This document shows, piece by piece, positions 1-64,000 of a DNA stretch of 64,000 bases. Source of the DNA: a bacterium (GTDB lineage: Bacteria > Acidobacteriota > Blastocatellia > HR10); NCBI GenBank assembly GCA_041640655.1, contig JBEPZV010000001.1, positions 154,845 through 218,844 of the forward strand, in the 5' to 3' direction. The notes beneath the pieces are model-generated. The model saw nothing but the letters and a program-made list of their open reading frames with translations, was not told the DNA's origin and made no database searches. Made by a program: the position numbers and the translations under genes. The stretch's first letter is position 1. Every line of letters begins with the position of its first letter.

Positions 1-1
1 C

Positions 2-403
2 GCCGTGGGGATGGCTCAGGCGTGCCTGGACGAGGTCATCGCGTATGCGCGCGAGCGCGTCGTCTTCGGTCAGCCCATCGGGAAGTTCCAACTGGTCCAG
101 TCCAAGATCACCGATATGGTCGTGGGGATCGAGAGCGCGCGCTATCTGACTTACCGGCTGGCCTGGCTCAAGGACCAAGGCGTTCAGGATGTTCGCCGCG
201 AGGCCTCCATCGCCAAGATGGTCGCCACCGATGTCGCCCTCATGGCGGCCACTCACGCCGTGCAGATCTTCGGCGCCTACGGCTGTTCGGCCGAATATCC
301 CGTCAGCCGATACTATCGCGACGCCAAGGTCTTTCAGATCGTCGAGGGCGTCAATGAGCTGCATCGCGTGCTCATCGCCGAGTATACTCTGGGCTATCGC
401 TGA
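2..403 (+). CDS. acyl-CoA dehydrogenase, C-terminal fragment (5' end lies outside window)
   Basis: ORF 5..403; reading frame is open to the window edge; C-terminal ACAD helical-domain motifs (FGQPIGKFQ, IFGAYG, YRDAKVFQIVEG). Confidence 0.8.
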   Translation, partial: AVGMAQACLDEVIAYARERVVFGQPIGKFQLVQSKITDMVVGIESARYLTYRLAWLKDQGVQDVRREASIAKMVATDVALMAATHAVQIFGAYGCSAEYPVSRYYRDAKVFQIVEGVNELHRVLIAEYTLGYR

Positions 404-420
404 CGTGAGGGAGAGGGCTT

Positions 421-1818
421 ATGGCGAAGTACGACGTCGTCATCATCGGCGCCGGAGCCGCCGGACTGACGGCCGGAGCCCTGTTGGCCAAGTTCGGGAA
501 GCGGGTGCTCATCCTGGAACGCGACGCCTATCTCGGCGGCCGCGCTATGGCCATCCCTTATGAGGGGTATCGGCTCAACCTCGGTGGCCATCTCCTCGAG
601 GATAGCGGATCGGGCATCACCCGGATCTTCCAGTTCCTCGGGAAGCGGCTCGAGCACGGTGTCGTCAATCAGGGCCTCCCCTTCTGGGACAATCGCGACG
701 GACGATGGCGGCCCATCCAGGAGCGCTATCGCGTGGAGAAGGGCGAGCTGAAGAAGATCATCCGCATCCTCTGCGAGACCGATTTCTCGGAGTTCGACCG
801 CTACGATCATCTCCCCCTGCGAGCGTGGCTCCTGGAGCATACGCGCAGCGAGGGCATCATCGAGCTGTTCGAGTACATCGCCATGGCGGAATGTCTCACC
901 GAGCGGTGGTACGATCACTCGGCCAGCGATAATCTCTACGTGCGCAAGATGCATTATCAGGAGAAGCAAACGGCAGGATATTCCTTCTGGCCCGTCGGCG
1001 GATGGGACGGGATGTTCCACACCCTCGCCGAGGCCGTTCGCGAACGTGGGGGAGAGATCCGACTGCACACGCGCGCCCATCGCGTGCTCATCGAGAACGG
1101 GCGCGTGACGGCCGTGGCCCTGGAGCCGGTAGAGAAGGCCATCCCCACGGAAGCCTTCAACCTGGAGTATGTGGAGACAGATGTGGTCATCTCCACCCTG
1201 CCCGTCTGGAACGTCCTGGAGGTCGTGCGCGAGCAGGATCTGCCCGATTGGTACGTGGCCCAGGTGAAGACGCTCGCGCAGGATCGCTTCCGCGTCTGCT
1301 GGCTGGGCTTTTACGTCGCCTGTCACGAGCCGATCACCACGGGCACGTCGCTCACGGAGCTGGCCGTGTGGTTCGAAGCCCCATACAGCCGATTGCCCGG
1401 ATGGGCGTTTCTGGTCTCGGGGATGGATCCGACGACGGCTCCCGAGGGGAAACACTTGTTCAACTGCGGATTCGCGTTCCAGGGCGTGCGCGACCGGGAA
1501 TGGATCGAGCGGAAGTTCGAGGAGGCCGAGCGCGACCTGGCCGCCATGTACCCGACGACGTTCACGCCGAGGAACATCATCTGGAAGAAGCGCCACCTGG
1601 TGATGTATCCCCCCTTCGGCGTCATTCAAAAGCCGTGTCTGGTCGGTCGCTACCGACCCGATTATCGCGCACCGAACGTGGAGGGGTTATACTTCGCCTC
1701 GGAGACCTTTCGCTCGCGTGGCATCGGCGTGGATCGCGCCGCGCGCGCGGCCTTGACCTGCGTCGAACAGATCCTGGGCTTTCGCATCCCGGAGTTCGCC
1801 GATTCATGGCATTACTGA
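421..1818 (+). CDS. NAD(P)/FAD-dependent oxidoreductase (phytoene-desaturase-like family)
   Basis: N-terminal Rossmann dinucleotide motif VVIIGAGAAGLTAG; ATG at 421 preceded by GAGGGAGAGG ribosome-binding site; 465 aa. Confidence 0.75.
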   Translation: MAKYDVVIIGAGAAGLTAGALLAKFGKRVLILERDAYLGGRAMAIPYEGYRLNLGGHLLEDSGSGITRIFQFLGKRLEHGVVNQGLPFWDNRDGRWRPIQERYRVEKGELKKIIRILCETDFSEFDRYDHLPLRAWLLEHTRSEGIIELFEYIAMAECLTERWYDHSASDNLYVRKMHYQEKQTAGYSFWPVGGWDGMFHTLAEAVRERGGEIRLHTRAHRVLIENGRVTAVALEPVEKAIPTEAFNLEYVETDVVISTLPVWNVLEVVREQDLPDWYVAQVKTLAQDRFRVCWLGFYVACHEPITTGTSLTELAVWFEAPYSRLPGWAFLVSGMDPTTAPEGKHLFNCGFAFQGVRDREWIERKFEEAERDLAAMYPTTFTPRNIIWKKRHLVMYPPFGVIQKPCLVGRYRPDYRAPNVEGLYFASETFRSRGIGVDRAARAALTCVEQILGFRIPEFADSWHY

Positions 1819-1832
1819 GCAGGGGCGCGCCC

Positions 1833-2735
1833 ATGAGGAGCATCGAGCGAAAATCGCTGATCATCGACGAGCGGGAGGCCGCCTCCTGGATCCGCGATGG
1901 GATGACCATCGCCATCGGCGGCTTCATCAATTCGAGCCATCCGATGGCCATCGTGCGCCAGATCATCCGTCGGGGAGTGCGCGATCTCACGGTCATTGGA
2001 CCGGCCTCGGGCGGCCTCGATCTGGATCTCCTCATCGGAGCCGGATGCGTCCGGAAGCTCGTGACGGCTTACATGGGGGGCGAACACTACTGTCCGGTCG
2101 CCCCGATGTTCCGCGCCGCCGTCGAACGCGGGGAGCTCCAGGTTTGGGAGTGCGATGAGGGGATGTATTACTGCGCCCTGCGCGCGGCAGCCCAGCGCCT
2201 GCCCTTCACGCCGTGGAAGGCCGGGATCGGGACGTCGTTCCCCGACGTCAACCCGGACATCAAGGTCTTCCCCGATCCGATCACGGGCGAGCCGCTTCTG
2301 GCCATCCCGGCCATCAAGCCCGACATCGCCCTCATCTACGCCGCCCACGCCGATCCATACGGGAACATCCAACACATCGGGACGGGATTCGGCGATCGGG
2401 CCCTCTGGCGCGCCGCCGATCGGACGATCGTGCAGGTCGAGCGGATCATCCCCAACGAGGAGGTGCGGAAGAATCCGTTGGCGACATCCCTCTACGGCGT
2501 GGACGCGATCGTGCGCGCCCCCTACGGCTCGCATCCGTTCGCCGCGCCGGGCTACTACATCGAGGATGCCGAGCATCTGCGCGAATATGTGGCCGCGGCC
2601 ACCGCCTACGCCAAGCACGGCGATCGCGGACCCTTCGAGGCGTACCTGCGGCAATATGTCCTCGAGCCGGAGACGCATGCCGATTACCTGGAGGTCATCG
2701 GGATTCGCCGCCTCATCAGCTTGCACGAGTATTGA
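1833..2735 (+). CDS. CoA-transferase subunit A (glutaconate/3-oxoacid CoA-transferase family)
   Basis: Internal ATG at 1833 in ORF 1002..2735; the upstream part of that ORF overlaps the previous gene in another frame. CoA-transferase A motifs (IAIGGF, DPYGNIQ). Confidence 0.7.
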   Translation: MRSIERKSLIIDEREAASWIRDGMTIAIGGFINSSHPMAIVRQIIRRGVRDLTVIGPASGGLDLDLLIGAGCVRKLVTAYMGGEHYCPVAPMFRAAVERGELQVWECDEGMYYCALRAAAQRLPFTPWKAGIGTSFPDVNPDIKVFPDPITGEPLLAIPAIKPDIALIYAAHADPYGNIQHIGTGFGDRALWRAADRTIVQVERIIPNEEVRKNPLATSLYGVDAIVRAPYGSHPFAAPGYYIEDAEHLREYVAAATAYAKHGDRGPFEAYLRQYVLEPETHADYLEVIGIRRLISLHEY

Positions 2736-2738
2736 CCT

Positions 2739-3536
2739 ATGGCCAAGACGTCCGCCAGAGACTTCACGACCAAAGAACTCATCGCCGCCTTCATCGCCCA
2801 TCAGGTGCGCGATGGAGAGCGCGTGGCCGTCGGCGCCGGACTTCACGTGCCGCGCGCCGGGATCCTGCTGGCGCACCTGCTCTATTGCCCCAACGTGCGG
2901 CTCTACATCGTCATGACATTCACCAATCTGCTCAAGGAGCCGCGGATGGAGCCCTTCTACACGGTGACCGATTTCCGCCCGGCGAAATGGGCCGAAGCCT
3001 ACGTCCTGCACGACGATTTCCAAGAGAACCCCCGCCTGGTCTCAAATATGTTCGTCGTGGGCGCTCTGCAGATTGATCCCTACGGGAATTCGAACCTCAT
3101 CGGCGTCGGCCGGGACTATCACCGACTGAGCTTTCGTGGGCCCGGGGCGGTGGGCACGACCTCGATGGCCCATTACGTGGATCGCTACTACCTCTACGTG
3201 CAATCTCACGATCGGCGCATCTTCGTCGAGAAGTGCGACTTCATCTCCACCCTCGGTTGGGGAGAGGGGGGTCCCGATGGGCGCCGACGACTCGGCCTCC
3301 CCGATAACGGGCCGATCTATTGCATCACCCCGCTGGGCATCATGGACTTCGAGCCGCAGACCAAGCGCATGCGACTCAAGTCCGTCCATCCCGGCGTGAC
3401 CGTGGACGACGTGGTGCGAAACACGGGATTTGAGCTGATCATCCCCGATGTGGTGCCGGAGACCGAACCACCGACGGTCGAAGAGCTGCGCGTGCTTCGC
3501 GAGCGCATTGACGTGGAGGGGATGCTGCGACGATGA
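2739..3536 (+). CDS. CoA-transferase subunit B
   Basis: Adjacent to subunit A; subunit-B-like sequence (DPYGNSNLIG, conserved Glu region); 265 aa. Confidence 0.7.
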   Translation: MAKTSARDFTTKELIAAFIAHQVRDGERVAVGAGLHVPRAGILLAHLLYCPNVRLYIVMTFTNLLKEPRMEPFYTVTDFRPAKWAEAYVLHDDFQENPRLVSNMFVVGALQIDPYGNSNLIGVGRDYHRLSFRGPGAVGTTSMAHYVDRYYLYVQSHDRRIFVEKCDFISTLGWGEGGPDGRRRLGLPDNGPIYCITPLGIMDFEPQTKRMRLKSVHPGVTVDDVVRNTGFELIIPDVVPETEPPTVEELRVLRERIDVEGMLRR

Positions 3537-5443
3537 CCTGGAAACTCCTGGAGCCGATCACCTTCAGCGGTCTGCGCGTGAAGAATCGGATCGTCATGCC
3601 CCCCATGGGGATGGGGTATGCGAACGAGGACGGTACCGTCTCCGATCGCATGATCCGCTATTACCTCCGGCGGGCGCAAAGCGGCGTCGGCATGATCGTC
3701 ATCGAGAACTGCATCGTGGACCCTCAGGTCGTCGGCGTGGGACCGGAGCTGCGCATTCACGACGATCTCTACATCGAGGGATTGCGCCGGCTCGTGCGCG
3801 CGCTCAAGCCCTACGACGTCATCGTCGGCTTGCAGTTGAACCACATGGGGCGGCAAACGACCTTGGGCACGCCCGTCGCCCCCTCGCCCATCCCCATCTC
3901 GCCCAAAGGGCCGATCCCGCGCGCCCTCACGACGGAGGAGATTCGCGTCGTCGTGAGCGAATTCGTCGAGGGAGCGCGGCGCGCGCGCGAGGCCGGCTTC
4001 GACTTCGTCGAGATCCACGGCGCGCACGGATACCTCGTCTGCGAATTCCTCTCCCCGGCCTCCAATCGCCGGGAGGACGAGTATGGAGGCTCCCTGGAGG
4101 GCCGACTGCGCTTCCCCCTGGAGATCGTCGCGGGCATCCGCGAACGTGTGGGCGCGGATTTCCCCATTCAGTTTCGCCTCTCCGCTCAGGAATACGTGCC
4201 CGAGGGGTTGACGCTGGAGGAGACCCGCCAGGTCGCGCGGCGTCTGGAGCAGGCTGGCGTCAGCGCGATCAGCGTCTCCGCGGGGAATTGGCAAACGCTC
4301 CATTACATCATGGCGCCCATGTTCATGCCCAAGGGGTACCTCGTCGAGGACGCCGCGGCGATCAAATCCGCCGTGCACATCCCGGTCATCGCCGTCGGCC
4401 GCCTGCATGACGTCGCCGTGGCCGAGCGCGTCCTGCGCGAGGGGAAGGCCGATCTCATCGCCGTCGGCCGCGGGCTCATCGCCGATCCCGAATGGGCGAA
4501 GAAGGTGAGGGAAGACCGCATCGAGGACATCCGACCCTGCATCTCCTGCAACTATTGCGTGGACTTCGTCTCGCGGGCGCTAGAGGCGCGCTGTACGGTC
4601 AATGCCGAACTCGGCGAGGAGTTCACGTTCCATGTTCGACCGGCGCGACAGCGCAAGCGCATCGTCATCATCGGTGGCGGACCGGCCGGACTGGAGGCGG
4701 CGCGCGTGGCGGCCGAACGCGGGCACGAGGTCTGGCTCTTCGAGAAGGATCGGCGCCTGGGCGGGAAGCTCCACGTCTCGGCCGCCGCGCCCTCCAAGGC
4801 GGAGATCCATCGGTTCACGGAATATCTGATCCGCCAGATCCAGAAGCATCGCGTCCGCGTCGAATTGGGCGTGACGCTCACGCGCGAGGAGCTGCTCGGA
4901 GGACATCCCGACATCATCATCCTGGCGACGGGGAGCGTGCCCGCGATCCCTCCGCTTGTGGGCGCGGACCTCCCCATGGTGGCGCTCGCCGAAGACGTGC
5001 TGCTTGGGCGCACCACCGTGGGCCCTCGCGTGGTGATCGTGGGCGGAGGCGGAACCGGGTGCGACGTGGCCGAATATCTGCTCCATCGCGGCCACGAGCT
5101 GACGATCCTCGAACTGCTCTCGCATATCGGCCGGGGCGTGGAAGCCATCACCCGCCGCTACCTGTACTATGCGTTCAAAAAGGCGGGCGTGCGCCTGCTG
5201 ACGCGACACCGTATCGCGCGAATCGAGCCAGGACGGGCCATCGCACTCGATGAGCAGGATCGCGAACACCTCATCCCATGCGACTCCGTCGTCCTCGCCA
5301 TGGGATACCGGCCGAATGACGAGATGGCCTTCTGTCTGGAAGAGGACTTCCCCGTACCCGTGTATCGGATCGGGGATTGCGTCCGTCCGGGGACGATCCT
5401 GGACGCGGTGACCCAGGGCGCTCACCTGGCGGCGAAGCTGTGA
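3533..5443 (+). CDS. 2,4-dienoyl-CoA reductase-like flavoenzyme (OYE-type FMN domain fused to FAD/NAD(P)-binding domain)
   Basis: N-terminal old-yellow-enzyme TIM-barrel motifs, central Cys cluster CISCNYC, second Rossmann motif IVIIGGGPAGLEAA; ATGA overlap with upstream stop. Confidence 0.8.
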   Translation: MTWKLLEPITFSGLRVKNRIVMPPMGMGYANEDGTVSDRMIRYYLRRAQSGVGMIVIENCIVDPQVVGVGPELRIHDDLYIEGLRRLVRALKPYDVIVGLQLNHMGRQTTLGTPVAPSPIPISPKGPIPRALTTEEIRVVVSEFVEGARRAREAGFDFVEIHGAHGYLVCEFLSPASNRREDEYGGSLEGRLRFPLEIVAGIRERVGADFPIQFRLSAQEYVPEGLTLEETRQVARRLEQAGVSAISVSAGNWQTLHYIMAPMFMPKGYLVEDAAAIKSAVHIPVIAVGRLHDVAVAERVLREGKADLIAVGRGLIADPEWAKKVREDRIEDIRPCISCNYCVDFVSRALEARCTVNAELGEEFTFHVRPARQRKRIVIIGGGPAGLEAARVAAERGHEVWLFEKDRRLGGKLHVSAAAPSKAEIHRFTEYLIRQIQKHRVRVELGVTLTREELLGGHPDIIILATGSVPAIPPLVGADLPMVALAEDVLLGRTTVGPRVVIVGGGGTGCDVAEYLLHRGHELTILELLSHIGRGVEAITRRYLYYAFKKAGVRLLTRHRIARIEPGRAIALDEQDREHLIPCDSVVLAMGYRPNDEMAFCLEEDFPVPVYRIGDCVRPGTILDAVTQGAHLAAKL

Positions 5444-5552
5444 GCCGATGCCGGGGCCTCAAGCGTTCCCTCGACGCGCGCGGGCTTGCCCGGCGCCGGC
5501 GCCGTGCGGCAAGCTTGAAGCGCGGGGCATCTTCGCGAAAGGAGGAGAAGAC

Positions 5553-6233
5553 GTGGTCGTCGCACGAGGACGCGCCAGACGACACCCCGGCGAAGAGGGG
5601 GAACGCTTCGAGGAGATCTTGAGGGCCGCCGCCGAACTCTTCTATGAGAAGGGATATCACGCGACAACGATGCAGGACGTCGCCGATCGGGTGGGGATGC
5701 TCAAGGGATCGCTCTACTACTACATCGACTCCAAAGAGGACCTGCTCTACATCACGCTCGATCAGGTCATCAAAAAGGGCGACGATTATTTCCTGCAGAA
5801 GGTCGCTTCAGCGCGCGATCCGATCGAGAAGCTGCGCCGCGCCATCGAGGCCGAGATCGAATACGTCATCCGAGATCAGGTGACCGTCGGGCTTTTCCTG
5901 CATGAGTTCGACACGCTCTCGGATCGGCGCCGCCGTCGTATCCTCGCCCGCATGCGCCGGTTCCAGAATCGCTACATCGAGATCATCCGCGAGGGACAAG
6001 CGGCGGGCGTCTTCCGCGAGCTCGATCCTCGGCTGGTGGTCTACGGGATCCTCGGCATGTGCAATTGGGTGTATCGGTGGTATCGGCCCGATCTCGGGTT
6101 CCCGCTCGAGCAGATCACCGCCGTCTTCACCCGCCTCATCCTCGACGGCATCGTGAAGCCGGACGCCAGGCCGGATTCGTCCAGAGCGCGGAGACGATCG
6201 GGGCGGACACCGAGATCGCGTCCCTCGAGATGA
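5553..6233 (+). CDS. TetR/AcrR family transcriptional regulator
   Basis: TetR helix-turn-helix region (ILRAAAELFYEKGYHATTMQDVADRVGMLKGSLYYY). GTG start at 5553 chosen because of upstream AAAGGAGGA; the ORF could begin further upstream. Confidence 0.65.
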   Translation: MVVARGRARRHPGEEGERFEEILRAAAELFYEKGYHATTMQDVADRVGMLKGSLYYYIDSKEDLLYITLDQVIKKGDDYFLQKVASARDPIEKLRRAIEAEIEYVIRDQVTVGLFLHEFDTLSDRRRRRILARMRRFQNRYIEIIREGQAAGVFRELDPRLVVYGILGMCNWVYRWYRPDLGFPLEQITAVFTRLILDGIVKPDARPDSSRARRRSGRTPRSRPSR

Positions 6234-6302
6234 CGTGGGCGCGCCCGTCCCGAATCGCGAGACGGGACGCCGTGAGAGAATCCGCATGAGGAGGTGAGGG
6301 CC

Positions 6303-7508
6303 ATGGTCGCGCACCGTTCGGAGAAGAACGTCCCCCTCGACGGGGGATTGAATTTCGACCTCGGCAAGGAGAAGGAGCTGCTGCGACAGAATATCCGCGC
6401 GTTCGTCGAACGCGAGTGTCCGCGCGAGTACGTGCGCGAGCTGGATGAGCGGGAGGAATATCCGGAGCGCATCTGGCAGAAGCTCGCCGAATACGGGTTT
6501 CTGCAACTCCCCGTTCCGGAATCCTACGGGGGAATCGGGGGGGATATCGTGGATCTGGCCATCGTCACCGAGGAGCTGGCGCGACGCAGCGGGGCCATCG
6601 CCCTGACGTTCTGGATGTCCGCATGCTTCGGCGCCATGACGCTGAATCTGGTGGGGACCGAGGAGCAGAAGCGGCGGTATCTGCCCCTGCTCGCCGAGGG
6701 GAAGATCAAGTTCGCTATCTCCCTGACCGAGCCCGATGGTGGGACTGACGTGGCCGGAGCCATGAAGACGCGCGCGGTCGAGGATGGCGACGGATACGTG
6801 ATCACGGGACAGAAGGTGTGGACGACGGCGGCTCACGTCTCCGATTACCTGATCGTCTTCGCGCGCACAAACGAGAACGTCGCGAAGCGGGTGGATGGCA
6901 TCTCGGCCTTCCTCGTGGACCGGCGCACGCCGGGCATCACGCTGCGGAGGTTGGAGAAGATCGGTATCCGCGCCACGCCATCCTTCGAGGTCTTCTACGA
7001 TCAGGTGCGCGTCCCGCGGGAGAATCTGCTCGGAGAGCGGGATAAGGGGCTCTATCAGTTGTTCGGCATGCTCAACGAGGAGCGCATCCTCACGGCCGCC
7101 ATGTGCGTGGGCGAAGCTCAAGGGGCCTTCGAGGACGCGCTCGCGTACGCCAAGCAGCGGCAGGCCTTCGGCAAGCCGATCGGCCAATTTCAAGCCATTC
7201 AGCACAAGCTCTCGTGGATGTACACGAAGCTGGAGCTGGCGCGGTTGATCACCTACAAGGCGGCCTGGCTGCAATCGCAGGGACGAGACTGCGCCCTCGA
7301 GGCCAATATGGCGAAGCTCGTGGCGGCCAACTTCGGTTTCGAGATCGCCGACATGGGGATGCAGATTCTCGGCGGATACTGCTACAGCCGCGAATACGAT
7401 ATGCAGCGCTACTGGCGCGACGTGCGGCTGCATCGCGTCGGCCCGATCTCCGACGAGATGGTGCTGAATTTCATCGGAGAGCGCCTGGGCTTGCCGCGCA
7501 GCTATTGA
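6303..7508 (+). CDS. acyl-CoA dehydrogenase
   Basis: Full ACAD architecture, 400 aa; ATG at 6303 after GGAGGTGAGGG. Confidence 0.85.
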   Translation: MVAHRSEKNVPLDGGLNFDLGKEKELLRQNIRAFVERECPREYVRELDEREEYPERIWQKLAEYGFLQLPVPESYGGIGGDIVDLAIVTEELARRSGAIALTFWMSACFGAMTLNLVGTEEQKRRYLPLLAEGKIKFAISLTEPDGGTDVAGAMKTRAVEDGDGYVITGQKVWTTAAHVSDYLIVFARTNENVAKRVDGISAFLVDRRTPGITLRRLEKIGIRATPSFEVFYDQVRVPRENLLGERDKGLYQLFGMLNEERILTAAMCVGEAQGAFEDALAYAKQRQAFGKPIGQFQAIQHKLSWMYTKLELARLITYKAAWLQSQGRDCALEANMAKLVAANFGFEIADMGMQILGGYCYSREYDMQRYWRDVRLHRVGPISDEMVLNFIGERLGLPRSY

Positions 7509-7521
7509 TGCGGGGGAGGCG

Positions 7522-8346
7522 ATGCTCTCGCTCGAGGGGAAGGTCGCCATCGTGACCGGATCGGGACGCGGGATCGGACGCGCCACGGTCCTGACCCTGG
7601 CGGCGCTCGGCGCCCGCGTCGTCATCAATGATGTGGACGAGGAGCCGGCGCGCGAGACCGAAGCCCTCGTGCGCCAGCGGGGCGGACACGCGGTCGTCCT
7701 GATCGGGAGCGTCGCGCGCTCGGACGTGGCTCCGGCGCTTGTGCGCGCGGCCCTCACGCACTTCGGAGAGCTCGATATCCTCGTCAATAACGCCGGAGTC
7801 ACCGCCGATGCCATGCTCCACCGGATGACCGACGAACAATACGACCGCGTCATGGACGTCGTGCTGCGCGGCACGTTCTACGGCATGCGCGCGGCGGCGG
7901 CTTATTTCCGGGAGGCCTTCCGACAGGACCAGCAGCGCGGCGCGCGCGTGCACCGCAAGATCATCAACGTCAGCTCGATCGCCGGTATTCACGGGGCCGT
8001 CGGCAACGCCAACTACGCCGCGGCCAAGGCCGGAGTGATCGGCTTGACCAAGGCCGCCGCCCGCGAGCTGGCGCCCTTTCTGGTCAACGTGAACGCGGTC
8101 GCCCCCGGCTTCATCGAAACCCGTTTGACCGCTGCGCGCGACGCGACCGCCTCACCCGAGCTTGGCCTTCCCCCATCGGTGCGCGAGCGCATCCTGCAAC
8201 AGATGCCTTTCGGGCGTCCCGGATATCCGGAGGATGTGGCCGCGGCCATCGCGTTCCTGGCCTCTCCGCATGCCGATTTCATCACCGGACAGGTCCTGCA
8301 GATTGATGGCGGATTGGAGTTCATCAATCCCGTCTCCGGGACATAA
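7522..8346 (+). CDS. SDR family oxidoreductase (3-oxoacyl-ACP reductase-like)
   Basis: TGSGRGIGRA glycine motif, NNAG, catalytic YAAAK. Confidence 0.85.
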   Translation: MLSLEGKVAIVTGSGRGIGRATVLTLAALGARVVINDVDEEPARETEALVRQRGGHAVVLIGSVARSDVAPALVRAALTHFGELDILVNNAGVTADAMLHRMTDEQYDRVMDVVLRGTFYGMRAAAAYFREAFRQDQQRGARVHRKIINVSSIAGIHGAVGNANYAAAKAGVIGLTKAAARELAPFLVNVNAVAPGFIETRLTAARDATASPELGLPPSVRERILQQMPFGRPGYPEDVAAAIAFLASPHADFITGQVLQIDGGLEFINPVSGT

Positions 8347-8380
8347 CCGATCCTCACATCGCCGCAGGGAGGACGTCACC

Positions 8381-8869
8381 ATGCCGAAACTGAAGTTCGA
8401 TCACATCGCTTTTCTAGTGCGCGATCTGGATCAGGCCGTGCGGGATTATCAGCAGATCCTGAGCGTCCTCGACCCGGAACAGGCGGAGCAGGTCGTCTGG
8501 GACGAGGGCGAAGCCGATGGCTATAAGCTCCGCTGGGCAACCTTCGTCAATCCCCACGGGACCTCGATCCAATTCTTCGAGAGTCAGCACCCGGCCGATC
8601 AAAAGCTCTTGGAGAAGTACGGCGAGCGCGTGCATCATCTGGCGTTCACGACGAGCGATCTCCCGCAGACGATCGCGGAGTTGCAAAAGGCGGGCATTCC
8701 GCTGATCAGCGCCGAGCCCACGGGGCCATCGCATATCCCCTGGTTGAAGTGGGTCTTCGTTCCTCCGCGCAAGGCGCACGGCGTGCTCATCGAGGTCGCC
8801 ACGCGCTATCGCGTGGAGAATAACCGATGGGTGCCCGATGTGGAGGGAGGAGACGAGGCATCGTCCTGA
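8381..8869 (+). CDS. VOC/glyoxalase-family protein (methylmalonyl-CoA-epimerase-like)
   Basis: Internal ATG at 8381 after GGGAGG; motifs HIAFLVRDLDQAV and HHLAF typical of the VOC fold. Confidence 0.6.
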   Translation: MPKLKFDHIAFLVRDLDQAVRDYQQILSVLDPEQAEQVVWDEGEADGYKLRWATFVNPHGTSIQFFESQHPADQKLLEKYGERVHHLAFTTSDLPQTIAELQKAGIPLISAEPTGPSHIPWLKWVFVPPRKAHGVLIEVATRYRVENNRWVPDVEGGDEASS

Positions 8870-8883
8870 GCGGAGGACCGAGC

Positions 8884-10260
8884 ATGGCGTCGGGGGAGCA
8901 CCGATCCGAGGCGTACTTCGAACCGCAGTGGGAGTTGATGCCGCGCGAACAGCTCGAGGCCGTGCGGCTGCAGAAGTTGCACCGGCAACTCCGCTACGCG
9001 TACGAGGCGTCGGCCTTCTACCGGGAGAAGTTTCATCAGGCGGGGGCGCGCCCCCAGGACATCCGCACGCTCGAGGATCTCCGCCGGTTGCCGATCTTCA
9101 TCACGCCGGAGATTCATCGGGAGAGCCAGGAGCAGTCGCTGCGCGAGGAGGGACATCCCTTCGGGATGTTCCTCTGCGCGCCCCCGGAGCAGGTCATCGC
9201 CGTGGCGGCGACCTCGGGGACCACGGGAGAGCCCACCTTCTACGCCTTCACCCGACAAGATGTGGAGGTGACCAACCGCCTCTGGGCGCGCGCCTTCTGG
9301 CGCGCGGGGATCAGACCGGGCGATACGGTGATGCACGCCTTCGGCTTGAGCATGTTCCTGGCCGGAGTCCCCGTCGTCCGCGCCCTGGAATGGATGGGCG
9401 CGCGCCCCATCCCCTGCGGGGCCGAGGCCGGAAGCGAGCGCTTGCTGAAGCTCATCCGGTGGACGCGCCCGCGCGCGCTGCTGTGCACGCCCTCATACGC
9501 CGAGTATCTGATCGAGGTCGCCCCCAAGGTCCTCGGCTGCGACGTCGGCGATCTGGGCATCGAGATCATCTGCTGCGCGGGCGAGCCGGGAGCCGGATTG
9601 CCGGAGGTTCGCCGCAAGATTCAGGACGCCTACGGCGCGCGCCTCTACGATATGCTCGGGGGCGCTCATGGGATCATGAACGTCTCCTGCGAGGCCTCCG
9701 AATACCAGGGGATGCATGTCCTCGGCGATGACTTCTCCGTCTCCGACGACCTCGTGGATCCGGAGACGAAGGAGCCCATCCCCCTCACAGAGGGAGCCAT
9801 CGGCGAGCGGGTGAAGACGGCACTGCAGTGGGAGGCGCAGCCGCCGATCCGATACTCCGTCGGGGACATCTATCAGGTGTTCACCGAGCCGTGCCCCTGC
9901 GGGCGACCGGGACCGCGGATCAAGGTGCTCGGGCGCGTGGATGATCTGCTGATCGTCAAGGGCGTCAAGGTGTACCCGGCGGCCGTGAAGAACCTCGTGG
10001 AATCGTTCGGCCCACGCACGACCGGAGAGATGCGCATCGTGCTCGAGGCACCGGGACCACGGGTGACGCCCCCGCTGCGGCTGCGCGTCGAATATCGCGC
10101 TGGTCTGGAGGGCGAACAGATCGAGCGCCTCAAGGCGGAGATCGCCGAGGCTATGCACCACCGATTGCGCGTGCGCCCGGAGATCGAGATGGTCCCCGAA
10201 GGGACGCTCCCGCGCACGGCCCATAAGACGACGCTCATCGAACGACGATACGCCAGATGA
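8884..10260 (+). CDS. phenylacetate-CoA ligase-like adenylate-forming enzyme (PaaK/F390-synthetase family)
   Basis: AMP-binding motif SSGTTGEPT and PaaK-like overall organisation; start at internal ATG 8884. Confidence 0.7.
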   Translation: MASGEHRSEAYFEPQWELMPREQLEAVRLQKLHRQLRYAYEASAFYREKFHQAGARPQDIRTLEDLRRLPIFITPEIHRESQEQSLREEGHPFGMFLCAPPEQVIAVAATSGTTGEPTFYAFTRQDVEVTNRLWARAFWRAGIRPGDTVMHAFGLSMFLAGVPVVRALEWMGARPIPCGAEAGSERLLKLIRWTRPRALLCTPSYAEYLIEVAPKVLGCDVGDLGIEIICCAGEPGAGLPEVRRKIQDAYGARLYDMLGGAHGIMNVSCEASEYQGMHVLGDDFSVSDDLVDPETKEPIPLTEGAIGERVKTALQWEAQPPIRYSVGDIYQVFTEPCPCGRPGPRIKVLGRVDDLLIVKGVKVYPAAVKNLVESFGPRTTGEMRIVLEAPGPRVTPPLRLRVEYRAGLEGEQIERLKAEIAEAMHHRLRVRPEIEMVPEGTLPRTAHKTTLIERRYAR

Positions 10261-11924
10261 CGAACCGAACGGAGAAGATCCTCACGCTCGCCGAAGCCGT
10301 CCGGCAGATCGAGGACGGGAGCACGATCGCCCTCGGCGGTCTCTCCTACTTCAACGCGCCAATGGCGCTGGTGCGCGAATTGATCCGCCAGCGAAAGCGC
10401 GGGCTGACGGTGATCACCTCCGCCGTGACGGGCCTGCAGGCGGATCTGCTCATCGCCGCCGGAGGCGTGCGCCGGCTCATCAGCCCCTACGTGGGCCTGG
10501 AAGAGCTGGGCATGGCGCCGAATTTCCGGCGCGCGGCCGAGCGCGGGGAGATCGAGATCTGCGAGATCGGAGAGGCCTTCCTCGCCTTCGGTCTGAAGGC
10601 GGGAGCAGCCGGCGCGCCCTTCTTCCCCCTCCCTCGCGCGCTCGCCCGCACGGATCTCGTTCGGGTGAATACCGACTATCGCTTCACCCGAGACCCATTC
10701 ACCGGCGAGGAGGTCCTCTGCGTGCCGGCGCTTGTGCCCGATTGGGCGCTGCTGCACGCGCAGCAGAGCGATCCGTTCGGAAACGCGCGCCATCTCGGAT
10801 CGGCTTACATGGACCTGCTGTTGGCGCGCGCCGCGCGCCGCTGTATCGTGAGCTGCGATGAGGTGATCCCTCAAGAGGCCGTGCGCGCGGAGCCGCAGCG
10901 CACGACGCTGCCGGCAGTTCTCGTGGACCACGTCGTCCCGCTCTTCGGGAGCGCGCATCCGACGGCGAGCGAGCCGCTCTACGATGTGGACCGCGAGCAC
11001 CTGCGGCTCTATCTCGAACTCAGCCGGACGCCCGAAGGCGCGGCGCAATATCTCCAGGAATTCGTGCGCTCCTCCGACGAATCGGCGTATCTCCAGAAGG
11101 TGAGGGGGACTGCGCAGGTCTCCGCATCCCGAGTGGAATCGACCGCGTGCGAACCCGAGGAAGCGCCGCCATCGGTCGGAGAACTCTTGGCCATCATCTT
11201 CTCGCGCCTGGTCGAGGATGGGGACGTCGTGGGCGTCGGCACGGGATGTATGGAGGTCGCGGCCGGACTTCGATTGGCGCAGCTCACACACGCTCCCAAC
11301 CTCTCCTTCATCATGGGCGGAACGGGGGCGCTCAATCCGGACGCGGAGGAGTTGCCCCCCTCGGTGAACTCGGCGCGGGCGATCTCCCGAGCCGAAGCCG
11401 TGCTGCGGCTGGAGGATCTGTTCGATCTGGAGCTGAAGGGCGATCTCGATGTGATGTTCCTGAGCGGCTTGCAGATTGATCGGCACGGGAACGTGAACCT
11501 CGTGGGCATTGGTCCGTGGTCGGCACCGCGACGCCGAGGGCCGGGAAGCGTGGGATTGGAGCTGGCTCCCCGCGCGCGACGCCGCGTGGCCTTCTTCCGT
11601 CGGCACACGCGCCAGATCTTCGTCGAACGGGTTGATTTCATCTCGGCCCCGGGTTATGTTCCCCAGGTGATCGAAGGCGGAGCCTACTGGGTCATCACCG
11701 ATCTGGCCGTGATGGATTTCGATGACGAGGGGCGAATGCGGCTGGCCTCCCTCCATCCCGGCGCGACGGTGGAGCAGGTTCGAGAGCGAACGGGCTTTGA
11801 ACTCCTCATCCCGGCCTCGGTGCCGACGACGCCACCGCCGACGCACGAGGAGCTTCACTTGTTACGCACCCAGGTGGACCGCCGAGGGCTCCTGCGGGCG
11901 GGTCCCCGCATGGGGTGTCCGTGA
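10257..11924 (+). CDS. fused CoA-transferase (subunit A-like N-terminal half plus subunit B-like C-terminal half)
   Basis: N-terminal half is paralogous to 1833..2735 and C-terminal half to 2739..3536 (both end ...TGFELLIP...EEL..LR); 555 aa. Confidence 0.7.
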   Translation: MTNRTEKILTLAEAVRQIEDGSTIALGGLSYFNAPMALVRELIRQRKRGLTVITSAVTGLQADLLIAAGGVRRLISPYVGLEELGMAPNFRRAAERGEIEICEIGEAFLAFGLKAGAAGAPFFPLPRALARTDLVRVNTDYRFTRDPFTGEEVLCVPALVPDWALLHAQQSDPFGNARHLGSAYMDLLLARAARRCIVSCDEVIPQEAVRAEPQRTTLPAVLVDHVVPLFGSAHPTASEPLYDVDREHLRLYLELSRTPEGAAQYLQEFVRSSDESAYLQKVRGTAQVSASRVESTACEPEEAPPSVGELLAIIFSRLVEDGDVVGVGTGCMEVAAGLRLAQLTHAPNLSFIMGGTGALNPDAEELPPSVNSARAISRAEAVLRLEDLFDLELKGDLDVMFLSGLQIDRHGNVNLVGIGPWSAPRRRGPGSVGLELAPRARRRVAFFRRHTRQIFVERVDFISAPGYVPQVIEGGAYWVITDLAVMDFDDEGRMRLASLHPGATVEQVRERTGFELLIPASVPTTPPPTHEELHLLRTQVDRRGLLRAGPRMGCP

Positions 11925-11947
11925 CGAACGAGAGAGGACGCTCTCGG

Positions 11948-13351
11948 ATGATCGGGATCACAGGATACGCCGTATATCTGCCGCGCCATCGGATCGAGCG
12001 GGAGAAGATCGCAGCCGCTCATGGGACGAAGCCGATTCTGGGAGGAGAGCGAACGGCCATCGGCTTCGATGAGGATGCGCTGACGCTGGCTCTGGAAGCC
12101 GTGCAGGCTCTGGAGCTCCCCGAATGCCGGGGGATATATTTCGCGTCCACGACGGCGCCCTACCTGGAGCGCATGAACGCGGCGCTTCTGGCCACGGCGT
12201 GCGATCTCCCGGAAGAGGTCGCCGTGGCCGACTTCGCGCATTCGCTGCGAGCGGGGACGGTGGCGCTCGCCGCGGCCCTGGATCGCGTAGCAGTCGGCGG
12301 CCAGGACCCCATCGTGGTGGTGGCCGCCGACGCGCGCGAAGCGCCACCGGAATCACCCGAAGAGCAATGGTTCGGCGATGGCGCGGCGGCCCTGGCCATC
12401 GGGCGGGGAGCAGAGGTCTTGGCCGCAGTGCGAGCGCGGACGAGCGTGACCGATGATTTCCTCGATTTCGTCCGGCGCGATAAGGATGAGCAGATCACGA
12501 GCTTCGCCTCCCGATTCACCCTGGAGGGGTATCGGCGAATCGTCGGTCGAGCCATCACGCAGGTCCTCGAACACAGTGGGGTGAATCCGTCGGAGATCGC
12601 GCGCGTCATCCTGCCACCTCTGGATCCGAAAGCCTCCATTCGCACGGCCATGGAGTTGGGATTTCGGGCCGATCAGGTTCAGGAGACGTTCCTCGACCGC
12701 GTGGGGATGATCGGATGCGCCATGCCGCTCTTCCTCTTGAGCGCGGCCTTGGAGACGGCACGGCCTGGCGATCTGATCCTCCTGGTGGGCTACGGGAGCG
12801 GCGCCGATGCCTTGCTCTTCGAGGTGACACCCGCTCTGGAGCGCTCCCGCAGATGTCCCTCGATCGCGGATCACTTGGAGGGCGGACTCCGATTCCCATC
12901 ATACGAATTGTTCCGGAAAGCCCGGGCCTACTTCCGACGCCACGACGACGGGCCGGTGGTGTCGAACATCTTCTATGAGAAGGAAGAGGTGCGCACGATT
13001 CGGCTCCGAGGGACCGAATGCGGAGAATGCGGGCTGCGACAGTTCCCGCCGACGGCCGTGTGTCAGCGCTGTCGGAGCACAGAGGGATTGCGAGAGGTGA
13101 AGCTCGGGCGGCGCGGAGCCGTGTTCACCTATACCGTGGATTGGCTGGCGACTTCGCCCATGCCGCCGACGATCCTGGCCGTCGTGGATGTGGAGGGGGG
13201 AGGACGGCTCTATCTGCAAATGACCGACGTCGAGCCATCGGCAGTGCGCATCGGCATGCCCGTGCGCGTGACGCTGCGACGGCTCGGAGCCGGTGGCGGT
13301 TTGTACCATTACTACTGGAAGTGCCGACCGGAGGGACGAAGCGATGGGTGA
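11948..13351 (+). CDS. HMG-CoA-synthase-like thiolase-fold protein fused to C-terminal DUF35 (Zn-ribbon/OB-fold) domain
   Basis: N-terminal ~340 aa resemble archaeal-type HMGCS/KAS-III fold (GITGYAVYLP...). C-terminal domain has the Cys4 ribbon CGECG...CQRC followed by an OB-fold-like region, as in DUF35 proteins. Confidence 0.6.
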   Translation: MIGITGYAVYLPRHRIEREKIAAAHGTKPILGGERTAIGFDEDALTLALEAVQALELPECRGIYFASTTAPYLERMNAALLATACDLPEEVAVADFAHSLRAGTVALAAALDRVAVGGQDPIVVVAADAREAPPESPEEQWFGDGAAALAIGRGAEVLAAVRARTSVTDDFLDFVRRDKDEQITSFASRFTLEGYRRIVGRAITQVLEHSGVNPSEIARVILPPLDPKASIRTAMELGFRADQVQETFLDRVGMIGCAMPLFLLSAALETARPGDLILLVGYGSGADALLFEVTPALERSRRCPSIADHLEGGLRFPSYELFRKARAYFRRHDDGPVVSNIFYEKEEVRTIRLRGTECGECGLRQFPPTAVCQRCRSTEGLREVKLGRRGAVFTYTVDWLATSPMPPTILAVVDVEGGGRLYLQMTDVEPSAVRIGMPVRVTLRRLGAGGGLYHYYWKCRPEGRSDG

Positions 13352-14507
13352 GAGCCTCAAGGACAGAGTGGCCATCATCGGGATCGGTTGCACGAAGTTC
13401 GGCGAGCTGCACGAGAAGAGCCTTCAAGACCTGATGGTCGAGGCGAGCTTCGCCGCTTACGCGGACGCGGGGATCGAGCCCGATCGCGTGGAAGCGGCGT
13501 GGCTGGGAACGTTCTCACCGGGTTTCGGGGGAGGGAAGGCGAGCGTCACCCTGGCCGACGCGCTGCGACTCTATGGCAAGCCGATCACCCGCGTGGAGAA
13601 CTACTGCGCCACGGGGACCGATGCCTTCCGAAACGCGTGCCTGGCCGTGGCCGCCGGCGTCTACGAAGTGGCCTTGGTCGTCGGAGCGGAGAAGTTGCGA
13701 GATCGGCCCGTGCGGGGATTGCAACGCGAGGGGACGCATCCGTACTTGGAAGCGGGCTCGACCCCACCGGGACTTTTCGCCCTGGCAGCGAATCGGTATT
13801 TCCATCGCTTCGGCGGGGATCGGCGGACGTTGGCCAAGGTCGCCGTCAAGAATCATCACAACGGAGCCCTCAATCCGAAAGCCCATTTTCAGATGGAGGT
13901 GACCGAGGAGCAGGTCCTCAACGCGCCGCTCATCGCCTATCCGTTCGGTCTGTATGACTGCTGCCCCACGACAGACGGAGCCGCGGCCGTCATCATCTGT
14001 CGGGCCGATCTGGCGCGGCAGTTTCGAGACGATCCGGTCTACGTGAAGGGCATCGGATTGGCCGTGGAGACGGGATGGCCTTTCTTCGATCCCACGTTCG
14101 AGTACATCGGGTTCCCGGCGACGACGGCGGCGGCGGCCGAAGCCTATCGCATGGCGGGAATCCGCCACCCGGCGCGGGAGATCTCCGTGGCCGAAGTGCA
14201 TGATTGTTTCACGTGGACCGAGATCGCCAATTATGAGGACCTGGGCTTCTGTCGGAAGGGCGAGGGGAGGTACTTCATCGAGGAGGGACGGAGCGCGCTC
14301 ACGGGCGATCTGCCCGTGAATCCGAGCGGCGGATTGAAATCGTTCGGCCATCCGATCGGAGCCAGCGGCGTGCGCATGCTCACGGAGATCGTCCTGCAGT
14401 TGCGCGGTCAAGCCGGAGCTCGCCAGGTGAAGAACGCCGAGCTGGGACTCGTGCATAATCTGGGCGGACCCGGCTCGGTCGCCTGCGTCGTCATTCTCGG
14501 ACGGTGA
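13344..14507 (+). CDS. SCP2/nsLTP-type thiolase
   Basis: Thiolase-like (CATGTDAFRNA; active-site Cys region; C-terminal NPSGG.KSFGHPIGASG). Start overlaps upstream stop (ATGGGTGA). Confidence 0.75.
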   Translation: MGESLKDRVAIIGIGCTKFGELHEKSLQDLMVEASFAAYADAGIEPDRVEAAWLGTFSPGFGGGKASVTLADALRLYGKPITRVENYCATGTDAFRNACLAVAAGVYEVALVVGAEKLRDRPVRGLQREGTHPYLEAGSTPPGLFALAANRYFHRFGGDRRTLAKVAVKNHHNGALNPKAHFQMEVTEEQVLNAPLIAYPFGLYDCCPTTDGAAAVIICRADLARQFRDDPVYVKGIGLAVETGWPFFDPTFEYIGFPATTAAAAEAYRMAGIRHPAREISVAEVHDCFTWTEIANYEDLGFCRKGEGRYFIEEGRSALTGDLPVNPSGGLKSFGHPIGASGVRMLTEIVLQLRGQAGARQVKNAELGLVHNLGGPGSVACVVILGR

Positions 14508-14552
14508 ACATCGTTCGGGCAACCCCGCGGGGGATCCCTGAAGGAGTCGAGG

Positions 14553-15404
14553 ATGCGTATCGTCGTCTGCCTGACGCAGATTCTCGATCCGGAGATGCCG
14601 CCGAGTGAATTTCGACTGGATCCGCAACGAAAGGCGGCCGCCGAGGGGATCGGACAGCTCGTCGTCAGCATCTTCGATGAGAACGCGCTCGAGGTGGCGC
14701 TGCAGGTGCGCGAGCGCATAGCCGAGCGCGAGGGAGCACCCCACGCGATCTCTCGATCGCGTGAGGACCCCGGCCCGGTGGAGATCGTCGCGCTCACCGT
14801 CGGTCCTCCTTCGGCCGCCGACGTCCTGCGGAAGGCGCTCAGTCTGCGCGCCGATCGCGCCATTTTGATCTCCAGCGAGGGATGGCCTCCGCTGGAAGGC
14901 GCCATCGTCGCCCGCCTTCTGGCCGCCGCCGTGAGACGGCTCCATCCGGTGGACCTCGTGCTCTGCGGGCGCGAGACGGGAGATTGGCATGGGGGACAGG
15001 TCGGCGCCTTCCTGGCCGAAGCGCTCGGATGGGCGAGCGTGAGCTTCGTCTCCCGCATCGAGGTGGAGGGGGAGACCTTCCTCATGCGACGCCAATCGGA
15101 CGAAGGATGGGAGATCGTGCGCGCGAGACGACCCGCCGTGGCGACGATCACCAACGATGAGACGAACGTCCCGCGCTTGCCGAAGGTCAGAGATACGATG
15201 CTGGCCGCCCGCGCGTCGCTCCCCGTGTGGACGATCCCGGAACTGGTCGAAGATCCGAGAGAGCTGTGGCAGGCGAATGCCCTGCAGGTGCGCGAGTTGT
15301 TCATTCCGAGCAGCTCGAAGGCGTGCGAGGTGATCGAGGGGGAGACGGTTCAGGAGAAAGCCGTTCGGCTTCTCCAGGCGCTGCGCCGACGACGGATTCT
15401 CTGA
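14553..15404 (+). CDS. etfB: electron transfer flavoprotein beta subunit, carrying an in-frame 38-nt palindromic-element insertion
   Basis: EtfB family sequence (MRIVVCLTQILDP...). An extra loop GAPHAISRSREDPGP coincides with the palindromic element at 14734..14771. Confidence 0.85.
   Translation: MRIVVCLTQILDPEMPPSEFRLDPQRKAAAEGIGQLVVSIFDENALEVALQVRERIAEREGAPHAISRSREDPGPVEIVALTVGPPSAADVLRKALSLRADRAILISSEGWPPLEGAIVARLLAAAVRRLHPVDLVLCGRETGDWHGGQVGAFLAEALGWASVSFVSRIEVEGETFLMRRQSDEGWEIVRARRPAVATITNDETNVPRLPKVRDTMLAARASLPVWTIPELVEDPRELWQANALQVRELFIPSSSKACEVIEGETVQEKAVRLLQALRRRRIL
14734..14771 (+). repeat. 38-nt palindromic element copy a (GAGCA-CCCCACGCGATC-TCTC-GATCGCGTGAGG-ACCCC), inside etfB
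   Basis: Matches the consensus GGGCA CCCCACGCGATC TCCG GATCGCGTGGGG ACCCC found in four other copies; 12-bp arms. Confidence 0.8.
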
Positions 15405-15424
15405 GCTGAGAGGAGGACGTCCTC

Positions 15425-16420
15425 ATGCGCACCGTGATGGTTCTCCTGCCGACATCCCGCATCGAGCGGGCCGAGCGCGAGGCCATCGGCGCCGCGCGCG
15501 CGTTGTCGCGGGAATGGTCGGCGAACGTGCAGGTGGCCCTCATCGCCCCAACGGCGGAGGGAATCGAAGGCCTCCGAGGGAGGACGGAGGCCTCTGGAGA
15601 TGTGCGCCTGTGGATCGCCGCCCATCCGCAGCTGGCGGCGTATTCGCCCGAGCTGTATGTGAGCGCCAGCGAACAGCTCATCACACGCGCGCGACCGGAC
15701 GTGATTGTCTTCCCCAGTCGGACGATCCCGCTTGAGATCGCGCCGCGTCTCGCATACCGGATCGGGGCGGCGATGGCGACCGATGTCATCGAGCTGCGCG
15801 CCGAGGATGAGACCGTCCGCATCACGAAGCCCGTCTACGGCGGCAAGGCGCACGCGGTGTTGATGGCGCAACGGTTCCCCCTCGTCCTCTGCGTGCGCCC
15901 GCGCGCGTTCGATCCGTTTGAGGGGGAGCTGCGCGACGATGCGGCGATGCGCGTCCAGGTGACGCTCGATCCCTCGTCCGTCCGCACGCAGCTCGTCCGA
16001 CGGATTCAAGAGGACGCCGCGGCGGGAGTGTCGCTCGAAGAGGCGCGCGTCATCGTCAGCGGCGGGCGCGGCCTCGGCGGACCCGAGGGCTTCCGATTGC
16101 TCGAAGAATTGGCGCGGTGGCTCGGCGGCGCCGTCGGCGCTTCGCGCGCGGCGTGCGACGCCGGGTGGGTGCCGGCCAGCTGGCAAATCGGGCAAACGGG
16201 AAAGAAGGTCGCCCCCGATCTCTATATCGCCGTCGGGATCTCCGGAGCCAGCCAGCACATCGTCGGCATCTCCGGGGCCAAGTGCATCGTCGCCATCAAC
16301 ACGGACCCCAAAGCGCCGATCTTCACAGTGGCGGATCTCGGGATCGTCGGCGATTATCGAGCGGTCGTCCCCGCTCTGATCGCGGAGGTCAAACGGATGC
16401 GTGAGGAAGCAGAGGGATGA
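15425..16420 (+). CDS. etfA: electron transfer flavoprotein alpha subunit
   Basis: EtfA FAD-binding C-terminal motifs ([22 protein letters not shown]). Confidence 0.85.
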
Positions 16421-16458
16421 ACGCTTGAACGCGACGAGACCTTCTGGGAGGACGCGAC

Positions 16459-17256
16459 ATGAGTGAGCCGACGGTGCAGCTTGTCGTGGACGATGGCGTG
16501 GCCACGGTGACGCTCAACCGGCCCGAGGCGTTGAACGCTATTGACGCGACGTTGGCGGCCGAGTTGCGCGAGGTCTTTCGAACGTTGGGAGCGCGAGAGG
16601 ATGTTCGGGCCGTGATCCTGACGGGAGCGGGACGGGCGTTCTCGGCGGGTGCGGATTTGAAGTACCTTCACCGGAGATTGGAGGAGGGCGCTTCGGCCGA
16701 ACAGTTGCTGGACGAGTTGCTCGGGCCGTTGAACGATACAATTCGACTCATTCGGGGCATGCCGAAGATCATCATCGCGGCCATTCACGGGGTCGCCAGC
16801 GGTGGCGGCTGTAACCTCGCGCTGGCGTGCGATTATCGGGTGGCGGCTGTGGGGACGCGGTTCAACCAGGCGTTCGTGCGACTCGGGATCGCTCCGGATT
16901 GCGGAGGGACGTTCATTGTGCCGCGCCTGATCGGCTGGACGAAGGCGTTCGAATGGATGGTGAGTGGAGCGTTGATCGAGGCTGAGGAGGCGGCCGCCTG
17001 GGGACTCGTGCATCGCGTCGTCCCCGAGGATCGCGTGCTCGAAGAGGCGCGCGCCTTCGCGCGCTCCGTGTGCGAAGGGCCGACACGAGCGATCGTGACC
17101 ATCAAACACTTGCTCGCGATGAGCCTCGGAGCCTCCCTGGATGAGCAGCTGGAGCGGGAGCGGCAGCTCGTGGGCTTGCTCGCCGGCACCGAGGATTTCC
17201 GCGAAGGCGTGCGCGCCTTCCTCGAGAAGCGCCCCCCGCGCTTCTCCGGGCGATGA
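16459..17256 (+). CDS. enoyl-CoA hydratase/isomerase (crotonase family)
   Basis: Crotonase motifs (LNRPEALNA, GAGRAFSAGADL, GGGCNLALACD). Confidence 0.85.
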   Translation: MSEPTVQLVVDDGVATVTLNRPEALNAIDATLAAELREVFRTLGAREDVRAVILTGAGRAFSAGADLKYLHRRLEEGASAEQLLDELLGPLNDTIRLIRGMPKIIIAAIHGVASGGGCNLALACDYRVAAVGTRFNQAFVRLGIAPDCGGTFIVPRLIGWTKAFEWMVSGALIEAEEAAAWGLVHRVVPEDRVLEEARAFARSVCEGPTRAIVTIKHLLAMSLGASLDEQLERERQLVGLLAGTEDFREGVRAFLEKRPPRFSGR

Positions 17257-17276
17257 CGCGTCGCCCCGATCCTCCC

Positions 17277-17314
17277 GGGGTCCCCACGCGATCCGGAGAT
17301 CGCGTGGGGTGCCC
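17277..17314 (-). repeat. 38-nt palindromic element copy b (intergenic, reverse orientation)
   Basis: GGGGTCCCCACGCGATCCGGAGATCGCGTGGGGTGCCC is the exact reverse complement of copy d; perfect 12-bp arms with a 4-nt spacer. Confidence 0.85.
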
Positions 17315-17335
17315 GAACTCCCCGAACGGAGGACT

Positions 17336-18292
17336 ATGTCGAGCGCATTCGAATTCGTTCCCCCCGGTCTCGATCTCGCCGATGATGACATCCATCCCAT
17401 CGGTCCGGAACCCTGGTGGCGCGAGGCCTGGTACTTCGAATTCTTCGACCCGGCTTCGCGCGTTCAGTTCCAGGTCTATCAAGGCATCTTCCCGAACGCC
17501 GGTCGAGGGGATCTGACCTGCTACGTGTTCGTGGAGGGACGCCTGCGATACGAGCTGATGAAGATGGACTTCGCGATTCCGTCCGACATCGGGCGGGAGC
17601 GCTTGTGCTTCGGCCCCTTGAAATTAGAGATGCTCGAGCCCTTCGTCCGATGGCGCTTGCGCTACGATAGCCCGAGGATGCAGTGCGATCTCTCCTTCCG
17701 CGCGCTCCATCGCGCCTTCAGTTGGGCGGAGACCCGGCTCTGGATGGAAGACGCTCCGGTCGGGCAGCAGAGCCGCCATTTCGATCAGGTGGGATGGTAC
17801 GAGGGATGGCTGCATCTGGATGACGAGCAGCTCTCCATCTCGGCGATCGGGATGCGCGATCGGATGTGGGGGTGGGGAGGGCGCGCTCTCTGGCGCGGGT
17901 ATCTGGTCCTGTGGGCGCCCTTCTCCGAAGCCTTCGTCGTCAATGTGGCGGCCATGAACTTCGCCGACGGTCGACGCCACCTCTGCGGATATCTCCATCG
18001 CGAGGGCGAACGCACCTATCTCGACTCCGCGCGCCTGACCATCACCTGGAGCGAGCAGCGATGGAAGTCGGTCGAACGTGTGCACGCGCAGCTCACCGAT
18101 CGGCGCGGGCGGTCGCTCGCGCTCTCGGCCCGACCGCTCGGCATCATTGATACATCGCATCATTGGCCGCACCGATTCGATCACCTCCTCTTCTCCATCG
18201 GCGAATATGAGTGCCAGGGGATGACCGGCTACGGATGCCTGACGTGGAGCTTCGTCACGGCGGAGGAGAAGATGCGCGCCATCGAGTTCTGA
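17336..18292 (+). CDS. hypothetical protein, possibly CrtC/AttH-like (lipocalin-like hydratase family)
   Basis: ATG 17336 after GGAGG; Trp-rich N-terminal motif PEPWWREAWYFEFFD resembles the EWWY signature of CrtC/AttH family proteins. Weak by-eye assignment. Confidence 0.35.
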   Translation: MSSAFEFVPPGLDLADDDIHPIGPEPWWREAWYFEFFDPASRVQFQVYQGIFPNAGRGDLTCYVFVEGRLRYELMKMDFAIPSDIGRERLCFGPLKLEMLEPFVRWRLRYDSPRMQCDLSFRALHRAFSWAETRLWMEDAPVGQQSRHFDQVGWYEGWLHLDDEQLSISAIGMRDRMWGWGGRALWRGYLVLWAPFSEAFVVNVAAMNFADGRRHLCGYLHREGERTYLDSARLTITWSEQRWKSVERVHAQLTDRRGRSLALSARPLGIIDTSHHWPHRFDHLLFSIGEYECQGMTGYGCLTWSFVTAEEKMRAIEF

Positions 18293-18316
18293 GAGGCGAA
18301 GCTCGGAGACGTGGCC

Positions 18317-19528
18317 ATGAAGTCGACCGACCTCACCGGGATCCTCCCGCGATCTCTCGATCGCGTGGCGTGCCTGAACGCGCTGCTCCATCGGTTCGGG
18401 GAGAGCGTCCGTCACTTCTTCCGCGCCGAGCAACGCTCGCACCTGTTCTCCCCCCTCTTTCATCTCCCCGGGCGATTGATCGCGGGGAGCTATTGCTACT
18501 ACGAGCACCTGGTGCCCTTGTTGCGACAGGTGGCGCGACAGATGCCGCCGGAAGCCCTCGCGCATCGGGTGAAGCGACTCGGGGCGCGACCCAACGAGAT
18601 CAACGCCAATTCTCTGCTGCTCGGGTATCTGAACGGGCGGGAGCAGCGGCGGCTGCTCGGCCATCGCGTGGCAGATGATCCGGAGGAGATCGCCTTCCTC
18701 CTGGACTTCTGGGCGCGCTTCCTCGCCGCCTATCGCGCCGATGGTCGGCTCTTGCCGGAGGAGAGCGGATTCGTTCTGCCGGTGCTCGAAGCGCGAGCGC
18801 TCGAAGTGCTCCTGCCGGAACTCCATCCGGAACCGGAGCACGCACGACGCCAGCGAGGTCCCCATGTGATCGGGAGATCGCGTGGGGTGCCCGAGCGGAT
18901 GCGTCGCGCCCTGGCCACGCTCGAGCTCTTCGCCTTCGTCTTCAACGGCGAGGCGCGCGTCGGCCTCTTTCACCACGGGCCCTATCCCCGACCCGACGGC
19001 ACGTGCGTGCTCGTCAAGGAGCTGGTGGGGTTGCAGGACGATTTCTATTCCTGGGCGGAGGAGTCCGTGCGACTCCCCGTGGCCCATGTGGCCTGCCTCT
19101 TGCTCGTGAAGGACGTCGAAGTGAGAATCGGTTTATTCGGATCGCTCCGGACGGAGCCCCGGGAGTACGCTCAGAACGTCGTGGCCTGTGGCCTCTTCAC
19201 CGCCACGGGGGAAGACGTTCGTCCTCTCACGCTCGAGGAGCTGGAGGAGATCGCCGCGCACGCGGCTGAGGCGCAGATGCGCCTCTATCGCCACTTCCTC
19301 ACATGGGATGATCGGCGTCGCATCGCCTATGGAGCGGAGCTCTACGGGAACCTGCTGCGCGTCTTCGGCGATCAGGCGGGACTCGGGCCGGATTTCCATC
19401 GGGAGATCCGAGAGCGCTTCCGGGAGAGCACGGACCGACATCTACAAGCCATACTCGCTGGCGAGCCTCCGGCCATCCTGCGGCATATCGCGGAGACGGC
19501 GGGAGAGATCTACAGCCCCCTCGCATGA
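18317..19528 (+). CDS. conserved hypothetical protein (paralog P1), carries an in-frame palindromic-element insertion
   Basis: About 400 aa, tandem paralog of 19541..20770 (shared blocks ATLEL.AF, GLF.HGPY, LYGNLL/LYLFAN). Insertion RGPHVIGRSRGVP maps to element copy c. Confidence 0.5.
   Translation: MKSTDLTGILPRSLDRVACLNALLHRFGESVRHFFRAEQRSHLFSPLFHLPGRLIAGSYCYYEHLVPLLRQVARQMPPEALAHRVKRLGARPNEINANSLLLGYLNGREQRRLLGHRVADDPEEIAFLLDFWARFLAAYRADGRLLPEESGFVLPVLEARALEVLLPELHPEPEHARRQRGPHVIGRSRGVPERMRRALATLELFAFVFNGEARVGLFHHGPYPRPDGTCVLVKELVGLQDDFYSWAEESVRLPVAHVACLLLVKDVEVRIGLFGSLRTEPREYAQNVVACGLFTATGEDVRPLTLEELEEIAAHAAEAQMRLYRHFLTWDDRRRIAYGAELYGNLLRVFGDQAGLGPDFHREIRERFRESTDRHLQAILAGEPPAILRHIAETAGEIYSPLA
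18855..18892 (-). repeat. 38-nt palindromic element copy c (inside P1 coding sequence, slightly degenerate)
   Basis: GAGGTCCCCATGTGATCGGGAGATCGCGTGGGGTGCCC; left arm carries 2 substitutions. Confidence 0.8.
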
Positions 19529-19540
19529 AGACCGGGTCGG

Positions 19541-20770
19541 ATGAGGCGCATGACCCTCGAGGAGATCAATCGCCACATCCGGCTGATCGCGGAACAGCTG
19601 AAGGCGTTCATGCGCTCGGAGCAACGCGCGCTCCTGCGATCGGCGCTTTTTGACGTCCCCCGCCGCTCCTCGCTCGGATGGGAATGCCTCTACCGCACGG
19701 CCTATCCGCTGCTGGCGGACCTCACGTCGGTCGTCACGCCTGAGGAGATCGGACGCCGGATGAAGCGCGTGTGCGCGCGCCCGAATTTCCTCACGCTGAG
19801 CATTCTGATCTGCTGCTACCTCGGGGGACGCCAGCAGCGGATCCTCGATCTCGGCGTGCGACCGGGAGAGCCCTTCCCCGAGGATGATCCCGAGCAGATC
19901 GGCTTCGTCCTCGACTTCTGGTGGCGCGTCTGCCGCACCTATCGCGAGGATGGTGCCCTCTTGCCGGAAGAGCGAGGAGGGACGATGCCGATCCTGCCGG
20001 CCGGAACGATCGCTCGACTCCGCGCGCTGCTGGTCGAGACGGATCCGCTCACGGTGAAACGCCTTCGTCGTCTGGCGGCGACGCTGGAGCTGTACGCGTT
20101 CATCCTGCACGGGGAGCAACGCGATGGCCTCTTCGCGCACGGCCCGTACGCGCTGCAGGAGCGGGCGGGCACCCCACGCGATCTCCGGATCGCGTGGGGA
20201 CCCCGGGAGGTGCTCGTCATTCGCGAGTTCACCGACCTGCAGAACAGTTATCTCCCCTGGGCGCAGACGCGCGCGCGGAACCTCTACCCGAATCTGGCGC
20301 TCGCGCTCCAGCTTCGGGACGTGACGGCTCAGTTCGATCTCTTCGGAGGGGTGCGATTCGATCCCCCGGAATATGCTGATCGCGTTCGCGCCGTCGCGTT
20401 GGTGACCGTGGCCGACAATGGGGAGATCCGAGCCGTCCCTTTCGAGGAGATCGAGGAGATCGAACGCCGCGCGGCCGACGCCCAGATGGAGCTGTATCAA
20501 CGCGCGCTCTGCTGGTCGCCGCGCTTCAAGATCGAATACGGCCTCTACCTGTTCGCGAACCACGTGAAGGCGTTCTTCGATCTGGCGGGGGTGGAGGCGG
20601 GCGAGCGCATTCGTCGGGCGTTCGAAGAGGCCGCCGCTCCGTTCCTGCAGCGGTTGCTCGCCGATGCCGAACCACCATTCATCTGGCGGTTCATGGCGAC
20701 GACAGAAGGCGATTTCTTCTATCCGATCTCCGCGCAGATGCCCGAACGTGAGGGAGGAGAGGGGCGATGA
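19541..20770 (+). CDS. conserved hypothetical protein (paralog P2), carries an in-frame palindromic-element insertion
   Basis: Paralog of P1. Insertion GTPRDLRIAWGPRE (copy d) lies at a site where P1 has no insertion. Confidence 0.5.
   Translation: MRRMTLEEINRHIRLIAEQLKAFMRSEQRALLRSALFDVPRRSSLGWECLYRTAYPLLADLTSVVTPEEIGRRMKRVCARPNFLTLSILICCYLGGRQQRILDLGVRPGEPFPEDDPEQIGFVLDFWWRVCRTYREDGALLPEERGGTMPILPAGTIARLRALLVETDPLTVKRLRRLAATLELYAFILHGEQRDGLFAHGPYALQERAGTPRDLRIAWGPREVLVIREFTDLQNSYLPWAQTRARNLYPNLALALQLRDVTAQFDLFGGVRFDPPEYADRVRAVALVTVADNGEIRAVPFEEIEEIERRAADAQMELYQRALCWSPRFKIEYGLYLFANHVKAFFDLAGVEAGERIRRAFEEAAAPFLQRLLADAEPPFIWRFMATTEGDFFYPISAQMPEREGGEGR
20167..20204 (+). repeat. 38-nt palindromic element copy d (inside P2 coding sequence)
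   Basis: GGGCACCCCACGCGATCTCCGGATCGCGTGGGGACCCC; perfect 12-bp inverted arms. Confidence 0.85.
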
Positions 20771-22923
20771 GAGAGGAGAGCCTCTTGATGGTTCACCAGC
20801 AGGAGCCGCTTGGTCAGAGCGAGCCCGCTCGGGAATACTCCTGCGCTGTGGATACGGGGGGGACGTTCACCGACTGCGTCGTCGGCGATTCGGAGGGGAA
20901 TCTGGTCTTCGCCAAGAGCCCCTCGACGCCGCACGATTTTTCGGCGGGCTTCTTCGCCGCACTCGCCCTGGCGGCGGAGCAGCTTGGGCTCACGCTCACC
21001 GAACTGATGGCGCGCACGCGACGGCTCATGCACGGGACGACGGTGGGCACCAACGCCATGGTGGAGCTCAAAGGGGCGCGCGTGGGGTTGATCACGACGC
21101 GGGGGCATGGGGATGCCATCCTCATCATGCGCTCGGTGGGCCGCTCGGCGGGATTGCCGATCGAGCGGTTGCTGCATGTCTCCCGTCATCAGAAACCCCG
21201 GCCCCTCGTCCCCCGCCACCTCATTCGCGAGGTGAGCGAACGCGTGGACTGGCGCGGCGAGGTCATCGTGCCTCTGAATCGAGAAGAGGCGCGTCGCGCC
21301 ATCGAGGAGTTGCTGGAGCAGAAGGTCGAGGCCATCGCCATCGCCTTCCTCTGGGGATTCGTGAATCCCATCCACGAGCGCGAGGTTCGCCGCATGGTCG
21401 AGGAGATAGCGCCCGACCTCTTCGTCACCTGCGCGCACGAGTTGATCGCGAAGCCGGGCGAGTATGAGCGGACGGCGGCGACCGTGATCAATTGTTTCAT
21501 CGGGCCGAAGACGACGCAGTACATCCGCCGGGTGGAAGAGCGGGCTCGCGCGCTCGGCTGCACGGCTCCCCTCCTCATCATGCAAGCATCAGGTGGCGTC
21601 GCGCCGGCCCGGGAGATCCTGCGCGCGCCGTTGTTCACCATCGGCTCGGGGCCGGCAGGGGGCTTGATGGGATGCCAGTTCCTGGCCGAGACCCTCGGAC
21701 ATCCCCACGTCATCGCCACGGACATGGGGGGGACGAGCTTCGACGTCGGCCTCATCGTGGACGGGATGCCGCTGTCGGCGTCCGAGACCACACTCGAGCA
21801 GTACACCTTCTTCATGCCTCGCTTGGACATCCTCTCCATCGGCGCGGGCGGAGGATCCATCATCTGGATCGATGAGCGGAGCGGAACCCTGAAAGTCGGT
21901 CCGGAATCAGCGGGGGCAGACCCGGGACCCGCCTGCTACGGACGCGGAGGCACACGACCCACGGTGACCGATGCGGACCTCATCCTCGGCTATTACAATC
22001 CGGAGTTCTTCCTGGGGGGGAGGCTGACGCTCAATCCTGAAGCGGCTCACCACGCGATGCGCACGGTCGCCGACCCCCTCGGGTTGGACATCACCGAGGC
22101 GGCCGACGGAGCCACGCGGATCGTTGAGATGCAGATGGCCGATCTCATCCGGCAGATGACCATCCAGCGGGGATACGATCCGCGCGATTTCGTCATCTAC
22201 GCCTACGGCGGAGCCGCCGGCGCCCATGCGGCTGTCTACGCGCGGGAGTTGGGATGCCGCACGGTCGTCATCCCGCGCGGAGTCCTGGCCGCCACCTGGT
22301 CGGCCTTCGGGATCCTCTCGACGGATGTCCAGCACGTCTTCGAGAGATCGGAGCTGCTCATCGCACCCCTGGATGCGACGCGCGTCACGGAGATCTTCCT
22401 CGAGCTGGAAGAGCGAGCCCGCCGACAATTGTGCGAGGAGGGGGTGGCCGAGGATCAGATCCTCCTGCGCCGCTTCGCGGAGATGAAGTTCCGACTGCAG
22501 ATCCATCGCGTCGAGATCCCCGTCCCCGGTGGGATTCTGACCGATCAGGACATGCGCGATCTGGAGCAGGCATTCGTACAAAAGTACGAGACGCTCTATG
22601 GACGCGGATCGGCATTCACGGCGGCGGGCATGGAGATCGGCCTGCTGCGCGTGGTGGCGCTCGGGCGCATCGCTCGCGGGCCGTTGAAGCAGCTCTCCAC
22701 CGAGCACCGCAGCGGATGGACGCCCGTCGGACGGCGCCAGGTCTACTGGCGGGAACTCGGACGACGGATTCAAACGCCCATCTTCTCCGGGGAAGGGATC
22801 CCCCCTGAGACATCTCTGGAGGGTCCGGCGATCGTCGAACTGCCCGTGACGACCATCGTCGTCCGCCCGGGCGACCGCCTCACCACCGATGCATATGGGA
22901 ATTTCATCCTCACCCTCCCCTGA
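20767..22923 (+). CDS. hydantoinase A / acetone-carboxylase beta-like subunit (HyuA family)
   Basis: 718 aa; N-terminal AVDTGGTFTDCVV and ASKHD-superfamily ATPase motifs of hydantoinase A/oxoprolinase. Confidence 0.8.
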   Translation: MREESLLMVHQQEPLGQSEPAREYSCAVDTGGTFTDCVVGDSEGNLVFAKSPSTPHDFSAGFFAALALAAEQLGLTLTELMARTRRLMHGTTVGTNAMVELKGARVGLITTRGHGDAILIMRSVGRSAGLPIERLLHVSRHQKPRPLVPRHLIREVSERVDWRGEVIVPLNREEARRAIEELLEQKVEAIAIAFLWGFVNPIHEREVRRMVEEIAPDLFVTCAHELIAKPGEYERTAATVINCFIGPKTTQYIRRVEERARALGCTAPLLIMQASGGVAPAREILRAPLFTIGSGPAGGLMGCQFLAETLGHPHVIATDMGGTSFDVGLIVDGMPLSASETTLEQYTFFMPRLDILSIGAGGGSIIWIDERSGTLKVGPESAGADPGPACYGRGGTRPTVTDADLILGYYNPEFFLGGRLTLNPEAAHHAMRTVADPLGLDITEAADGATRIVEMQMADLIRQMTIQRGYDPRDFVIYAYGGAAGAHAAVYARELGCRTVVIPRGVLAATWSAFGILSTDVQHVFERSELLIAPLDATRVTEIFLELEERARRQLCEEGVAEDQILLRRFAEMKFRLQIHRVEIPVPGGILTDQDMRDLEQAFVQKYETLYGRGSAFTAAGMEIGLLRVVALGRIARGPLKQLSTEHRSGWTPVGRRQVYWRELGRRIQTPIFSGEGIPPETSLEGPAIVELPVTTIVVRPGDRLTTDAYGNFILTLP

Positions 22924-22955
22924 GCAGGGGGCTATCCCTTCGGAGGAGGACGACT

Positions 22956-25220
22956 ATGTCATCCATCGCGTGGGACGGCCGGCAATACCCCTACGTCTAT
23001 GGCCGAGAGCTGAAGATCGCTCCCGGCCTGAAACTCCACACGGAGGCGGTCGAGCGTATAGACCCGATCACCTACGAGGTCATCCGCCACGCCCTCTGGA
23101 ATATCAACGTCGAACACGGGCTGACCATCATGAAGATCTCCGGCTCCCCCATCTGCGCCTACGGGCATGACTTCAATCCCTGCCTCCTTGACGAGAAGGG
23201 GGATTTCGTCTTCTTCGGCCCGTTCCTTCAGTATCTCTCCTCGGCGACCAGCTCGGCGGTGAAGTGGACGCTGGAGTATCGCTCGGAGAATCCGGGGATC
23301 GAGGAGGACGACATCTTCTTGACGAACGATCCGTGGATCGGCGCGACCCATCAATCGGATGTGACGTTGATCGCGCCCGTCTTCTGGGAGGGGGAGCTGT
23401 TCTGCTGGGTGGGGAATACGCTGCACCAGTGGGATTTAGGGGGGACATCGCCCGGAGGGTTCAATCCCATGGCCCCCGATGTCTATTGGGAGGCCGGATG
23501 CATCCCCCCGATCAAGATCGTCGAACGCGGACGCTTGCGGCGCGATCTGGAGGAAGAGTACATCCGCCGGTCGCGAATGCCGGAACTGGTGGCCCTGGAT
23601 CTGCGCGCGGAGATCGCCGGCTGCCACGTCGCCCGCGAGCGCATCAAACAGTTGCTCGCGCGATACGGAGCCGCGACCGTCAAGGGCGTCATGCGCAAGC
23701 TTCAGGAGGATTCGGAGCGCGCCTTCGTGCGACGCTTGGCGACCATCCCCGATGGGACGTGGCGCGAGGTCGGATGGGTGGAGTGGGCGCACCCGGGCGA
23801 TCGGCGCGTGTACCGGAATTGCCTGACGCTCACCAAGCGCGGCGATCAGTTGATCTTCTCCAACGAGGGGACTGACCCACAAGCCGGCACGCTCAATTGC
23901 ACGCTCGTCGCCTGGAGGGGGGCCATCATGGCCATGGTCTCGGCGCAACTGCTCTTCGATCAGATGTTCGTCGTCGAAGGCGCCTATCGGCATGTCCAGT
24001 TCCAGGTGCAGCCGGGGACGCTCACGTGCGCGCTCTTTCCGGCCGCGGTGAGCGCTGCCCCCGCGCTCACGCTCCTTCAGACGATCGCCCTCTCGGGACT
24101 CGTGATCTCCAAGATGCTCGCCTGTTCGGACGATCCCGAGTTGCGGATGGAAGTCCAAAGCTGCATGGGCGCACCCATGTATCCGATCGCGGCCGTGAGC
24201 GGCCTCAATCAGCGGGGATCGCCCTACGTCTCCTTCCTGCTCGATCCGGTGGGAGCCGCCCTGGCCGGACTCTCCTGGCGAGATGGCGTGGATACGGGCG
24301 GCTGGCCCTGGGATCTGCAAAGCACCATGCCCAATGTCGAGGAGAACGAGTGGTTCTATCCGATCCTCTACCTCTGGCGTCGCGAGCTGCCCGATTCAGG
24401 CGGAGCGGGAATGTTCCGCGGTGGGAACGCCGCCGAATTGGCCTTCCTCCCTCATGGGACGGAACGCATCACGCTCTTCACCGCGACCGGACATTGCGCC
24501 GTCCCGGGACCGGGGCTGTTCGGCGGCTTCCCCACTTCGACGACGCGGTATGCCCTTGTTCGCAACACTCGCGCGCGATCACTCTTGTCCGCCGGACACG
24601 TGCCAGATCGCCTGGAGGTTCTCGGAGGACATGTGGAATATCTCCCGCCCAAGGCCTTCGACATCGTTCAGAATCCCGACGACGTCTTCATCATGTCCTG
24701 GGCCTCAGCGGGCGGCTACGGGGATCCGTTGCGGCGCGATCCTGAGCGCGTGGCCGAGGACTATCGCGAAGGGCGCTTGACCCGGGAGTGGGCGCAACGA
24801 GCCTATGGGGTCGTGCTCGATGAGACCGGAGCTGTCCTCGCGCCGGAGACGGAGCAGCTGCGCCAGCAGATGCGCCGGCATCGTATAGGAGCCGAGCCGA
24901 AGCCGCAAACGGCTCCTGATGAACCCGAGGCGCGCCTCTTGGCTGAAGGTCTGAAACTCGTCGGGGGATGGATCCGCTGCCGGTATTGCGATCATCCCCT
25001 CTCACCCCCGACGGAGAACTATAAGCGCCACTGCCTCCGAAAAAGCCTCTCCATTCAGGACGCGAACCCGCATATCCGCGATCCGAAGCTCTACATCGAA
25101 GAGACTCTGGAGTGGCGCCACTTCTACTGCCCGGGATGCGGCGCGCTCCTTCAGACGGAATTGGCGCGACCTTCGGATCCTCCCCTCTGGGACCTGCAGC
25201 TTGATCTCGGCGCGAAGTGA
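22956..25220 (+). CDS. hydantoinase B / acetone-carboxylase alpha-like subunit (HyuB family) with C-terminal Cys4 motif
   Basis: 754 aa HyuB-like. C-terminal CRYCDHP...CPGCGA resembles Zn-binding motifs of ATP-dependent ketone carboxylases. Confidence 0.8.
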   Translation: MSSIAWDGRQYPYVYGRELKIAPGLKLHTEAVERIDPITYEVIRHALWNINVEHGLTIMKISGSPICAYGHDFNPCLLDEKGDFVFFGPFLQYLSSATSSAVKWTLEYRSENPGIEEDDIFLTNDPWIGATHQSDVTLIAPVFWEGELFCWVGNTLHQWDLGGTSPGGFNPMAPDVYWEAGCIPPIKIVERGRLRRDLEEEYIRRSRMPELVALDLRAEIAGCHVARERIKQLLARYGAATVKGVMRKLQEDSERAFVRRLATIPDGTWREVGWVEWAHPGDRRVYRNCLTLTKRGDQLIFSNEGTDPQAGTLNCTLVAWRGAIMAMVSAQLLFDQMFVVEGAYRHVQFQVQPGTLTCALFPAAVSAAPALTLLQTIALSGLVISKMLACSDDPELRMEVQSCMGAPMYPIAAVSGLNQRGSPYVSFLLDPVGAALAGLSWRDGVDTGGWPWDLQSTMPNVEENEWFYPILYLWRRELPDSGGAGMFRGGNAAELAFLPHGTERITLFTATGHCAVPGPGLFGGFPTSTTRYALVRNTRARSLLSAGHVPDRLEVLGGHVEYLPPKAFDIVQNPDDVFIMSWASAGGYGDPLRRDPERVAEDYREGRLTREWAQRAYGVVLDETGAVLAPETEQLRQQMRRHRIGAEPKPQTAPDEPEARLLAEGLKLVGGWIRCRYCDHPLSPPTENYKRHCLRKSLSIQDANPHIRDPKLYIEETLEWRHFYCPGCGALLQTELARPSDPPLWDLQLDLGAK

Positions 25221-25252
25221 CCGCCCGACCTTCGCCGACAAGGAGACCGACG

Positions 25253-25597
25253 ATGAGGAAAATCGGGGAAGGGGAGCCGACGTCCGGACACGGCGCCGTC
25301 GGCATCTTGCGCAAAGTCGAAACCTTGGAGGACGTCCTGCGGTTGATGGAGATCGATCTCTCGGAGACGATCGTCTTCACTCCCTCGGCCTCGGTGACGG
25401 CCATCACGCCGATCCTTCCCAAGATCCGAGGGCTCATCTGCGCTTCCGGAGGCTTCACGTCGCATCTGGCGATCGTCGCCCGGGAGTTCGATCTGCCGTG
25501 CCTGATGGGAAGCCACCTCGAGGAGGTGAGCGCCCTCGAAGGACGTCGCGTGCGATTCACGGCCCAAGGGGAGATCTTTCTCGAGGACGATGTCTGA
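25253..25597 (+). CDS. PEP-utilizing enzyme mobile (phosphohistidine) domain protein, stand-alone
   Basis: GGFTSHLAIVAREFDLPCL matches the phosphohistidine swivel-domain signature; ATG 25253 after AAGGAGA. Confidence 0.7.
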   Translation: MRKIGEGEPTSGHGAVGILRKVETLEDVLRLMEIDLSETIVFTPSASVTAITPILPKIRGLICASGGFTSHLAIVAREFDLPCLMGSHLEEVSALEGRRVRFTAQGEIFLEDDV

Positions 25598-26468
25598 ACG
25601 GCGCCCGAAGATTTACCTGAATCTGAGCTTCCCCCAATTGGCCGCTCGGTACGCGCATCTTCCCGCCGATGGCGTCGGGCTCTTGCGCGCCGAATTCCTC
25701 GCCCTCTCGCTGGGTGTCCATCCGAAGCAGCTCCTCGCCGAAGGGGGGGCGGAGACCTTCATCCGAGCCTTCGCCGAGGGAGTGATCGAGGTCGCGCGCC
25801 AGTTCTGGCCCCGACCGGTCACCTATCGCGCGCTCGACCTGAAATCGAACGAATATCGCGGCCTGCGCGGAGGCCAGCAGCTCGAGGAGCCGGAAGAGAA
25901 CCCCGCGCTCGGTCTGCGCGGATGCCGCCGCTATCTGGATGATCCGGAGCTCCTCCGCCTCCAAGCGCGCGCCGTACGAAGCGTCCATGAGGCCGGATGG
26001 ACCAACGTGCGCCTGATGCTCCCCTTCGTGCGCACCGTGTCGGAGGTCCTCGCCTGCCGCGAGATCCTTCAGCAGGAGGGGCTCTTCGAGAGAGGTATCC
26101 CCCTCTGGATCATGGTCGAAGTGCCCTCGGTCGTCTTCCTCATCGAACGATTCCTCCCGTTGGTGGACGGCGTCTCCATCGGAACCAACGATCTCACGCA
26201 GCTCATCCTCGGCGTGGATCGAGATAACCCGCGATTGATCCCCCTGTGGGATGAGCGCGACGACGCCATCATGCGCGCTATCGAATGGGTCGCGCGCGCA
26301 TGCCGGGAGAGCGCCCTGGAGTGCTGCGTCTGCGGCGATGCCCCCTCGCGACGCCCGGAGCTGATCCCCCAGCTGCTGCAACTGGGCCTCACGGCCCTCT
26401 CGGTCTCCCCCGAGGCCTTTGAGCGAACGCTTCGAATCGTGCGCGAGAGAGAGCCCGGCTCAGGGTGA
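25590..26468 (+). CDS. PEP-utilizing enzyme C-terminal TIM-barrel (PEP/pyruvate-binding) domain protein, stand-alone
   Basis: PEP-synthase C-terminal domain motifs (GLLRAEFL, SIGTNDLTQ, CGDAPS); no ATP-grasp domain present. Confidence 0.7.
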   Translation: MSERRPKIYLNLSFPQLAARYAHLPADGVGLLRAEFLALSLGVHPKQLLAEGGAETFIRAFAEGVIEVARQFWPRPVTYRALDLKSNEYRGLRGGQQLEEPEENPALGLRGCRRYLDDPELLRLQARAVRSVHEAGWTNVRLMLPFVRTVSEVLACREILQQEGLFERGIPLWIMVEVPSVVFLIERFLPLVDGVSIGTNDLTQLILGVDRDNPRLIPLWDERDDAIMRAIEWVARACRESALECCVCGDAPSRRPELIPQLLQLGLTALSVSPEAFERTLRIVREREPGSG

Positions 26469-27120
26469 GCCGCTAGCGTACGTCGCTCGCCCAGAGCCGC
26501 GAGCCTTCTTGCTCCCATCACCCTCCCCGGGTTCCCCACCCTATCCCCCATCGCCACGATTTCCGCCTCATCTCAGTCCGTGCGGGGACGTCCGCTGCTG
26601 CTCTCGCTCTTGTTTCGTCCGTCGGCCCGCCGGATCCCCGGTCACCTCTCCATCCCCTCTGAATCCGACGCCTTTCAGGAACCGCCGCTGTGCCGGAAGC
26701 CACGACAGGCTCGATCGCGCATCATCGGGCGAAAATCCCTATATCCACATGAGCCTCCGCACGCTCATACCCGAAGCAGACGGCATCGGAACGTAGATCC
26801 CAGGTCGACCGCCTCGCCCACAACCTGCGAGGCAGCTCCCGCAGCAGATGCCTCAGCCTTCGACCATATCGGGGGCATCGGGTTTGGGCCGCGTCCTCCG
26901 ACAGGCGAAGCGCGCTCCCCATCCCACATCGGGGGGAGGGAGTCGGTCCGAGGATCCGCTCTTCGGGCTTTAAAACGAGCTTCGGTATGCCTTATGATTG
27001 ATCTTCCACAGGAGCGAGCACGATGTGTGAGCTGGACATGGAGAGAATGGCTCAGCGTGGGCATCCTGTGATCGGCGCGCGCTTCGCTCCGAGCGCGCTC
27101 TCTCAATAGGGAGGATCGCG

Positions 27121-28371
27121 ATGGCCTTCACCATGAAGGATCTCCACGATTTGATTCGGATCTTGGAGAAGCATCCGGAGTGGCGCACGGAACTGCGGCG
27201 GCTCCTTCTGACCGATCAGCTGCTGGAGCTGCCCGTCATCGTTCGCGAGTTGGCCGAAGCACAGCGACGAACGGAGGAACGCGTGGAGGCGTTGGCCGAG
27301 GCGCAGCGGCGGACGGAAGAACAGGTGCGGGCCTTGACGCAGCAGGTGCAGGCCTTGGCCGAGGCGCAACGGCGGACGGAGGAGCGGGTCAGTCGGGTGG
27401 AGGAAGAGCTGGCCAAGTTGGCCGAAGCGCAACGGCGGACGGAAGAACAGGTGCGGGCCTTGACGCAGCAGGTGCAGGCCTTGGCCGAGGCGCAACAGCG
27501 GACGGAGGAGCGGGTCAGTCGGGTGGAGGAAGAGCTGGCCAAGTTGGCCGAAGCGCAACGGCGGACGGAAGAACAGGTGCGGGCCTTGACGCAGCAGGTG
27601 CAGGCCTTGGCCGAGGCGCAACAGCGGACGGAGGAGCGGGTCAGTCGGGTGGAGGAAGAGCTGGCCAAGTTGGCCGAAGCGCAACGGCGGACGGAAGAAC
27701 AGGTCCGGGCCTTGACCGAGGCGCAGCGACGAACGGAAGAACAGGTGCGAGCCTTGACTGAAGCGCAGCGGCGGACGGAGGAGCAGGTGCAAGCCTTGAC
27801 CGAAGCGCAGCGGCGGATCGAACAGCAAGTCGCCGATCTGGTGGCCGCTCAACAGCGCACCGAGCGCACCTTGCAACGCCTCCTCGAATGGCAACAGGGC
27901 GAAGCGGGACGGCGCGAGGGCGAGCGATACGAGCGGCGCATCGTGGTGCGCGCGCCCAACCTGTTCTTCGGTGGCGAGGGCGGTGCACCCGGGGAGCCGG
28001 ATGTGCGTCGTCAACTCAGCCGGTGGCTTCACCCGTTCTATCGAGAGGGTCGAGCCCCGGATCCCCCCGCCGATCCTCTCCTGGCCGACCTCATTTGGTG
28101 GAAAGGAGAGGAAGTGTTCGTCGTGGAGGTGTCGCAGAAAGTGGACCCTCAGGACATCCACCGCGCCCGTCAACGAGCCGATACCTTGCGCGAAGCGGGC
28201 GTGAACGCCACACCGGCTGTGATCGGCGAGGAGTGGGCGACGCCGGAGTCACAGGCGCTGGCCCAACAGGAATCGGTGGAATGGTTGGTCGGCGGAGGCC
28301 TTTCCCAGGGGTTCCTGCGCTTCCGCCGCCTGTCAGCCGAGACGCTGGAAAATCCCCCACGCGAAGGATGA
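27121..28371 (+). CDS. coiled-coil repeat protein (paralog A) with C-terminal putative PD-(D/E)xK-like domain
   Basis: N-terminal conserved block [22 protein letters not shown], then repeats of AEAQRRTEE(R/Q)V..., C-terminal FVVEVSQK block; ribosome-binding site GGGAGG. Confidence 0.6.
   Translation: MAFTMKDLHDLIRILEKHPEWRTELRRLLLTDQLLELPVIVRELAEAQRRTEERVEALAEAQRRTEEQVRALTQQVQALAEAQRRTEERVSRVEEELAKLAEAQRRTEEQVRALTQQVQALAEAQQRTEERVSRVEEELAKLAEAQRRTEEQVRALTQQVQALAEAQQRTEERVSRVEEELAKLAEAQRRTEEQVRALTEAQRRTEEQVRALTEAQRRTEEQVQALTEAQRRIEQQVADLVAAQQRTERTLQRLLEWQQGEAGRREGERYERRIVVRAPNLFFGGEGGAPGEPDVRRQLSRWLHPFYREGRAPDPPADPLLADLIWWKGEEVFVVEVSQKVDPQDIHRARQRADTLREAGVNATPAVIGEEWATPESQALAQQESVEWLVGGGLSQGFLRFRRLSAETLENPPREG
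27292..27810 (+). repeat. intragenic tandem repeat: 126-nt unit x3 followed by about 42-nt units x3
   Basis: Near-identical nucleotide units gccgaggcgcaacggcggacggaggagcgggtcagtcgggtggaggaagagctggccaagttg... Confidence 0.8.
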
Positions 28372-29028
28372 GCCCCAAAACTCGCGCCGCCAAACCCTGA
28401 GACCCGGCGGAGCAGTCATCCCCGTGGCAACCCGGTGACCTCTCTCGCTCGCGCATCCTCCCCTCACGATCCAGGTCAGGCGTTGAATTCGGCTTCACTC
28501 GAATGGAGTCCGGATGCCTGCCCTGGCACGTGCTGCGCCTCTTCTCCATCCCTGCCTCTTCGTCCACGGCCCTGAGGGGTTCCTCTCACACCCGGAGCGC
28601 GACGCTTGATCTCAACGATGGATCGAGCCCTCTCAGCCTCTCCCCCTTCCGGAGCGAACCCGCGCTGTCGGGAGATCGCTATGCGTCCTGAAAATGTCAA
28701 TAGGTATCTCCGGCACATAGCAGAAGAGCATGCGGCGGTTCTGGCGAGCGGTGCGATTATACGCGTGACTGAAGTGCGTATCCAGATTCGCACTCTCCCC
28801 TTGCGAACAGAGGAGTAGTCGCCATGGCGCAGAAGCCTAACACTCGCTCCAGCCGACCCGCCGCGGCAGGCGGCTGAGCCTGGTCGTTAGGCGGCATTCC
28901 GGGTGCCAAAGGAGGAGCGCGATGAACCATCCACGGCAATCGGTGATGGACATTTGGATCATACGGGTTGGAATCCGGCGAATCACAAGAGTTGTCGGGT
29001 TCTAGAAAATCTCACGAAAGGAGGGAGT

Positions 29029-29664
29029 ATGCGACGGAGAACGTTTCACTCGATGACGAAAGTGGGGGCGATGATCGCGCTCATGGGGATGTATGCTTGG
29101 GGTGTGGAGGCCCGTCTCTCCCAAGCGCCGCCCGTCCAGGATTCACGCCTGGAGCCGGCGCTCCAGCAAGCCCGGCAGGTGGCCAATGAGTTGGCCGACA
29201 CAGTTCGCCGCCTGCTGTTCAAAGAGCTGGAGAAAGGAGGATATGCTGATGCGGTGCGCGTTTGCTCGGAAGTGGCCCAGGACATCCCGCGCGAGTTCAC
29301 CGCTCGCACCGGTCATTCTGTTCGCCGCGTGAGCCTCGGCTATCGCAATCCCAAGGATGTGCCCGATGACTATGAGCGGCAGAAGCTCGAAGAATTCGAC
29401 CGCCTCAATCGGGGGAAGAAGCTAGAGAACGATTACTTTGAGGTTGTGAAAGAAGGCGAGCGTGAGTATCTCCGTTATCTCAAGCCACTCATTGCCGGGC
29501 CGATGTGTCTCACCTGTCACGGCGAGACGGCGAACATCCCGCCGGAGGTGAGGGCGATTCTCGCTGAGAAGTACCCTGAGGACCGAGCGACCGGCTATCA
29601 CACGGGCGACGTGCGCGGAGCTATCAGTGTGAAGATCGCCTTGCCGCCGGGCAAGCCTCAATGA
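29029..29664 (+). CDS. DUF3365-like secreted protein with CXXCH heme-binding motif
   Basis: ATG 29029 after AAAGGAGGG; signal peptide; motif PMCLTCHGE. Confidence 0.45.
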   Translation: MRRRTFHSMTKVGAMIALMGMYAWGVEARLSQAPPVQDSRLEPALQQARQVANELADTVRRLLFKELEKGGYADAVRVCSEVAQDIPREFTARTGHSVRRVSLGYRNPKDVPDDYERQKLEEFDRLNRGKKLENDYFEVVKEGEREYLRYLKPLIAGPMCLTCHGETANIPPEVRAILAEKYPEDRATGYHTGDVRGAISVKIALPPGKPQ

Positions 29665-29681
29665 TGTCTGGAGGAAGATGA

Positions 29682-29891
29682 ATGGTGACCAAAGAGACGC
29701 TCATTGAAGACATCGTCAGCCAGCACCCGGAGTCGGTGCGGTTTTTGTTCGAGAAGGGAATCAAGTGCATCGAGTGCGGCGAGCCGGCGTGGGGAACGCT
29801 GGAGGAAAACGCGCGGCGGAAAGGTCTGGATGAGGCGGCAATTGAGCGCCTCGTCCAGGAGTTGAATCAGTGGCTGGTTGAACACCCGTGA
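29682..29891 (+). CDS. DUF1858-like small protein
   Basis: 69 aa with CIECGE motif, resembling DUF1858 small redox-associated proteins; ribosome-binding site GGAGGAAG. Confidence 0.5.
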   Translation: MVTKETLIEDIVSQHPESVRFLFEKGIKCIECGEPAWGTLEENARRKGLDEAAIERLVQELNQWLVEHP

Positions 29892-30613
29892 CGCTGCTTG
29901 GTGAAAGTATCACCCGTGTCCAGCTTCACCAGGACTGTCGGCTGATTCGGCAGTTGATAGACGATGTAGCGGAAGCCGGTTGCCACGTGACAGCCGTTAC
30001 AGAAATTGACCATGTTGGTGAAATTGGTCTGGAAAGCGTTGAAACCCTGGTTGACGATGCCTTCAGTCCGCCCCTGCACACTCGGTCTTCAACCGAGCCA
30101 TCGTCTGCTCTAGCTCGGCCAGATGGTGCTTGAGCTGCTTTGTATGCTTTCGTACCACTTTGGGAGCCATCCGGTTGACATCTTTCCTGAGGCGCTCCAG
30201 ATCATTCAACACCGTGCTCATCTCCTTCATCGTGGATTCCGAACCTGGTTGTTTACCCCTACCGGCAATAGCGTTCTTTCCAAGAGCCGAGGGAACAAAG
30301 TCAGGAAAAGCACGACACGCTGCTGACGCTGTTTGTACTGCCTGTGCTCTACCGCCGGTTTGAGAAGGAGTGGGCCGAGGTGGAGATCGAGCTGGATTTT
30401 GTTGACACGACAAGCCGCGCCAGTTGACCCACCAACGGCGGCAAATGCCCCGACCGACTCGGCCCTCGACGCATCTGGCTTGGCCGGTTGTGAAATCGGG
30501 CGCGTGCCACATCACCAACGAGATCCATGCGTTAATTGGTCTCTCTAAATTTGCCTACGGCGTTCATTCCTCGCTGGCATGATATTTGCTTATCCGCATA
30601 GGCGGAGGAAGAA

Positions 30614-31009
30614 ATGAAAGAATTGGAGAAAACACTCAAAGCGTTGGCTGATCCAAGCCGATTGAGAATCTTGAACATCTTGTTCCACCAAGAAGTCTGT
30701 GTTTGCGATCTGCAATCGGTGTTGGGATTGCCCCAACCATTGCTTTCCCGGCACTTGGCGTATCTCCGAAACGCGCACCTGGTGCGAGACCGTCGAGACG
30801 GTCCGCGCGTGTGGTATTCGCTGGCGCTCGATGACGAAGTGGGACGCGCAGTTCGAGAGTTTCTTCAGAGAGTGTTTCCACTTTTTGAAACCTTTCAGAC
30901 AGATTCAGCGAGAATGCGGCAATTTACGGAGAGTTGCGCCACCCCGCGAGGACATCAAAAGCTCCATCGGCGGGCCAATAGCTTAGCATTCGAGGAGATG
31001 ACATCATGA
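30614..31009 (+). CDS. arsR: ArsR/SmtB family metalloregulator
   Basis: LADPSRLRILNIL winged-helix motif plus metal-binding CVCDL; lower-GC segment. Confidence 0.85.
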   Translation: MKELEKTLKALADPSRLRILNILFHQEVCVCDLQSVLGLPQPLLSRHLAYLRNAHLVRDRRDGPRVWYSLALDDEVGRAVREFLQRVFPLFETFQTDSARMRQFTESCATPRGHQKLHRRANSLAFEEMTS

Positions 31010-32052
31010 TGAAGGACCTCATCCTGGCCGGTGTCGTGGCGCTCAAAGATTACATCGCGCTGCATGTGATCACCTGTCTTATCCCGGCCTTTCTGCTGGC
31101 GGGCGCGCTGGTGACGTTCATCTCGCGCGAGGCCATCATCCGGTATCTGGGTGCGGCGGCGCGCAGGATCACCTCGTTTGGGCTGGCGTCGGTGGCGAGC
31201 TTTTTCGTGGCGGCCTGTTCGTGCACGGTCATTCCCGTGTCGAGCGGAATTTACTATGGCGGAGCAGGCATCGGGCCGGCCTTCATCATCCTGTGGGTCG
31301 CACCCGCGGCCAACATCCTGGCGCTCGTCTACACGGGAGCGATCTTGGGCGGGCAGATGGTGGCCGCGCGCATCGCCGCAGCGCTCACCATGGCCTTTGT
31401 AGTGGGCACCGTCATGAGCCTGGCCTTTCGGCGGGAAGAGTCCACTCGGGCTTCAGCCTTTGTCGCCCATCCGGGCGAGAAGGTCATGTCCCGGAAAGAT
31501 GTGATCTTGATTCTGCTCATTGTGGCCGACTTGCTGGCGCCGAACTACCTCATTCGCAGCGGGCCGTATCTTCACAAGGTTTACGTATGGGCCGTGGGCA
31601 TGGTGGTGATCGCGATCTATGCCTACTTGACCAAGAGCAGAGAGGACATCCTCGCCTGGGTGAAGGAGACCTGGTGGTTTGTGCGCGTGATCTTTCCGCT
31701 GTTGCTTGTCGGTGTGTTCATCGTCGGCGTCATCGGCGCGATTCTGCCCCAGTGGTGGATTCAGAACTGGCTGGGTGGTTCAGGGATTTTCGCTTCGTTT
31801 CTGGCCACTCTGATCGGTGCCATCAGCTATTTTGCCACCCTGACCGAAGCGCCGTTTGTGGACAAACTCATGAGCTTGGGCATGGGCAAAGGGCCGGCCC
31901 TGGCGCTGTTGCTGACGGGGCCGGGCTTGAGCCTGCCCAATTGGCTCGCCATCGGGCGTGTGTTCGGAGTGAAGAAGGCCGTCATCTACGTCATCACCAT
32001 CGTCGTTCTCGGCACATGTGTGGGATGGTTTGCCGGGAACGTGATTTTCTAA
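31006..32052 (+). CDS. arsP: DUF318/ArsP-like permease
   Basis: Multi-TM permease with the conserved CSC motif (AACSCTVIP), as in organoarsenical efflux permease ArsP; ATGA overlap with arsR. Confidence 0.65.
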   Translation: MMKDLILAGVVALKDYIALHVITCLIPAFLLAGALVTFISREAIIRYLGAAARRITSFGLASVASFFVAACSCTVIPVSSGIYYGGAGIGPAFIILWVAPAANILALVYTGAILGGQMVAARIAAALTMAFVVGTVMSLAFRREESTRASAFVAHPGEKVMSRKDVILILLIVADLLAPNYLIRSGPYLHKVYVWAVGMVVIAIYAYLTKSREDILAWVKETWWFVRVIFPLLLVGVFIVGVIGAILPQWWIQNWLGGSGIFASFLATLIGAISYFATLTEAPFVDKLMSLGMGKGPALALLLTGPGLSLPNWLAIGRVFGVKKAVIYVITIVVLGTCVGWFAGNVIF

Positions 32053-32155
32053 ATGGAGCTTCGTAGCGCCGCCCTCTTGGTGGCATGCCGGGAGAGAGAC
32101 GGGCGCTACGGTGATAGGCGACGAAAATCTTGAACGTGAAGGGGAGGGAGCCGAG

Positions 32156-32440
32156 ATGAGAATCGAAGTGTTAGGTCCGGGATGCTCTCGCTGCCATAAC
32201 ACGTTGAGGACTATTGAACACGCGCTCCAGGCGCTCGGCGTCGCCGCCGAGGTCGTTCATATCCACGACCCACGAGAGTTTGCCACCCGGGGAGTGCTTT
32301 TCACCCCCGCCGTCTTCATCAACGGTGTGATGAAAGCATCGGGGCGAATTCCCAAGCTGGAAGAAGTGAAACAGTGGTTGATGGAGTGCCAAGAAACGAA
32401 CACACAGAAGGGCGAAAGATCGAGCGAGGAGTCGCCGTGA
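32156..32440 (+). CDS. thioredoxin-like redox-active disulfide protein (small, CXXC)
   Basis: MRIEVLGPGCSRCH motif, about 94 aa; this family commonly pairs with DUF318 permeases. Confidence 0.65.
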   Translation: MRIEVLGPGCSRCHNTLRTIEHALQALGVAAEVVHIHDPREFATRGVLFTPAVFINGVMKASGRIPKLEEVKQWLMECQETNTQKGERSSEESP

Positions 32441-32939
32441 CGCCGTGAGGTTTCACCAACGACGAGGGACTCCATGGAGTTGAGCATGTCGCCTGACCGA
32501 TGCGAAGAAACGATGAAAAATTGGTGTGCCTCTCCCCCACGGCAAGCCCGATTTTCGATGACTACATCGCCGAGGCTCAGGTATTGAGGCTGCTTTTCTT
32601 CTACCCGCGACCATCACGTTCGACATTCGCGCCGTGCGGCCACGCAAGCTGGCGGCCATGCGAGCGTATCGCAGCCAAAGCCACCTCGTGAAAGCGTTGC
32701 GACAGGATCATGTGGCGTGGCACGCGCCGCAGGAATACTTTCATCGGGCGTTCCCTGCGTTGTCCGAACAACATCAAGAAAGCACGGAGGCTGTCATGTG
32801 CGCGTAATCGTGAGTCGGAAGTATGACGGAGCGATTGGAGCAACAAGCTGAGGCGTTACACCAGATGGTCACCGAGTTGGTGAAGGAATACCCCTTTCGC
32901 GACCATCAAGAAATCTGCTGTCATGGTATTTCCGTCTCG

Positions 32940-33206
32940 CCGGACGATGCGCTGGCAGCTCTCAATGAGTCAAAGAAACTGACGAAGGGGAATTGGCCGA
33001 GCCGATGCACCGGATTATCGCTCGATGCGATTGATCTGTTTGAAATCAACGAAGCGTTTGCGGTGGTAGAGCTGGCGGCGATTCGACCGCTCAAACTCGA
33101 TCCCCAGAAGGGGAACGTCAATGGCGGCGCGGTCGCCTTTGGTCCTCTGACGCTCTGCATCGGCGGCGGCGAGGCCGTGGCGATGGTGGTGGAACGAGCA
33201 TCCTGA
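32940..33206 (+). pseudogene. thiolase C-terminal remnant
   Basis: [36 protein letters not shown]...[13 protein letters not shown] matches the thiolase C-terminal domain; no N-terminal part present. Confidence 0.5.
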
Positions 33207-33330
33207 GGTTAGCCTGGAGGGCGGCGCGCGCTCACCGTGGAGCGCTACTGGTGTAATCACAGCCGACATTTCAGTAAGGCGGCTGTTGAACGATAGAGAG
33301 TCATCACCCAGGACACGGTAAGCGATGGCC

Positions 33331-36300
33331 TTACACCTTCACCACGTTCACGCGCGTGTCGTAGAACGAGACGCTGCCGCCGACGGTGTCAACCATGCAC
33401 GTGTTCTTCAAGTAGTCGTCCACGCGCATGGCCGCATTGGCGTGGACGCCCTGAGCGCGACGCTCGTCGCCGGGAATGCGCACACCGTCAATCATGATGT
33501 CGCTTGAGCCGACGGCCCAGTGGCCAAAGCCCAGCGCAAAGCTGACCACTCCAGGACGTATTCCCAGGACCGGTTTGACCGTGCCGATCATCGGCACGCG
33601 CCGTCCGTTCTTCAGATCCCACACCCCATTGGGATTCGTCGCCGAGACGATCTTCACCCGGTCACCGTCTGCCAACCCCATTCGGTACGCGTCCTCAACG
33701 TTCATCAAGACGAAGTTCTCCGGCATCAGATCGAGCAGCCAGTAATCCACCACCGTGCGCGATTTGGTGTGGAAGATCTCGCGGTGCGTGATCAGATGCA
33801 GGGCGAACCCTTCATCCCTGACCTCGCGCCCCAGCGCATCGCGAATGGGCAGGTACACGGCTACGCCCGGCAGGTACTCTCCCGTCATGGCGCTCCTGGT
33901 GGTCGCCACTTTCTCCAGGTAAATGCTGGCCAGCTTGCCGTACTTGGATTTCGCCTGATCGCCGACCCAAGCATCGCTGTAGTTCTCGAAGCGCCCCCCG
34001 CGATTGAGCACGTAGATGACCTTGCGCCACCACCGGGAGCCGACGATCTGCTCCCATCGCGCGGGATCGAAGACCGTTGGCGGCAAGTGCCGCCGGGCTT
34101 TCAGGAACAGCTCGACCTCCTCATCGCTGGCATCCGGCACCGCATCCGTGCCATCGGATTTGTCGCCGAAGGCGATGTTGGCGACCACGCGGAGATGAAA
34201 ATCCTCCGGACGCTTCAAATCTTTCCCCGGCTCGAATCCGTTCGGACCGAATCCCGGCAATCCCATCTTCTCGGCCAGGCCGAGCAACAAGGCTTCCAAC
34301 GAGAGCGGCATCTCCTCGCCGAACACGGTGACGGTTTCCGTGAGCGGTGCGACGACCGGCTGGCGCACCGGCGAAACCTTCTGCGGAATGGAGGGATGCG
34401 AGCCGTGAAATTCCCAGCGCTCCAGGTAGGAGAGGTCGGGGAAGATATAATCGGCGTACATCGAGGTCTCGCCGATGATGATGTCGCTGGCCACGATGAG
34501 GGGAATCTTGTTCGGATCGGCGAGGATCTCGATGTTGGTGTGACCGGCCGGCAGCGCATAGACCGGCGATCCCATGTAGATGAAGAGCGCCTTGATGGGA
34601 TAGGGATAGCCATCACCTGCTGACGGGATGATCTCCTGATAAATGTCGCTCGCAAACGGATACCAGTTGCGCGGTGCCGGATAGCCCGAGAAGAGGGTCG
34701 TCTTCTCGTAATTCACCTCATGCCGGATGATACTGATCCCAAACGGCGTCAGCTTCGCCGGATGCTTGCCCAGGTTGAACGGCTTGCCCGGCGTCGAACC
34801 CATCTGATCATACGTCCCACCGCCATAGATCATGCCGCCTTTCCAATCGAAGTTACCGATGAGCAGGTTGACGGTCATCACCGCCAGCACGTTGTAGAAC
34901 CCGTTGGTGTGCTGTGCGACGCCGCGATGCGGCTCCATGACGGCGCGTTTGCCGTGAGCGGTGAACTCGCGAGCGAGATCAACGATGTCTTGAGCAGCAA
35001 TGCCGCAGATCTGGGCCCACTCCTCAATCGTTCGCGAGGCCGCCGATTCGTAAACGAGTTGCAGCGCGCTCTTGACGCGAATGCCGCCGACCACCGCATC
35101 GACAAAGAGGTCGCCCTCCACCACCGTCTGCTCATCGTCAACCTTGAACGCCCGTGGCTGGCCATTTCGGAGCACGACGAAACTATCGGCGTCGCCCAGT
35201 CCAATTTCATCGGCTCGCAGGAATTTCGAGGGCCGCCCATCGGCCTCGATCTTGACGAGCCAGGACGCATTGGTCCAGGTCGGTTCATTGTCGGCTCTGG
35301 CCGCGCCTCGGTTGGCGTTCTCCAGGAACCTTCGATCATACCGCTCGTTTTCGATGATCCAGCGGATCATGCCCAGGGCGAGAGCCGCTTCCGTGCCCGG
35401 TTTGATCGGCACCCACTTCCAGGCTTTCGCGGCGGTCTTGGAGAAACGGGGATCAACAACGGCGATCTTCAGCCGGTTGTCCACGGCCCCTTTGGTGATC
35501 TTCCCGGCCTTGAACGGCGGGCCGTAGTTGGCTTCCAGCGGGCTCGCGCCGATGTAGATGATGAACTCGGCGTGGGCCGTGTCCGCCATCCAGTAGGCTT
35601 TGCGCCCGCCCGTCCATTTGCCGCCGGTGTACTGATCGCTCATCGCCTTGCCGGTGAAATAGAGCGACCCCTGACACACCGTCGTGTGGCCGTGCGCGTT
35701 GATCGAACCGAAGCTATCGCGGACGAACCGGCTGATGAATTCCGCCCTTCCGGCTTTGAGTCGGCCCCACATGAAGACGAGTTGATTATTCTTCGGGCCG
35801 AGATCGGGATGATCGGGGTCAATCAGCTTGTCCAAGTGCGCGGCGTACTTGGCCTTGAACTCCTCGACGGTCATTTTCTTGTCCCAGATCCGGGCCACAT
35901 CATCGGCCATGGATTTCATCAACGCCGGGTCGCGCACGGCCCACAGCTCCCGCAGTCCGGTGACCACGCGATTCTCTTCACCGGGGACATGGGCGAACAG
36001 CAGGCCGCCGTTGACGATCTCCTCGATGGCTTGTTCAAACGGAATCGTCATCCACTTGTTCTCGCCGCGACGGCCCGCTCGCTTGAGCACTTTGACGACA
36101 CGATACGGATCGTAGTGCGTTTGAATGCCCGCCTGACCTTTGGGGCAGATGTGTCCGTCCACGGTGGCCATGTCCAGCGGCGAGCTGTCATACGCCACAT
36201 GCGGCCACATCGCGCGCGGCCCGTAGGGGCTGCCGTCAATCTTCACCACCACGCCGTCGAGAATCTTGGCTTTGATCTCGCAGCCGGTGTTGCACTGGAG

Positions 36301-36555
36301 GCAAGTGGTGTAGAGGACATTCTCCGCCTTCGCCAGTTCGTACTCCGGTCCCGGAGCCTGCGCCTGAGCCGGCGCGAAGATGTTGTGCATCCATTTCGCT
36401 CGGCTGGCCAGGAGCGCGGAGCCACCGAGCAGGGCCGAGGTTTTCAGCACAGCTCGCCGCGTCGCGCAAAAGGTCGGATCACTGATGTTCTCGCTCGACG
36501 GCGTCGGCGACGAGTTTTGAGAAGCGGTGCTGTCGGTGAGCATTCTCTCTTTCAT
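33331..36555 (-). CDS. molybdopterin oxidoreductase catalytic subunit (PsrA/TtrA/ArrA-type), TAT-exported
   Basis: Twin-arginine signal TRRAVLKTS; 4Fe-4S motif C-x2-C-x3-C (CLQCNTGC); about 1075 aa. Start at MKERML after AAGGAGG. Confidence 0.8.
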   Translation of the reverse strand: MKERMLTDSTASQNSSPTPSSENISDPTFCATRRAVLKTSALLGGSALLASRAKWMHNIFAPAQAQAPGPEYELAKAENVLYTTCLQCNTGCEIKAKILDGVVVKIDGSPYGPRAMWPHVAYDSSPLDMATVDGHICPKGQAGIQTHYDPYRVVKVLKRAGRRGENKWMTIPFEQAIEEIVNGGLLFAHVPGEENRVVTGLRELWAVRDPALMKSMADDVARIWDKKMTVEEFKAKYAAHLDKLIDPDHPDLGPKNNQLVFMWGRLKAGRAEFISRFVRDSFGSINAHGHTTVCQGSLYFTGKAMSDQYTGGKWTGGRKAYWMADTAHAEFIIYIGASPLEANYGPPFKAGKITKGAVDNRLKIAVVDPRFSKTAAKAWKWVPIKPGTEAALALGMIRWIIENERYDRRFLENANRGAARADNEPTWTNASWLVKIEADGRPSKFLRADEIGLGDADSFVVLRNGQPRAFKVDDEQTVVEGDLFVDAVVGGIRVKSALQLVYESAASRTIEEWAQICGIAAQDIVDLAREFTAHGKRAVMEPHRGVAQHTNGFYNVLAVMTVNLLIGNFDWKGGMIYGGGTYDQMGSTPGKPFNLGKHPAKLTPFGISIIRHEVNYEKTTLFSGYPAPRNWYPFASDIYQEIIPSAGDGYPYPIKALFIYMGSPVYALPAGHTNIEILADPNKIPLIVASDIIIGETSMYADYIFPDLSYLERWEFHGSHPSIPQKVSPVRQPVVAPLTETVTVFGEEMPLSLEALLLGLAEKMGLPGFGPNGFEPGKDLKRPEDFHLRVVANIAFGDKSDGTDAVPDASDEEVELFLKARRHLPPTVFDPARWEQIVGSRWWRKVIYVLNRGGRFENYSDAWVGDQAKSKYGKLASIYLEKVATTRSAMTGEYLPGVAVYLPIRDALGREVRDEGFALHLITHREIFHTKSRTVVDYWLLDLMPENFVLMNVEDAYRMGLADGDRVKIVSATNPNGVWDLKNGRRVPMIGTVKPVLGIRPGVVSFALGFGHWAVGSSDIMIDGVRIPGDERRAQGVHANAAMRVDDYLKNTCMVDTVGGSVSFYDTRVNVVKV

Positions 36556-36568
36556 CGTCACCCCCTCC

Positions 36569-37516
36569 TTATCGGTGACACACGCGGCAGGATAGCAGTC
36601 GGCGCACATTGGGCAATTCGTCCTCGATATAGAAGACGCGCGGCTGAGTCCCGGCGCTGGCCTTCACCTGCATCACCTTGTGCGTGGCCAGCAATTCGGA
36701 GACGAGACTCTGCGGATCATTCCTGTCGCCGAAGGACATCGCCCCGCCGATGCAGGTGGTCACGCAGGCCGGCAACATCCCGGCGTTGAGCCGATGCAAA
36801 CAGAAGTGGCACTTGCGCGCGCGGCCGACCGGCGTCTGACCGCCCGCGCGCGTGTACTCGCCTTCGTATTCGTAGAACCTGCGCGTCTCGTAGGGCTGCG
36901 TCCCGCCGGGTGTATCGCTCGTGTAGAAATCACCGTCGTCGAAATAGAGGGCCGTGTATGGACAGGCCTGACGCGCGGCCTCGAACGCTTCGCGCGAAGT
37001 GAATTTCGTGTAATCAATCGCCACGATGCCGTCGGGCCGCTTGGTGATCGCCCCCGGCGGGGCCGCTCTCATACAAGGCGGGTTGTCGCATTGCATGCAG
37101 TTGGTCGGCATGAACACGCGATTGAGGTTCGGGTACGTCCCGAATTCGATTTCGGGAACCGTTCGATAGGAAACGCCCGGCGGCGTCACATTCTCGGCTT
37201 TGCACGAGACGACGCACGCCTGACAACCGATGCAACGGCGCGGATCAATCACCATCACCCAGCTTCGCTCGGCGACCGGCTTGGCCAACGCCCGCTTCAA
37301 ATCTTGTTGCATGCGTAAAAGGGCATTTTCGATCTGGGCCTGGTCGAGTCGGGTCTCTCGGGCCAGACCGGCAGCGGCTGTCTTCAGCGATGCGCGGTTG
37401 TCCCGGGCGACTTCGGCCAGTAGCGCTCCGGCCGCTCCCACCCCCACCAGTTTCAAGAACTTCCTCCTTTTGGCACGGCGCGTAGGCTCGTTCATCGTCG
37501 CCTCCTTCTGTGCCAT
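36569..37516 (-). CDS. 4Fe-4S ferredoxin-type iron-sulfur (beta) subunit of molybdopterin oxidoreductase, TAT signal
   Basis: RRKFLKLVGVGAA TAT motif; multiple CxxCxxCxxxCP clusters. Confidence 0.8.
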   Translation of the reverse strand: MAQKEATMNEPTRRAKRRKFLKLVGVGAAGALLAEVARDNRASLKTAAAGLARETRLDQAQIENALLRMQQDLKRALAKPVAERSWVMVIDPRRCIGCQACVVSCKAENVTPPGVSYRTVPEIEFGTYPNLNRVFMPTNCMQCDNPPCMRAAPPGAITKRPDGIVAIDYTKFTSREAFEAARQACPYTALYFDDGDFYTSDTPGGTQPYETRRFYEYEGEYTRAGGQTPVGRARKCHFCLHRLNAGMLPACVTTCIGGAMSFGDRNDPQSLVSELLATHKVMQVKASAGTQPRVFYIEDELPNVRRLLSCRVCHR

Positions 37517-37779
37517 CCTGAAATAGAGCCGCCCTCATGGGCGACCTGCAGTTCAGGGTTTAGCAACATCCATGCCACGCCATCACTCTCCACGAGAGCG
37601 TGATAAAACTGACGGCATTCGCGTGAGTTGGAGATCCCGGTGGATCCGAAAGAGCGGACGAACACGGGGTATTTCGCCCAACCCGTGCGCGAAATCGCAT
37701 AGGTTCAGGTTCGGGGTCGGTGATCCGGTGCGATTATCATTCAGGGTGTGTGGTTTGAGCGCATGTGCGAGGAGGGGGT

Positions 37780-38057
37780 ATGCGCTTGGCGCGGTATCGT
37801 TGGCAGGGCCGGGAATCGGCAATGCGGGACGAAACCTCCTGCCGGGTCCGGGGTGGGTGAACTTCGATTTCTCCGTGATCAAAAACACCTATGTGACCGA
37901 GAGCGTCAATCTTCAGTTCCGAGCCGAGATCTTCAATCTCTTCAACCATCCGAACTTCTTCAACCCGGAGCGCTTCTTCGACACGCCGCTTTTCGGGAAG
38001 GTGACGGCGGCGGCGGATCCTCGGCTCGTCCAGTTGGCGCTGAAGGTGATCTTTTAA
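37780..38057 (+). pseudogene. TonB-dependent receptor C-terminal remnant
   Basis: GNAGRNLLPGPGWVNFDFSVIK...LQFRAEIFNLFNHPNF...LALKVIF is the typical last ~90 aa of Acidobacterial TonB-dependent receptors; no upstream barrel or plug. Confidence 0.55.
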
Positions 38058-39138
38058 ACGCAGCGCCTTCGCCGGGAGTGACGGCTCGTGCGCCTCGGTG
38101 GGAGGCGGGTCGTCACCCCCTGGTGTGGTTCGCCGGATCTCGCGCGGGGGCCTCATGAGGATCGCGGCAAGAGGCGCGTCCCGGATCAAGAGCAGGGCGT
38201 GGACGAGCCCGCTGTCAGATACAGGCGCAGGGAGCGCGCAGGCCGCTTGCCGATCATACCACAGCCGGAGCCGACGCAAGGGGAAAGGGTCCGGGCAGCG
38301 GTTCGCCGTCCGCGCATCCGGTCCCAGACGGCGCGCCAGCTCGCTCGCGTCAAGGCCGATGCTATGGGGAGGGGGGTGAGGGTGCTCGTTGGATTGGTCG
38401 TCGGCGAGCGGCCGAGGGCCAGGTCCAGGCTCTGTGTGAAGGCACGAGTGGCTGTCCAGATTGTGGAGCCGTTTTGCTGGGAGCGGGGGGCTGATGAAGG
38501 TCCCCATCTGGGGCTGTGCTCTCGATGGGGTTCCCTGAAGGTCCCCTCCGTTTCGACCTTTGGGCGGATCATCGTGCGCGACCCTCAGAAGATGTGGGTC
38601 AGTTGGGGGCGCTTGGACGCGTGGGGGGTGAAAAGGATGGACTTTTGGTGCCCGGACACGATCGTGCGGGTACTGGAAGGGTCGAGGCGAGACATTCTGA
38701 TTCATAGTCCTTGCCGATGGTGCCGGCGTGTGCGCGCCGGTCGCTAGTGCAAGAGGGTGGGGGGGGGTCTTTCAAAAGCTTCTCCGAAGTGCTGGCCGTA
38801 GGCGGATTCGGCCATGCCTCTGGGGGGCTTGCGGGCGTCGTGGACGCCGACAACGGGCCGGAGATTAGGGAGGCCAGGCTCACGGGCGGCGAAGGCCTAG
38901 GGCACTTCGCCCTCCACCCTTGCTCGCCCAAACAAGACGCCGCTCTCGCTTCAATCGCACCCTGCGGGGAACCTTCGTAGACTTCCACGAAGAGCTGCTC
39001 CTTACGGACCACAACGCCTTCAGCCGCCGCCTCGCCGCCTTCCTGATCGCTTCCAACATTTCTATCTCCCCCTCAATCTGCAACCCCCGTCCGGGCCTTC
39101 GCCCGTTAATCTGTCCCAAAGATACAGATCCAACCCTC

Positions 39139-39166
39139 TTGACAGGAGATCGGGGCGTGCTATAAT
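39139..39166 (+). promoter_or_regulatory. consensus sigma70-type promoter TTGACA-N16-TATAAT
   Basis: cTTGACAggagatcggggcgtgcTATAATtg, immediately upstream of the truncated P-type ATPase at the GC-content transition. Confidence 0.4.
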
Positions 39167-39289
39167 TGTTTTGCCAAACGAAAATAAGTTTTATTGTACG
39201 AAACATGAAACGGCTGCGCGCGACGTCGGATCGGTACGTGGTCGAGGCCGTTGTGAAGGCGCTCGAGCTGTTGGATGCCTTCCAAGAGG

Positions 39290-40266
39290 CCATCGAAGTG
39301 ATGCGGAAAGTGGACACGCTCATCGGGGATAAAACGGGCACGCTGACGGAGGGCAAGCCCAAACTCGTCACGGTGGTTCCCGCAGAAGGCTGGGACGAGC
39401 GGACGGTGCTGCGACTGGCCGCCAGCTTGGAGCGCGGCAGCGAGCATCCACTGGCGGCAGCCATCGTCGCGGGAGCGCGCGAGCGGGCGGTTGAGCTGAC
39501 CGACGCGGAGTCCTTTGAATCAGTCCCGGGCAAGGGCGTGAAGGGTCGAGTTGACGGTTGTGCCGTCAGTTTGGGCAATCACAAGCTGCTCGGCGATCTC
39601 GGGATTGATCCGGACGATCTGACGACGACAGCGGAGGCCTTGCGGGCCGACGGTCAAACGGTGATGTTCCTGGCGGTAGAAGGCGCGGTGGCCGGTCTGC
39701 TCGGTGTGACTGACCCGATCAAGGCGACGACGCCGGAGGCTATTCGGCAGCTTCACGACGAAGGCATCCGCATCGTCATGGTCACCGGCGACAATCATAC
39801 GACGGCACAGGCGGTCGCCGGGAAGCTCAATATTGACGAGGTGGTCGCCGAAGTCCTGCCCGACCAGAAGGTCGAAGTGGTCAAGAAGCTCCAGGCCGAA
39901 GGCCGAATTGTGGCGATGGCCGGGGATGGCATCAACGATGCTCCGGCGTTGGCTCAAGCTCACGTGGGGATTGCCATGGGCACGGGCACGGATGTGGCGA
40001 TGGAGAGCGCGGGAGTGACATTGGTCAAGGGAGACCTCCGGGGCATTGTCCGGGCGCGGCGTCTGAGCCGGGCGACCATGCGCAACATCAAAGAGAACCT
40101 TTTCTTCGCCTTCATCTACAGCTTGCTCGGCGTGCCGATTGCGGCCGGAGTGCTCTATCCGTTCTTCGGCATCCTGCTCAGTCCGATCATCGCGGCGGCG
40201 GCGATGAGCTTCAGTTCGGTGTCTGTAGTGGGCAACGCGCTGCGGCTGCGGCGGGTGCGCTTATAA
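39290..40266 (+). pseudogene. heavy-metal P-type ATPase, 5'-truncated (C-terminal half only)
   Basis: Homology starts at the phosphorylation motif DKTGTLT and continues through [10 protein letters not shown] and the C-terminal TMs. No N-terminal metal-binding, TM or actuator domains; the first ~40 codons of ORF 39166 are unrelated. Confidence 0.7.
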
Positions 40267-40291
40267 AAGGATTGTGCGATAGGGGTACGGT

Positions 40292-40660
40292 GTGGTAATC
40301 TTATCATCTATGATCCGAGTGGCGGTGGTCATTATCCTGCTCTTGATTCCGGCAACCGATTTGCTGACGCCGGGACTCTGCCCCGAGGATCTCCAAGGGA
40401 CGCCGATGCTGGCGATGGTCAACCAAAGCTGTGCAAGCCAGAGCGTCACTTCAACTACGCTCGCTGAACAACAGCAACATCCTCACCACTCGAATTCTCC
40501 TCCGGAAGATGAATGTTTTTGCTGCTGCCATCATGTTGTGCTGCAATTGATCTTTGTTCCTCCAAACCATGAAACTTCCGTCAAAGTAATCCCAGAGGCG
40601 GTTGAAGATTTGGTGTCACCCACGGGCGACCCACCCTATCATCCCCCCCGCTTCTCCTAA
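40292..40660 (+). CDS. small secreted Cys/His-rich hypothetical protein
   Basis: Hydrophobic N-terminus; HPHHS and ECFCCCHH clusters suggest metal binding; no recognised family. Confidence 0.3.
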   Translation: MVILSSMIRVAVVIILLLIPATDLLTPGLCPEDLQGTPMLAMVNQSCASQSVTSTTLAEQQQHPHHSNSPPEDECFCCCHHVVLQLIFVPPNHETSVKVIPEAVEDLVSPTGDPPYHPPRFS

Positions 40661-40839
40661 TCTCGCTGCTCAACACTCGACAACTGTTCACCCTGCTGCG
40701 ATAAGCAGCGGTGCGTGAATCCATTTAACGGAGGTGTGCTCTGGGCATGGCGCCCTTCATCCATCGAATGAAGGAAGCGCCGGGCTGCCTCCGGCGATGG
40801 CCGAGCAACCCGCTCGGTGAGCAGAATGACGAGGTGAGT

Positions 40840-42240
40840 ATGAAACTCAAATCATTCAGAAAATTTGTTCGCATGGCATTCGTTTTCTGTCTGATCATTC
40901 GGCTGGTTGCGCTTCATGTTTGGGCGCAATCTCAGTCGGTTAGCCAGACACCGGATCAAGAAACTTTGGATTTTTCAGTGCGCCCGAACATAACCGTTTC
41001 TTTCACGAAGTATGTTGATCCTGTCCAGGGCACCGGCGTGGAAGAACTGGTGCAAAGGGCGCTCACGCGGAACGCCGAATTGCTGGCCGCTCGCCAACGA
41101 GCGACCGAAGCGCAAGGACTCCTTCTTCAAGCTGGATTCCGCCCCAATCCCGGATTTGAAGTCAGCATGACCAATGGCTCTATCCTGGGCAGCCGAGGCG
41201 AGCGCGAACTGACGCTCGGCTACGCCCATACATTTGAACTGGGTGGGAAACGGGAGCGCCGAGTTGAAGTGGCTCAGATCGGGTTGGAACTCGCTCAGCT
41301 TGAAATCGCTGACCGTGAGCGTCAACTGAAAGCAGACATCAAAGCCCGTTATGGCGAAGCGCTGGCGGCGGTGCGGAATCTGGAAATCGCCGAGCGATTG
41401 TTGCAACTGAATCAGCAAGTCTATCACCTGACCCAAGCGCGCGTGCGCGAAGGCGAAGCCGCACCGGTTGAACAAGGACTGCTCCAGGTGGAGGTCGGTC
41501 GTATCGAGTCAGATCGGCTGCTGTTTGAGAATCAGGTCGCCCGCGCCATCCTGGAGTTAAAGACGCTCGCGGGAATGAGTCTGGACGAACCACTTCGGCT
41601 GAGGGGCGATCTGAGCACGCCGCCGGTCACGATCTCGCTTGTCGAGGCGATCGAGCGGGCGCTCAGCGAACGACCTGATCTGAAAATCGCTCGTCTGGAA
41701 GAAAACCTCGGAGAGGCCGAAGTTCGGCTGGCCCGCGCCGAAGCTACTCCCAATCTGATCGGCTTTGCCCGCTACACGCGGGTCAACTCGCGCTTCGATC
41801 AGTTTGGGCTGAGGGGAGCAGGAGGACTTGTTCCGATCCGGGATACGGATAATTTGTTCACTGCCGGTGTGTCCATCACACTGCCTACACGCAACCGCAA
41901 TCAAGGTAACATTCAAGCCGCCATTGCCCGACGAGAAGCGGCGCGGTTGCGCCGGCAGTTTATTGAACAGGTCGTGCGGCGCGAAGTCCAGGCGGCTTAC
42001 AGCCGGTATGAGACGGCGCGCCGGGCACTGGAGATTTTCGATCAAAGAGTCATTGGGCAGGCCCAGGATAATCTGCGCATCATTCGGGCCGCCTACAGCC
42101 TCGGCGAATTGCGCATCTTTGACGTGATCAATGAGCAACGGCGGTTGATTGATACGCAGAAAGCGTACACCGAGGTACTCAAGGAATACTACCTGGCGCT
42201 GGTGGAGCTCGAGCGCGCCGTTGGAGCACCGATCAGGTAA
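40840..42240 (+). CDS. outer-membrane efflux protein (TolC/CzcC family)
   Basis: Signal peptide, two OEP-type repeats, coiled-coil alpha-barrel regions; first gene of a CBA efflux operon. Confidence 0.8.
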   Translation: MKLKSFRKFVRMAFVFCLIIRLVALHVWAQSQSVSQTPDQETLDFSVRPNITVSFTKYVDPVQGTGVEELVQRALTRNAELLAARQRATEAQGLLLQAGFRPNPGFEVSMTNGSILGSRGERELTLGYAHTFELGGKRERRVEVAQIGLELAQLEIADRERQLKADIKARYGEALAAVRNLEIAERLLQLNQQVYHLTQARVREGEAAPVEQGLLQVEVGRIESDRLLFENQVARAILELKTLAGMSLDEPLRLRGDLSTPPVTISLVEAIERALSERPDLKIARLEENLGEAEVRLARAEATPNLIGFARYTRVNSRFDQFGLRGAGGLVPIRDTDNLFTAGVSITLPTRNRNQGNIQAAIARREAARLRRQFIEQVVRREVQAAYSRYETARRALEIFDQRVIGQAQDNLRIIRAAYSLGELRIFDVINEQRRLIDTQKAYTEVLKEYYLALVELERAVGAPIR

Positions 42241-42252
42241 AAGGAGGTTCAG

Positions 42253-43560
42253 ATGAAGAGCGAGAAAGTTTCAAAAATCAAAACGTGGATGGAAGGGAGG
42301 AGCAAAACCCGGACGATGGTCATTCTTTGGGTGGTATTTCTCCTGATCGTGATCGTTGCCAGAGTGTGGTGGAGCTCACATCAGTCGGACATAAACGACG
42401 AAGCGAGCGGTCGTGAGGAAACCTTGGAAGCGGCTGCTCCAAATGTGGTGACGCTCGACGCTGCCGCTCAGCGCAACATTGGTCTGAGGGTGGAAGCCGC
42501 GCAGATCAGGACCATCGTGCAAACGATTCAAACGACCGGTGTCGTCGGCCCGAACGAGACGCGGGTGGCGCATATTCGTCCGCTGGCGCGGGGTCGGATC
42601 GAGAAGGTCTACGTGCGGCTGGGCGACCGCGTGCGCGCCGGGCAGCCGCTGGTCGCCTATGACAATATCGAACTCGGCGAATTGATCGGGGAGTATCTGA
42701 GTGCGGTGGCCGCGCTGGAGAAGGCGAATGCGGAGGCTGAAGTGGCGAAACGTTCACTCGAGAGGGCGCAAAATCTGGTCGAACTCGGGGCCATCGCGAG
42801 AGCCGAATATGAGAGGCGAAATGCGGAGTACAAAAACGCGCTGGCTGCAATCAACAGCCAGAAGGCCGAGATCGCCAAGATCGAGGAGAAACTGCATCGC
42901 TTTGGGCTCACTGATGCAGATATCGCGCAAGTTACCAACCTGCGCCACACGCCATTTCACCGGGAAGCCTCCCACAGCGTCCTGCGCGCTCCCTTCGATG
43001 GCGTCGTGATCAAGTCCGATGTGGCCGAAGGCGAGGTGGTGGAAACGGACCGCGAACTCTTCACGATCGCTGATCTCTCAACTGTCTGGGTGCAGGCGGA
43101 TGTCTATGAAAAGGACATCGCCTCGATCCGCGAAGGTCAGGAGGTGAAGGTTCTTGTGGATGCTTATCCAGGCGAAACGTTCGTCGGGAAGATCACCTAC
43201 GTGAGCGATTTTCTTGATCCGAAGACGCGCACGGCCAAAGTCCGCTGTGAAGTGCCCAACCCCGATGGTCGGCTGAAACTGGAGATGTTTGCCACGATTC
43301 AAATTCCTACGCCGATAGGCCGAGAAGCGGTGATGATTCCCACGGCGGCAGTTCAGCAGATTGATGACAAGCCAGTTGTGTTTGTGAAAACCGGCGACAC
43401 ACAGTTTCAAAAACGCGATGTTCAACTTGGGAATCAAAGTGATGGTTGGGTTGAGGTCAAGAGCGGGTTGAAAGCGGGCGAGGTCGTGGTGACGCAAGGA
43501 AGCTTTTACTTGAAATCCATGCTACTGCGAGAGCAGATCGGTGGGGAGGAGGGGCACTGA
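42253..43560 (+). CDS. efflux RND periplasmic adaptor (CzcB/CusB, HlyD family)
   Basis: N-terminal TM, coiled-coil hairpin, beta-barrel and MP domains; AAGGAGG ribosome-binding site. Confidence 0.85.
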   Translation: MKSEKVSKIKTWMEGRSKTRTMVILWVVFLLIVIVARVWWSSHQSDINDEASGREETLEAAAPNVVTLDAAAQRNIGLRVEAAQIRTIVQTIQTTGVVGPNETRVAHIRPLARGRIEKVYVRLGDRVRAGQPLVAYDNIELGELIGEYLSAVAALEKANAEAEVAKRSLERAQNLVELGAIARAEYERRNAEYKNALAAINSQKAEIAKIEEKLHRFGLTDADIAQVTNLRHTPFHREASHSVLRAPFDGVVIKSDVAEGEVVETDRELFTIADLSTVWVQADVYEKDIASIREGQEVKVLVDAYPGETFVGKITYVSDFLDPKTRTAKVRCEVPNPDGRLKLEMFATIQIPTPIGREAVMIPTAAVQQIDDKPVVFVKTGDTQFQKRDVQLGNQSDGWVEVKSGLKAGEVVVTQGSFYLKSMLLREQIGGEEGH

Positions 43561-43562
43561 CC

Positions 43563-46500
43563 ATGCATCGGATCATTGAACTCTCACTCAAGTATCGCTT
43601 TTTGGTCATCGTGCTCACGCTGCTGATGATTGGTGTCGGCATCTATAACTTGCGGCGGCTGCCCATTGATGCCGTGCCCGACATCACACCCAATCAGGTG
43701 TTAATCCTGACGCGCGCGCCCGGTCTTGGGCCGGTCGAGGTCGAACGCTTCATCACCTTTCCCGTCGAAACAGCGATGAGCGGACTGCCCGGCGTTACCG
43801 AGATTCGCTCTATCTCTCGCTTTGGACTCTCCGTAGTTTATGTCTTCTTTGAGGAGTCCATGGACATCTACTTCGCACGGCGTCTGGTAATGGAACGGCT
43901 GCCGCAGGCGCGGGAGATGATACCGCCAGGCTTCGGCAGCCCTGAGATGGGGCCGATATCGACGGGCCTGGGCGAAATCTATCAGTTCGAGGTGAGGGGA
44001 GAGGGCTATTCGCTGATGGAGCTGCGCTCAATCCTGGAATGGGATATTGCGTTCAAACTCCGTTCGGTGCCCGGCGTCGTCGAGGTCAATACATACGGCG
44101 GCGAACTGAAGACCTATGAGGTGCAGCTCGATGCCAACAAGCTCGTCGGTTACAACATCTCGCTTGAACAAGTGATGGAGGCGCTGGAGCGTAACAACTT
44201 CTCGACCGGCGGCGCCTACATTGAACACAATCAAGAACAACAGGTCATACGGGGAGAAGGGCTTGTTGAAAATCTTCAGGACATCGAGAACATCGTGGTG
44301 GCGGCCACTCCGGAAGGCGTCCCGATTTACATTAAGAACATCGGGAAGGTTGCTTTCGCTCCGCGGGTGCGCCAGGGTGCAGTAACTCGTGATGGTCGAG
44401 GCGAAGTAGTCACCGGCGTGGTAATGATGCTCACCGGCGAGAACTCGCGGGTCGTAGTCCAGCGGGTAAAAGAGAGACTTGAGGAGATCAAGAAATCGCT
44501 GCCGCCGGGCGTGGTTCTTGACGGCTACTATGATCGCACCGATTTGGTACGCAAGACCATTAACACTGTCACCAAGAATCTCACCGAAGGCGCGTTATTG
44601 GTGATTGCCGTGTTGCTTTTGCTGCTGGGCAATCTGCGCGGCGGCCTGATCGTGGCCTCGGCCATCCCGCTCTCGATGCTGGTGGCATTCACCGGCATGA
44701 TGTACGCCAAGTTGTCAGGCAACCTGATGAGCCTCGGGGCAATTGATTTCGGACTCATCGTTGATGGATCGGTGGTGATGATTGAAAACATCGTGCGGAA
44801 GCTGGCGGAGCGGAATAAAGAGAATCCAGGGGATCCCATGGCGGCCATCTTGGAGGCGGGGCGTGAGGTCGCGCGGCCCGTCTTCTTCGCCGTGGGCATT
44901 ATCATCATCGTCTACCTGCCCATTCTCACCCTACAGGGCGTGGAAGGCAAGATGTTTCGGCCAATGGCGTTGACGGTGATCTTTGCGCTCTGCGCCGCGC
45001 TGGTGTTGTCGCTCACGTTGATGCCGGTGCTCGCCTCGATCGTCTTCCGGCGCGGGGTAGAAGAGCATGAGACCTGGGTCATTCGCAAGGTGAAACAGGC
45101 GTATCTGCCGATTCTGAGGAAAGCCGTTGATCACCCTCGCCTCACGGTATCCATAGCCGCTACGATCTTCCTGCTGAGCGTGGTTGTGGCCTTGACGATG
45201 GGGGCGGAGTTCATTCCCCGTCTGGATGAAGGAGTCATCGCCCTGCAAGCGTGGCGGCTGCCGAGCGTGGCGCTCTCGGAAGCAGTCAAGAATACAACTC
45301 TGATCGAAAAGACGTTGAAACAATTTCCTGAAGTCACATCCGTTATCTCCCGGACCGGACAAGCGGAGATTCCCACCGACCCGATGGGGGTTGAGGTCAG
45401 TGACATTTACGTACTGCTCAAACCTCGCGACGAATGGACGACGGCCAAGACCCGTGAGGAGTTGATTAAAAAAATAGATCGGGCTTTGAAAGAAAACGTA
45501 CCGGGCACGATCTTCAGCTACTCCCAGCCGATTGAACTCCGGATGCAAGAGCTGATTGCCGGTGTGCGCTCCGACATCGCTATCAAGCTCTATGGCGATG
45601 ACCTGGAGGTGCTGAAACAGAAAGCCGACGAGATCGTGCGGGTGATCTCACGAATTCCCGGCGCGGCTGACACCAAGGCCGAGCAAGTGGCTGGGCTGCC
45701 GTTCTTACGCATTCGCATCAACCGCGAGGCCATCGCCCGCTATGGCATCAACGCCGCACAAATTCTCGATGTGGTGGAGGCGATGGGCGGCAAGATCGTC
45801 GGGCAAGTCCTCGAAGGCCAGCGCCGCTTTTTCTTGCAAGTGCGATTTCAAGAGAGCGACCGACAAGACGTGGAGCAAATCAAGAACATCAAAGTGGCTG
45901 ACCCGCAAGGGCGACTCATTCCCATCAGCCAACTGGCTGACGTGTGGGTTGAACAAGGCCCGGCGCAGATCAGCCGGGAGAACCTTCACCGGCGCATCAC
46001 AGTCGAGACGAACGTTCGCGGGCGAGACATTGCCAGTTTTGTCGCTGAGGCCCGGCGAGCCATTGAGCAAAAGGTTAAACTACCACCCGGCTACTGGCTG
46101 GAGTGGGGCGGCCAGTTTGAGAACTTGCAGCGGGCCAGCGCGCGGCTCGCCCTTGTCGTGCCGCTGGCGCTCTTTCTCATCTTCGTCTTGCTCTACACGA
46201 CCTTTAACTCAGCACGGCTCGCCGCGCTCATCTTCATCAACGTCCCAATGGCGGCAACGGGTGGCGTCTTCGCGCTGTTTGTGCGCGGCATGCCGTTCAG
46301 CATCTCGGCAGGCGTTGGATTCATTGCGCTGTTCGGCGTCGCTGTGCTCAACGGCGTCGTGCTCGTCAGTTACATCAAGAAGATGCGAGAGGAAGGCGCA
46401 CCACCCATCGAAGCGGCAATGAAAGCCGCCGAGATTCGCCTTCGTCCGGTGCTGATGACAGCACTTGTGGCCAGTCTGGGGTTCGTGCCAATGGCGCTCT

Positions 46501-46643
46501 CAACGAGCGCCGGGGCCGAAGTGCAACGACCGCTGGCGACGGTGGTCATCGGCGGACTCATCACCTCGACCTTGCTCACCTTGCTCGTCTTGCCAGCGAT
46601 CTATCGCTGGTTTGAGAAAGAGCGGCCTGAGGTGGAGATTTGA
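43563..46643 (+). CDS. heavy-metal efflux RND transporter (CzcA/CusA family)
   Basis: 1026 aa, 12-TM HME-RND architecture with two large periplasmic loops. Confidence 0.9.
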   Translation: MHRIIELSLKYRFLVIVLTLLMIGVGIYNLRRLPIDAVPDITPNQVLILTRAPGLGPVEVERFITFPVETAMSGLPGVTEIRSISRFGLSVVYVFFEESMDIYFARRLVMERLPQAREMIPPGFGSPEMGPISTGLGEIYQFEVRGEGYSLMELRSILEWDIAFKLRSVPGVVEVNTYGGELKTYEVQLDANKLVGYNISLEQVMEALERNNFSTGGAYIEHNQEQQVIRGEGLVENLQDIENIVVAATPEGVPIYIKNIGKVAFAPRVRQGAVTRDGRGEVVTGVVMMLTGENSRVVVQRVKERLEEIKKSLPPGVVLDGYYDRTDLVRKTINTVTKNLTEGALLVIAVLLLLLGNLRGGLIVASAIPLSMLVAFTGMMYAKLSGNLMSLGAIDFGLIVDGSVVMIENIVRKLAERNKENPGDPMAAILEAGREVARPVFFAVGIIIIVYLPILTLQGVEGKMFRPMALTVIFALCAALVLSLTLMPVLASIVFRRGVEEHETWVIRKVKQAYLPILRKAVDHPRLTVSIAATIFLLSVVVALTMGAEFIPRLDEGVIALQAWRLPSVALSEAVKNTTLIEKTLKQFPEVTSVISRTGQAEIPTDPMGVEVSDIYVLLKPRDEWTTAKTREELIKKIDRALKENVPGTIFSYSQPIELRMQELIAGVRSDIAIKLYGDDLEVLKQKADEIVRVISRIPGAADTKAEQVAGLPFLRIRINREAIARYGINAAQILDVVEAMGGKIVGQVLEGQRRFFLQVRFQESDRQDVEQIKNIKVADPQGRLIPISQLADVWVEQGPAQISRENLHRRITVETNVRGRDIASFVAEARRAIEQKVKLPPGYWLEWGGQFENLQRASARLALVVPLALFLIFVLLYTTFNSARLAALIFINVPMAATGGVFALFVRGMPFSISAGVGFIALFGVAVLNGVVLVSYIKKMREEGAPPIEAAMKAAEIRLRPVLMTALVASLGFVPMALSTSAGAEVQRPLATVVIGGLITSTLLTLLVLPAIYRWFEKERPEVEI

Positions 46644-46680
46644 TGCTATGAAGTGAAACCATAAAAGGAGAGATTCGATT

Positions 46681-47685
46681 ATGAGACCAGATAGAAGAAC
46701 CTTTCTAAAATGGAGTATTTCGGGGACCACGTTTTTCGCCGCAGCCTCTTTGCTTGATTTACGTGGAGACCGAGCGGCGGCTGTCGTAGGAACCCTGAGC
46801 GAAGCTCATGCAAGCGCCAGGCGCCCCTTGTTTGTTGCCCCGCAACGCGAATTCGTTCTTCGTGTGCGTGAGGGATTCCGCCGGATGGTGGATGGCCGCA
46901 GCCTCTACGCGTGGGGATATACAGATGAGAGTGGTGTGATTCAAGGCGTCGGACCGCCGCTCACGGTTCGTGAGGGTGAGCGAATCACAGTGACGCTGGT
47001 GAATGAGGGCCGCGATGGGCATAGCTTCCATATCAAGGACATTCTCTCAGATCAAACGGTGGTTCCGCCGGGAGGGCAACATACGTATGAGTTCATGGCT
47101 CCGCTGGCGGGGACTTACCTCTACTACGATTCGGCCAATGATCCGCTTGGTCGGGCGCTGGGGCTGTGCGGCGCATTGGTGGCGTTGCCTGCTGATGGCC
47201 GTCAGACAGCGTGGACTGGCGGCCCGGCGTTCGATCAGCAATTCCTCTGGGTGCTCAGCGAGCTGGATGAGCGATGGAACGTGGCCCGGCAAAACGCCCA
47301 ACCGGTCGACCTGCGGGACTATCGGCCCAACTATTTCTTCATCAATGGCCGGAGTTTCCCCGAGACCATGTCTGATCCAAACGCGATGATGGCAGGTCGC
47401 GTCGGGCAGACCGTTTTGATCCGCACCGTCAACGGCGGACTCATCTCGCACGCGATGCACTTTCACGGGTATCACTTCAGAATCATCGCCCGAAATGGGC
47501 AGCCGCAAGCTGCGTTCATCGAGAAAGATACTTTCGTCGTCTATCCCGGCGAAACGATGGACGTGCTCGTCACACTCGACCAGCCGGGCCGATACCCGGT
47601 GCATGATCACTCGCTGATGGCGGTGACCGCCAATGGCGTTTATCCCAACGGCATGATGGCCGAATTTGATGTGAGGGAGGCGTAA
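46681..47685 (+). CDS. multicopper-oxidase-family cupredoxin protein, TAT signal
   Basis: RRTFLKW TAT motif; HxH copper motifs (HSFH, HFHGYH, HDH). Confidence 0.7.
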   Translation: MRPDRRTFLKWSISGTTFFAAASLLDLRGDRAAAVVGTLSEAHASARRPLFVAPQREFVLRVREGFRRMVDGRSLYAWGYTDESGVIQGVGPPLTVREGERITVTLVNEGRDGHSFHIKDILSDQTVVPPGGQHTYEFMAPLAGTYLYYDSANDPLGRALGLCGALVALPADGRQTAWTGGPAFDQQFLWVLSELDERWNVARQNAQPVDLRDYRPNYFFINGRSFPETMSDPNAMMAGRVGQTVLIRTVNGGLISHAMHFHGYHFRIIARNGQPQAAFIEKDTFVVYPGETMDVLVTLDQPGRYPVHDHSLMAVTANGVYPNGMMAEFDVREA

Positions 47686-47687
47686 CG

Positions 47688-48569
47688 ATGGCAATTCGAG
47701 ATTTCACACTCTTTGCTGGTTTCGGTAGCACGACGATGCCCGACGGAAACACGTTTCCGGTTTGGGGCTTCTCCACCACGCCTGGACGGGTAGTCGTTCC
47801 TGCTCCCACGCTCACGGTGAACGAAGGCGACTGGGTCAGGCTCACGCTGCGCAACATGACGATGATGGAACACACCATTCATCCCCACGGCCTCGATGTT
47901 GACACACTCAACGACGGAGTTCCCCACACTTCCTTCACCGTGCCGCCCATGGGCAGTTACACCTATCAGTTCACGGCCAGGCACGCCGGAACGTATGCTT
48001 ATCATTGTCACGTCAACACCGTGCTTCATCAGCAGATGGGGATGTATGGCGCGTTCATTGTGATGCCTGCTGATGGAAGTCAGCGGGCATGGACGGGCGG
48101 GCCTGCGTTTGACAAGCAATACGTTTGGGTGCTGAGCGAATTCGATAGCGCGTGGCATCGAGCGGCGGGCATGATGGGTGGTCCTCCCGTGGGCAACGTC
48201 AATTTCGCTTCCTACAATCCCGACTACTTTCTTATAAACGGCAAGGCTGATCCGGAGACGCTCAGCGACGCGTCGACGGCCATCGTCGCGGATCGAGGCC
48301 AACGGGTGCTCGTCCGGTTGATCAACATGGGGTACTTAAACCAACGAGTCTCGCTTGGCGCATTGCTGTTTCGAGTGATCGCCTCCGATGGCCGACCTCT
48401 GCCGCGAAGTTATGAAGCGAGCCGTATCGTTCTCGCTCCGGGTGAGCGATATGATGTTCTTGTGGCGGTGCCTCAAGAGCCAGGCGTGCATACAGCGCAG
48501 GTGGATTATCTGTCGCTGTACGACGGCTCAGTCTTAGGAGTAGCCAGAACCCAGATTCGGGTCGCGTGA
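47688..48569 (+). CDS. multicopper-oxidase-family protein (paralog, no signal peptide)
   Basis: HPHGLDV and HCHVNTVLHQQM (type-1/trinuclear Cu ligands); shares AWTGGPAFD block with upstream paralog. Confidence 0.7.
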   Translation: MAIRDFTLFAGFGSTTMPDGNTFPVWGFSTTPGRVVVPAPTLTVNEGDWVRLTLRNMTMMEHTIHPHGLDVDTLNDGVPHTSFTVPPMGSYTYQFTARHAGTYAYHCHVNTVLHQQMGMYGAFIVMPADGSQRAWTGGPAFDKQYVWVLSEFDSAWHRAAGMMGGPPVGNVNFASYNPDYFLINGKADPETLSDASTAIVADRGQRVLVRLINMGYLNQRVSLGALLFRVIASDGRPLPRSYEASRIVLAPGERYDVLVAVPQEPGVHTAQVDYLSLYDGSVLGVARTQIRVA

Positions 48570-48595
48570 CGCGGCTCGACAGAAGAGGTGAAACC

Positions 48596-48937
48596 ATGAA
48601 AGAAATCAAAGCGATCATTCAACCGTTCATGCTCTCGAAGGTGATTAACGCCTTGAAAGAGCTGGAAGGATTGCCCGGTCTGACTGTCTCTGAGGTGAAA
48701 GGCTTTGGAAAAAGTCAGGCGGAGGATGCGGAACACAAGATCGTTGAAGACTTCGTCGGGTATGTCAAGAAAGCCAAGCTGGAGATCGTCGTCCCCGATC
48801 ATCTGGTCGGAGCGGTCGCTGAGATCATCCAGACGCACGCACACACAGGCAATCCGGGCGACGGGAAAATCTTCATCTCGACAGTGGATGATGTGATTAA
48901 GATCCGCACCGGCGAACGAGGTGAAGGAGCGATCTAG
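48596..48937 (+). CDS. P-II family signal-transduction protein (GlnB-like)
   Basis: MKEIKAIIQPF...TVSEVKGFG...IVV...TG..GDGKIFI matches the PII fold; located in the metal efflux operon. Confidence 0.7.
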   Translation: MKEIKAIIQPFMLSKVINALKELEGLPGLTVSEVKGFGKSQAEDAEHKIVEDFVGYVKKAKLEIVVPDHLVGAVAEIIQTHAHTGNPGDGKIFISTVDDVIKIRTGERGEGAI

Positions 48938-48999
48938 AACATGTGAAAGCGAGCAAGCTCTTGCGCGGCAGGTAACAGCCAACCCAAAGGAGGACAACG

Positions 49000-49386
49000 A
49001 TGAACGCATTTGAGCGAACAGTCACAACTGACAAATCGTTTGAAGAGGCCGTTGCGGCCATTGAGCAGAAGGCCGCTGAGAAGGGTTTCCGGGTGCTGCA
49101 CACGCACGATGTGGCGGCGACGTTGGCGGAAAAGGGCTTCCCACGCGAGCCCCTGAAGATTATTGAAATCTGCAACGCCAAGTACGCGAGCCAGGTGCTC
49201 AACAGGGATGTGAAGATTTCCCTCATGCTCCCCTGCCCGATCAGTGTGTATGTCGAAGGCGGCCAGACGCACATCAGCACGCTGCTCCCGACTTCGATTG
49301 TGCAGTTCTTTCCCCACGCCGGGATTGAGGATCTCGCGTCGGAGGTGGAGAGCATTGTGCTCCGGATTATAGAAGAGGCGCGTTGA
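49000..49386 (+). CDS. DUF302 domain protein
   Basis: 128 aa; family commonly found beside metal-resistance genes. Confidence 0.55.
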   Translation: MNAFERTVTTDKSFEEAVAAIEQKAAEKGFRVLHTHDVAATLAEKGFPREPLKIIEICNAKYASQVLNRDVKISLMLPCPISVYVEGGQTHISTLLPTSIVQFFPHAGIEDLASEVESIVLRIIEEAR

Positions 49387-49391
49387 GGAAA

Positions 49392-51305
49392 ATGAAAGAG
49401 GATAAGAAAATGAAAGAGGACAAGAAGGAAGAAATCTTTGAGGGGAAATGGTACGCTCACCCCCCAATGCGAAACGCATTGATAGCCGCCGTGCTCGCAG
49501 GCACCGCATTTGGGTTGGCTCATCTTGGGAGTATTCCTTCGCTGGTCGAGACCGCTCTCTATCTGGTGGCCATCCCATTGGGTGGCTACCACTGGGCTCG
49601 CGAAGGGATTGAAGAGTTGATCGAAGAGAACGAGATCGGCATAGAAATCCTGATGCTGGCGGCTACGCTTGGTTCAGCGGTGTTGGGCATGTTGGATGAA
49701 GCCGCCTTCCTGGTCGTCCTCTACGGGGCGGCTGAGGGATTGGAGGAGTACACCTACGCCAGAACCAGGGCTTCCATCAGGAAACTTCTCGACCTCGCTC
49801 CCAAAGAGGCGAGAGTCATCAGGAATGGGGAAGAAATAATCATACCCGCTGAAGAGATAGCTGTCGGAGATGTCTTCGTCGTCCGGCCCGGCGAGTCCAT
49901 CCCAACAGATGGCATTATTGTCAAAGGTCGGTCCAGCATCAATGAGGCTCCTGTGACCGGCGAATCCATCCCGGTTGAAAAGAAAGAGGGAATGAAGGTC
50001 TTTGCCGCTACTATCAATCAAGAAGGAGCGTTGGAGATCAGGGCCACAGCGACGTTTGAAGATAATACCCTCGCCAAAATGGTCCATCTGGTCGAGGAAG
50101 CACAGGAACAAAAGAGCAAGACTCAGCTCTTCATTGAAACGTTTGGGCGGAGATACTCTCCGTTAGTCCTCTTGAGTTCCTTGCTTCTCATCGTCATCCC
50201 TCCTCTGATCGGAGCGTCTTTTTCGGAATGGGCAACAAGGGCGGTGGTCCTTTTAGTCGCCGCTGCCCCTTGTGCTTTGGTGATGTCTACGCCCGTCGCC
50301 ATTGCCGCTGGGATTGGTCGGGCGGGCCGATCTGGCGTGCTGATTAAGGGAGGAATTCATCTCGAAAATCTGGGCAAGATCAAGGCGGTGGCGTTCGATA
50401 AGACAGGAACGCTCACCAGAGGCAAACCCATTGTAACCGACGTGGTGCCCCTGAATGGAGACGAATCTCAACTGCTGGCGTTCGCTTACAGTGTGGAGAG
50501 ATTTTCTGAGCATCCCCTGGCCCAGGCCATTGTGGAAAAGGCGAAAGAATCTCATGTCGAGGCTCTGGAAGCCACCGACTTTAGCGCTCTTGTTGGTTCG
50601 GGCGCGAAGGCCAAGATTGCCGGCAGAACGATTTACGTTGGCAAACCAGGGCTATTTGAAGAGCTGGGTCTGAAGGTCCGGGGCATTCCAGACGCTGAGA
50701 GGCTCAGGGACGAAGGGAAGACGGTGATTCTCGTGGGCACAGAAGAAAGTATTGCAGGGTTCATTGCCATCCGAGATGAGGTGAGACCCCAAGCCAAAGA
50801 GGTCGTAGATCAGCTTCACCGGATGGGTGTGAGAGTCGTCATGCTGACTGGCGACAATGAGGTGACGGCCAAAGCGATTGCTAAGGAACTGGGTATAGAT
50901 GAAGTGAAGGCCGATCTCAAGCCAGAAGATAAGATCAAAGCGGTGGAAGAATTGGAAAAGAAGTATGGGTCTGTGGCGATGGTTGGTGATGGTATCAACG
51001 ATGCGCCGGCATTGGCCAGAGCGACCGTTGGCATAGCTATGGGCGTAGCCGGGACCGATGCCGCCATCGAAGCCGCCGATATTGCTCTTATGGCCGATGA
51101 TCTCACCAAGGTGGTTTATGCGATCAATCTTGGCAAGAGAGCCAGACGGATCAGCTTGCAGAACATTGTCTTTTCGCTCCTCATTCTGGCGGTTCTGATA
51201 CCCTCAGCTCTCATTGGCATCATGACAGTGGCCATTGCGGTTGTGGCGCATGAGGGCTCAGAGCTTTTGGCGGTGGCCAATGGTTTGCGGGTAGCAAGGG
51301 GGTAG
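49392..51305 (+). CDS. heavy-metal translocating P1B-type ATPase (P1B-4-like; APC transmembrane motif, HEG C-terminal motif)
   Basis: [19 protein letters not shown]6 APC, C-terminal HEGSELL, no N-terminal HMA domain. An 18-nt tandem duplication encodes MKEDKK x2 at the N-terminus. Confidence 0.85.
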   Translation: MKEDKKMKEDKKEEIFEGKWYAHPPMRNALIAAVLAGTAFGLAHLGSIPSLVETALYLVAIPLGGYHWAREGIEELIEENEIGIEILMLAATLGSAVLGMLDEAAFLVVLYGAAEGLEEYTYARTRASIRKLLDLAPKEARVIRNGEEIIIPAEEIAVGDVFVVRPGESIPTDGIIVKGRSSINEAPVTGESIPVEKKEGMKVFAATINQEGALEIRATATFEDNTLAKMVHLVEEAQEQKSKTQLFIETFGRRYSPLVLLSSLLLIVIPPLIGASFSEWATRAVVLLVAAAPCALVMSTPVAIAAGIGRAGRSGVLIKGGIHLENLGKIKAVAFDKTGTLTRGKPIVTDVVPLNGDESQLLAFAYSVERFSEHPLAQAIVEKAKESHVEALEATDFSALVGSGAKAKIAGRTIYVGKPGLFEELGLKVRGIPDAERLRDEGKTVILVGTEESIAGFIAIRDEVRPQAKEVVDQLHRMGVRVVMLTGDNEVTAKAIAKELGIDEVKADLKPEDKIKAVEELEKKYGSVAMVGDGINDAPALARATVGIAMGVAGTDAAIEAADIALMADDLTKVVYAINLGKRARRISLQNIVFSLLILAVLIPSALIGIMTVAIAVVAHEGSELLAVANGLRVARG

Positions 51306-51430
51306 AGGCGAACCATGAGTTCAAAGTGCGCATTGACCGCTTCCTGACAGGCAAAGGAACACGCATGCAGGGTTGTTGGACATGGCGGAGATCAAGTCGC
51401 TTTTGTCGCTGGACACTTTCACTTGCCGTC

Positions 51431-51460
51431 TCTAGAATAGTTGAGCAATTGTTCAATTAT
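51431..51460 (+). promoter_or_regulatory. imperfect inverted repeat, putative ArsR/SmtB operator
   Basis: ATAGTTGAGCAATTG / CAATTGTTCAATTAT centred on CAATTG, about 20 nt upstream of the CadC-like gene start. Confidence 0.35.
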
Positions 51461-51475
51461 GATTATGAGGTGAAT

Positions 51476-51874
51476 ATGCCGAAAGCGACTGTCACTAAGA
51501 AGCGAACCAGCGCCCGGCTCCCAGTGCGCGACACGTGCGAGCAAGTTTGCTACGATGCGCCGCTTGTGCGCACGCTCAAGCGAGAGATGCTCGCCGACGA
51601 TACTGTGATGGAACTGGTGGCGACCTTCGAGGTTTTGGCCGACCCAACACGCCTCCGAATTATCTACGCGCTCGGCCGGGGCGAATTGTGCGTGTGCGAC
51701 CTGGCGCATGTGCTGGGGATGAGCTTGTCTGCCACGTCGCACCAACTGCGGCGACTGCGCGATCTTCGGCTGGTCAAGTACCGATACGAGGGCCGGATGG
51801 CCTTCTATTCGCTCGATGACGAGTTCATCAAGAAGATGGTGGAAGATGCGGTGCAGCACGTAGAGAGTGATTGA
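51476..51874 (+). CDS. ArsR/SmtB family metal-sensing repressor (CadC-like)
   Basis: LADPTRLRIIYAL helix-turn-helix and CVCDL metal site; GAGGTG ribosome-binding site. Confidence 0.8.
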   Translation: MPKATVTKKRTSARLPVRDTCEQVCYDAPLVRTLKREMLADDTVMELVATFEVLADPTRLRIIYALGRGELCVCDLAHVLGMSLSATSHQLRRLRDLRLVKYRYEGRMAFYSLDDEFIKKMVEDAVQHVESD

Positions 51875-51875
51875 G

Positions 51876-52994
51876 ATGACGAATCAAGAGCCGATTGAGA
51901 AAATCCGATCCGAACTGCAAGAGGGCATGAGCCTGGCCAAATGCCGGAAGTGTGGATGCATGAAGGAGACCCTGGAAAATCTCGGGACTTCGCTTTCTTC
52001 AATCGAAACTCCGGCTTCTTCAGATTTGCGTCAACAGATCGGAGCCTGGCTAAAGCAAATGGAACCGATCAAGTATGCGTGCCTGGGGTGCGAGTATTGC
52101 TTCCCGGCGGTGGCGATGAATGTTTTTCACCAAGCCTTTCCTGAAGCCGCACAGGGTCCATCGCTAGGGTGCGCCTTTGAAGTGAGAGTGCGAACCTGGC
52201 CCCCTGTGCCAGGGGAATATTTCGCTTTCTGTGATGGCCCAGCTTGTCCAGTCGCCGTCTCCACTCTGGCCAGTGTGGAACTGGCCGAAACGCTGGCCGG
52301 CATAAGACCAAAAGAGCTTTGCATTGTCGGCAAGACAGAGACAGAAAACATCGGCATTGACAAGGTCATCAAGAACACGATCACCAATCCCACGATTCGC
52401 TTTCTTCTGTTGGTGGGGGAAGACCCTCAAGGCCATCAGCCCGGCAGGACATTTCTTGCTCTGTCGAAAAATGGTGTTGATGAGAACGGGCGGGTGATAG
52501 GCTCTCCTGGCAAGCGCCCTATTTTAAGAAACGTGACCCCTGAAGAGGTGGAAACCTTTCGGAAACAGGTGCGGGTTGTGGACCTAATTGGATGTGAAGA
52601 TGTGAAGACCATCATTGAGAAACTCAAAGAACTCTCACAGAGTCTCAGCCTGTCCTGCAACTGTGCGGAGTCCACTAAGGAAACCATGCCTGTTCAGAAT
52701 TCCACCGTGCCAGTCATTCAGGCAGAAGAGCCCACGAAAGTTGAGATGGATAAGGCCGGCTATTTCGTGATCATTCCACAGCCAGAGAAGGGGATCATCG
52801 CGGTAGAACATTACTCTTACGACAACCGGCTTTTAAGAGTCATTGAGGGCAAGAATGCCAGAAGCATCTCCTGGACAATCATTGAAAACGGTTGGGTGAC
52901 GCAGCTCTCTCACGCCGCTTATCTCGGAAGGGAATTGGCTAAGGCAGAACTTTCAATGAGACTGAGATTCAAATACATTCAGGACGGAGCATAA
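51876..52994 (+). CDS. MtrA-like (tetrahydromethanopterin S-methyltransferase subunit A family) corrinoid-type protein with N-terminal Cys-rich domain and DUF4346-like C-terminus
   Basis: N-terminal CRKCGC...CLGCEYC cluster; central region resembles bacterial MtrA homologs; family assignment by eye only. Confidence 0.45.
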   Translation: MTNQEPIEKIRSELQEGMSLAKCRKCGCMKETLENLGTSLSSIETPASSDLRQQIGAWLKQMEPIKYACLGCEYCFPAVAMNVFHQAFPEAAQGPSLGCAFEVRVRTWPPVPGEYFAFCDGPACPVAVSTLASVELAETLAGIRPKELCIVGKTETENIGIDKVIKNTITNPTIRFLLLVGEDPQGHQPGRTFLALSKNGVDENGRVIGSPGKRPILRNVTPEEVETFRKQVRVVDLIGCEDVKTIIEKLKELSQSLSLSCNCAESTKETMPVQNSTVPVIQAEEPTKVEMDKAGYFVIIPQPEKGIIAVEHYSYDNRLLRVIEGKNARSISWTIIENGWVTQLSHAAYLGRELAKAELSMRLRFKYIQDGA

Positions 52995-52999
52995 AAACG

Positions 53000-53686
53000 A
53001 TGGAAAGGGGAACTTCAACCATAGTGAAACAAGTTTTGGACGCGCAGCGCCAACATTGGGAAAATACATTTTCAAAGAAGCCTGATATGTTTGGGAGCGA
53101 GCCCAGTGATTGCGCTCGAAAAGCAGCAGAGCTATTCAAAAAAGAAGGTCAAACCAAGATTCTCGAACTCGGAGGCGGACAGGGGCGAGATACCATCTTC
53201 TTTGCTCAAAGTGGTTTTCACGTTCACGTACTTGATTATTCTGGGAACGCAGTTGAAGCCATCACCCAAAAAGCCCGAGCATTGGGCTTGTCTCAGTCCG
53301 TCAGAGCGATATGTCACGATGTTAGAGAACCCCTCCCCTTCGATAATGAATCTTTCGATGGTTGCTATTCGCATATGTTGTATTGTATGGCGCTCACAAC
53401 TTCGGAGCTCGAATTTCTTTCAGACGAAGTCAGGCGGGTATTAAAACCAGGTGGACTCAACATTTACACAGTTAGGCATACAGGTGACCCCCATTATGGA
53501 ACAGGCATTCATCGAGGGGAGGGTATGTATGAGGTTGACGGATTTATTGTGCATTTTTTTAGTAAAGAAAAAGTACAACATTTAGCCAAAGGATATGAAA
53601 TCGTTGGCGTTGATGAATTTGAAGAAGGTGGACTTCCCAGAAAACTATTCCGAGTAACACTGAGAAAGAAAGGAGGCGAATCATGA
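53000..53686 (+). CDS. class I SAM-dependent methyltransferase (TehB/thiopurine-MT-like)
   Basis: ILELGGGQGRD motif I, acidic motif II VLDYS, 228 aa, several Cys. Confidence 0.75.
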   Translation: MERGTSTIVKQVLDAQRQHWENTFSKKPDMFGSEPSDCARKAAELFKKEGQTKILELGGGQGRDTIFFAQSGFHVHVLDYSGNAVEAITQKARALGLSQSVRAICHDVREPLPFDNESFDGCYSHMLYCMALTTSELEFLSDEVRRVLKPGGLNIYTVRHTGDPHYGTGIHRGEGMYEVDGFIVHFFSKEKVQHLAKGYEIVGVDEFEEGGLPRKLFRVTLRKKGGES

Positions 53687-54189
53687 CGAAGACAAAACTT
53701 GCAGTGCTCACTACCGCCTGCTTAATCTTAGGTGGCATTTGGCTGTCCAGTTATGCTCAACAGAGCGAAGTGCACAAAAAAGCAACGGAAGGACAGTCTC
53801 AAATGCAAATGGGACCGGAGATGATGCAGCAAATGATGAAGGACATGGGCAACAATCCTATGATGGCCCAATGCCAGCACATGATGCGCACCGTCATCTA
53901 TCCCGATAGTGCATCGAGCATCCTTGCCTTGAAGGAACAACTTGACCTTTCCGAAAAGCAGACGAAAGAGCTCATAGCCATTCAGGAAAAGGCCAATGCC
54001 GAGGCAAAGAGAGTCCTTACCGAGGAGCAGGGTAAGAAGTTTGAAGCGCTGACCAAAGACTGGAAGCCACAATCCATGATGCAATGCATGCAAACCATGA
54101 TGTCTCAGATGCAGAAGATGATGGGAGGCCAGATGCCTGCCTGTCCTATGATGCAAATGATGCAAGGAAAGGAGCGACGAACAAAGTAA
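53683..54189 (+). CDS. periplasmic Met-rich LTXXQ-motif protein (Spy/CpxP/ZraP-like)
   Basis: Signal peptide; MxxM-rich N- and C-terminal tracts (MQMGPEMMQQMMKDM, MMQCMQTMMSQMQKMM); central LSEKQ...LTEEQ helices. Confidence 0.6.
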   Translation: MTKTKLAVLTTACLILGGIWLSSYAQQSEVHKKATEGQSQMQMGPEMMQQMMKDMGNNPMMAQCQHMMRTVIYPDSASSILALKEQLDLSEKQTKELIAIQEKANAEAKRVLTEEQGKKFEALTKDWKPQSMMQCMQTMMSQMQKMMGGQMPACPMMQMMQGKERRTK

Positions 54190-54302
54190 CGGGACAAAAG
54201 TTCGGGGCGCTTTTTGCTGGTGCCTTGACAGCTATTCAAGAGCGTTCCTTTGGTTTAAAAGTGTTCCCGAACTTTTGTCCACCTACTAAGGAGCATTGAA
54301 TC

Positions 54303-54728
54303 ATGAAGCGAGTCATCCTCGTGCTGATCATTGTGGCTGTAGCCGCCGTCGTGACCGTGAAGCTGGTAAGCAGAAAGCAAAAGCCTCAACCGCCATCGGC
54401 AGTGGTGACCGCACCATCATCGGCCAGCACCCAAGGCAAGCCAATTCTTTATCTGTTTCACGATCCGTCTGATCAGGATGCCGGTTGTCGGCGCATTTAC
54501 GCCTATCTGGATCAGGCCGAGAGAGAACTGGCTGGGCAAGTGGAAGTGCGGCGGCCGGATGTTGAGCGTGAGAAGAATCTTGTCGAGCAGTTTCAGGTGC
54601 GGGTGCTGCCGACGGTCTTGCTCGTATCGCCAACCGGTGCTGTTGAGCAACGCTTTGAAGGTGAGGACAGTTCAACCGCCGAGCACATCGAGCAGGCGCT
54701 CGAACGATTGAAAGGGATGCCACAGTGA
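54303..54728 (+). CDS. membrane-anchored thioredoxin-fold protein
   Basis: N-terminal TM followed by a thioredoxin-like fold; paired with the CcdA gene by ATGA overlap. Confidence 0.45.
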   Translation: MKRVILVLIIVAVAAVVTVKLVSRKQKPQPPSAVVTAPSSASTQGKPILYLFHDPSDQDAGCRRIYAYLDQAERELAGQVEVRRPDVEREKNLVEQFQVRVLPTVLLVSPTGAVEQRFEGEDSSTAEHIEQALERLKGMPQ

Positions 54729-55384
54729 ATCCACCGAACATTGAAGAGATTTCTTTGACAGCTTTTGTGCTGACCTTTATGGGCGGGATCGTGACCGGCT
54801 TCAATCCCTGCTGCTATACGATGGTCCCAGCACTGGTTGGCTACCTGAGCGGGTACTGTGAGCCATCGGTGAAGCGATGCGCGTGGCTGTCGGGCTGGTT
54901 TGCCATCGGGCTTGCTACGGCCACTGCGATGTTGGGATTAATCGCTGTGCTTGCTGGTGGAATATTCGGCGGCGTGCATCCAGCGGTGCGTTATCTTCTC
55001 GCCGTGATACCGATTGTAATGGGTTTGCACCTGTTGGGGATTATCAATATCAAAGTGCCAGCGGTTCGCCATTGGCGGCCTATCCGCTCTGGTACACTCG
55101 GCGCGTATCTCACCGGCTTGCTATTTTCTCTGGCGATCCTTCCTTGTGCTACTCCTATTTTGGCTTCAATTCTCGCGTATACTGCCAGTCATGGCAGTGT
55201 GCTTTATGGCTCAGCATTGCTCTTCATCTATGGCACAGGAATCGGTGTGCCAATTGTACTTGTCGGTACAAGCCTCGGCATTCTTTCATCACTGCGACTA
55301 CTGGCTTGCTGGTGGTCGGTGGTTCACCGCCTCAGCGGCGTAATCCTCATTGGGCTGGGCTTCTACTTGCTCTGGCAAGCATAA
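54725..55384 (+). CDS. ccdA: cytochrome c biogenesis protein CcdA / DsbD transmembrane-domain family
   Basis: Six TMs, conserved Cys pair (FNPCC...C); 219 aa. Confidence 0.8.
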   Translation: MNPPNIEEISLTAFVLTFMGGIVTGFNPCCYTMVPALVGYLSGYCEPSVKRCAWLSGWFAIGLATATAMLGLIAVLAGGIFGGVHPAVRYLLAVIPIVMGLHLLGIINIKVPAVRHWRPIRSGTLGAYLTGLLFSLAILPCATPILASILAYTASHGSVLYGSALLFIYGTGIGVPIVLVGTSLGILSSLRLLACWWSVVHRLSGVILIGLGFYLLWQA

Positions 55385-55611
55385 TTCGCTATGGACCACA
55401 AAGAAAAAAGCTGGTCGTTCCAGGCAATAGCCACACTCACCACAACGCCAGCGGGCAGACGGTCAAAGACCTTGTCTGGGGGAACCCTTTGAAGAAATGG
55501 CTCGACATGATGCGCCAATTCTGGGCGAGATTTGTCCTGACGGCTCCGATTCTCCACATCCACTGGCCCGATGAGTTGACCATCTCCCAAGTATCGCTCT
55601 AACGTCGTATC

Positions 55612-56688
55612 GTGGGGCAGCTCGCCGCCTATACGCTCTTTCTGTTTAATGGTCGTCTGGCCTTCCAACTGGCGGACGCTGTGGGAACCGGATTTACCAA
55701 CTACATCTCGAACGCCTCGGTGAATGATGGGCAGTGGCATCATGTTGCGGCGACGGTTCAGCGAACGAGCGGGCCCCCCATGCTCACGCTCTACGTGGAT
55801 GGCATGTCAGTTCTCACCAATCCGAATCCGAGAATGGGCAATCTGACGAACACGAATCCATTATGGATCGGACGGCGGCATCCTGTTCCTGGCGCTACGA
55901 CGGACCGGTTCTTCGTCGGAGACATTGACGAAGTGGAACTCTTCAACCGGGCGCTGACTCAGCAAGAGATTCAAGCCATCGTCCAGGCGGGCGCGGCGGG
56001 CAAATGCAAGGGGTGCATCGAAGGCATGAAGTGGAACGATGCCAACGGCAACGGTGTGAAAGATCCCAATGAGTCAGGGCTGTCGGGCTGGACGATTCAG
56101 CTCAGCGGTCCTTCTGGTGTGATTGCCACGACCACCGGCACCGGCGGCACCTATCGCTTCTGCGGATTGCCGCCGGGCACCTACACGGTGGCAGAAGTGT
56201 TAGTGTTGCAGCCTTTCTGGGTGCGCACGTTCCCGCCGCCACCGGGCACGCACACGGTCACGCTCGGCGTCAATCAGACGGTGTCCAACATCAACTTCGG
56301 CAATCGGCGGGTGATCGTTCTGCCTGATTTCGTGGTGAAGAATCTGCGCGTGCTGCCGCCCGTGATTCCGCGGGGAGGGACGGCCATTGTTTCGTTTGAC
56401 ATCGTCAATCAAGGTGAAGGGGAAGCCGGTCCGGCGACCCATCAGGTGCGGCTCTTCATCCGGCGTCCCGGTCTTCCCGACCTTGATGTGTTGCTCGCCA
56501 CGGTGGCGACGGGAACGCTGGCTGCCGGCGGCTCGCAATCGTTCACCGTGGCGATCCGGTTGCCGCAAGAGGTTCCGACCGGCACGGCCCTGATTCGCGT
56601 CCTGGCCGATGCAGGGAGAACGGTCAACGAGTCGAACGAGGAGAACAACGTGGCCGAAGTTCAGATCACCATCACCGGAGGACCGTAG
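55612..56688 (+). CDS. LamG-like / Cna-B / CARDB domain surface protein, N-terminally truncated fragment
   Basis: Begins inside a concanavalin-like domain (no signal peptide or start context); an out-of-frame LamG-like stretch lies upstream at 55400-55600; sits at the GC transition. Confidence 0.45.
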   Translation: MGQLAAYTLFLFNGRLAFQLADAVGTGFTNYISNASVNDGQWHHVAATVQRTSGPPMLTLYVDGMSVLTNPNPRMGNLTNTNPLWIGRRHPVPGATTDRFFVGDIDEVELFNRALTQQEIQAIVQAGAAGKCKGCIEGMKWNDANGNGVKDPNESGLSGWTIQLSGPSGVIATTTGTGGTYRFCGLPPGTYTVAEVLVLQPFWVRTFPPPPGTHTVTLGVNQTVSNINFGNRRVIVLPDFVVKNLRVLPPVIPRGGTAIVSFDIVNQGEGEAGPATHQVRLFIRRPGLPDLDVLLATVATGTLAAGGSQSFTVAIRLPQEVPTGTALIRVLADAGRTVNESNEENNVAEVQITITGGP

Positions 56689-56722
56689 TTGGGAAAATCA
56701 TTCCGTACGGGCGACGGTCTCC

Positions 56723-56750
56723 GGCCGTCCCCCATCGGCGGGGGGGACGG
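56723..56750 (+). terminator. GC-rich stem-loop downstream of the LamG/CARDB fragment
   Basis: GCCGTCCCCC-atcggcgg-GGGGGACGGC; 10-bp stem, no U-tract. Confidence 0.25.
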
Positions 56751-57313
56751 CGAGACCTCCGTACAGCGGCCCGCGCTCTTAACAGGGAAGCGGAATTGTG
56801 GGATCGTTCAAATCCCACCTGCTCTCTCAACGCCTTGCGGGGCGCCCCACGGGGACCCTCTCTGACGACGGAACTCTACGCCTCATTCGCAGCGAAGACT
56901 CTCTCCGCCGCCTCTGTAGCTCGGATTGCGGCGCCGGCATCCGACCGGCTCGGCGCGAATCCTGGGGAAAGGCCAGGCTCATCTCGCCGCCCGTCCGGCT
57001 AAAGGTGAGGGACGTTTTGTCCACATCACCGGGAGCATCAAAGTCGGGAGCGTATCGGCGACGCCGCTGCCTGGCGGTGATTCGAGACGGGCGACCGGCC
57101 GGATCCTCACCGAACCTTCGGATCCAGGAAGGCCAGCCGATTGTCTGCGGCGATCACCGCCAGTCGCCCCGTGGACGAGCGGGTGAGGGAAACGGCCGCC
57201 CCCCCCGTGCTCACCCGATCCCGCTCCTTCCCCTCCAGATCGTAGGTCACGACCGCTCCGTTCACGAGAAAACAGCGTGACGCGCGGATCTCGCATTCGT
57301 TTGAGGCCACGCC

Positions 57314-58156
57314 TCAAAAGTGATAACTCAAGCCGAAGACGCCGTGATGGGAGCGAAGGAGCGCTTCGGCGTGACCAGCGAAGATTGCGCCGCGCTGCCG
57401 CGTGCGCGTGAATTTGTATTCGCTGAGCACGTAGAGGCCGCGCCAGAGGTGAACCTCCCCGCCGACAGCCCACTGCCACGCGAGGCGTCCCCACTGGTAC
57501 TGCTCCTGCTCATGGCCCTCGATGGTGCTCTCCGTATGCGGGATTGTGGGGCCGAGGCCAAATCGCGTGGTCACCATCAGGGGGCTTCGACGGGCATCGG
57601 CGCGTTGACCGAGCGGCGCGCGGGCGACGACGTTCAGGAGCAGGAGGTTCGCTCCATGAGAGATCGCGTAGCGCTGGACGATCTCCGAGAGCGCGAGTTC
57701 TCGCTCCAGTCGCGCGCCGCGATGCAACCCGGCCACGCGCACGCGCTGTTGCGGATCGGCGTAGACTTTCATGTGGATGAACTCGGCTTCAAAGCCGAAG
57801 AACCGGAGGCGTCCGGGAAAGTAGCCTCCCCGAACGCCATAATAAAGCGGCGGATCGAAGGAACGGCCTTCGAAGCGAACCCCCTCGAAATCGAGCTCGG
57901 TCTTCAGCGTCGGTTGCCGGATGCGCAATCTGGACGGGGTCGTGTGCGCGCCTCCGAGATAAAGGGCGATGACCCAGCGGCTGCGCTCCGGGCGAGGGGA
58001 TTGGCTGCCGTCGCGGGCTGGAAACGTCGGTCCGAGTGGGTTCGAGCCCGTTGCTTCATGGGGGGACTGGGTTTGGTGCGTTGCTTGAGCGAATGCGGTG
58101 GGGAAGGTCGGCGCGAGCGCGAGCAAGGCGGTGAGCGCGAGCCGTTCGATCTTCAT
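57314..58156 (-). CDS. outer-membrane beta-barrel protein (signal peptide)
   Basis: ATG 58156 after GGAGGAAG; signal MKIERLALTALLALAPTFPTAFAQA; alternating amphipathic strands; C-terminal aromatic residue (YHF). Confidence 0.5.
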   Translation of the reverse strand: MKIERLALTALLALAPTFPTAFAQATHQTQSPHEATGSNPLGPTFPARDGSQSPRPERSRWVIALYLGGAHTTPSRLRIRQPTLKTELDFEGVRFEGRSFDPPLYYGVRGGYFPGRLRFFGFEAEFIHMKVYADPQQRVRVAGLHRGARLERELALSEIVQRYAISHGANLLLLNVVARAPLGQRADARRSPLMVTTRFGLGPTIPHTESTIEGHEQEQYQWGRLAWQWAVGGEVHLWRGLYVLSEYKFTRTRQRGAIFAGHAEALLRSHHGVFGLSYHF

Positions 58157-58805
58157 GGCGCTTCCTCCGTTCGCCGAGCTCACCCACATTGTGCCACGAG
58201 TAGCGGTGTTTGTGAACTGAGCAGGCGAACCGCTGTCGGTGTGCGCCGGATGCGAATCGGAGACGACGCGAACGGACCGAAGGAGGGACACCCTGTTGTG
58301 AGAACGGCGCAGCCAGAATCCGGGAGCGTCAATGGCGGATACTTCGAGCTTGCCGAACTTCGAGATCCTCCGCGAGCGGCTGGCTCGGGAACTGATCCTC
58401 TGCCTCAGTCTGGACCATTTGACGCTCTGGACTGCCTGAGAGGGGGATCGCGAGCGGTGGAGGGGCCAGCTCGTGGCTGAACTGCGCACCGATGACTTGT
58501 CGTGATGGATGCGGAGCTGGCACGTGTGAAGAAGAGAACCGCAAGCGACATCGGGTGATCAATGGAGGGGGAGCGGAGCCTGGGGAGAGGTGCTCGGTCT
58601 CAGGAAGCCCATTGAGTCCGATAATTCGACGAGGACCGAGCGTCTGGCGAGGGCTCGGTCGTCGTTGTTTTGTTTGTTTGCGGTGTCCGCTTCCACGCCA
58701 TTTCATGTGAAGGAGGCGTGGCTTATCCCGGGCGTGTTTCGGCGCTTGAGGCGTGTGGCCTCGTCGTGTATAGTGTTGGTGATTGGGCGGAGGTCATGTG
58801 GCACT

Positions 58806-60002
58806 ATGGCTTTTGAGGTGGACGATTATCTGGATCTGATTCGACTGCTGCAGGAGCATCCGGAGTGGCGGGCAGAGCTGCGCCGTCTGCTGCTGACGGA
58901 GGAGCTGCTGGCGCTACCGGAGCTGGTCCGTGATCTGGTCCACGCCCAGCGGCAGACGCAAGAACACCTGGCGGCGTTGGCCGAGGCGCAACGGCGGATC
59001 GAACAACAGGTGGAGGCGTTGACGCAACAGGTGCAGGCCTTGGCCGAGGCACAACGGCGGACGGAGGAGCGGGTCAGTCGGGTGGAGGAAGAGCTGGCCA
59101 AGCTGGCCGAAGCGCAACGGCGGACGGAGGAGCGGGTCAGTCGGGTGGAGGAAGAACTGGTCAAGCTGGCCGAGGCACAACGGCGGACGGAGGAGCGGGT
59201 CAGTCGGGTGGAGGAAGAACTGGTCAAGCTGGCCGAGGCACAACGGCGGACGGAGGAGCGGGTCAGTCGGGTGGAGGAAGAGCTGGCCAAGCTGGCCGAG
59301 GCACAACGGCGGACAGAAGAGCGGGTCAGTCGGGTGGAGGAAGAGCTGGCCAAGCTGGCCGAGGCACAACGGCGGACGGAGGAGCGGGTCAGTCGGGTGG
59401 AGGAAGAACTGGTCAAGCTGGCCGAGGCACAACGGCGGACGGAGGAAGAGGTGCGTGCTCTGGCCGAGGCCCAGCGCCGGACCGAGCAGCGTGTTGGCCA
59501 TCTGGAAGAAGCGCTGCAGGTCCTGATCGAGAGCCACAAACGCTTGACGGATGTGGTGGGCGATCTCAGGGGGCGCGTGTTGGAACAGACCTACCGCGAC
59601 CGGGCCGGCGCATACTTCGGTCCGTTGCTGCAGCGGCTCCGGGTCGTGGACCCGTATGCGCTGGAGGAGGTGTTGCGCGTCCATCTCACGGCGGACGAGT
59701 TTTACGATCTGCTGCGCGTAGACCTGCTCGTTTGTGGGCAGCCGCGGTTGCGGCCGGAGATGATGGAGGTCTGGCTGGTGGTGGAGATCTCGGCCGTCGT
59801 GGATCAGGGTGATGTCGAGCGCGCCCAACGGCGGGCCAAACACTTGCGCCGAGCCGGCTATCGGGCGATTCCGATGGTGGCTGGGGAGCGCGTGACGTCG
59901 GGCGCAGAGGACGAGGTCCGCCGGCACCGCGTGGCGGTCTTGCAGGATGGGAGCGTGTCCTTCTGGGAGGAAGCCCTGGAGGCGTGGGCGGGCAGCGCCT
60001 GA
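58806..60002 (+). CDS. coiled-coil repeat protein (paralog B) with C-terminal putative PD-(D/E)xK-like domain
   Basis: Same N-terminal block as paralog A ([22 protein letters not shown]); 21-aa repeats [18 protein letters not shown](A/V)KL; C-terminal VVEISAVVD block. Confidence 0.6.
59040..59417 (+). repeat. intragenic tandem repeat, 63-nt unit x6
   Basis: Nearly identical 63-nt units (ctggccgaggcacaacggcggacggaggagcgggtcagtcgggtggaggaagaactggtcaag). Confidence 0.85.
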
Positions 60003-60154
60003 GGAGCCGATGGTGTGTCGTTGTCCCTTCCTTCTGTGCGAGGAGCCCGTCCCCGGTTCGTGGCAGCCCGCTGCCTGCCCACGAGTGAGGACCGCGCCGT
60101 CCGTGGGTCGGTGGGATTCACCGAGGCCGGAGTCAAGCGGTGCGCTGTGCTGCT

Positions 60155-60192
60155 GGGCACCCCGCGCAATCTCCCGATCACGTGGGAACCCC
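60155..60192 (+). repeat. 38-nt palindromic element copy e (intergenic, degenerate)
   Basis: GGGCACCCCGCGCAATCTCCCGATCACGTGGGAACCCC; about 6 substitutions relative to consensus. Confidence 0.65.
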
Positions 60193-60310
60193 GTAGGGTC
60201 GAGGATCGCCTGAATGCGCAGGCGGTGCGGCACGCCTTCAGGACGATCAACCGGGGGCTACTCGGCCGGCCCCGAGCCAACGCCTCACCTGTCCTGGAGA
60301 GAAGCACATC

Positions 60311-62557
60311 ATGAAACGCTCCTTCACTCGTGCCATCTTGGTGTTGGTGGTGATCCTGGTTTCCGTTCAGGAGGGAGTGGCCGGGCAAAGCCATCCGGCG
60401 GATTCCATGCCTTCCCCGGTGCGCATCGCCACCGCGCGGCGGCTCACGGCGGAGATCACGCTGGATGGCCGGCTCGATGAACCGATCTGGAACGAGATCG
60501 AGCCGATCACCGATTTCACCCAGACGGAACCCGACGAAGGCCAACCGGCAACCGAACGAACCGAAGTTCGGATCTTTTACGATCGCAAGAAGCTCTATTT
60601 CGGCTTTCGCTGCTTCGACTCGGAGCCGAGTCGAATCGTGGCTCGCCTCGATGCTCATGATGCCCGCACCTTCTCCGACAGTGTGGAGATTTTGCTCGAC
60701 ACGTTTCATGATCGTCGCACGGGCTATTTTTTCAGCGTCAATGCTCGCGGCGTTCAATTCGACGCCATTGTGTCGGAGACAACTGGAGGCGGCTCCGGCT
60801 TTGGCCTGTACGATGGGACGTGGGATGGACTGTGGGAGAGCGCGGCGACGATTGACGAATTCGGCTGGACGGCGGAAATCGCCATCCCGTTCAAGATCCT
60901 CCGATTTCCTCGCACATCGCCGCAGACCTGGGGGCTCAATCTCGGCCGGGTAATTGTGAGAAAGAACGAAACCGTGCGCTGGTATCCGGTGGCTCGGTTC
61001 GATGCGGTGATGAAGCCGTCGAAGTCCGGCGTCCTTCGAGGACTCGACGACATTGAGCCCGGACGCGATCTGGAGATCATTCCGTTCACCCTCCAGCCGG
61101 GGCGCTTTCGCACGACGGTTCCCACCCTTTCGGGCTATCATCCCACCGCCGGCGTGGACGTGCGCTATGGTCTGACGGCCAACCTGAAGGCGAACCTGAC
61201 CGTCAATCCCGATTTCGCCCAGACCGAAGCGGACGAGATCAATATCACGCTCTCCCGGTTCGAGCTGTTTTTTCCGGAAAAGCGCGCGTTTTTCGTCGAA
61301 GGGGCGAATTTTTTCCGCACGCCGCTTCGCCTCTTCTTCACCCGACGGGTGGGCCTGCGGGTGCCCGACGGATCGGAGCAGCGGATCGCCGCCGGAGCCA
61401 AGATCACCGGCAAGATCGGGCGATACAGTCTGGGTCTGCTGGAAGCCCGCACCCGCGATCAATTTTTCCTCGATCCCAAATCGGGACAACGGCGCGTGAG
61501 TCCGGGAGCCAATTTCTTCGTCCTGCGCCTGCAGCGCGACATCTTCGAGAAATCCGCGCTCGGATTCATCACGGTGAATCGGGATCAGCCGGGGAGCGAT
61601 TTTTCTCACTCGGTGCGCGCGCATGGGATTGATCTGTCGCTCGCCCGAGGACGACATGTCACCTTTTCCTCGCAGGTGGCCGTGAGTCAAAATCCCGGCG
61701 TGCGGGCGAGTCTGTGGCAGCAGGCCGGCGCCACGGCCGAGTTCCGCTATGATTCCGATCAATTCGAATACCAAGTTAAGGCGAAATATCTTGGCCGCGA
61801 CTTCGATGTCGGCGGCATCGGCTTTGAGCCCGAGACGGGGCGGGTGAGCGGGCAGATGAGTTTCACCTACAAGCCGTTTCTCAATCGCTTCGGCATCCGG
61901 CAGATTTTCCTGGAGCCCAACTACGATCACGTCGCTTTGGTGACGGGCGAGCTCGATGACTCGGGCGCCGATCTGCGCCTGCGCGTGCAATTGAAGAATT
62001 TCTGGTCGGTGCGGGCCGTCTATTCCTACGACCGGGTTCGATTCAACGAGTTCGTGAACCAAGCGGCGCTCGATCGGATGAGAGTCTACATCATGCCGCG
62101 CGTCATTCTGGGGGTGACGACCAATGAGAATCGGTCGGTTTCCCTGAGCCTTCAAGTCGTGCGGCGAAAGTTCGTGGACTTTCGTGACAACTACTACGGT
62201 CGTCTCTGGTTTTACGAAGTGGGGTTGAATGCCCGGCTGGCCGGCCGCACGAAGCTCGAACTGCGGGGCCTGCTCTTCCGCGAGTCTTTCATGAATGGGA
62301 AGCTGGAGGAGAATCGAAGTTTGATCCTCGCCCGCCTCGGCTATCAGTTCACGCCCAAGCTGCGCGCTCGATGGCTCGCCCAGTTCAACAACGACAATCG
62401 CCGCAATCAATTCAACCTCAACTTTCTGCTCTCTTACGATTTCACCGCCCGCAGCGCCCTGGCCATCGGCTACAACACGGAGACGATCTCGCCCGAGTCG
62501 CCTTTTCGCCTCGGACGGGAATTCTTCGTGAAATTCTCCTATGTGTTGGCCTTTTGA
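60311..62557 (+). CDS. DUF5916-like outer-membrane-associated protein with N-terminal CBM9-like domain
   Basis: Signal peptide; 748 aa; beta-rich; resembles DUF5916-family proteins of Acidobacteria/Bacteroidetes. Confidence 0.5.
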   Translation: MKRSFTRAILVLVVILVSVQEGVAGQSHPADSMPSPVRIATARRLTAEITLDGRLDEPIWNEIEPITDFTQTEPDEGQPATERTEVRIFYDRKKLYFGFRCFDSEPSRIVARLDAHDARTFSDSVEILLDTFHDRRTGYFFSVNARGVQFDAIVSETTGGGSGFGLYDGTWDGLWESAATIDEFGWTAEIAIPFKILRFPRTSPQTWGLNLGRVIVRKNETVRWYPVARFDAVMKPSKSGVLRGLDDIEPGRDLEIIPFTLQPGRFRTTVPTLSGYHPTAGVDVRYGLTANLKANLTVNPDFAQTEADEINITLSRFELFFPEKRAFFVEGANFFRTPLRLFFTRRVGLRVPDGSEQRIAAGAKITGKIGRYSLGLLEARTRDQFFLDPKSGQRRVSPGANFFVLRLQRDIFEKSALGFITVNRDQPGSDFSHSVRAHGIDLSLARGRHVTFSSQVAVSQNPGVRASLWQQAGATAEFRYDSDQFEYQVKAKYLGRDFDVGGIGFEPETGRVSGQMSFTYKPFLNRFGIRQIFLEPNYDHVALVTGELDDSGADLRLRVQLKNFWSVRAVYSYDRVRFNEFVNQAALDRMRVYIMPRVILGVTTNENRSVSLSLQVVRRKFVDFRDNYYGRLWFYEVGLNARLAGRTKLELRGLLFRESFMNGKLEENRSLILARLGYQFTPKLRARWLAQFNNDNRRNQFNLNFLLSYDFTARSALAIGYNTETISPESPFRLGREFFVKFSYVLAF

Positions 62558-62975
62558 GCGGGAGCCCGTCTCACGCAGCGGGCGCAACATGCTGTTGGTG
62601 GTGGGGCGGCAGGGTTCATCCGCGGGGAGGTGCTCGCGCGAGGTCCATCGAGTCCGATAAGTAATGTTACGCCTCAAATGATATCCCAAGCACCCATTCA
62701 CGCCGCGTTCGGTCTCTTCGCCCACGCCCCTCACGTCCTCATGCGGAGAACCCCTCCAAAGGTCACGCCCGCAGGCTCGCCGCTCGCATCAGGCTTGCCA
62801 CTCGCATGCGGCAATGGCCTCAAGGTCGGCCACCACATCCACAGCAGCCTACCGGAAAGCCCGCGCGCCGCGGCTTCCTCCGCGGATTACGACCCTATAA
62901 AACCGCAGGAATACAGAGTCCCGGCCCTTCCCGAATCCACGCGCACAACCCGGAACCCAGGTCATTGAGTGGCTC

Positions 62976-63557
62976 TCACTGCGCCGAGGACGACGACATT
63001 TCTCCAGGATCGGCTGTCACCATCTCCGGTTCGGGATCGACGCCGAGAGCATCTGCCACTCGGTTGATGTAGTTGAAATAGGCGATAACCTGAACCAAGT
63101 CGAGAATGTCTCGGTCGCTCAGGCCCACGCTCCGCAGCCGATCCAGATCGGAAGGCGTGACGTTCCAGGGCGTGCGCGTCACTTTCTCGGCAAATTCACA
63201 GAGCGCACGCTCGCGCTCGCTGAGCGGAGCCCGTCGGTAATCGTGCTTCACCTGGGCCACCAGATCGTTGTTGTTGGTTTCCTTACGGAGATCCTCCCCG
63301 TGCGCTTCGACTCAGTAGAAGCAGCGGTTGGCCCATGACGTGACGGTCGCCACCAGCTCCCGCTCGGCGCGCGAGAGCTTCGATTCCCCGTACATCACCG
63401 TAAGGTAGAGCTGAACGCCCGCCCGCAAGGCCGCCGGATTGAGGCTCTGTACCTTGACGATATTGAAGACCTTCCCGGCCCGTCGCCGCGCGGCTTCATA
63501 TTCTCGTGCCAGGAATCCGGTCGCTTCCTCTTCCCCGATGATCCGTATCCATGCCAT
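62976..63557 (-). CDS. AhpD/carboxymuconolactone-decarboxylase-family peroxidase-related protein; candidate selenoprotein (in-frame TGA at 63312..63314)
   Basis: ORFs 63312..63617 and 62976..63260 are in the same frame, separated only by TGA. The TGA falls at the second Cys of the family motif N-x-C-x-Y-C-x-x-x-H (here NRCFY-TGA-VEAH). GAGGAGG ribosome-binding site before the ATG at 63557. Confidence 0.5.
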
Positions 63558-63629
63558 AACTGCCTCCTCTGAGAAACACCCGCCCACCACACAAGACAAC
63601 GCCCAATGAGCGGCCATCCTCTCTGCGCC

Positions 63630-63821
63630 TCATCGGTCGCAACGCGAACCCGCCTCAAAGGACGCGAGGCCCACCACCGCGGGCTCACCCCAGTTCGACA
63701 CCATGTCGCCAGCCGCAGCGAAACGAGAGGACATACACGTCTCTGCGCCTCGCGCTCGCGCCACGGCCGGCGTGGCCGTCGCATCAATGCCGCCGCTCAG
63801 AAGAACCACGGCGTTCTTCAT
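63630..63821 (-). pseudogene. possible queC-like (PP-loop ATPase) N-terminal remnant
   Basis: MKNAVVLLSGGIDATATPAVARARGAE resembles the QueC N-terminus (MKKAVVLLSGGLDSTT...); similarity is lost after about 30 aa. Confidence 0.25.
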
Positions 63822-64000
63822 CAGAGCGACATTATACCAGGAGTCCGAAAGATGCAGATGGGCGGCCGCGTGTCACCACAGGCAGATCCGCTCTCCTTTC
63901 GCACACCGGCTCCTGCAGCTCCTGAGGACACGCCGCGCCAGTTGCCCCACCGACGGCGAGAAATTCCCCGACCGACCCGGCCCTCGACACATCCGGCCCG

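Follow-up and report, generated by a model that had tools for sequence, protein, structure and literature searches.

The HyuA/HyuB locus raises the question of which reaction its products catalyse and which neighbouring proteins they work with. In the window (the whole stretch of DNA analysed here, 64,000 nucleotides), the first-pass annotation had proposed an ATP-dependent ketone carboxylase placed in an acyl-CoA catabolic operon. Our analysis suggests that the gene pair most likely encodes an acetone-carboxylase-type enzyme with a small zinc subunit fused on. HyuA and HyuB are part of a conserved and so far undescribed gene module with a predicted PEP-driven phosphate relay; the other module members are the UnkA/UnkB proteins, a phospho-histidine carrier, a PEP/pyruvate barrel without ATP-grasp domain, and a putative distant 25-phosphosteroid lyase (25-PSL) homologue. 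Domain content, motifs, gene linkage and gene fusions were observed directly.

The HyuA/HyuB pair, its gamma domain and its operon

The two open reading frames were confirmed on the plus strand, HyuA-like at 20767-22923 (718 aa) and HyuB-like at 22956-25220 (754 aa). The true HyuA start is probably 20788 rather than 20767, as called on independent contigs (gene call in L001), giving 711 aa. HyuA is the ATP-binding (ASKHA) subunit; the Pfam domains Hydant_A_N, Hydantoinase_A, and Hydant_A_C (E 3e-85) score well above cut-offs, and the ASKHA phosphate-1, phosphate-2 and adenosine motifs are kept (DTGGTFTD at 29, DMGGT at 319, GADPGP at 383). The HyuB catalytic/metal subunit (22956-24974, +) consists of the core, residues 36-591, spanned by Pfam Hydantoinase_B (E 3e-99), and a poorly conserved linker, residues 592-673. 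Its D-H-D-H metal site, D72/H132/D135/H157, aligns with Apc D65/H123/D126/H148 and is invariant in 114/114 homologues. Together the ASKHA motifs and the metal tetrad indicate membership of the hydantoinase/ketone-carboxylase superfamily. The metal-binding residues that were to be checked are thus present, but the tetrad cannot discriminate carboxylase from hydrolase because hydrolases conserve it too (PMC8453981).

The HyuB C-terminus (24975-25220, +) matches the gamma subunit of carboxylases in Pfam (Acetone_carb_G at residues 674-751, E 6e-9), NCBIfam (ApcB, 1e-6) and PDB (5l9w_C, 3e-4). The C-terminal Cys4 motif noticed earlier is real (C675-x2-C678 and C725-x2-C728), its two CxxC pairs are spaced 50 residues, like Apc gamma Cys22/25/75/78, and the four Cys are retained in 95-108 of the 114 HyuB homologues. 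The 44%-identical Haloterrigena homologue has gamma in a gene of its own, with the annotation "acetone carboxylase subunit gamma". Judged by these profile matches, the Cys4 motif is the predicted zinc ribbon of a fused acetone-carboxylase gamma subunit, and the pair carries the gamma hallmark of the carboxylase branch (Acx/Apc) in fused form. The first-pass annotation had noted no separate gamma subunit; the subunit is not missing but fused to HyuB. The gamma zinc ribbon has been reported solely in carboxylases, never in hydantoinases or lactamases; its role is thought to be structural, and its presence is therefore correlative rather than mechanistic support (PMC5214803).

The co-directional genes upstream (421-17256, +; Pfam, NCBIfam, intergenic gaps) encode, in order, a phytoene-desaturase-like flavoprotein, CoA-transferase A and B, an OYE/BaiCD-like reductase, TetR, an acyl-CoA dehydrogenase (ACAD), SDR, a glyoxalase-like protein, a PaaK-like ligase, a fused 3-oxoacid CoA-transferase, HMGCS-like and DUF35 proteins, an SCPx-type thiolase, ETF beta/alpha, and enoyl-CoA hydratase (ECH). 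The proposal of a shared operon with acyl-CoA genes stands, with one strand and gaps of at most 79 nt, except that the run holds just one ACAD. Genes from the PaaK-like ligase (8827) through ECH (17256) stay with the module in the related loci L098, L101, L102, L103, and L120. The operon continues past 25220 with two PEP-utiliser genes (25253-25597 and 25590-26468), and its probable end is a terminator-like hairpin at 26485-26504 (+), a consensus match only with a weak T tail, 3' of the second of them. Acid-activating genes (AMP-ligase, thiolase, CoA-transferase pairs, the 3-oxoacid CoA-transferase family) were also detected near HyuB-gamma homologues in unrelated contexts. The CoA ligases, 3-oxoacid CoA-transferases and thiolases around the homologues fit an acid product, probably a beta-keto acid.

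The predicted phosphotransfer module

The first PEP-utiliser gene (PEP-mobile, 25253-25597, +) encodes a 114 aa mobile (swivel) domain protein (Pfam PEP-utilizers, E 5e-12), with the Shine-Dalgarno sequence AAGGAGA 7 nt ahead of its ATG (25253). The GGFTSH motif of the protein contains the phospho-acceptor His (codon 25463-25465). In the PDB, PEP-mobile is closest to the swivel domains of 5fbs/5hv1, rifampicin phosphotransferases that phosphorylate a small-molecule hydroxyl. The second gene (PEP_C, 25590-26468, +) overlaps the first by 8 nt, adjoins PEP-mobile in all module loci, and encodes a stand-alone PEP/pyruvate-binding TIM-barrel protein of 292 aa (Pfam PEP-utilizers_C, E 8e-64). PEP_C matches the PEP synthase C-terminal domain at 2e-68 and is about 50% identical to the C-terminal barrels of PEP synthases; the NCBIfam PEP synthase model was matched at 357-438 and 481-789 only, with PEP_C covering just 481-789. 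Residues R33/E35, R80/D83, R110, E177, N200/D201 and C248 are invariant in 25 family members. From what is established for PPDK and EI, they include the catalytic Arg, the Mg-binding Glu/Asp and the proton-donor Cys.

These features indicate a swivel domain for PEP-mobile, and for PEP_C a PEP/pyruvate TIM barrel of the PpsA/PPDK/EI type. PEP-mobile shares the GGxTSH histidine motif with PEP synthase, pyruvate phosphate dikinase, PTS enzyme I and rifampicin phosphotransferase alike, PEP_C retains every catalytic motif of PEP synthase, with Arg, Glu, Asn-Asp and Cys in place, and the three-part logic of PEP-utilising enzymes (donor site, swivel domain, acceptor site) is preserved. Unlike in PEP synthase or PPDK, the parts are separate small proteins and the ATP-grasp nucleotide domain is missing; neither the scanned genes of the 22-gene run nor those called in module loci yielded an ATP-grasp domain/PPDK_N. 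Its place appears to be taken by a heterodimer of UnkA and UnkB, to which the swivel domain is fused in some organisms.

UnkA (18311-19528, +; called start 18317, 403 aa) and UnkB (19541-20770, +; called start 19550, 406 aa), the uncharacterised hallmark of the module, are indeed the two unknown paralogues reported before (38% identity, E 7e-71). UnkA adjoins UnkB in every related locus, and P0341 carries UnkB fused in frame to a UnkA C-terminal half. The confident structure model of UnkA/UnkB had no structural match, and similarity to ATP-grasp was absent from the UnkB model. The predicted PEP-driven phosphate relay would centre on a protein without known fold, and the natural PEP-mobile+Unk fusions (P0494, P0456) keep the catalytic His.

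Module linkage was recovered from three independent anchors: HyuB, PEP_C (chosen blind) and UnkB. With PEP_C as the anchor, HyuA/B, Unk and PEP-mobile were present in 3/3 loci. Around UnkB, in 29 loci of at least 9 kb, we detected PEP-mobile in 24/29, PEP_C in 22/29, HyuA/B in 22/29 and the lyase homologue (PSL-like) in 17/29. Gene order differs among loci, and the association tracks HyuB clades. HyuAB-gamma was found without the PEP pair within 10 kb in homologues at 59-71% HyuB identity, and the pair is likewise missing beside the Haloterrigena homologue; loci at 42-47% UnkB identity have Unk/PEP without HyuAB-gamma. HyuAB-gamma and the Unk/PEP unit occur apart and need not form one complex.

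The remaining module member, the DUF7065/DUF7064 ("Rv3169 family") protein (17336-18292, +; Pfam DUF7064 2e-13, DUF7065 3e-6; NCBIfam Rv3169_fam 4e-22, under its cut-off), is encoded three genes upstream of HyuA in the window and directly 3' of HyuB-gamma in type II loci. When 7 module copies were combined into a profile, it matched 25-PSL (9fzn/9g2i/9g4c) at E 7.7e-11 across 160 N-terminal residues, with invariant motifs such as G-RDR-WG in common; the window sequence alone gave no 25-PSL match, and its structure model is of low confidence (pLDDT 34.7). We consider the protein a putative distant homologue of 25-phosphosteroid lyase, the homology being remote and mainly in the N-terminal domain. 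Simple carboxylation leaves a phosphate-eliminating lyase homologue beside the carboxylase unexplained.

The lyase homologue opens an alternative reading, phospho-activation followed by elimination instead of carboxylation, which we regard as possible but rather unlikely. HyuAB-gamma and/or the PEP relay would phosphorylate a substrate oxygen (a tertiary or secondary alcohol or an enol), PEP would make the otherwise reversible phosphorylation irreversible, and the lyase homologue would expel phosphate and leave an alkene. Anaerobic sterol side-chain degradation follows this logic with 25-hydroxysteroid kinase (25-HSK) and 25-PSL (Sterolibacterium denitrificans; PDB 9FZN), and the module likewise pairs a lyase homologue with phosphoryl-transfer enzymes. 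Co-occurrence of the PSL-like gene with HyuA/B in 17 loci, its position near HyuA/HyuB-gamma, the 25-PSL profile match, and the relation of PEP-mobile to 5fbs/5hv1 are all consistent with it, and protein types co-purified with 25-HSK (acyl-CoA synthetase, phytoene-dehydrogenase-like, luciferase-like) recur around the module. By gene number, Rv3169, after which the family is named, lies next to the APH-fold kinase Rv3168. The transfer potential of tertiary phosphoesters equals or exceeds that of ATP, and 25-HSK is therefore reversible, which counts in the same direction (PMC8449060). However, the PSL-like gene is absent in divergent Unk/PEP loci and in L094 and L136, and chemistry disfavours the elimination of phosphate from a vinylic enol phosphate. 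The 25-HSK kinase is APH-type and ATP-using, whereas no APH-domain protein was found among the scanned window genes; a Mo-dependent steroid C25/C26 dehydrogenase was not found in the window either, the molybdoenzyme there being tetrathionate-reductase-like (TtrA/PhsA-like). The retained gamma domain would also stay unexplained.

Placement among carboxylases and hydrolases

NCBIfam scores (bits/cut-off) were CapA 568/1000, ApcC 425/1500, ApcA 225/1250, ApcD 177/1500, CapB 172/1000, and ApcB 29/250, far below every curated cut-off, which speaks against orthology with Acx, Apc and caprolactamase alike. The locus shares its three parts and their gene order with AcxABC (Xanthobacter autotrophicus, Aromatoleum aromaticum; PDB 5SVB/5M45): a single HyuA-like nucleotide-binding kinase subunit, a HyuB-like metal subunit and Cys4 gamma. 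The His-Asp-His metal ligands are conserved in both Acx and HyuB, and, as in Acx, a beta-keto acid product would pass to 3-oxoacid CoA-transferase and thiolase. In contrast to Acx, HyuB carries gamma as a fused domain, the run has a TetR regulator, and the similarity is at the family level only (E 3e-97 for HyuA, 1e-38 for HyuB), the PDB chains giving 330 bits (beta) and 136 bits (alpha, two fragments), below orthologue level. Glu as the first metal ligand, typical of Acx, was not found in HyuB, which carries Asp72 in place of the gating Glu89 of Xanthobacter Acx. Acx clusters are without the PEP relay, Unk proteins and lyase homologue, all of which are present here.

In the structural database, both HyuB (5e-50, ahead of CapB at 2e-42 and Acx alpha) and the gamma domain match Apc (Aromatoleum aromaticum; PDB 5L9W) best, and the Apc D-H-D-H tetrad has Asp first, as in HyuB. 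Apc is the precedent for carboxylases that depend on two distinct phosphorylation steps and on an additional protein able to dissociate. The locus does not match the five-subunit Apc set: all four Apc equivalog models are far under their cut-offs, and the scanned genes of the 22-gene run include no second HyuA-like gene (alpha'). A counterpart of Apc epsilon was not recognised. Any second phosphoryl group would here come from PEP through phospho-histidine instead of from a second ATP site.

The two core subunits, ATP motifs, metal tetrad and tunnel architecture are shared with ATP-dependent lactamases/hydantoinases (CapAB 6YRA, N-methylhydantoinase, 5-oxoprolinase), and an ATP-dependent ring-opening amidohydrolase of this type, with a lactam or cyclic imide as substrate and an acid product fed into CoA-dependent degradation, is an improbable alternative. 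HyuA is marginally nearer caprolactamase CapA than Apc or Acx in both PDB and NCBIfam scores (PDB: CapA 2e-127, Apc 1e-122, N-methylhydantoinase 2e-114, Acx beta as above), the intact tetrad begins with Asp, not Glu, as in hydrolases, and the JGI label of the HyuB family is N-methylhydantoinase B. Against this, the fused and conserved gamma zinc ribbon is absent from all known hydrolases (PMC5214803), and HyuB matches Apc best, not CapB. Lactamase and hydantoinase genes lie in contexts of amino-acid or nitrogen metabolism, whereas the neighbours here (CoA-transferases, thiolases, ACAD, ETF, ECH) belong to CoA-dependent carbon-chain degradation, and no aminotransferase, amidase or nitrogen-handling gene was found in the present locus or its relatives. 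The gamma-less alpha-beta hydrolase type fits neither the presence of gamma nor the CapA and CapB scores.

That the PEP-utiliser pair and Unk genes are unrelated passengers (for instance a fragmented PEP synthase) beside a self-sufficient Acx-like carboxylase is very unlikely: three subunits do suffice for Acx (PMC5214803), and the homologues without the pair agree with this, but stand-alone PEP_C forms a large family in which none of the catalytic residues varies, and the linkage to HyuAB and Unk from three anchors in several gene orders, the tracking of HyuB clades, and the natural fusions argue against it.

Proposed mechanism

The explanation that we prefer, with a probability of about 0.5, is an acetone-carboxylase-type HyuA/HyuB-gamma enzyme as one of two separable module units, the second being a PEP-synthase-like three-part phosphotransferase. 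From the sequences we infer carboxylation, the substrate class and the direction of phosphoryl flow. HyuA as the ATP-binding kinase subunit and HyuB-gamma as the metal subunit with fused zinc ribbon would form an alpha-beta-gamma enzyme, in which HyuA would spend ATP on converting a ketone to its enol phosphate and on activating bicarbonate; HyuB would couple the enol phosphate and the activated bicarbonate to a beta-keto acid. This acid would be converted to the CoA ester by the 3-oxoacid CoA-transferases or the ligase encoded nearby, and thiolase would then split the ester. In the second unit, the PEP/pyruvate barrel would load phosphate onto the phospho-histidine carrier, and the charged carrier would dock on the UnkA/UnkB heterodimer, a substitute for the usual ATP-grasp domain, with the phosphosteroid-lyase homologue accompanying the module. 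PEP could provide the second phosphoryl group for the carboxylase reaction, or it could serve to phosphorylate a hydroxyl of the pathway substrate, from which the lyase homologue would then eliminate phosphate.

The first-pass route from ketone through beta-keto acid and CoA ester to thiolysis fits the gene context, although the PEP pair and the lyase homologue had been overlooked. The ketone carboxylase reading is therefore partly supported, by the gamma zinc ribbon and the acid-activating CoA-transferase, ligase and thiolase context, yet the enzyme is not an orthologue of known carboxylases, HyuA is marginally nearer CapA, and the phosphotransfer module had been missed. The PEP-utiliser pair together with the phosphosteroid-lyase homologue suggests that the enzyme works inside a larger phosphoryl-transfer module, which opens the alternative reading of phospho-activation and elimination.

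A hydantoinase-type pair with a fused gamma domain

We detected a run of 22 co-directional genes in the window (421-26468, intergenic gaps of at most 79 nt). It encodes, in order, a phytoene-desaturase-like flavoprotein, a CoA-transferase A/B pair, an OYE/BaiCD-like reductase, a TetR regulator, an ACAD, an SDR, a glyoxalase-like protein, a PaaK-like ligase, a fused 3-oxoacid-type CoA-transferase, an HMGCS-like protein fused to DUF35, an SCPx-type thiolase, ETF beta, ETF alpha, an enoyl-CoA hydratase, a DUF7065/7064 protein, the paralogues UnkA and UnkB (38% identity), HyuA, HyuB-gamma, PEP-mobile and PEP_C. The last two genes were not reported in the first-pass annotation. PEP-mobile (25253-25597, plus strand, 114 aa, PEP-utiliser mobile domain) is preceded by an AAGGAGA ribosome-binding site, and PEP_C (25590-26468, plus strand, 292 aa, PEP/pyruvate-binding barrel) is followed by a terminator-like hairpin (26485, plus strand). 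Overlapping codons that would couple the translation of HyuB and PEP-mobile were considered and rejected: PEP-mobile really starts at the SD-preceded ATG (25253), and a 32-nt gap separates it from HyuB.

The HyuA (20767-22923, 718 aa) and HyuB (22956-25220, 754 aa) genes lie on the plus strand exactly where they had been placed. HyuA has three hydantoinase-A domains (Pfam), both phosphate-binding motifs and the adenosine motif (DTGGTFTD, DMGGT, GADPGP; motif definitions from PMC8453981). HyuB carries Hydantoinase_B (residues 36-591) and an acetone carboxylase gamma-subunit Pfam domain (residues 674-751). The Cys4 motif noticed earlier at its C-terminus is real (C675-x2-C678, C725-x2-C728) and has the spacing of Cys22/25 and Cys75/78 in the gamma subunit of acetophenone carboxylase (Apc), so the gamma subunit, formerly read as absent, is fused to HyuB, and the Cys4 region is the gamma domain. 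In the 44%-identical Haloterrigena homologue, this region is a separate gene annotated as 'acetone carboxylase subunit gamma'.

HyuB D72, H132, D135 and H157 align with the Apc metal ligands D65/H123/D126/H148; the tetrad is invariant across 114 full-length HyuB homologues, and the four cysteines are retained in 95-108 of them. The tetrad, suggested earlier as a check for a carboxylase, is present but does not discriminate, because hydrolases share the same D-H-D-H set (PMC8453981). The gamma subunit, unlike the tetrad, does discriminate carboxylases from hydrolases: it is reported only for acetone carboxylase (Acx) and Apc, and hydantoinase complexes all lack it (PMC5214803).

HyuA is about equally close to caprolactamase CapA (2e-127), Apc (1e-122), N-methylhydantoinase (2e-114) and Acx beta (3e-97), and HyuB matches Apc (5e-50), CapB (2e-42) and Acx alpha (1e-38), in that order. 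Every NCBIfam equivalog model scores far under its cut-off. These family-level matches and low scores suggest that the pair forms a separate clade, orthologous to no characterised enzyme, a placement made by score comparisons. The family is large (2628 matches among scored candidates) and includes members from Blastocatellia, Binatia, Methylomirabilota, Nitrospina and Actinomycetota MAGs; some are annotated as N-methylhydantoinase B, others as acetophenone carboxylase delta. The window's own proteins are present in NCBI WGS LJSS01, and near-identical ones in 'bacterium HR08/HR10'.

Several other features of the window were recorded. The 416-aa coiled-coil-rich protein after the operon (27121-28371) has SMC- and tropomyosin-like matches below threshold only and is not conserved in related loci. 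On the minus strand, 33331-38705 holds genes for a 1092-aa molybdoenzyme resembling tetrathionate/thiosulfate reductase (TtrA model 514 bits), for a 4Fe-4S subunit and for a 322-aa protein that matches no family. A steroid C25 dehydrogenase was considered for the molybdoenzyme and rejected, given this resemblance and its position in a lower-GC segment; it is no steroid/ethylbenzene-dehydrogenase-type hydroxylase and is unrelated to the cluster. GC content is 49-59% at 30614-32052 and 40747-51305, compared with 65% in the cluster, and the genes there (ArsR with an ArsP-type permease, CusCBA-like RND efflux, two multicopper-oxidase-domain proteins, a P-type ATPase) look like a metal-resistance island, possibly horizontally acquired. 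In the lowest-GC part (48.6%) lies a gene (51867-52994) whose 375-aa product combines an MtrA (tetrahydromethanopterin S-methyltransferase subunit A) domain with a pterin-binding DUF4346 domain, unexpected for acidobacteria.

A proposed PEP relay, the Unk paralogues and a lyase homologue

PEP_C shares about 50% identity with PEP synthase C-terminal domains, and its motifs RxE, RxxD, NPxLGxRG, E, ND and CG are invariant in 25 stand-alone family members. PEP-mobile, a phospho-histidine carrier, retains the GGxTSH histidine. No ATP-grasp domain was found among the genes scanned in the operon and related loci. UnkB has no Pfam or NCBIfam match and about 210 unnamed homologues; 1.84 billion proteins contain just 321 representative clusters of it. 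Unk proteins carry an invariant Arg/His cluster (LHGEQRDGxFxHGPY). In one protein (P0341), a C-terminal UnkA half is joined in a single frame to UnkB, suggesting that UnkA and UnkB form a heterodimer. Two natural fusions (P0494 and P0456) join an N-terminal PEP-mobile, catalytic histidine kept, to an Unk domain. Together with PEP_C, this architecture reproduces the three parts of a PEP synthase, Unk occupying the position of ATP-grasp. A 391-aa Nitrospina protein was rejected as an Unk relative (hhalign probability <1%).

Seven DUF7065/7064 proteins of the module, combined in a profile, match 25-phosphosteroid lyase (25-PSL; PDB 9fzn, 9g2i, 9g4c) with E 7.7e-11, and their invariant YF..F, G-YPN-D, GPLK-E, H, QLG-G and G-RDR-WG align to identical lyase residues. 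The window protein alone gave no match to 25-PSL and its single-sequence AlphaFold model was unusable (pLDDT 34.7), so the homology of this PSL-like protein is remote; it covers mainly one domain. 25-PSL eliminates the phosphate of a tertiary phosphoester, the product of the APH-type 25-hydroxysteroid kinase (25-HSK); the transfer potential of this ester is at least that of ATP, which makes 25-HSK reversible (PMC8449060). The nearest NCBIfam family to the window protein is the 'Rv3169 family', and Rv3168 is an APH-fold putative phosphotransferase (PMC3691515); the gene numbers suggest that Rv3168 and Rv3169 are adjacent. HyuAB-like proteins were also considered as the ATP-dependent steroid dehydratase of Sterolibacterium and rejected, since the 2020 paper names no hydantoinases and the kinase is APH-type; the lyase link to that system later arose through DUF7065/7064, not HyuAB.

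The HMG-CoA-synthase-like protein (11915-14507, together with the thiolase) is of archaeal type, with DUF35 (zinc-ribbon and OB) fused C-terminally, and the SCPx-type thiolase after it shows unusual conservation (identity 92-94% in loci whose UnkB reaches only 64-75%). HMGCS-type enzymes convert ketones to tertiary alcohols, chemistry that may connect to the phospho-lyase homologue.

Linkage and separability of the module

Contigs with identical HyuB and the locus of a 77% homologue retain the PSL-like gene, UnkA, UnkB, HyuA, HyuB-gamma, PEP-mobile and PEP_C; the locus of the 77% homologue also has an inserted AMP-ligase. All three PEP_C-anchored loci (51-58% identity), picked without regard to context, have HyuA, HyuB-gamma, PEP-mobile and Unk proteins, and no two share a gene order. 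Around UnkB in a metagenome scan (29 loci of at least 9 kb), PEP-mobile was found in 24 loci, PEP_C in 22, HyuA/B in 22 and the DUF7065/7064 gene in 17. Among the matches listed in a PEP_C-alignment scan of the genome collection, there were only ordinary PEP synthases (42-51% identity), with no Hyu genes nearby.

In type I (window-like) loci, the genes upstream of the module are CoA-transferase, HMGCS-DUF35, thiolase, ETF and ECH. Type II loci run HyuA, HyuB-gamma, PSL-like, UnkA, UnkB, PEP-mobile, PEP_C, a second PSL-like gene, a luciferase-like oxidoreductase, CoA-transferase A/B, ACAD and the phytoene-desaturase-like flavoprotein. The window homologue of this FAD protein (421-1818, phytoene-desaturase/amine-oxidase-like) has 54-56% identity to those near the type II module (L093 16597-17988; also L105, L106, L116, L119 and L122), with the CoA-transferase A/B pair and ACAD, and it probably belongs to the same pathway.

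In the neighbour-joining HyuB-gamma tree, module linkage was flagged in three clades and in none of the members of two others, with flagging incomplete, as it relies on contig-length matching among the best 120 matches listed per search. Three of four confirmed module-less loci (P0009, P0023, P0108) fall in the two unflagged clades; the fourth (P0057, Nitrospina) is unflagged inside a flagged clade. HyuAB-gamma is also found alone, without the Unk/PEP unit, and the most divergent loci (UnkB 42-47% identity) have Unk and PEP proteins with luciferase-like oxidoreductases, ligases, SDRs and P450s, with no HyuAB within reach. The HyuAB-gamma and Unk/PEP units are separable. Beside UnkB in the most divergent loci there is a lone PEP-mobile (L124 8041-8370, L127 3075-3401), with no PEP_C detectable within about 10 kb; this carrier may be charged by another donor.

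APH-type phosphotransferase genes, of the 25-HSK family, lie near HyuAB-gamma in a Nitrospina MAG (L005 516-1610) and a Haloterrigena plasmid (L095 7951-9018), both without the Unk/PEP unit. The Haloterrigena locus has an acetoacetate-decarboxylase-family gene directly upstream of HyuA, whose product was rejected as a PSL-like relative (hhalign probability <1%).

The literature search found no described hydantoinase-plus-PEP-utiliser system and nothing relevant on DUF7064/7065. HyuAB-gamma, a novel variant within a known enzyme type, sits in a conserved phosphotransfer module that is apparently undescribed.

Proposed chemistry and its alternatives

Genes for carboxylic-acid activation adjoin HyuB-gamma in otherwise unrelated settings: an AMP-forming ligase (directly downstream in L008, L092 and Haloterrigena; upstream in Nitrospina), a thiolase (directly downstream in L006) and CoA-transferase A/B pairs (L092, L093 and type II loci). 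The window's fused CoA-transferase is of the 3-oxoacid CoA-transferase family. No aminotransferase or amidase was seen around HyuB-gamma in the window and related loci. This gene context favours conversion of a ketone to a beta-keto acid over that of a lactam to an amino acid. The ketone carboxylase proposed in the first-pass annotation is supported in part, by the gamma domain and gene context; carboxylation itself and the substrate class are what we infer from them. Recurrent neighbours include luciferase-like oxidoreductases, SDRs, P450s, SnoaL-like proteins, the OYE/BaiCD-like reductase and the phytoene-desaturase-like flavoprotein; we conjecture from them a lipophilic alicyclic or isoprenoid substrate.

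The most economical reading is two enzyme units in one pathway. The first most probably is an Acx-type alpha-beta-gamma enzyme carboxylating a ketone via its enol phosphate, and the product would pass to the 3-oxoacid CoA-transferase or ligase and then to thiolase. The second would be a PEP-dependent phosphotransferase moving phosphoryl from PEP to the carrier histidine and to an UnkA/UnkB site. It might supply a second phosphorylation of the carboxylase reaction; Apc requires two kinase sites and an extra protein, and the phosphoryl group of PEP passes to another enol with almost no change in energy. Or it might phosphorylate a hydroxyl that the lyase homologue then eliminates, PEP making the step irreversible.

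The main rival extends this last possibility to the whole module, which would carry out phospho-activation and elimination without carboxylation. A hydrolase, consistent with the shared metal tetrad, is disfavoured by the gamma domain and gene context. That the PEP/Unk genes are unrelated passengers, as HyuAB-gamma loci without them might suggest, is disfavoured by the linkage data and the PEP-mobile-Unk fusions.

Our boldest reading, tentative at a probability of about 0.4, combines a new PEP-utilising class, a PEP-coupled carbonyl or alcohol activation machine and the degradation of inert compounds by uncultivated bacteria. In the class, formed by UnkA/UnkB, the carrier and the PEP barrel, a heterodimer of unseen fold would replace ATP-grasp and take the PEP-derived phosphoryl group. 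The machine would join it to gamma-fused HyuAB and the phosphosteroid-lyase homologue, either as the first PEP-assisted ketone carboxylase, with nearly isoenergetic trans-phosphorylation from enol phosphate to enol phosphate, or for PEP-driven alcohol dehydration via phosphoesters. Its users would be uncultivated Acidobacteriota, Binatia, Actinomycetota and others, and its targets inert, possibly isoprenoid or alicyclic.

To our knowledge, few routes lead to the attack of chemically inert ketones, ATP-dependent ketone carboxylases among them, and characterisation has so far covered only the acetone- and acetophenone-type enzymes. The HyuAB-gamma clade occurs widely among bacteria of soil, sediment and hot springs that lack cultured representatives. 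Its conserved partnership with a putative PEP-driven phospho-histidine relay, a family of no known fold and a phosphoester-lyase homologue hints that carbon-chain degradation involves phosphoryl-transfer chemistry not yet described. If PEP is a co-substrate, ketones or tertiary alcohols would be activated by a new energetic solution, and a function could be given to the orphan families UnkA/B and DUF7065/7064 and to many metagenomic 'truncated PEP synthase' genes.

Follow-up and report, generated by a model that had tools for sequence, protein, structure and literature searches.

Directly downstream of the genes for a putative ketone carboxylase, two small genes encode the phosphohistidine swivel domain and the PEP/pyruvate-binding barrel of PEP synthase (PpsA) as separate proteins. 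The question raised by this locus is what such a pair does when no ATP-grasp domain accompanies it, and which protein is its partner. Within the window, by which we mean the whole 64-kb stretch of DNA analysed, the following features are discussed:

421-17256, plus strand: remaining catabolic cluster (from gene content and annotation)
17336-18292, plus strand: 25-phosphosteroid lyase homologue (DUF7065 plus DUF7064, PF23213/PF23212, Rv3169 family), a proposed phosphate-eliminating lyase
18317-19528, plus strand: unkA, first of two paralogues of no known family, a proposed acceptor or substrate-binding subunit (start taken from the public gene call on an identical contig)
19550-20770, plus strand: unkB, second paralogue, 406 aa, a proposed acceptor or substrate-binding subunit
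20788-22923, plus strand: HyuA-type ATP-binding alpha subunit, acetophenone/acetone-carboxylase-like (Hydant_A_N, Hydantoinase_A and Hydant_A_C)
22956-25220, plus strand: HyuB-type beta subunit with a fused gamma (zinc-ribbon) domain at about 24975-25211 (Hydantoinase_B, E 3e-99; Acetone_carb_G, E 6e-9)
25253-25597, plus strand: free-standing phosphohistidine swivel domain protein, 114 aa (PF00391, E 4.7e-12; catalytic His in GGFTSH)
25590-26468, plus strand: stand-alone PEP/pyruvate-binding TIM barrel of the PpsA type, 292 aa (PF02896, E 7.8e-64)

Swivel and barrel encoded as two genes

The domain matches confirmed that the swivel histidine and the PEP/pyruvate barrel lie in separate genes, as a sequence-only reading of this DNA had proposed. 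In the swivel protein, GGFTSHLAIVARE agrees with GGxT(S/C)H, the catalytic-His consensus of swivel domains (PMC12167813) such as those of PEP synthase and PPDK, and GGxTSH was retained in 42 of the 45 module homologues. The closest PDB match was the swivel domain of rifampin phosphotransferase (RPH; 5fbs), followed by enzyme I and PpsA; the enzyme I structures matching barrel or swivel included 2hwg and 6vbj. The Pfam scan of the 114-aa protein gave PF00391 alone, and PF05524, the HPr-binding helical subdomain, was absent. The true start of the gene is the ATG at 25253, with a Shine-Dalgarno sequence (AAGGAGA, 25240-25246) located 7 nt upstream; orthologue lengths and agreeing public gene calls on identical contigs also back this start. 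The pair had been described as translationally coupled to the HyuB-like gene. Only swivel and barrel share an overlap, of 8 nt between the stop of the former and the start of the latter; HyuB stops at 25220, and the 32 nt between it and the swivel ATG contain a separate Shine-Dalgarno sequence.

The top NCBIfam match of the barrel was the PpsA C-terminus (E 6e-88), far nearer than enzyme I (E 2e-35; PTS_I_fam was among the NCBIfam matches), and the PEP synthase structures 9dae (E 1e-68) and 8a8e (E 1e-65) were matched as well. Identity to the C-termini of genuine full-length PpsA was 43 to 51%. All 19 invariant polar or catalytic positions of the barrel family, including R33, E35, R80, R110, R114, E177, N200, D201, R211, and C248, were identical across 38 module barrels, and 16 genuine PpsA proteins had the same residue at each of them, except for K85, which was R in 3 of the 16. 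The catalytic Cys and the Arg, Glu, and Asn-Asp ligands of PEP synthase and PPDK were present. The sole consistent difference was CGD versus CGQ. Judged from the sequence, the barrel and swivel domains are intact and specific for PEP/pyruvate; the putative transfer may run from PEP to His or from His to pyruvate.

Absence of an ATP-grasp partner

PEP synthase and PPDK have an N-terminal ATP-grasp domain and hold their three domains within one polypeptide; here, two genes were found instead, and the first domain was missing. When the window and 76 related loci were searched in six frames with a profile of the N-termini of 10 full-length PpsA proteins, no PpsA-type ATP-grasp was detected, in agreement with the earlier claim that the pair has no such partner. 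Neither an ATP-grasp domain (PF01326) nor an APH kinase was found in the Pfam/NCBIfam annotation of the plus-strand cluster at 421-26468. Thus, PEP is the only evident donor. The accompanying premise, that swivel and barrel domains require a nucleotide-binding domain, was too strong: PTS enzyme I consists of exactly a barrel and a swivel and uses PEP as the donor.

Two paralogues of no known family adjoin the pair

The products of unkA and unkB are proteins of about 390 aa that are 40% identical to each other; unkA contains two in-frame copies of a palindromic element. Zero Pfam, NCBIfam, or PDB sequence matches were obtained for either protein, and no recognised catalytic motif was found in them. 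The unkB family, which comprises about 210 to 320 sequence clusters and has no Pfam domain, shows many invariant Arg residues and the motif HGEQRDGxFxHGPY. When the AF2 model of unkB (pLDDT 91.6) was compared with the PDB by Foldseek, nothing better than E 0.39 was returned and RPH was not matched. The possibility that unkA and unkB are the missing ATP-grasp was rejected on the grounds of these blank sequence searches, Foldseek E values of at least 0.39, and an hhalign probability of 0.1% for unkB against the PpsA ATP-grasp.

More than 30 loci, drawn from no fewer than two phyla (Acidobacteriota and Actinomycetota), carry swivel and barrel as two genes with conserved lengths of 112 to 119 aa and 284 to 307 aa, respectively. 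The pair always adjoins unkA-unkB, either as unkA-unkB-swivel-barrel or as swivel-barrel-unkA-unkB, and stops and starts often overlap; most unk-containing loci were collected with unkB as bait, which makes counts from that side partly circular, and the independent sample consists of the seven loci retrieved via the barrel. In nearly all loci unkA adjoins unkB, and the two are fused in one protein (P0221). Two distant relatives (P0388 and P0429) carry the unk domain fused to a swivel domain. A profile scan of genome contigs with the barrel alignment returned nearly exclusively full-length PpsA of DPANN archaea and Chloroflexota, with the module only at L019. The long barrel homologues P0106 and P0114 (PF00391 plus PF02896) were rejected as module members, as they look like truncated low-GC PpsA fragments. 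At the divergent loci L121 and L124, swivel and unk genes occur with no barrel nearby.

The variant L163 retains the swivel, unk, and lyase-homologue genes and has a PPDK_N-plus-swivel dikinase at the barrel's place. Thus, the barrel is an exchangeable donor module, and L163 shows that both donor types exist within the wider family. No description of the swivel/barrel gene association was found in the literature searched, and within that scope the module is previously undescribed, as had been suggested.

A lyase homologue and a putative ketone carboxylase in the same operon

The lyase homologue (AF2 pLDDT 93.8) had its best Foldseek matches with 25-phosphosteroid lyase (9g4c, 9fzn, and 9g2i; E 2e-16, TM 0.69), and the DUF7064/65 family profile matched 9fzn_A with E 6.7e-12; its sequence identity to that lyase is low, about 17%. 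It shares homology, fold, and the RDR motif with the 25-phosphosteroid lyase family. The R and D of this motif were kept in 48 of 48 module homologues, and the motif position reads RNR in the deposited product complex 9g4c. According to Foldseek, the fold is also common to hydratases and pericyclases (kievitone hydratase, Fsa2, and AttH). The homologue adjoins the unk, swivel, and donor genes even at loci without HyuAB (L148 and L163). At the sister clade L164 and L165 it is absent, and two NDP-forming acyl-CoA-synthetase-like genes follow unkB; thus, the lyase step is not general. Nothing relevant on the function of DUF7064 or Rv3169 was found in the literature searched.

HyuA matched 6yra_A (2e-127) and the alpha subunit of acetophenone carboxylase (Apc; 5l9w_B, 1e-122), with just 6e-57 for Apc alpha', which indicates an alpha-type subunit; it scored equally well against caprolactamase. 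Both ASKHA phosphate motifs (DTGGTFTD and DMGGTSFD) and the alpha-type fingerprint SERVDWRG are present in its sequence, a comparison drawn with PMC5214803. HyuB was closest in the PDB to Apc beta (5l9w_A, 5e-50) and its C-terminus to Apc gamma (5l9w_C), and CxxC...CxxC was found in the fused Acetone_carb_G domain. The region 20788-25220 therefore contains the alpha, beta, and four-Cys gamma parts that define Apc/Acx; the Apc-specific alpha' and epsilon subunits are lacking, with a single HyuA per locus. The earlier designation of this region as a ketone carboxylase is reasonable, and the putative ATP- and bicarbonate-dependent carboxylation of a ketone draws support from context, namely the 3-oxoacid CoA-transferase and thiolase genes of the operon.

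The remaining cluster encodes, in order, a CrtI-like FAD oxidoreductase, CoA-transferases, an OYE/BaiCD-like reductase, a TetR protein, an acyl-CoA dehydrogenase, an SDR, a glyoxalase-like protein, a PaaK-like ligase, a 3-oxoacid CoA-transferase, an HMG-CoA-synthase-like protein fused to a DUF35 OB fold, an SCPx-type thiolase, EtfBA, and an enoyl-CoA hydratase. This gene content suggests a pathway compound of the isoprenoid, steroid, or alkyl type. A molybdoenzyme at 33331-37516 was considered as an analogue of steroid-C25-hydroxylase and discarded; its best match was tetrathionate reductase (TtrA/TtrB), and it sits in an unrelated metal-resistance region.

Proposed function and alternatives

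Our main reading, to which we assign a probability of roughly 0.5, is a PEP-dependent phosphotransferase for small molecules made up of four proteins: the two genes would supply its donor half and unkA and unkB its acceptor half, with lyase cleavage in this operon. The barrel would bind PEP and phosphorylate the His of the 114-aa swivel protein, as the full conservation of the PpsA/enzyme I active site suggests. As the swivel is a separate polypeptide and not a tethered domain, its role would be that of a diffusible phosphocarrier. Synteny and gene fusions point to a second step in which the phospho-swivel would dock on the unkA/unkB heterodimer (18317-20770), an Arg-rich pair of a putative new fold; this would bind a pathway intermediate, which would receive the phosphoryl group. 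As the acceptor group, an alcohol, an enol, and a carboxylate are all conceivable. By homology, the resulting phosphoester may then be cleaved by the lyase homologue; overall, an alcohol that is otherwise unreactive would undergo a PEP-driven elimination (dehydration). The Apc-like carboxylase would act on a ketone of the same catabolic route, and its 3-oxoacid product would enter the upstream CoA-transferase, thiolase, and beta-oxidation genes. PEP would be a thermodynamically sensible donor because the group-transfer potential of tertiary alkyl phosphoesters equals or exceeds that of ATP. Such a high potential (Keq 0.34 with ATP) and a precedent for kinase-plus-lyase dehydration have been described (PMC8449060). 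With tertiary phosphoesters as energy-rich as ATP, an ATP-dependent kinase runs near equilibrium, which suggests a thermodynamic motive for the use of PEP. More tentatively, the module may represent an undescribed class of PEP-dependent kinase, composed of a PpsA-derived barrel, a free swivel carrier, and a new-fold heterodimer; in this operon it would be coupled to a 25-phosphosteroid-lyase-like enzyme, so that PEP instead of ATP would power the loss of water from an inert and probably tertiary alcohol in the catabolism of hydrocarbons, isoprenoids, or steroid-like compounds. Its donor module (PEP barrel or ATP-grasp) and carboxylase (Hyu or biotin type) would be interchangeable across lineages, and in another clade an Amidohydro_2 gene occupies the carboxylase position.

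The sequence-only reading had instead suggested that the pair is an accessory of the carboxylase. In this reading and its mirror image, the swivel would exchange phosphoryl groups directly with HyuAB: either the phosphate of a phosphoenol-ketone would be salvaged into PEP, or, in the mirror image, PEP-derived phosphoryl groups would be delivered in place of alpha', the second kinase subunit of acetophenone carboxylase, which activates the second substrate (PMC5214803). We consider this unlikely. The association with HyuAB is real within the pair's own clade: of about 28 informative loci, about 23 have HyuAB-gamma, and HyuAB is found wherever the barrel shares 55% identity or more with the one studied here. 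The lack of alpha' and epsilon beside a single HyuA leaves room for a direct link, and PpsA itself offers a chemical parallel, as its phosphohistidine phosphorylates the enolate of pyruvate much as a ketone enolate would be phosphorylated here. However, no HyuAB accompanies the pair, or the core of swivel and unk genes, in the clade of L164, L165, L127, L132, L141, and L142, and at L148 the phosphotransfer set is complete although HyuAB is absent from the surrounding 10 kb. At L163 a biotin carboxylase accompanies the system in place of HyuAB. The constant partners are the unk paralogues: where gene order is shuffled, the pair stays beside unkA and unkB, and the swivel is fused to the unk domain and never to HyuA or HyuB. 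HyuA also retains both of its ATP motifs, and one alpha subunit suffices for acetone carboxylase (PMC5214803). No specific support was found for phosphoryl salvage from a phosphoenol-ketone, and a direct partnership between the pair and the carboxylase is improbable.

A phosphorelay with a regulatory role, comparable to PtsP/EI-Ntr, in which the PEP/pyruvate ratio would set swivel phosphorylation and thereby switch unkA/unkB or pathway enzymes, would draw on the barrel-plus-swivel logic of enzyme I and on the resemblance of the free swivel protein to a phosphocarrier such as HPr. It is improbable nonetheless, given that the annotated operon has no HPr-, EIIA-, or GAF-type partner, that the presence of the lyase homologue points to a small molecule as the phosphorylated species, and that L163, with its ATP-grasp, has its parallel in small-molecule dikinases such as HpeHI (PMC12167813). 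Slightly more doubtful still is a split PEP synthase, in which unkA/unkB would serve as a nucleotide-binding module of an unconventional kind and use ATP to charge the swivel His, while the barrel would convert pyruvate to PEP and so feed gluconeogenesis when the cells grow on the pathway substrate. Although the closeness of the barrel to PpsA C-termini and their common catalytic residues would suit this proposal, unkB resembles an ATP-grasp neither by profile nor by fold, and we see no rationale for a pathway-specific PEP synthase joined to a lyase homologue and a carboxylase. At L163, moreover, unk coexists with a true PPDK_N ATP-grasp, which indicates that the ATP-grasp replaces the barrel and not unk. 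Finally, a decayed ppsA that lost its 5' part and acquired a frameshift would explain the missing N-terminal domain and nothing else; the same split, lengths, own Shine-Dalgarno sequence, stop/start overlap, and intact active site at all these loci refute it and leave it practically no probability.

Significance of the proposed PEP-dependent phosphotransferase

To our knowledge, PEP is hardly known as the donor of a small-molecule kinase beyond the sugar PTS and dihydroxyacetone kinase. If the phosphotransferase reading is true, a dedicated barrel with a free swivel would be a new wiring of the PEP-utilizer superfamily. The unk family, with its roughly 300 clusters and neither a Pfam model nor a structural relative, would gain a function, and a first context would emerge for DUF7064/DUF7065 (Rv3169 family), which is present in Mycobacterium tuberculosis. 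The phosphorylate-then-eliminate strategy for unreactive alcohols, itself a recent discovery, would extend from anaerobic steroid degraders to soil and hot-spring Acidobacteriota and Actinomycetota. For ketone-carboxylase enzymology, the module would provide a compact and testable set of seven genes.

Comparison with known systems

Like PTS enzyme I, the module combines a PEP barrel and a swivel His without a nucleotide-binding domain, and autophosphorylation followed by onward transfer of the phosphoryl group is predicted. Unlike enzyme I, it lacks both the PF05524 subdomain and HPr, its barrel and swivel are separate proteins, and the phosphoryl group is proposed to end on a small molecule bound to a protein of new fold rather than on a protein His. 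In DhaKLM, a small molecule is likewise phosphorylated with PEP as the ultimate donor via phosphohistidine carriers, namely general EI/HPr and DhaM, with ADP as a cofactor on DhaL. The use of PEP would be common to both, whereas DhaKLM has no homology to unkA/unkB and no dedicated barrel. With PpsA and PPDK, the module shares two domain families and their catalytic residues; it differs in the missing ATP-grasp, the division into two genes, and the location in a catabolic operon with unkA/unkB and a lyase homologue.

The two-component small-molecule dikinases (PpsAB of Thauera, CreHI, and HpeHI) and RPH follow a comparable logic: phosphate is carried by a swivel His between a donor module and a distinct substrate-binding module, and the components may be separate proteins (PMC12167813). 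Catabolic dikinases are also known beside a carboxylase, as for HpeHI with HpeCBA and phenylphosphate synthase with its carboxylase (PMC12167813). The module swivel has its nearest match in RPH, and its relatives are fused to the substrate module. However, the donor in those systems is an ATP-grasp with ATP, found here only in the distant variant L163, whereas the module has a PEP barrel; their substrate module has the RIF-binding fold, whereas the unk fold has no PDB match.

In Apc/Acx, the alpha, beta, and four-Cys gamma parts correspond to HyuA and HyuB-gamma, and the beta and gamma parts here are nearest to Apc, although gamma is fused to beta and alpha' and epsilon are missing. PEP-utilizer genes are in none of the known Apc/Acx operons (PMC5214803 and the literature searched), in contrast to the module. 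In Sterolibacterium denitrificans, an unreactive alcohol is phosphorylated by 25-hydroxysteroid kinase and the phosphate is then eliminated by 25-phosphosteroid lyase (PMC8449060, PMC11061730); the module has a homologue of this lyase with the RD motif. The kinase of S. denitrificans is a single ATP-dependent protein of the APH type, and its gene is not near that of the lyase, whereas the module has no APH kinase and its candidate kinase would be PEP-dependent and multi-subunit.

Architecture of the swivel-barrel pair and its cluster

The region 421-26468 was resolved by Pfam and NCBIfam annotation as a single catabolic cluster, which contains the genes below.

Genes of the module and the neighboring carboxylase (window coordinates)
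17336-18292: DUF7065/DUF7064 protein (lyase homologue); model pLDDT 93.8
18317-19528: unkA; no Pfam or NCBIfam model
19550-20770: unkB; no Pfam or NCBIfam model
20788-22923: HyuA, acetophenone/acetone carboxylase-like
22956-25220: HyuB-gamma, acetophenone/acetone carboxylase-like
25253-25597, + strand, ATG start: swivel protein, 114 aa; sole Pfam match PF00391 (PEP-utilizer mobile domain), E of 4.7e-12
25590-26468, + strand, ATG start: barrel, 292 aa; sole Pfam match PF02896 (PEP-binding barrel), E of 7.8e-64

The two domains are thus encoded by two separate genes, as the sequence-only reading had held. The NCBIfam model for the PEP synthase (PpsA) C terminus matched the barrel (E of 6e-88) well above PTS enzyme I (E of 2e-35), and the barrel aligned end to end with the PEP synthase structures 9dae and 8a8e. 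In the PDB, the swivel protein was closest to the corresponding domain of rifampin phosphotransferase, with enzyme I and PpsA ranking next; its sequence contains GGFTSHLAIVARE, the catalytic-His consensus of the superfamily (PMC12167813). Translational coupling of the pair to HyuB had also been proposed. The swivel stop and barrel start do overlap by 8 nt, but HyuB ends at 25220, 32 nt before the swivel gene, and the Shine-Dalgarno sequence AAGGAGA lies 7 nt upstream of the swivel ATG at 25253. Identical genes, called in the same way, are present on five public metagenome contigs, some of them from hot springs, and the nearest named relatives were Blastocatellia (Acidobacteriota).

The top of the barrel homologue list consisted of stand-alone barrels of 284-316 aa. 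Twenty barrel positions were compared: position 250 and the 19 at which the barrel-family alignment is invariant. Nineteen were identical in 38 module barrels, with the same residue in 16 genuine PpsA proteins except that K85 was R in 3 of the 16; the sole differing position was 250 (CGD versus CGQ). Among the conserved positions are the catalytic Cys, the arginines that bind PEP, and the metal ligands (Asn-Asp and Glu), and GGxTSH was retained in 42 of 45 swivel proteins. This conservation of active-site residues across module homologues indicates that the two-gene split is old and maintained, leaving practically no credence for a pseudogene pair. Given the catalytic, metal-ligand, and PEP-binding residues kept, the barrel's substrate is almost certainly PEP/pyruvate.

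Neither the 64-kb window, in all six frames, nor 76 related loci gave a match to a profile made from the N-terminal ATP-grasp regions of ten full-length PpsA genes, which bears out the earlier claim that the pair has no such partner. The profile works, because it picked up the one true PPDK_N gene encountered, in the metagenomic locus L163. Among all plausible genes in 421-26468, Pfam and NCBIfam detected neither an ATP-grasp nor an APH-type kinase.

HyuA is of the alpha type of acetophenone carboxylase (Apc), with an E of 1e-122 to Apc alpha versus 6e-57 to Apc alpha', and carries both ASKHA phosphate motifs as well as SERVDWRG, the alpha fingerprint (PMC5214803). HyuB was closest to Apc beta, and its C-terminal 80 residues, with two CxxC pairs, matched Apc gamma, a subunit that within the family occurs in carboxylase branches only (PMC5214803). 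Further genes of the operon encode a 3-oxoacid CoA-transferase, a thiolase, an HMG-CoA-synthase-like protein, and beta-oxidation enzymes. The gamma domain, together with the CoA-transferase, thiolase, and beta-oxidation genes, makes it plausible that HyuAB is a ketone carboxylase yielding a 3-oxoacid. Unlike Apc, the enzyme has no alpha' or epsilon subunit. The stretch 11915-14507 encodes a fusion of an HMG-CoA-synthase-like protein with a DUF35/ChsH2 zinc ribbon and OB fold and, next to it, an SCPx-type thiolase; this is the archaeal thiolase/HMGCS/DUF35 arrangement in fused form, within a bacterial catabolic operon.

The unk proteins and the lyase homologue

UnkA and unkB are paralogues with 40% identity, and their family comprised 318 clusters at an E of 1e-3 or better in a library of 1.8 billion proteins. 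The AlphaFold model of unkB, which is confident (pLDDT of 91.6, pTM of 0.91), shows a beta-sheet flanked by helical N- and C-terminal parts. Its fold is new as judged by Foldseek against the PDB only, where the best match was no better than an E of 0.39. A profile search found no match among PDB sequences, and hhalign against the PpsA ATP-grasp profile gave a probability of 0.1%; these three comparisons ruled out unkB as the missing nucleotide-binding domain. The invariant residues common to unkA and unkB are arginine rich, including the motif HGEQRDGxFxHGPY, a composition compatible with, though no proof of, a site for an anion or phosphate.

Three fusion proteins bear on how these parts may work together. 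P0221 joins unkA to unkB, which argues for a heterodimer. In P0388 (516 aa), an unk domain is joined to an N-terminal swivel domain whose T-R-S-H motif is intact, and P0429 (575 aa) is organized in the same way. HpeH, Thauera PpsA, and RPH share this layout, their swivel being fused to a substrate-binding domain (PMC12167813).

The best structural matches of the DUF7065/DUF7064 protein were three 2026 PDB entries of 25-phosphosteroid lyase (E of 2e-16, TM of 0.69), with kievitone hydratase, fungal pericyclases, and AttH ranking below them. Its family profile matched the 25-phosphosteroid lyase sequence with an E of 6.7e-12, in an alignment spanning the motif GxRDRxWG. Where the apo enzyme has RDR (9fzn/9g2i), entry 9g4c, in which phosphate and product are bound, has RNR, presumably an inactivating Asp-to-Asn variant; the deposited sequences suggest that this Asp is catalytic. 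The site aligns to residues ~172-179 of the window's protein, and R-D was kept in 48 of 48 module homologues of both paralogue classes (RDR, RDH). The protein belongs to the NCBIfam "Rv3169 family" (E of 4e-22), and the homology to 25-phosphosteroid lyase may therefore offer a first functional lead for the uncharacterized Mycobacterium tuberculosis Rv3169, for which no functional data were found in the literature searched.

Gene neighborhoods across related loci

All loci were surveyed by tblastn and iterated HMMs, with gene calls in the high-GC loci coming from a crude script. Seven loci came from searches with only the barrel as query (the window's own contigs, L086/087, L088, L089, L090, L091, and L092/L019). 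All seven contained HyuA, HyuB fused to Acetone_carb_G, one or two DUF7065/DUF7064 proteins, two adjoining ~390-aa proteins without a Pfam family, the swivel, and the barrel, in an order shuffled from lineage to lineage. A metagenome scan with unkB as bait added 68 loci, so that counts on the unk side are biased. UnkA-unkB-swivel-barrel was contiguous, in either order, in ~33 distinct loci, and HyuAB was present in ~23 of these.

Co-occurrence with HyuAB thus held in all barrel-retrieved loci and most contiguous ones, but not throughout. In L148, HyuAB was absent within 10 kb, and the locus keeps the lyase homologue, unkA, unkB, swivel, and barrel, plus a second lyase homologue. In a sister clade (L164, L165, and the shorter L127, L132, L141, L142, and L149), the order was swivel-barrel-unkA-unkB, and neither HyuAB nor DUF7064/65 was seen within the available sequence. 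The L164 and L165 barrels were 52-53% identical to the window's. Here (L164, 9670-17369; L165, 3803-11503), the operon continues after unkB with two NDP-forming acyl-CoA-synthetase-like genes in tandem and then MaoC-type hydratases, and a divergent PaaK-like ligase, an Amidohydro_2 gene, and CoA-transferase genes are also present; parts of this context are visible in the shorter loci. A single acyl-CoA-synthetase-like gene of this kind adjoins unk in L092, L125, L142, and L154, and these neighbors raise the possibility of a carboxylate acceptor. The products of the tandem genes in L164 and L165 are themselves phosphohistidine enzymes, with an ATP-grasp_5 domain.

The divergent loci L121, L124, L154, and L136 have only a swivel gene and a single unk gene, beside luciferase-like oxidoreductases and CoA ligases. 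From these and the loci without HyuAB, we therefore conclude that the invariant association is swivel with unk, that the barrel is the usual third member, and that the carboxylase is a clade-specific companion.

L163, the locus of P0429 (contig NODE_243, ERZ11425561, 1-12990), has no barrel. The swivel-unk fusion gene shares an operon with a separate swivel gene, an unk gene, and a DUF7064/65 homologue. Opposite this operon are genes for a CoA ligase, a dikinase of the PPDK_N+swivel type, a biotin carboxyl carrier (BCCP), and biotin carboxylase, along with a second pair of swivel-like and unk-like genes. The swivel-unk core is therefore constant, with exchangeable partners: a PEP barrel or an ATP-grasp as donor module, and a carboxylase of either Hyu or biotin type. 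L163 appears to follow the same logic with an ATP donor and biotin carboxylase.

Repeats and the region downstream of the operon

A palindromic element with the core CCACGCGATC-N4-GATCGCGTGG occurs six times in the window versus 0.02 expected by chance (14741-14764, 17284-17307, 18345-18368, 18862-18885, 20174-20197, and 60162-60185). Coding sequences (EtfB, unkA, unkB) contain at least three of the copies. The unkB copy is an in-frame insertion of 42 nt (14 aa) relative to a Blastocatellia orthologue and falls in the model's low-confidence region (residues ~205-222). The element resembles the Rickettsia palindromic elements, which insert in frame into genes.

Directly 3' of the operon, 27121-28371 encodes a 416-aa protein made mostly of 63-nt (21-aa) tandem repeats, with weak coiled-coil Pfam matches only. 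Farther downstream (28900-56000), G+C falls from ~65% to 49-61%, and the genes concern metals, sulfur compounds, and efflux: a Tll0287-like protein, a SaoE-like efflux protein, a TtrA/TtrB-like molybdoenzyme, an RND/HlyD/OEP efflux system, two multicopper oxidases, a P-type ATPase, and, by reading of the translation, a putative ArsR-family repressor. This region may be an acquired island.

Proposed phosphoryl transfer and comparison with known systems

We propose that, as in enzyme I, the barrel is the site at which PEP phosphorylates the free swivel protein, and that the swivel protein, acting as a diffusible carrier, docks on unkAB, which would phosphorylate a bound intermediate. We give this core, from PEP through swivel to an unkAB-bound small molecule, a probability of about 0.5. 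In this clade, the phosphate would then be eliminated by the lyase homologue, a step that we hold with somewhat less confidence, and the carboxylase would work on a ketone of the same pathway. With PEP (about -62 kJ/mol) as the donor, phosphorylation of a tertiary alcohol would be irreversible; with ATP it would not.

A direct role in the carboxylase reaction, either the phosphoryl salvage suggested by the sequence-only reading or a PEP-derived second phosphoryl donor in place of alpha', has strong clade-level co-occurrence in its favor and fitting chemistry, since PpsA likewise phosphorylates a ketone enolate from His~P. However, the loci without HyuAB and the fusion partners of the swivel speak against it, and we consider it unlikely. 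A regulatory relay seems quite improbable, and a split PEP synthase with unkAB as the nucleotide binder highly improbable.

The proposed PEP-driven route has a parallel in Sterolibacterium, where an ATP-dependent 25-hydroxysteroid kinase and then the lyase jointly dehydrate a tertiary alcohol; the group-transfer potential of the tertiary phosphoester equals that of ATP or is slightly higher, and the kinase is therefore fully reversible (Keq of 0.34) (PMC8449060, PMC11061730). In contrast, the window's cluster has no APH-type kinase. Several features appear undescribed in the literature searched: use of a PpsA-type barrel on its own as the donor, an untethered swivel protein, a putative acceptor with a fold unmatched in the PDB, and coupling to a phosphosteroid-lyase homologue. 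The superfamilies of the parts and the swivel logic that would link them are already known.

What the first reader, a model, noticed from the sequence alone, without database searches (positions are those of the whole stretch)
27121..28371. Coiled-coil protein with hypervariable intragenic tandem repeats (126-nt and 42-nt units)
After a conserved N-terminal block the gene consists of near-identical DNA repeats encoding AEAQRRTEE(Q/R)V heptad-like coiled-coil units. It ends in a domain with a hydrophobic-EVS-QK block that could be a PD-(D/E)xK-type fold. High nucleotide identity between units implies ongoing slipped-strand or recombinational expansion and contraction, typical of contingency loci or molecular-ruler proteins.
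Basis: partly seen in the sequence, partly recalled or inferred. Interest (0 to 1): 0.6.

Follow-up and report, generated by a model that had tools for sequence, protein, structure and literature searches.

The report
Nuclease-like protein on a length-variable stalk
This gene encodes a probable DNA-cutting enzyme mounted on a very long rod-like stalk built from near-identical DNA repeats that are gained, lost and swapped with a second similar gene nearby; it belongs to an undescribed protein family from hot-spring bacteria whose role is unknown.

Summary
ORF 27121-28371 (+, 416 aa) contains a 126-nt x3.4 array (98% identity; two units identical) followed by 42-nt units. Together they encode 30 unbroken heptads, a stalk of about 33 nm.

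The protein has three parts: a conserved ~38-aa N-terminal helical module, the repeat stalk, and a C-terminal domain. The C-domain is confidently predicted (pLDDT 92.5) and resembles PD-(D/E)xK nucleases (NucS/EndoMS, Hjc, R.BspD6I, Mrr-type). E271, D323, E336, D345, R348 and R352 are conserved, and Ser338 replaces the canonical Lys.

The family is absent from Pfam, NCBIfam, PADLOC and PHROGs. It is rare (about 100 clusters at 50% identity), thermophile-associated and often multi-copy, with no conserved neighbours.

Stalk length ranges from 40 to 226 residues. Every near-identical population carries several alleles, which differ in steps of 7 residues, and the heptad phase is fixed (38/48, p~1e-23). 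The syntenic HR10 and HR08 orthologues have 353 and 320 aa with different units.

A second paralogue lies at 58806-60002, with a sister-type nuclease-like head. It shares the same 63-nt cassette at 92-98% DNA identity, against 68% for the N-modules, which indicates gene conversion.

This is a new variant of the known coiled-coil + PD-(D/E)xK (DUF1626/DUF3782) kind. Its function is untested.

The parts
26969..26998 (+). Promoter-like site (TTTAAA-18-TATGAT) about 120 nt upstream of gene 1. A terminator-like hairpin of the upstream gene lies at 26485-26504.
   Evidence: consensus scan only; 3 sites found against 0.2 expected
27121..28371 (+). Gene 1: 416-aa protein made of an N-module, a coiled-coil stalk and a PD-(D/E)xK-like domain
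27121..27234 (+). N-terminal module (aa 1-38, [38 protein letters not shown]). It forms three short helices. R26, L30, L35, L37 and P38 are invariant across the family.
27250..27879 (+). Repeat-encoded stalk (aa 44-253): 12 x 14-aa units plus 6 x 7-aa units, making 30 heptads in an unbroken register
27292..27669 (+). Three full 126-nt composite units (27292-27417, 27418-27543, 27544-27669), each built of cassettes A ([14 protein letters not shown]), B (LTQQVQA), C (LAEAQ(R/Q)RTEERVSR) and D (VEEELAK). Units 2 and 3 are identical.
27670..27837 (+). Four 42-nt units (L(A/T)[10 protein letters not shown](R/Q)A ... [14 protein letters not shown]), followed by a degenerate unit at 27838-27879
27880..28368 (+). 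C-terminal restriction-endonuclease-like domain (aa 254-416). Motif I is E271 (27931-27933), motif II is D323 (28087-28089), motif III is E336-V-S338 (28126-28134), and motif IV is D345, R348 and R352 (28153-28176). The WWK328 hairpin is invariant.
58806..60002 (+). Gene 2: a 398-aa paralogue with the same N-module (65% aa identity), a long stalk, and a C-domain of the sister subfamily (…[22 protein letters not shown]…). A TTGAGG-17-TATAGT promoter-like site lies at 58746-58774.
   Evidence: sister family
59041..59446 (+). Gene 2 repeat array: 63-nt unit x6.4, 95% identity, encoding [19 protein letters not shown](A/V)K. This is the same C-D cassette as in gene 1, at 92-98% DNA identity between the two genes.

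Best explanation
Gene 1 encodes a cytoplasmic protein of an uncurated, thermophile-associated family. A small three-helix N-terminal module is joined by one continuous heptad coiled coil (about 220 residues, about 33 nm) to a C-terminal PD-(D/E)xK-type (restriction-endonuclease-like) domain.

Shown: the anatomy; the fold assignment; the conservation of an acidic triad (E271, D323, E336) and of a motif IV helix (D345, R348, R352), with Ser in place of the canonical Lys; the unbroken register; and the family-wide fixed heptad phase between the two end domains despite a roughly 6-fold range of stalk length.

Inferred: the protein is a parallel homo-oligomer (dimer or trimer), and its heads are metal-dependent nucleases held at the end of a rigid stalk.

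The stalk is encoded by 21-nt-phased cassettes that expand, contract and are reshuffled by unequal recombination or slippage. Shown: orthologues and population alleles differ by whole heptads. Shown in two genomes: cassettes are occasionally copied between paralogues. Here the C-D cassette (…[11 protein letters not shown]), which is native to gene 2 (58806-60002), was most likely copied into gene 1, fused with the native A-B cassettes into a 126-nt unit, and then triplicated very recently.

Length appears weakly constrained, while register is strongly constrained. The biological role is not established. It could be a stand-alone conflict or defence-type nuclease, or a DNA repair or recombination nuclease.
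For: Architecture and homologues. Stalk register and 3.50-residue periodicity. A continuous helix from the N-module into alpha1 of the nuclease-like domain, in a full-length model of a short homologue (pLDDT 89). C-domain model with pLDDT 92.5 and pTM 0.83. Foldseek top hits are exclusively PD-(D/E)xK enzymes (R.BspD6I, NucS/EndoMS at prob 0.98-1.00 with rmsd 1.8-3.0 A, Cdn1, AF1548, Hjc/Hje, NucC, McrC, Can2; Mrr-type REases in BFVD). Conservation across 84 representatives at 50% identity (D323 83/84, E336 81/84, S338 79/84, D345 82/84, R348 79/84, R352 84/84). The same motif set is present in the sister subfamily (hhalign 98.7%, E=1.6e-16). The only local alignment to Hjc puts D323 on D33, E336 on E46 and S338 on K48. 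The same Lys-to-hydroxyl substitution plus a basic motif IV helix is described for DUF1626 (PMC1913061). Spacer length 40-226 residues with 38/48 non-redundant members in one mod-7 class (p=1e-23), and 11/11 near-identical groups with several alleles in steps of 7. The syntenic HR10 and HR08 orthologues have 353 and 320 aa and 105-nt units. Relatives of gene 2 differ by a clean 4x63-nt indel. Cassette identity between gene 1 and gene 2 is 92-98% (3rd codon positions 86-95%), against 68% (44%) for the N-modules. The C-D type unit is present in 70%-identical relatives of gene 2 but absent from the HR10 and HR08 orthologues of gene 1.
Against: No biochemical data exist for this or any related family. 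No Foldseek hit reaches E<1e-3, and no sequence profile (Pfam, NCBIfam, PDB) links the domain to a characterised nuclease. Oligomeric state and strand orientation were not modelled. Half of the core positions are polar (a = V/Q, d = L/T). The exact copy number of perfect 126-nt repeats may be an assembly estimate. A short-read contig identical to the window breaks inside gene 2's array. Cassette sharing between paralogues is not general.
Confidence: 0.65

Rival explanations
1. Adaptive ruler or diversity generator. The stalk length sets the distance between whatever the N-module binds and the site cut by the nuclease heads. Rapid in-register length change is then selected, for example in an arms race with mobile elements, much as the TAEL repeat number in the HsdS coiled coil changes the spacing of Type I restriction sites.
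For: Several length alleles occur in every population, always in whole heptads. The phase between the N-module and the catalytic Glu is fixed in both subfamilies. The family is multi-copy and patchily distributed across phyla that share hot-spring habitats. The HsdS precedent is documented in PMC3874165.
Against: There is no known ligand for the N-module, no conserved partner gene, no defence-island context and no PADLOC match for the C-domain. In-phase variation is also what any continuous coiled coil built of 21-nt-phased repeats would show under neutral turnover. The length range is broad and continuous.
Confidence: 0.2
2. Non-catalytic scaffold. The PD-(D/E)xK-like head has lost nuclease activity (Lys replaced by Ser) and serves as a DNA- or protein-binding module on a structural coiled-coil rod, such as a nucleoid or cytoskeletal tether.
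For: The canonical motif III Lys is absent in 84/84 representatives. The stalk is long, with a partly polar core and a conserved LAEAQRRTE motif. Multi-copy paralogues are scattered among housekeeping genes.
Against: The three acidic residues and the motif IV Asp/Arg residues are conserved at 89-100% across two subfamilies, which is hard to explain without a metal site. Lys relocation is well known in this superfamily (PMC1913061).
Confidence: 0.2
3. Assembly artefact. The 126-nt array, its copy number, or the resemblance to gene 2 arises from mis-assembly of repeats shared between two loci.
For: Units 2 and 3 are 100% identical. Many family loci in MAGs start inside the array or carry N-gaps in it. 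The contig VAPR01001993.1 ends inside gene 2's array. Neither exact protein is on record elsewhere.
Against: Both flanks of gene 1 are syntenic with HR10 at 93-95%, so the locus is not chimeric. Arrays are also present in an isolate and in a closed genome (Pyrinomonas K22 L039, Fervidibacter sacchari PD1 L032). The same alleles recur on many independent contigs. The reading frame and heptad phase are intact.
Confidence: 0.1

Closest known systems
DUF1626 / PDDEXK_10 (PF07788) proteins with a DUF3782 (PF12644) coiled-coil stalk (Knizewski et al. 2007, PMC1913061; Hartmann et al. 2016, PMC4786415)
   Same: The architecture is the same: an N-terminal coiled-coil stalk with a C-terminal PD-(D/E)xK domain. 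Both occur in thermophilic archaea and in bacteria such as Chloroflexi. [quoted passage not shown] The motif III Lys is replaced by a hydroxyl residue, and the motif IV helix carries a basic patch. Function is experimentally unknown in both.
   Different: There is no significant match to either Pfam model. This family has its own conserved N-terminal module, GExGRRxGExYE and WWKG signatures and an extra helix between beta1 and beta2. Its stalk is purely heptad-based, with occasional hendecads, and lacks the nonad beta-layers of the crenarchaeal proteins.
Archaeal Holliday junction resolvases Hjc/Hje and NucS/EndoMS
   Same: These are the best structural matches of the C-domain. The beta2-beta3 hairpin motif AD…EV(K/S) aligns with Hjc D33/E46/K48.
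   Different: There is no sequence-level relationship (prob 0.4% by hhalign). The Lys is replaced by Ser. These enzymes have no stalk and no N-module. Nothing is known about substrates for the window family.
RmuC (PF02646)
   Same: It combines long coiled-coil regions with a PD-(D/E)xK nuclease domain in a single stand-alone protein implicated in recombination control (PMC1189080).
   Different: RmuC has an N-terminal transmembrane helix and a central rather than C-terminal nuclease domain. No profile match was found. RmuC has no hypervariable repeat stalk.
Type IC HsdS subunits (EcoR124I/II TAEL repeats)
   Same: An in-frame change in repeat number within a coiled-coil spacer alters the geometry between two functional domains of a nucleic-acid enzyme (PMC3874165).
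   Different: The HsdS repeat is 4 aa, changes register, and sits in an antiparallel coiled coil inside a multi-subunit restriction-modification enzyme. Here the units are whole heptads that preserve register, and no functional consequence is known.
CoCoNuT (coiled-coil nuclease tandem) Type IV restriction systems (PMC11090510)
   Same: They associate extensive coiled coils with nuclease domains in conflict systems (abstract seen).
   Different: CoCoNuTs are multi-gene McrBC-derived systems with GTPases. The window genes are solitary, with no McrB/McrC neighbours.

Membership tests
PD-(D/E)xK (restriction-endonuclease-like) superfamily | [quoted passage not shown] | tested here: met
   AF2 models with pLDDT 92.5 and 89.2. 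The top Foldseek hits in PDB and BFVD are PD-(D/E)xK nucleases with prob up to 1.00, although every E-value is 2e-3 or weaker.
PD-(D/E)xK (restriction-endonuclease-like) superfamily | Motif I Glu, motif II Asp and motif III (D/E)-x-K | tested here: inconclusive
   E271 is conserved in 75/84, D323 in 83/84 and E336 in 81/84 representatives. The Lys position, however, is Ser338 (79/84), and K340 is variable (34/84). Candidate replacements are R348, R352 or K328.
PD-(D/E)xK (restriction-endonuclease-like) superfamily | Metal-dependent phosphodiester cleavage | not testable with these tools
   This needs enzyme assays.
Pfam PDDEXK_10 / DUF1626 (PF07788) | Match to the family HMM at or above the gathering score | tested here: not met
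   The window C-domain gave no hit at E<=10. Only 1 of 26 family members hit, at E=0.14. Divergent members and the sister family gave none.
Pfam PDDEXK_10 / DUF1626 (PF07788) | Motif III Lys replaced by a hydroxyl residue, with a basic patch in the motif IV helix, and an N-terminal coiled coil | tested here: met
   S338 together with D345, R348 and R352, and the stalk. The DUF1626 description was read in PMC1913061.
Pfam DUF3782 (PF12644) coiled-coil stalk | Match to the family HMM | tested here: not met
   DUF3782 is not among the hits of the full protein. Only generic coiled-coil models appear, all below their cut-offs.
Contingency (phase-variable) locus | A change in repeat number switches expression on or off, by frameshift or by promoter spacing | tested here: not met
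   All units are multiples of 21 nt and lie inside the ORF. All 153 anchored relatives remain in frame, and their alleles differ by multiples of 7 aa.
Contingency (phase-variable) locus | High copy-number polymorphism among near-identical strains | tested here: met
   11/11 groups with >=95% identical C-domains hold 2-5 length alleles. HR10, HR08 and the window differ. L083 and L084 differ by a 252-nt indel.
Molecular-ruler proteins | The length of a rigid element determines a measurable distance in the product or target | not testable with these tools
   Only the prerequisites are seen: a continuous helix, an unbroken register and a fixed phase.
RmuC (PF02646) | HMM match; N-terminal transmembrane helix | tested here: not met
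   There is no RmuC hit. The N-terminus is a polar helical module.
Known anti-phage defence proteins (PADLOC) and phage protein families (PHROGs) | HMM match of the globular domain | tested here: not met
   The C-domain matched 0 families in both libraries. The full-length hits are coiled-coil noise such as JetC and tape-measure proteins.

The most novel reading that the evidence does not exclude
The two paralogues of this genome have different nuclease-like heads, homologous N-modules, shared stalk cassettes and near-matched, exceptionally long stalks (233 and 222 residues from the N-module to the catalytic Glu; about 33 nm). They might co-assemble on a common coiled coil into a heteromeric nuclease whose reach is set by an evolvable, recombination-tuned ruler. 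That would be a single-protein-family system, for defence or genome maintenance, in which the distance between an N-terminal recognition or anchoring module and the cut site is reprogrammed by in-register repeat turnover and kept matched between partners by gene conversion.
Probability: 0.1. Interest if true: 0.8.

Novelty: new variant of a known kind. Interest (0 to 1): 0.5.

Why it matters
The family is absent from Pfam, NCBIfam, PADLOC and PHROGs, and it has a clear, testable anatomy. It adds a third, bacterial branch, with two subfamilies, to the still uncharacterised group of nucleases mounted on coiled-coil stalks.

It also offers an unusually clean natural experiment on coiled-coil length. 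There are dozens of alleles from 40 to 226 residues with fixed register, both within populations and between paralogues, and there is direct evidence that stalk cassettes move between genes.

If the heads are active nucleases, the system could show how stalk length affects target reach. It could also provide thermostable rigid spacers of tunable length. If they are not, the finding is mainly a well-documented case of intragenic repeat dynamics.

Tried and rejected
- Sequence-profile identification gave only coiled-coil noise. This covered the whole protein and its separate domains against Pfam, NCBIfam and PDB sequences.
- A de novo TIM-barrel hit in the PDB profile search is a spurious beta-alpha-beta repeat match.
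- Bridging to PDDEXK_10 through the most divergent members failed. It did uncover the sister subfamily.
- A search for conserved neighbours across 60 genome loci found only orthologous synteny.
- Viral contigs, phage genomes and plasmids gave no homologues.
- Rfam found nothing in the window.
- The N-module profile search returned mostly 40-90-aa fragments, which are gene calls truncated at contig ends inside the repeats and not stand-alone proteins.
- Exact-sequence look-ups for both window proteins found no record.
- The hhalign comparison with Hjc was not significant and is used only for motif register.
- The weak AHJR-like signal of the N-module (5/18 members, E>=0.05) is too weak to use.
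- No upstream motif is shared between gene 1 and gene 2.
- Cassette sharing between paralogues is not a family-wide rule: only 1 other genome among 14 tested shows it.
- The repeat motif (AEAQRRTE and variants) occurs in no searchable paper.
- My first motif scan for a second copy in the window missed gene 2, because the pattern was specific to the gene-1 type C-domain.

Full report
OBSERVATION. The ORF at 27121-28371 (+) is real and encodes 416 aa. Tandem Repeats Finder reports a 126-nt unit in 3.4 copies at 98% identity (27291-27716) and a 42-nt unit in 3.5 copies at 85% (27670-27817). Read codon by codon, residues 44-253 consist of 12 fourteen-residue units of the type [14 protein letters not shown] and 6 seven-residue units (LTQQVQA, VEEELAK). 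The 126-nt unit is a composite of four cassettes, A-B-C-D. Units 2 and 3 (27418-27543 and 27544-27669) are identical, and unit 1 differs at three bases. Hydrophobicity has one sharp periodicity at 3.50 residues, and the a/d register (a = V/Q, d = L/T) runs unbroken from about residue 37 to 258. That is 30 repeat-encoded heptads and a helix of about 33 nm. The one reservation is that the exact number of perfect 126-nt copies depends on the assembly.

ANATOMY. Homologues show three parts. The first is a conserved N-terminal module of about 38 aa that ends in an invariant L-x-L-P (alignment A2). The second is a repeat-bearing stalk of very variable length. The third is a conserved C-terminal domain of about 160 aa (alignment A1). 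A full-length AF2 model of a short homologue (236 aa, pLDDT 89) gives three short helices for the N-module. These are followed by a single continuous helix that runs directly into the first helix of the C-domain.

C-TERMINAL DOMAIN. No sequence library recognises it. Pfam, NCBIfam and PDB sequences gave nothing, and PADLOC and PHROGs gave nothing either. The AF2 model is confident (pLDDT 92.5, pTM 0.83). Its best matches in the PDB are all PD-(D/E)xK enzymes: the R.BspD6I small subunit, NucS/EndoMS (prob 0.98-1.00, rmsd 1.8-3.0 A), Cdn1, AF1548, Hjc/Hje, NucC, McrC and Can2. In the viral structure library the top hits are Mrr-type restriction endonucleases. E-values are weak (2e-3 or worse), so this is a fold assignment and not a family assignment.

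Across 84 representatives at 50% identity the putative active-site residues are strongly conserved: E271 75/84, D323 83/84, E336 81/84, D345 82/84, R348 79/84 and R352 84/84. Position 338, which aligns with the catalytic Lys48 of Hjc, is Ser in 79/84. Knizewski et al. describe the same pattern for DUF1626/PDDEXK_10: the motif III Lys is replaced by a hydroxyl residue, and the following helix carries a basic patch (PMC1913061). I therefore consider a metal-dependent nuclease likely but unproven.

FAMILY. An exhaustive profile search of 1.84 billion representatives finds only 98 clusters at E<=1e-30 and 152 at E<=1e-10. In species-representative genomes, 99 loci were found. They lie mainly in hot-spring Armatimonadota/Fimbriimonadales, Acidobacteriota (including the isolate Pyrinomonas methylaliphatogenes K22), Chloroflexota and the cultured Ca. 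Fervidibacter sacchari, often with 2-5 copies per genome. There is no conserved neighbouring gene. In the window, the neighbours of gene 1 are hydantoinase/acetone-carboxylase-like and PEP-utilising genes upstream and Tll0287-like, DUF1858 and ArsR/ArsP genes downstream. No homologue occurs on IMG/VR viral contigs, phage genomes or plasmids.

A sister subfamily has the same N-module and a repeat stalk but a diverged C-domain (LADVVVRG…LVVEVSWGV…DVxRAxRRA). It was found with the most divergent members. It is also absent from Pfam and is clearly homologous, at hhalign 98.7% and E=1.6e-16, with all motifs aligned.

STALK DYNAMICS. Almost every lineage has its own repeat unit. Periods are mostly multiples of 21 nt (21 to 126), a few units contain hendecads, and DNA identity reaches up to 100%. 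Many contigs start inside the array or carry N-gaps in it.

I measured the spacer between the Pro of the L-P motif and the Gly of GExGR. It ranges from 40 to 226 residues, and the window protein (222) is the second longest. Its length modulo 7 falls in one class in 38 of 48 non-redundant members (p=1e-23), and 7 more fall in the class expected from one hendecad. The same dominant phase holds in the sister subfamily when measured to the motif I Glu.

All 11 groups of proteins with >=95% identical C-domains contain two to five length alleles that differ by multiples of seven residues. For the window gene itself, the syntenic orthologue in Bacterium HR10 (flanks 93-95% identical) has 353 aa and a 105-nt unit. 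The HR08 orthologue has 320 aa. A 96%-identical metagenome contig has yet another cassette order. The arrays are thus evolutionarily labile, but they always stay in frame and in register. This is not an on/off contingency switch.

SECOND GENE AND CASSETTE EXCHANGE. The strong GC skew at 58-60 kb led to a second family gene at 58806-60002 (+, 398 aa). It has the same N-module (65% aa identity), a 63-nt x6.4 array (59041-59446, 95% identity) and a C-domain of the sister subfamily. Its repeat unit [19 protein letters not shown](A/V)K is the C-D half of gene 1's 126-nt unit. The copies in the two genes are 92-98% identical in DNA (third codon positions 86-95%). The adjacent N-modules are only 68% identical (third positions 44%), and the C-domains belong to different subfamilies.

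Relatives of gene 2 at 70% identity carry a homologous 21-aa unit, in 6 against 2 copies, between two otherwise 98-99% identical contigs. The HR10 and HR08 orthologues of gene 1 lack the C-D cassette. The simplest history has three steps: gene conversion of C-D from gene 2 into gene 1, fusion with the native A-B cassettes, and a very recent triplication.

A second case of stalk sharing between paralogues is seen in HR15 (86% over 296 nt), but most paralogue pairs have unrelated stalks. Both window genes have exceptionally long stalks, 233 and 222 residues from L-P to the motif I Glu. Relatives range over 51-237 and 44-107.

MECHANISM AND RIVALS. The best-supported reading is a homo-oligomeric, probably metal-dependent nuclease head displayed on a rigid heptad stalk capped by a small helical module. 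Stalk length would be weakly constrained and turned over by unequal recombination and occasional inter-paralogue conversion. Steps shown: anatomy, fold, conserved motifs, register, polymorphism and cassette sharing. Steps inferred: oligomerisation, catalysis and direction of transfer.

There are three rivals. In the first, length is adaptive, as a ruler or diversity generator, by analogy with the TAEL repeats of HsdS (PMC3874165). In the second, the head is a non-catalytic binding module on a structural rod. In the third, the copy number is an assembly artefact. A 100%-identical short-read contig ends inside gene 2's array, but synteny on both sides of gene 1 excludes a chimeric locus.

COMPARISON AND NOVELTY. 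The closest known kind is the coiled-coil-stalked PD-(D/E)xK group catalogued as DUF1626/PDDEXK_10 plus DUF3782 (PMC1913061; PMC4786415). It shares the architecture, the thermophile bias and the Lys-less motif III, and it is itself functionally uncharacterised. The window protein fails the HMM membership tests and has its own N-module and signatures. I therefore rate it a new variant of a known kind. RmuC and the CoCoNuT systems are looser analogues.

Interest is moderate. The family is undescribed, and the in-register length hypervariability together with the cassette exchange between paralogues with different heads is a neat, testable phenomenon. However, the fold, the architecture and repeat instability as such are not surprising, and the biological role remains open.

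Noticed in passing
window 58806-60002: A second family gene (398 aa, sister-type C-domain) has a 63-nt x6.4 array at 59041-59446. It shares the C-D cassette with the gene under study at 92-98% DNA identity. It was found through the extreme GC skew of the 58-60 kb bin.
   Followed up: yes
L082 (VAPR01001993.1) = window 59357-62999: A public 9.2-kb metagenome contig is 100% identical to the window and ends inside gene 2's repeat array. The same population was therefore assembled elsewhere with a break at the repeats, and copy numbers in such arrays depend on the assembly.
   Followed up: partly
L083 and L084 (Ga0079997_104526, Ga0079992_118808): Two contigs are 98-99% identical in their flanks and carry the gene 2 homologue with 6.1 against 2.1 copies of a 63-nt unit, a clean 252-nt indel.
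   Followed up: yes
window 28374-30232 vs L002 5522-6445: The segment downstream of gene 1, holding the Tll0287-like (28903-29664) and DUF1858 (29682-29891) genes, does not align with Bacterium HR10. HR10 has only about 920 nt there, although both outer flanks are 93-95% identical.
   Followed up: no
window 26469-27120: A gene-free stretch of about 650 nt lies upstream of gene 1 and is about 80% conserved with HR10. It has no Rfam match. It contains a promoter-like site at 26969-26998, and a terminator-like hairpin of the upstream gene lies at 26485-26504.
   Followed up: partly
window 49383-54189: GC content falls from about 0.65 to 0.49 at 52-54 kb. The genes there are a P-type ATPase, an ArsR-family regulator, an MtrA-like protein with a DUF4346 pterin-binding domain, a SAM methyltransferase and an unassigned 168-aa ORF. 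This may be an acquired metal or methylation-related island.
   Followed up: no
window 20767-26468: Hydantoinase A and B (with an acetone-carboxylase gamma-like tail) are followed by a PEP-utilising enzyme split into separate mobile-domain (25217-25597) and PEP-binding (25590-26468) ORFs that overlap by 8 nt.
   Followed up: no
L019 and L035 (Bacterium HR15, two contigs): Two paralogues of one genome share stalk DNA (86% over 296 nt; 39-aa [26 protein letters not shown]… units), while their C-domains barely align. Both contigs begin inside the array.
   Followed up: partly
L031, L034, L040, L043, L069, L073, L076: A subset of family members carries an extended or duplicated N-terminal module of about 62-80 aa (…HPEWREALQERL…LRLLQQRADLREAVRRLVLTDELLELP).
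   Followed up: no
window 27121-27260 (N-module) and alignment A2: There is a weak but recurrent similarity to the C-terminal part of Pfam AHJR-like (PF18743, REase family) in 5 of 18 members, all at E>=0.05 and below threshold.
   Followed up: partly
family-wide: The motif LAEAQ(R/Q)RTE recurs in the stalks of distant lineages (Acidobacteriota, Armatimonadota, Chloroflexota), even though each lineage's array is its own recent expansion. It is not found in any searchable paper.
   Followed up: partly
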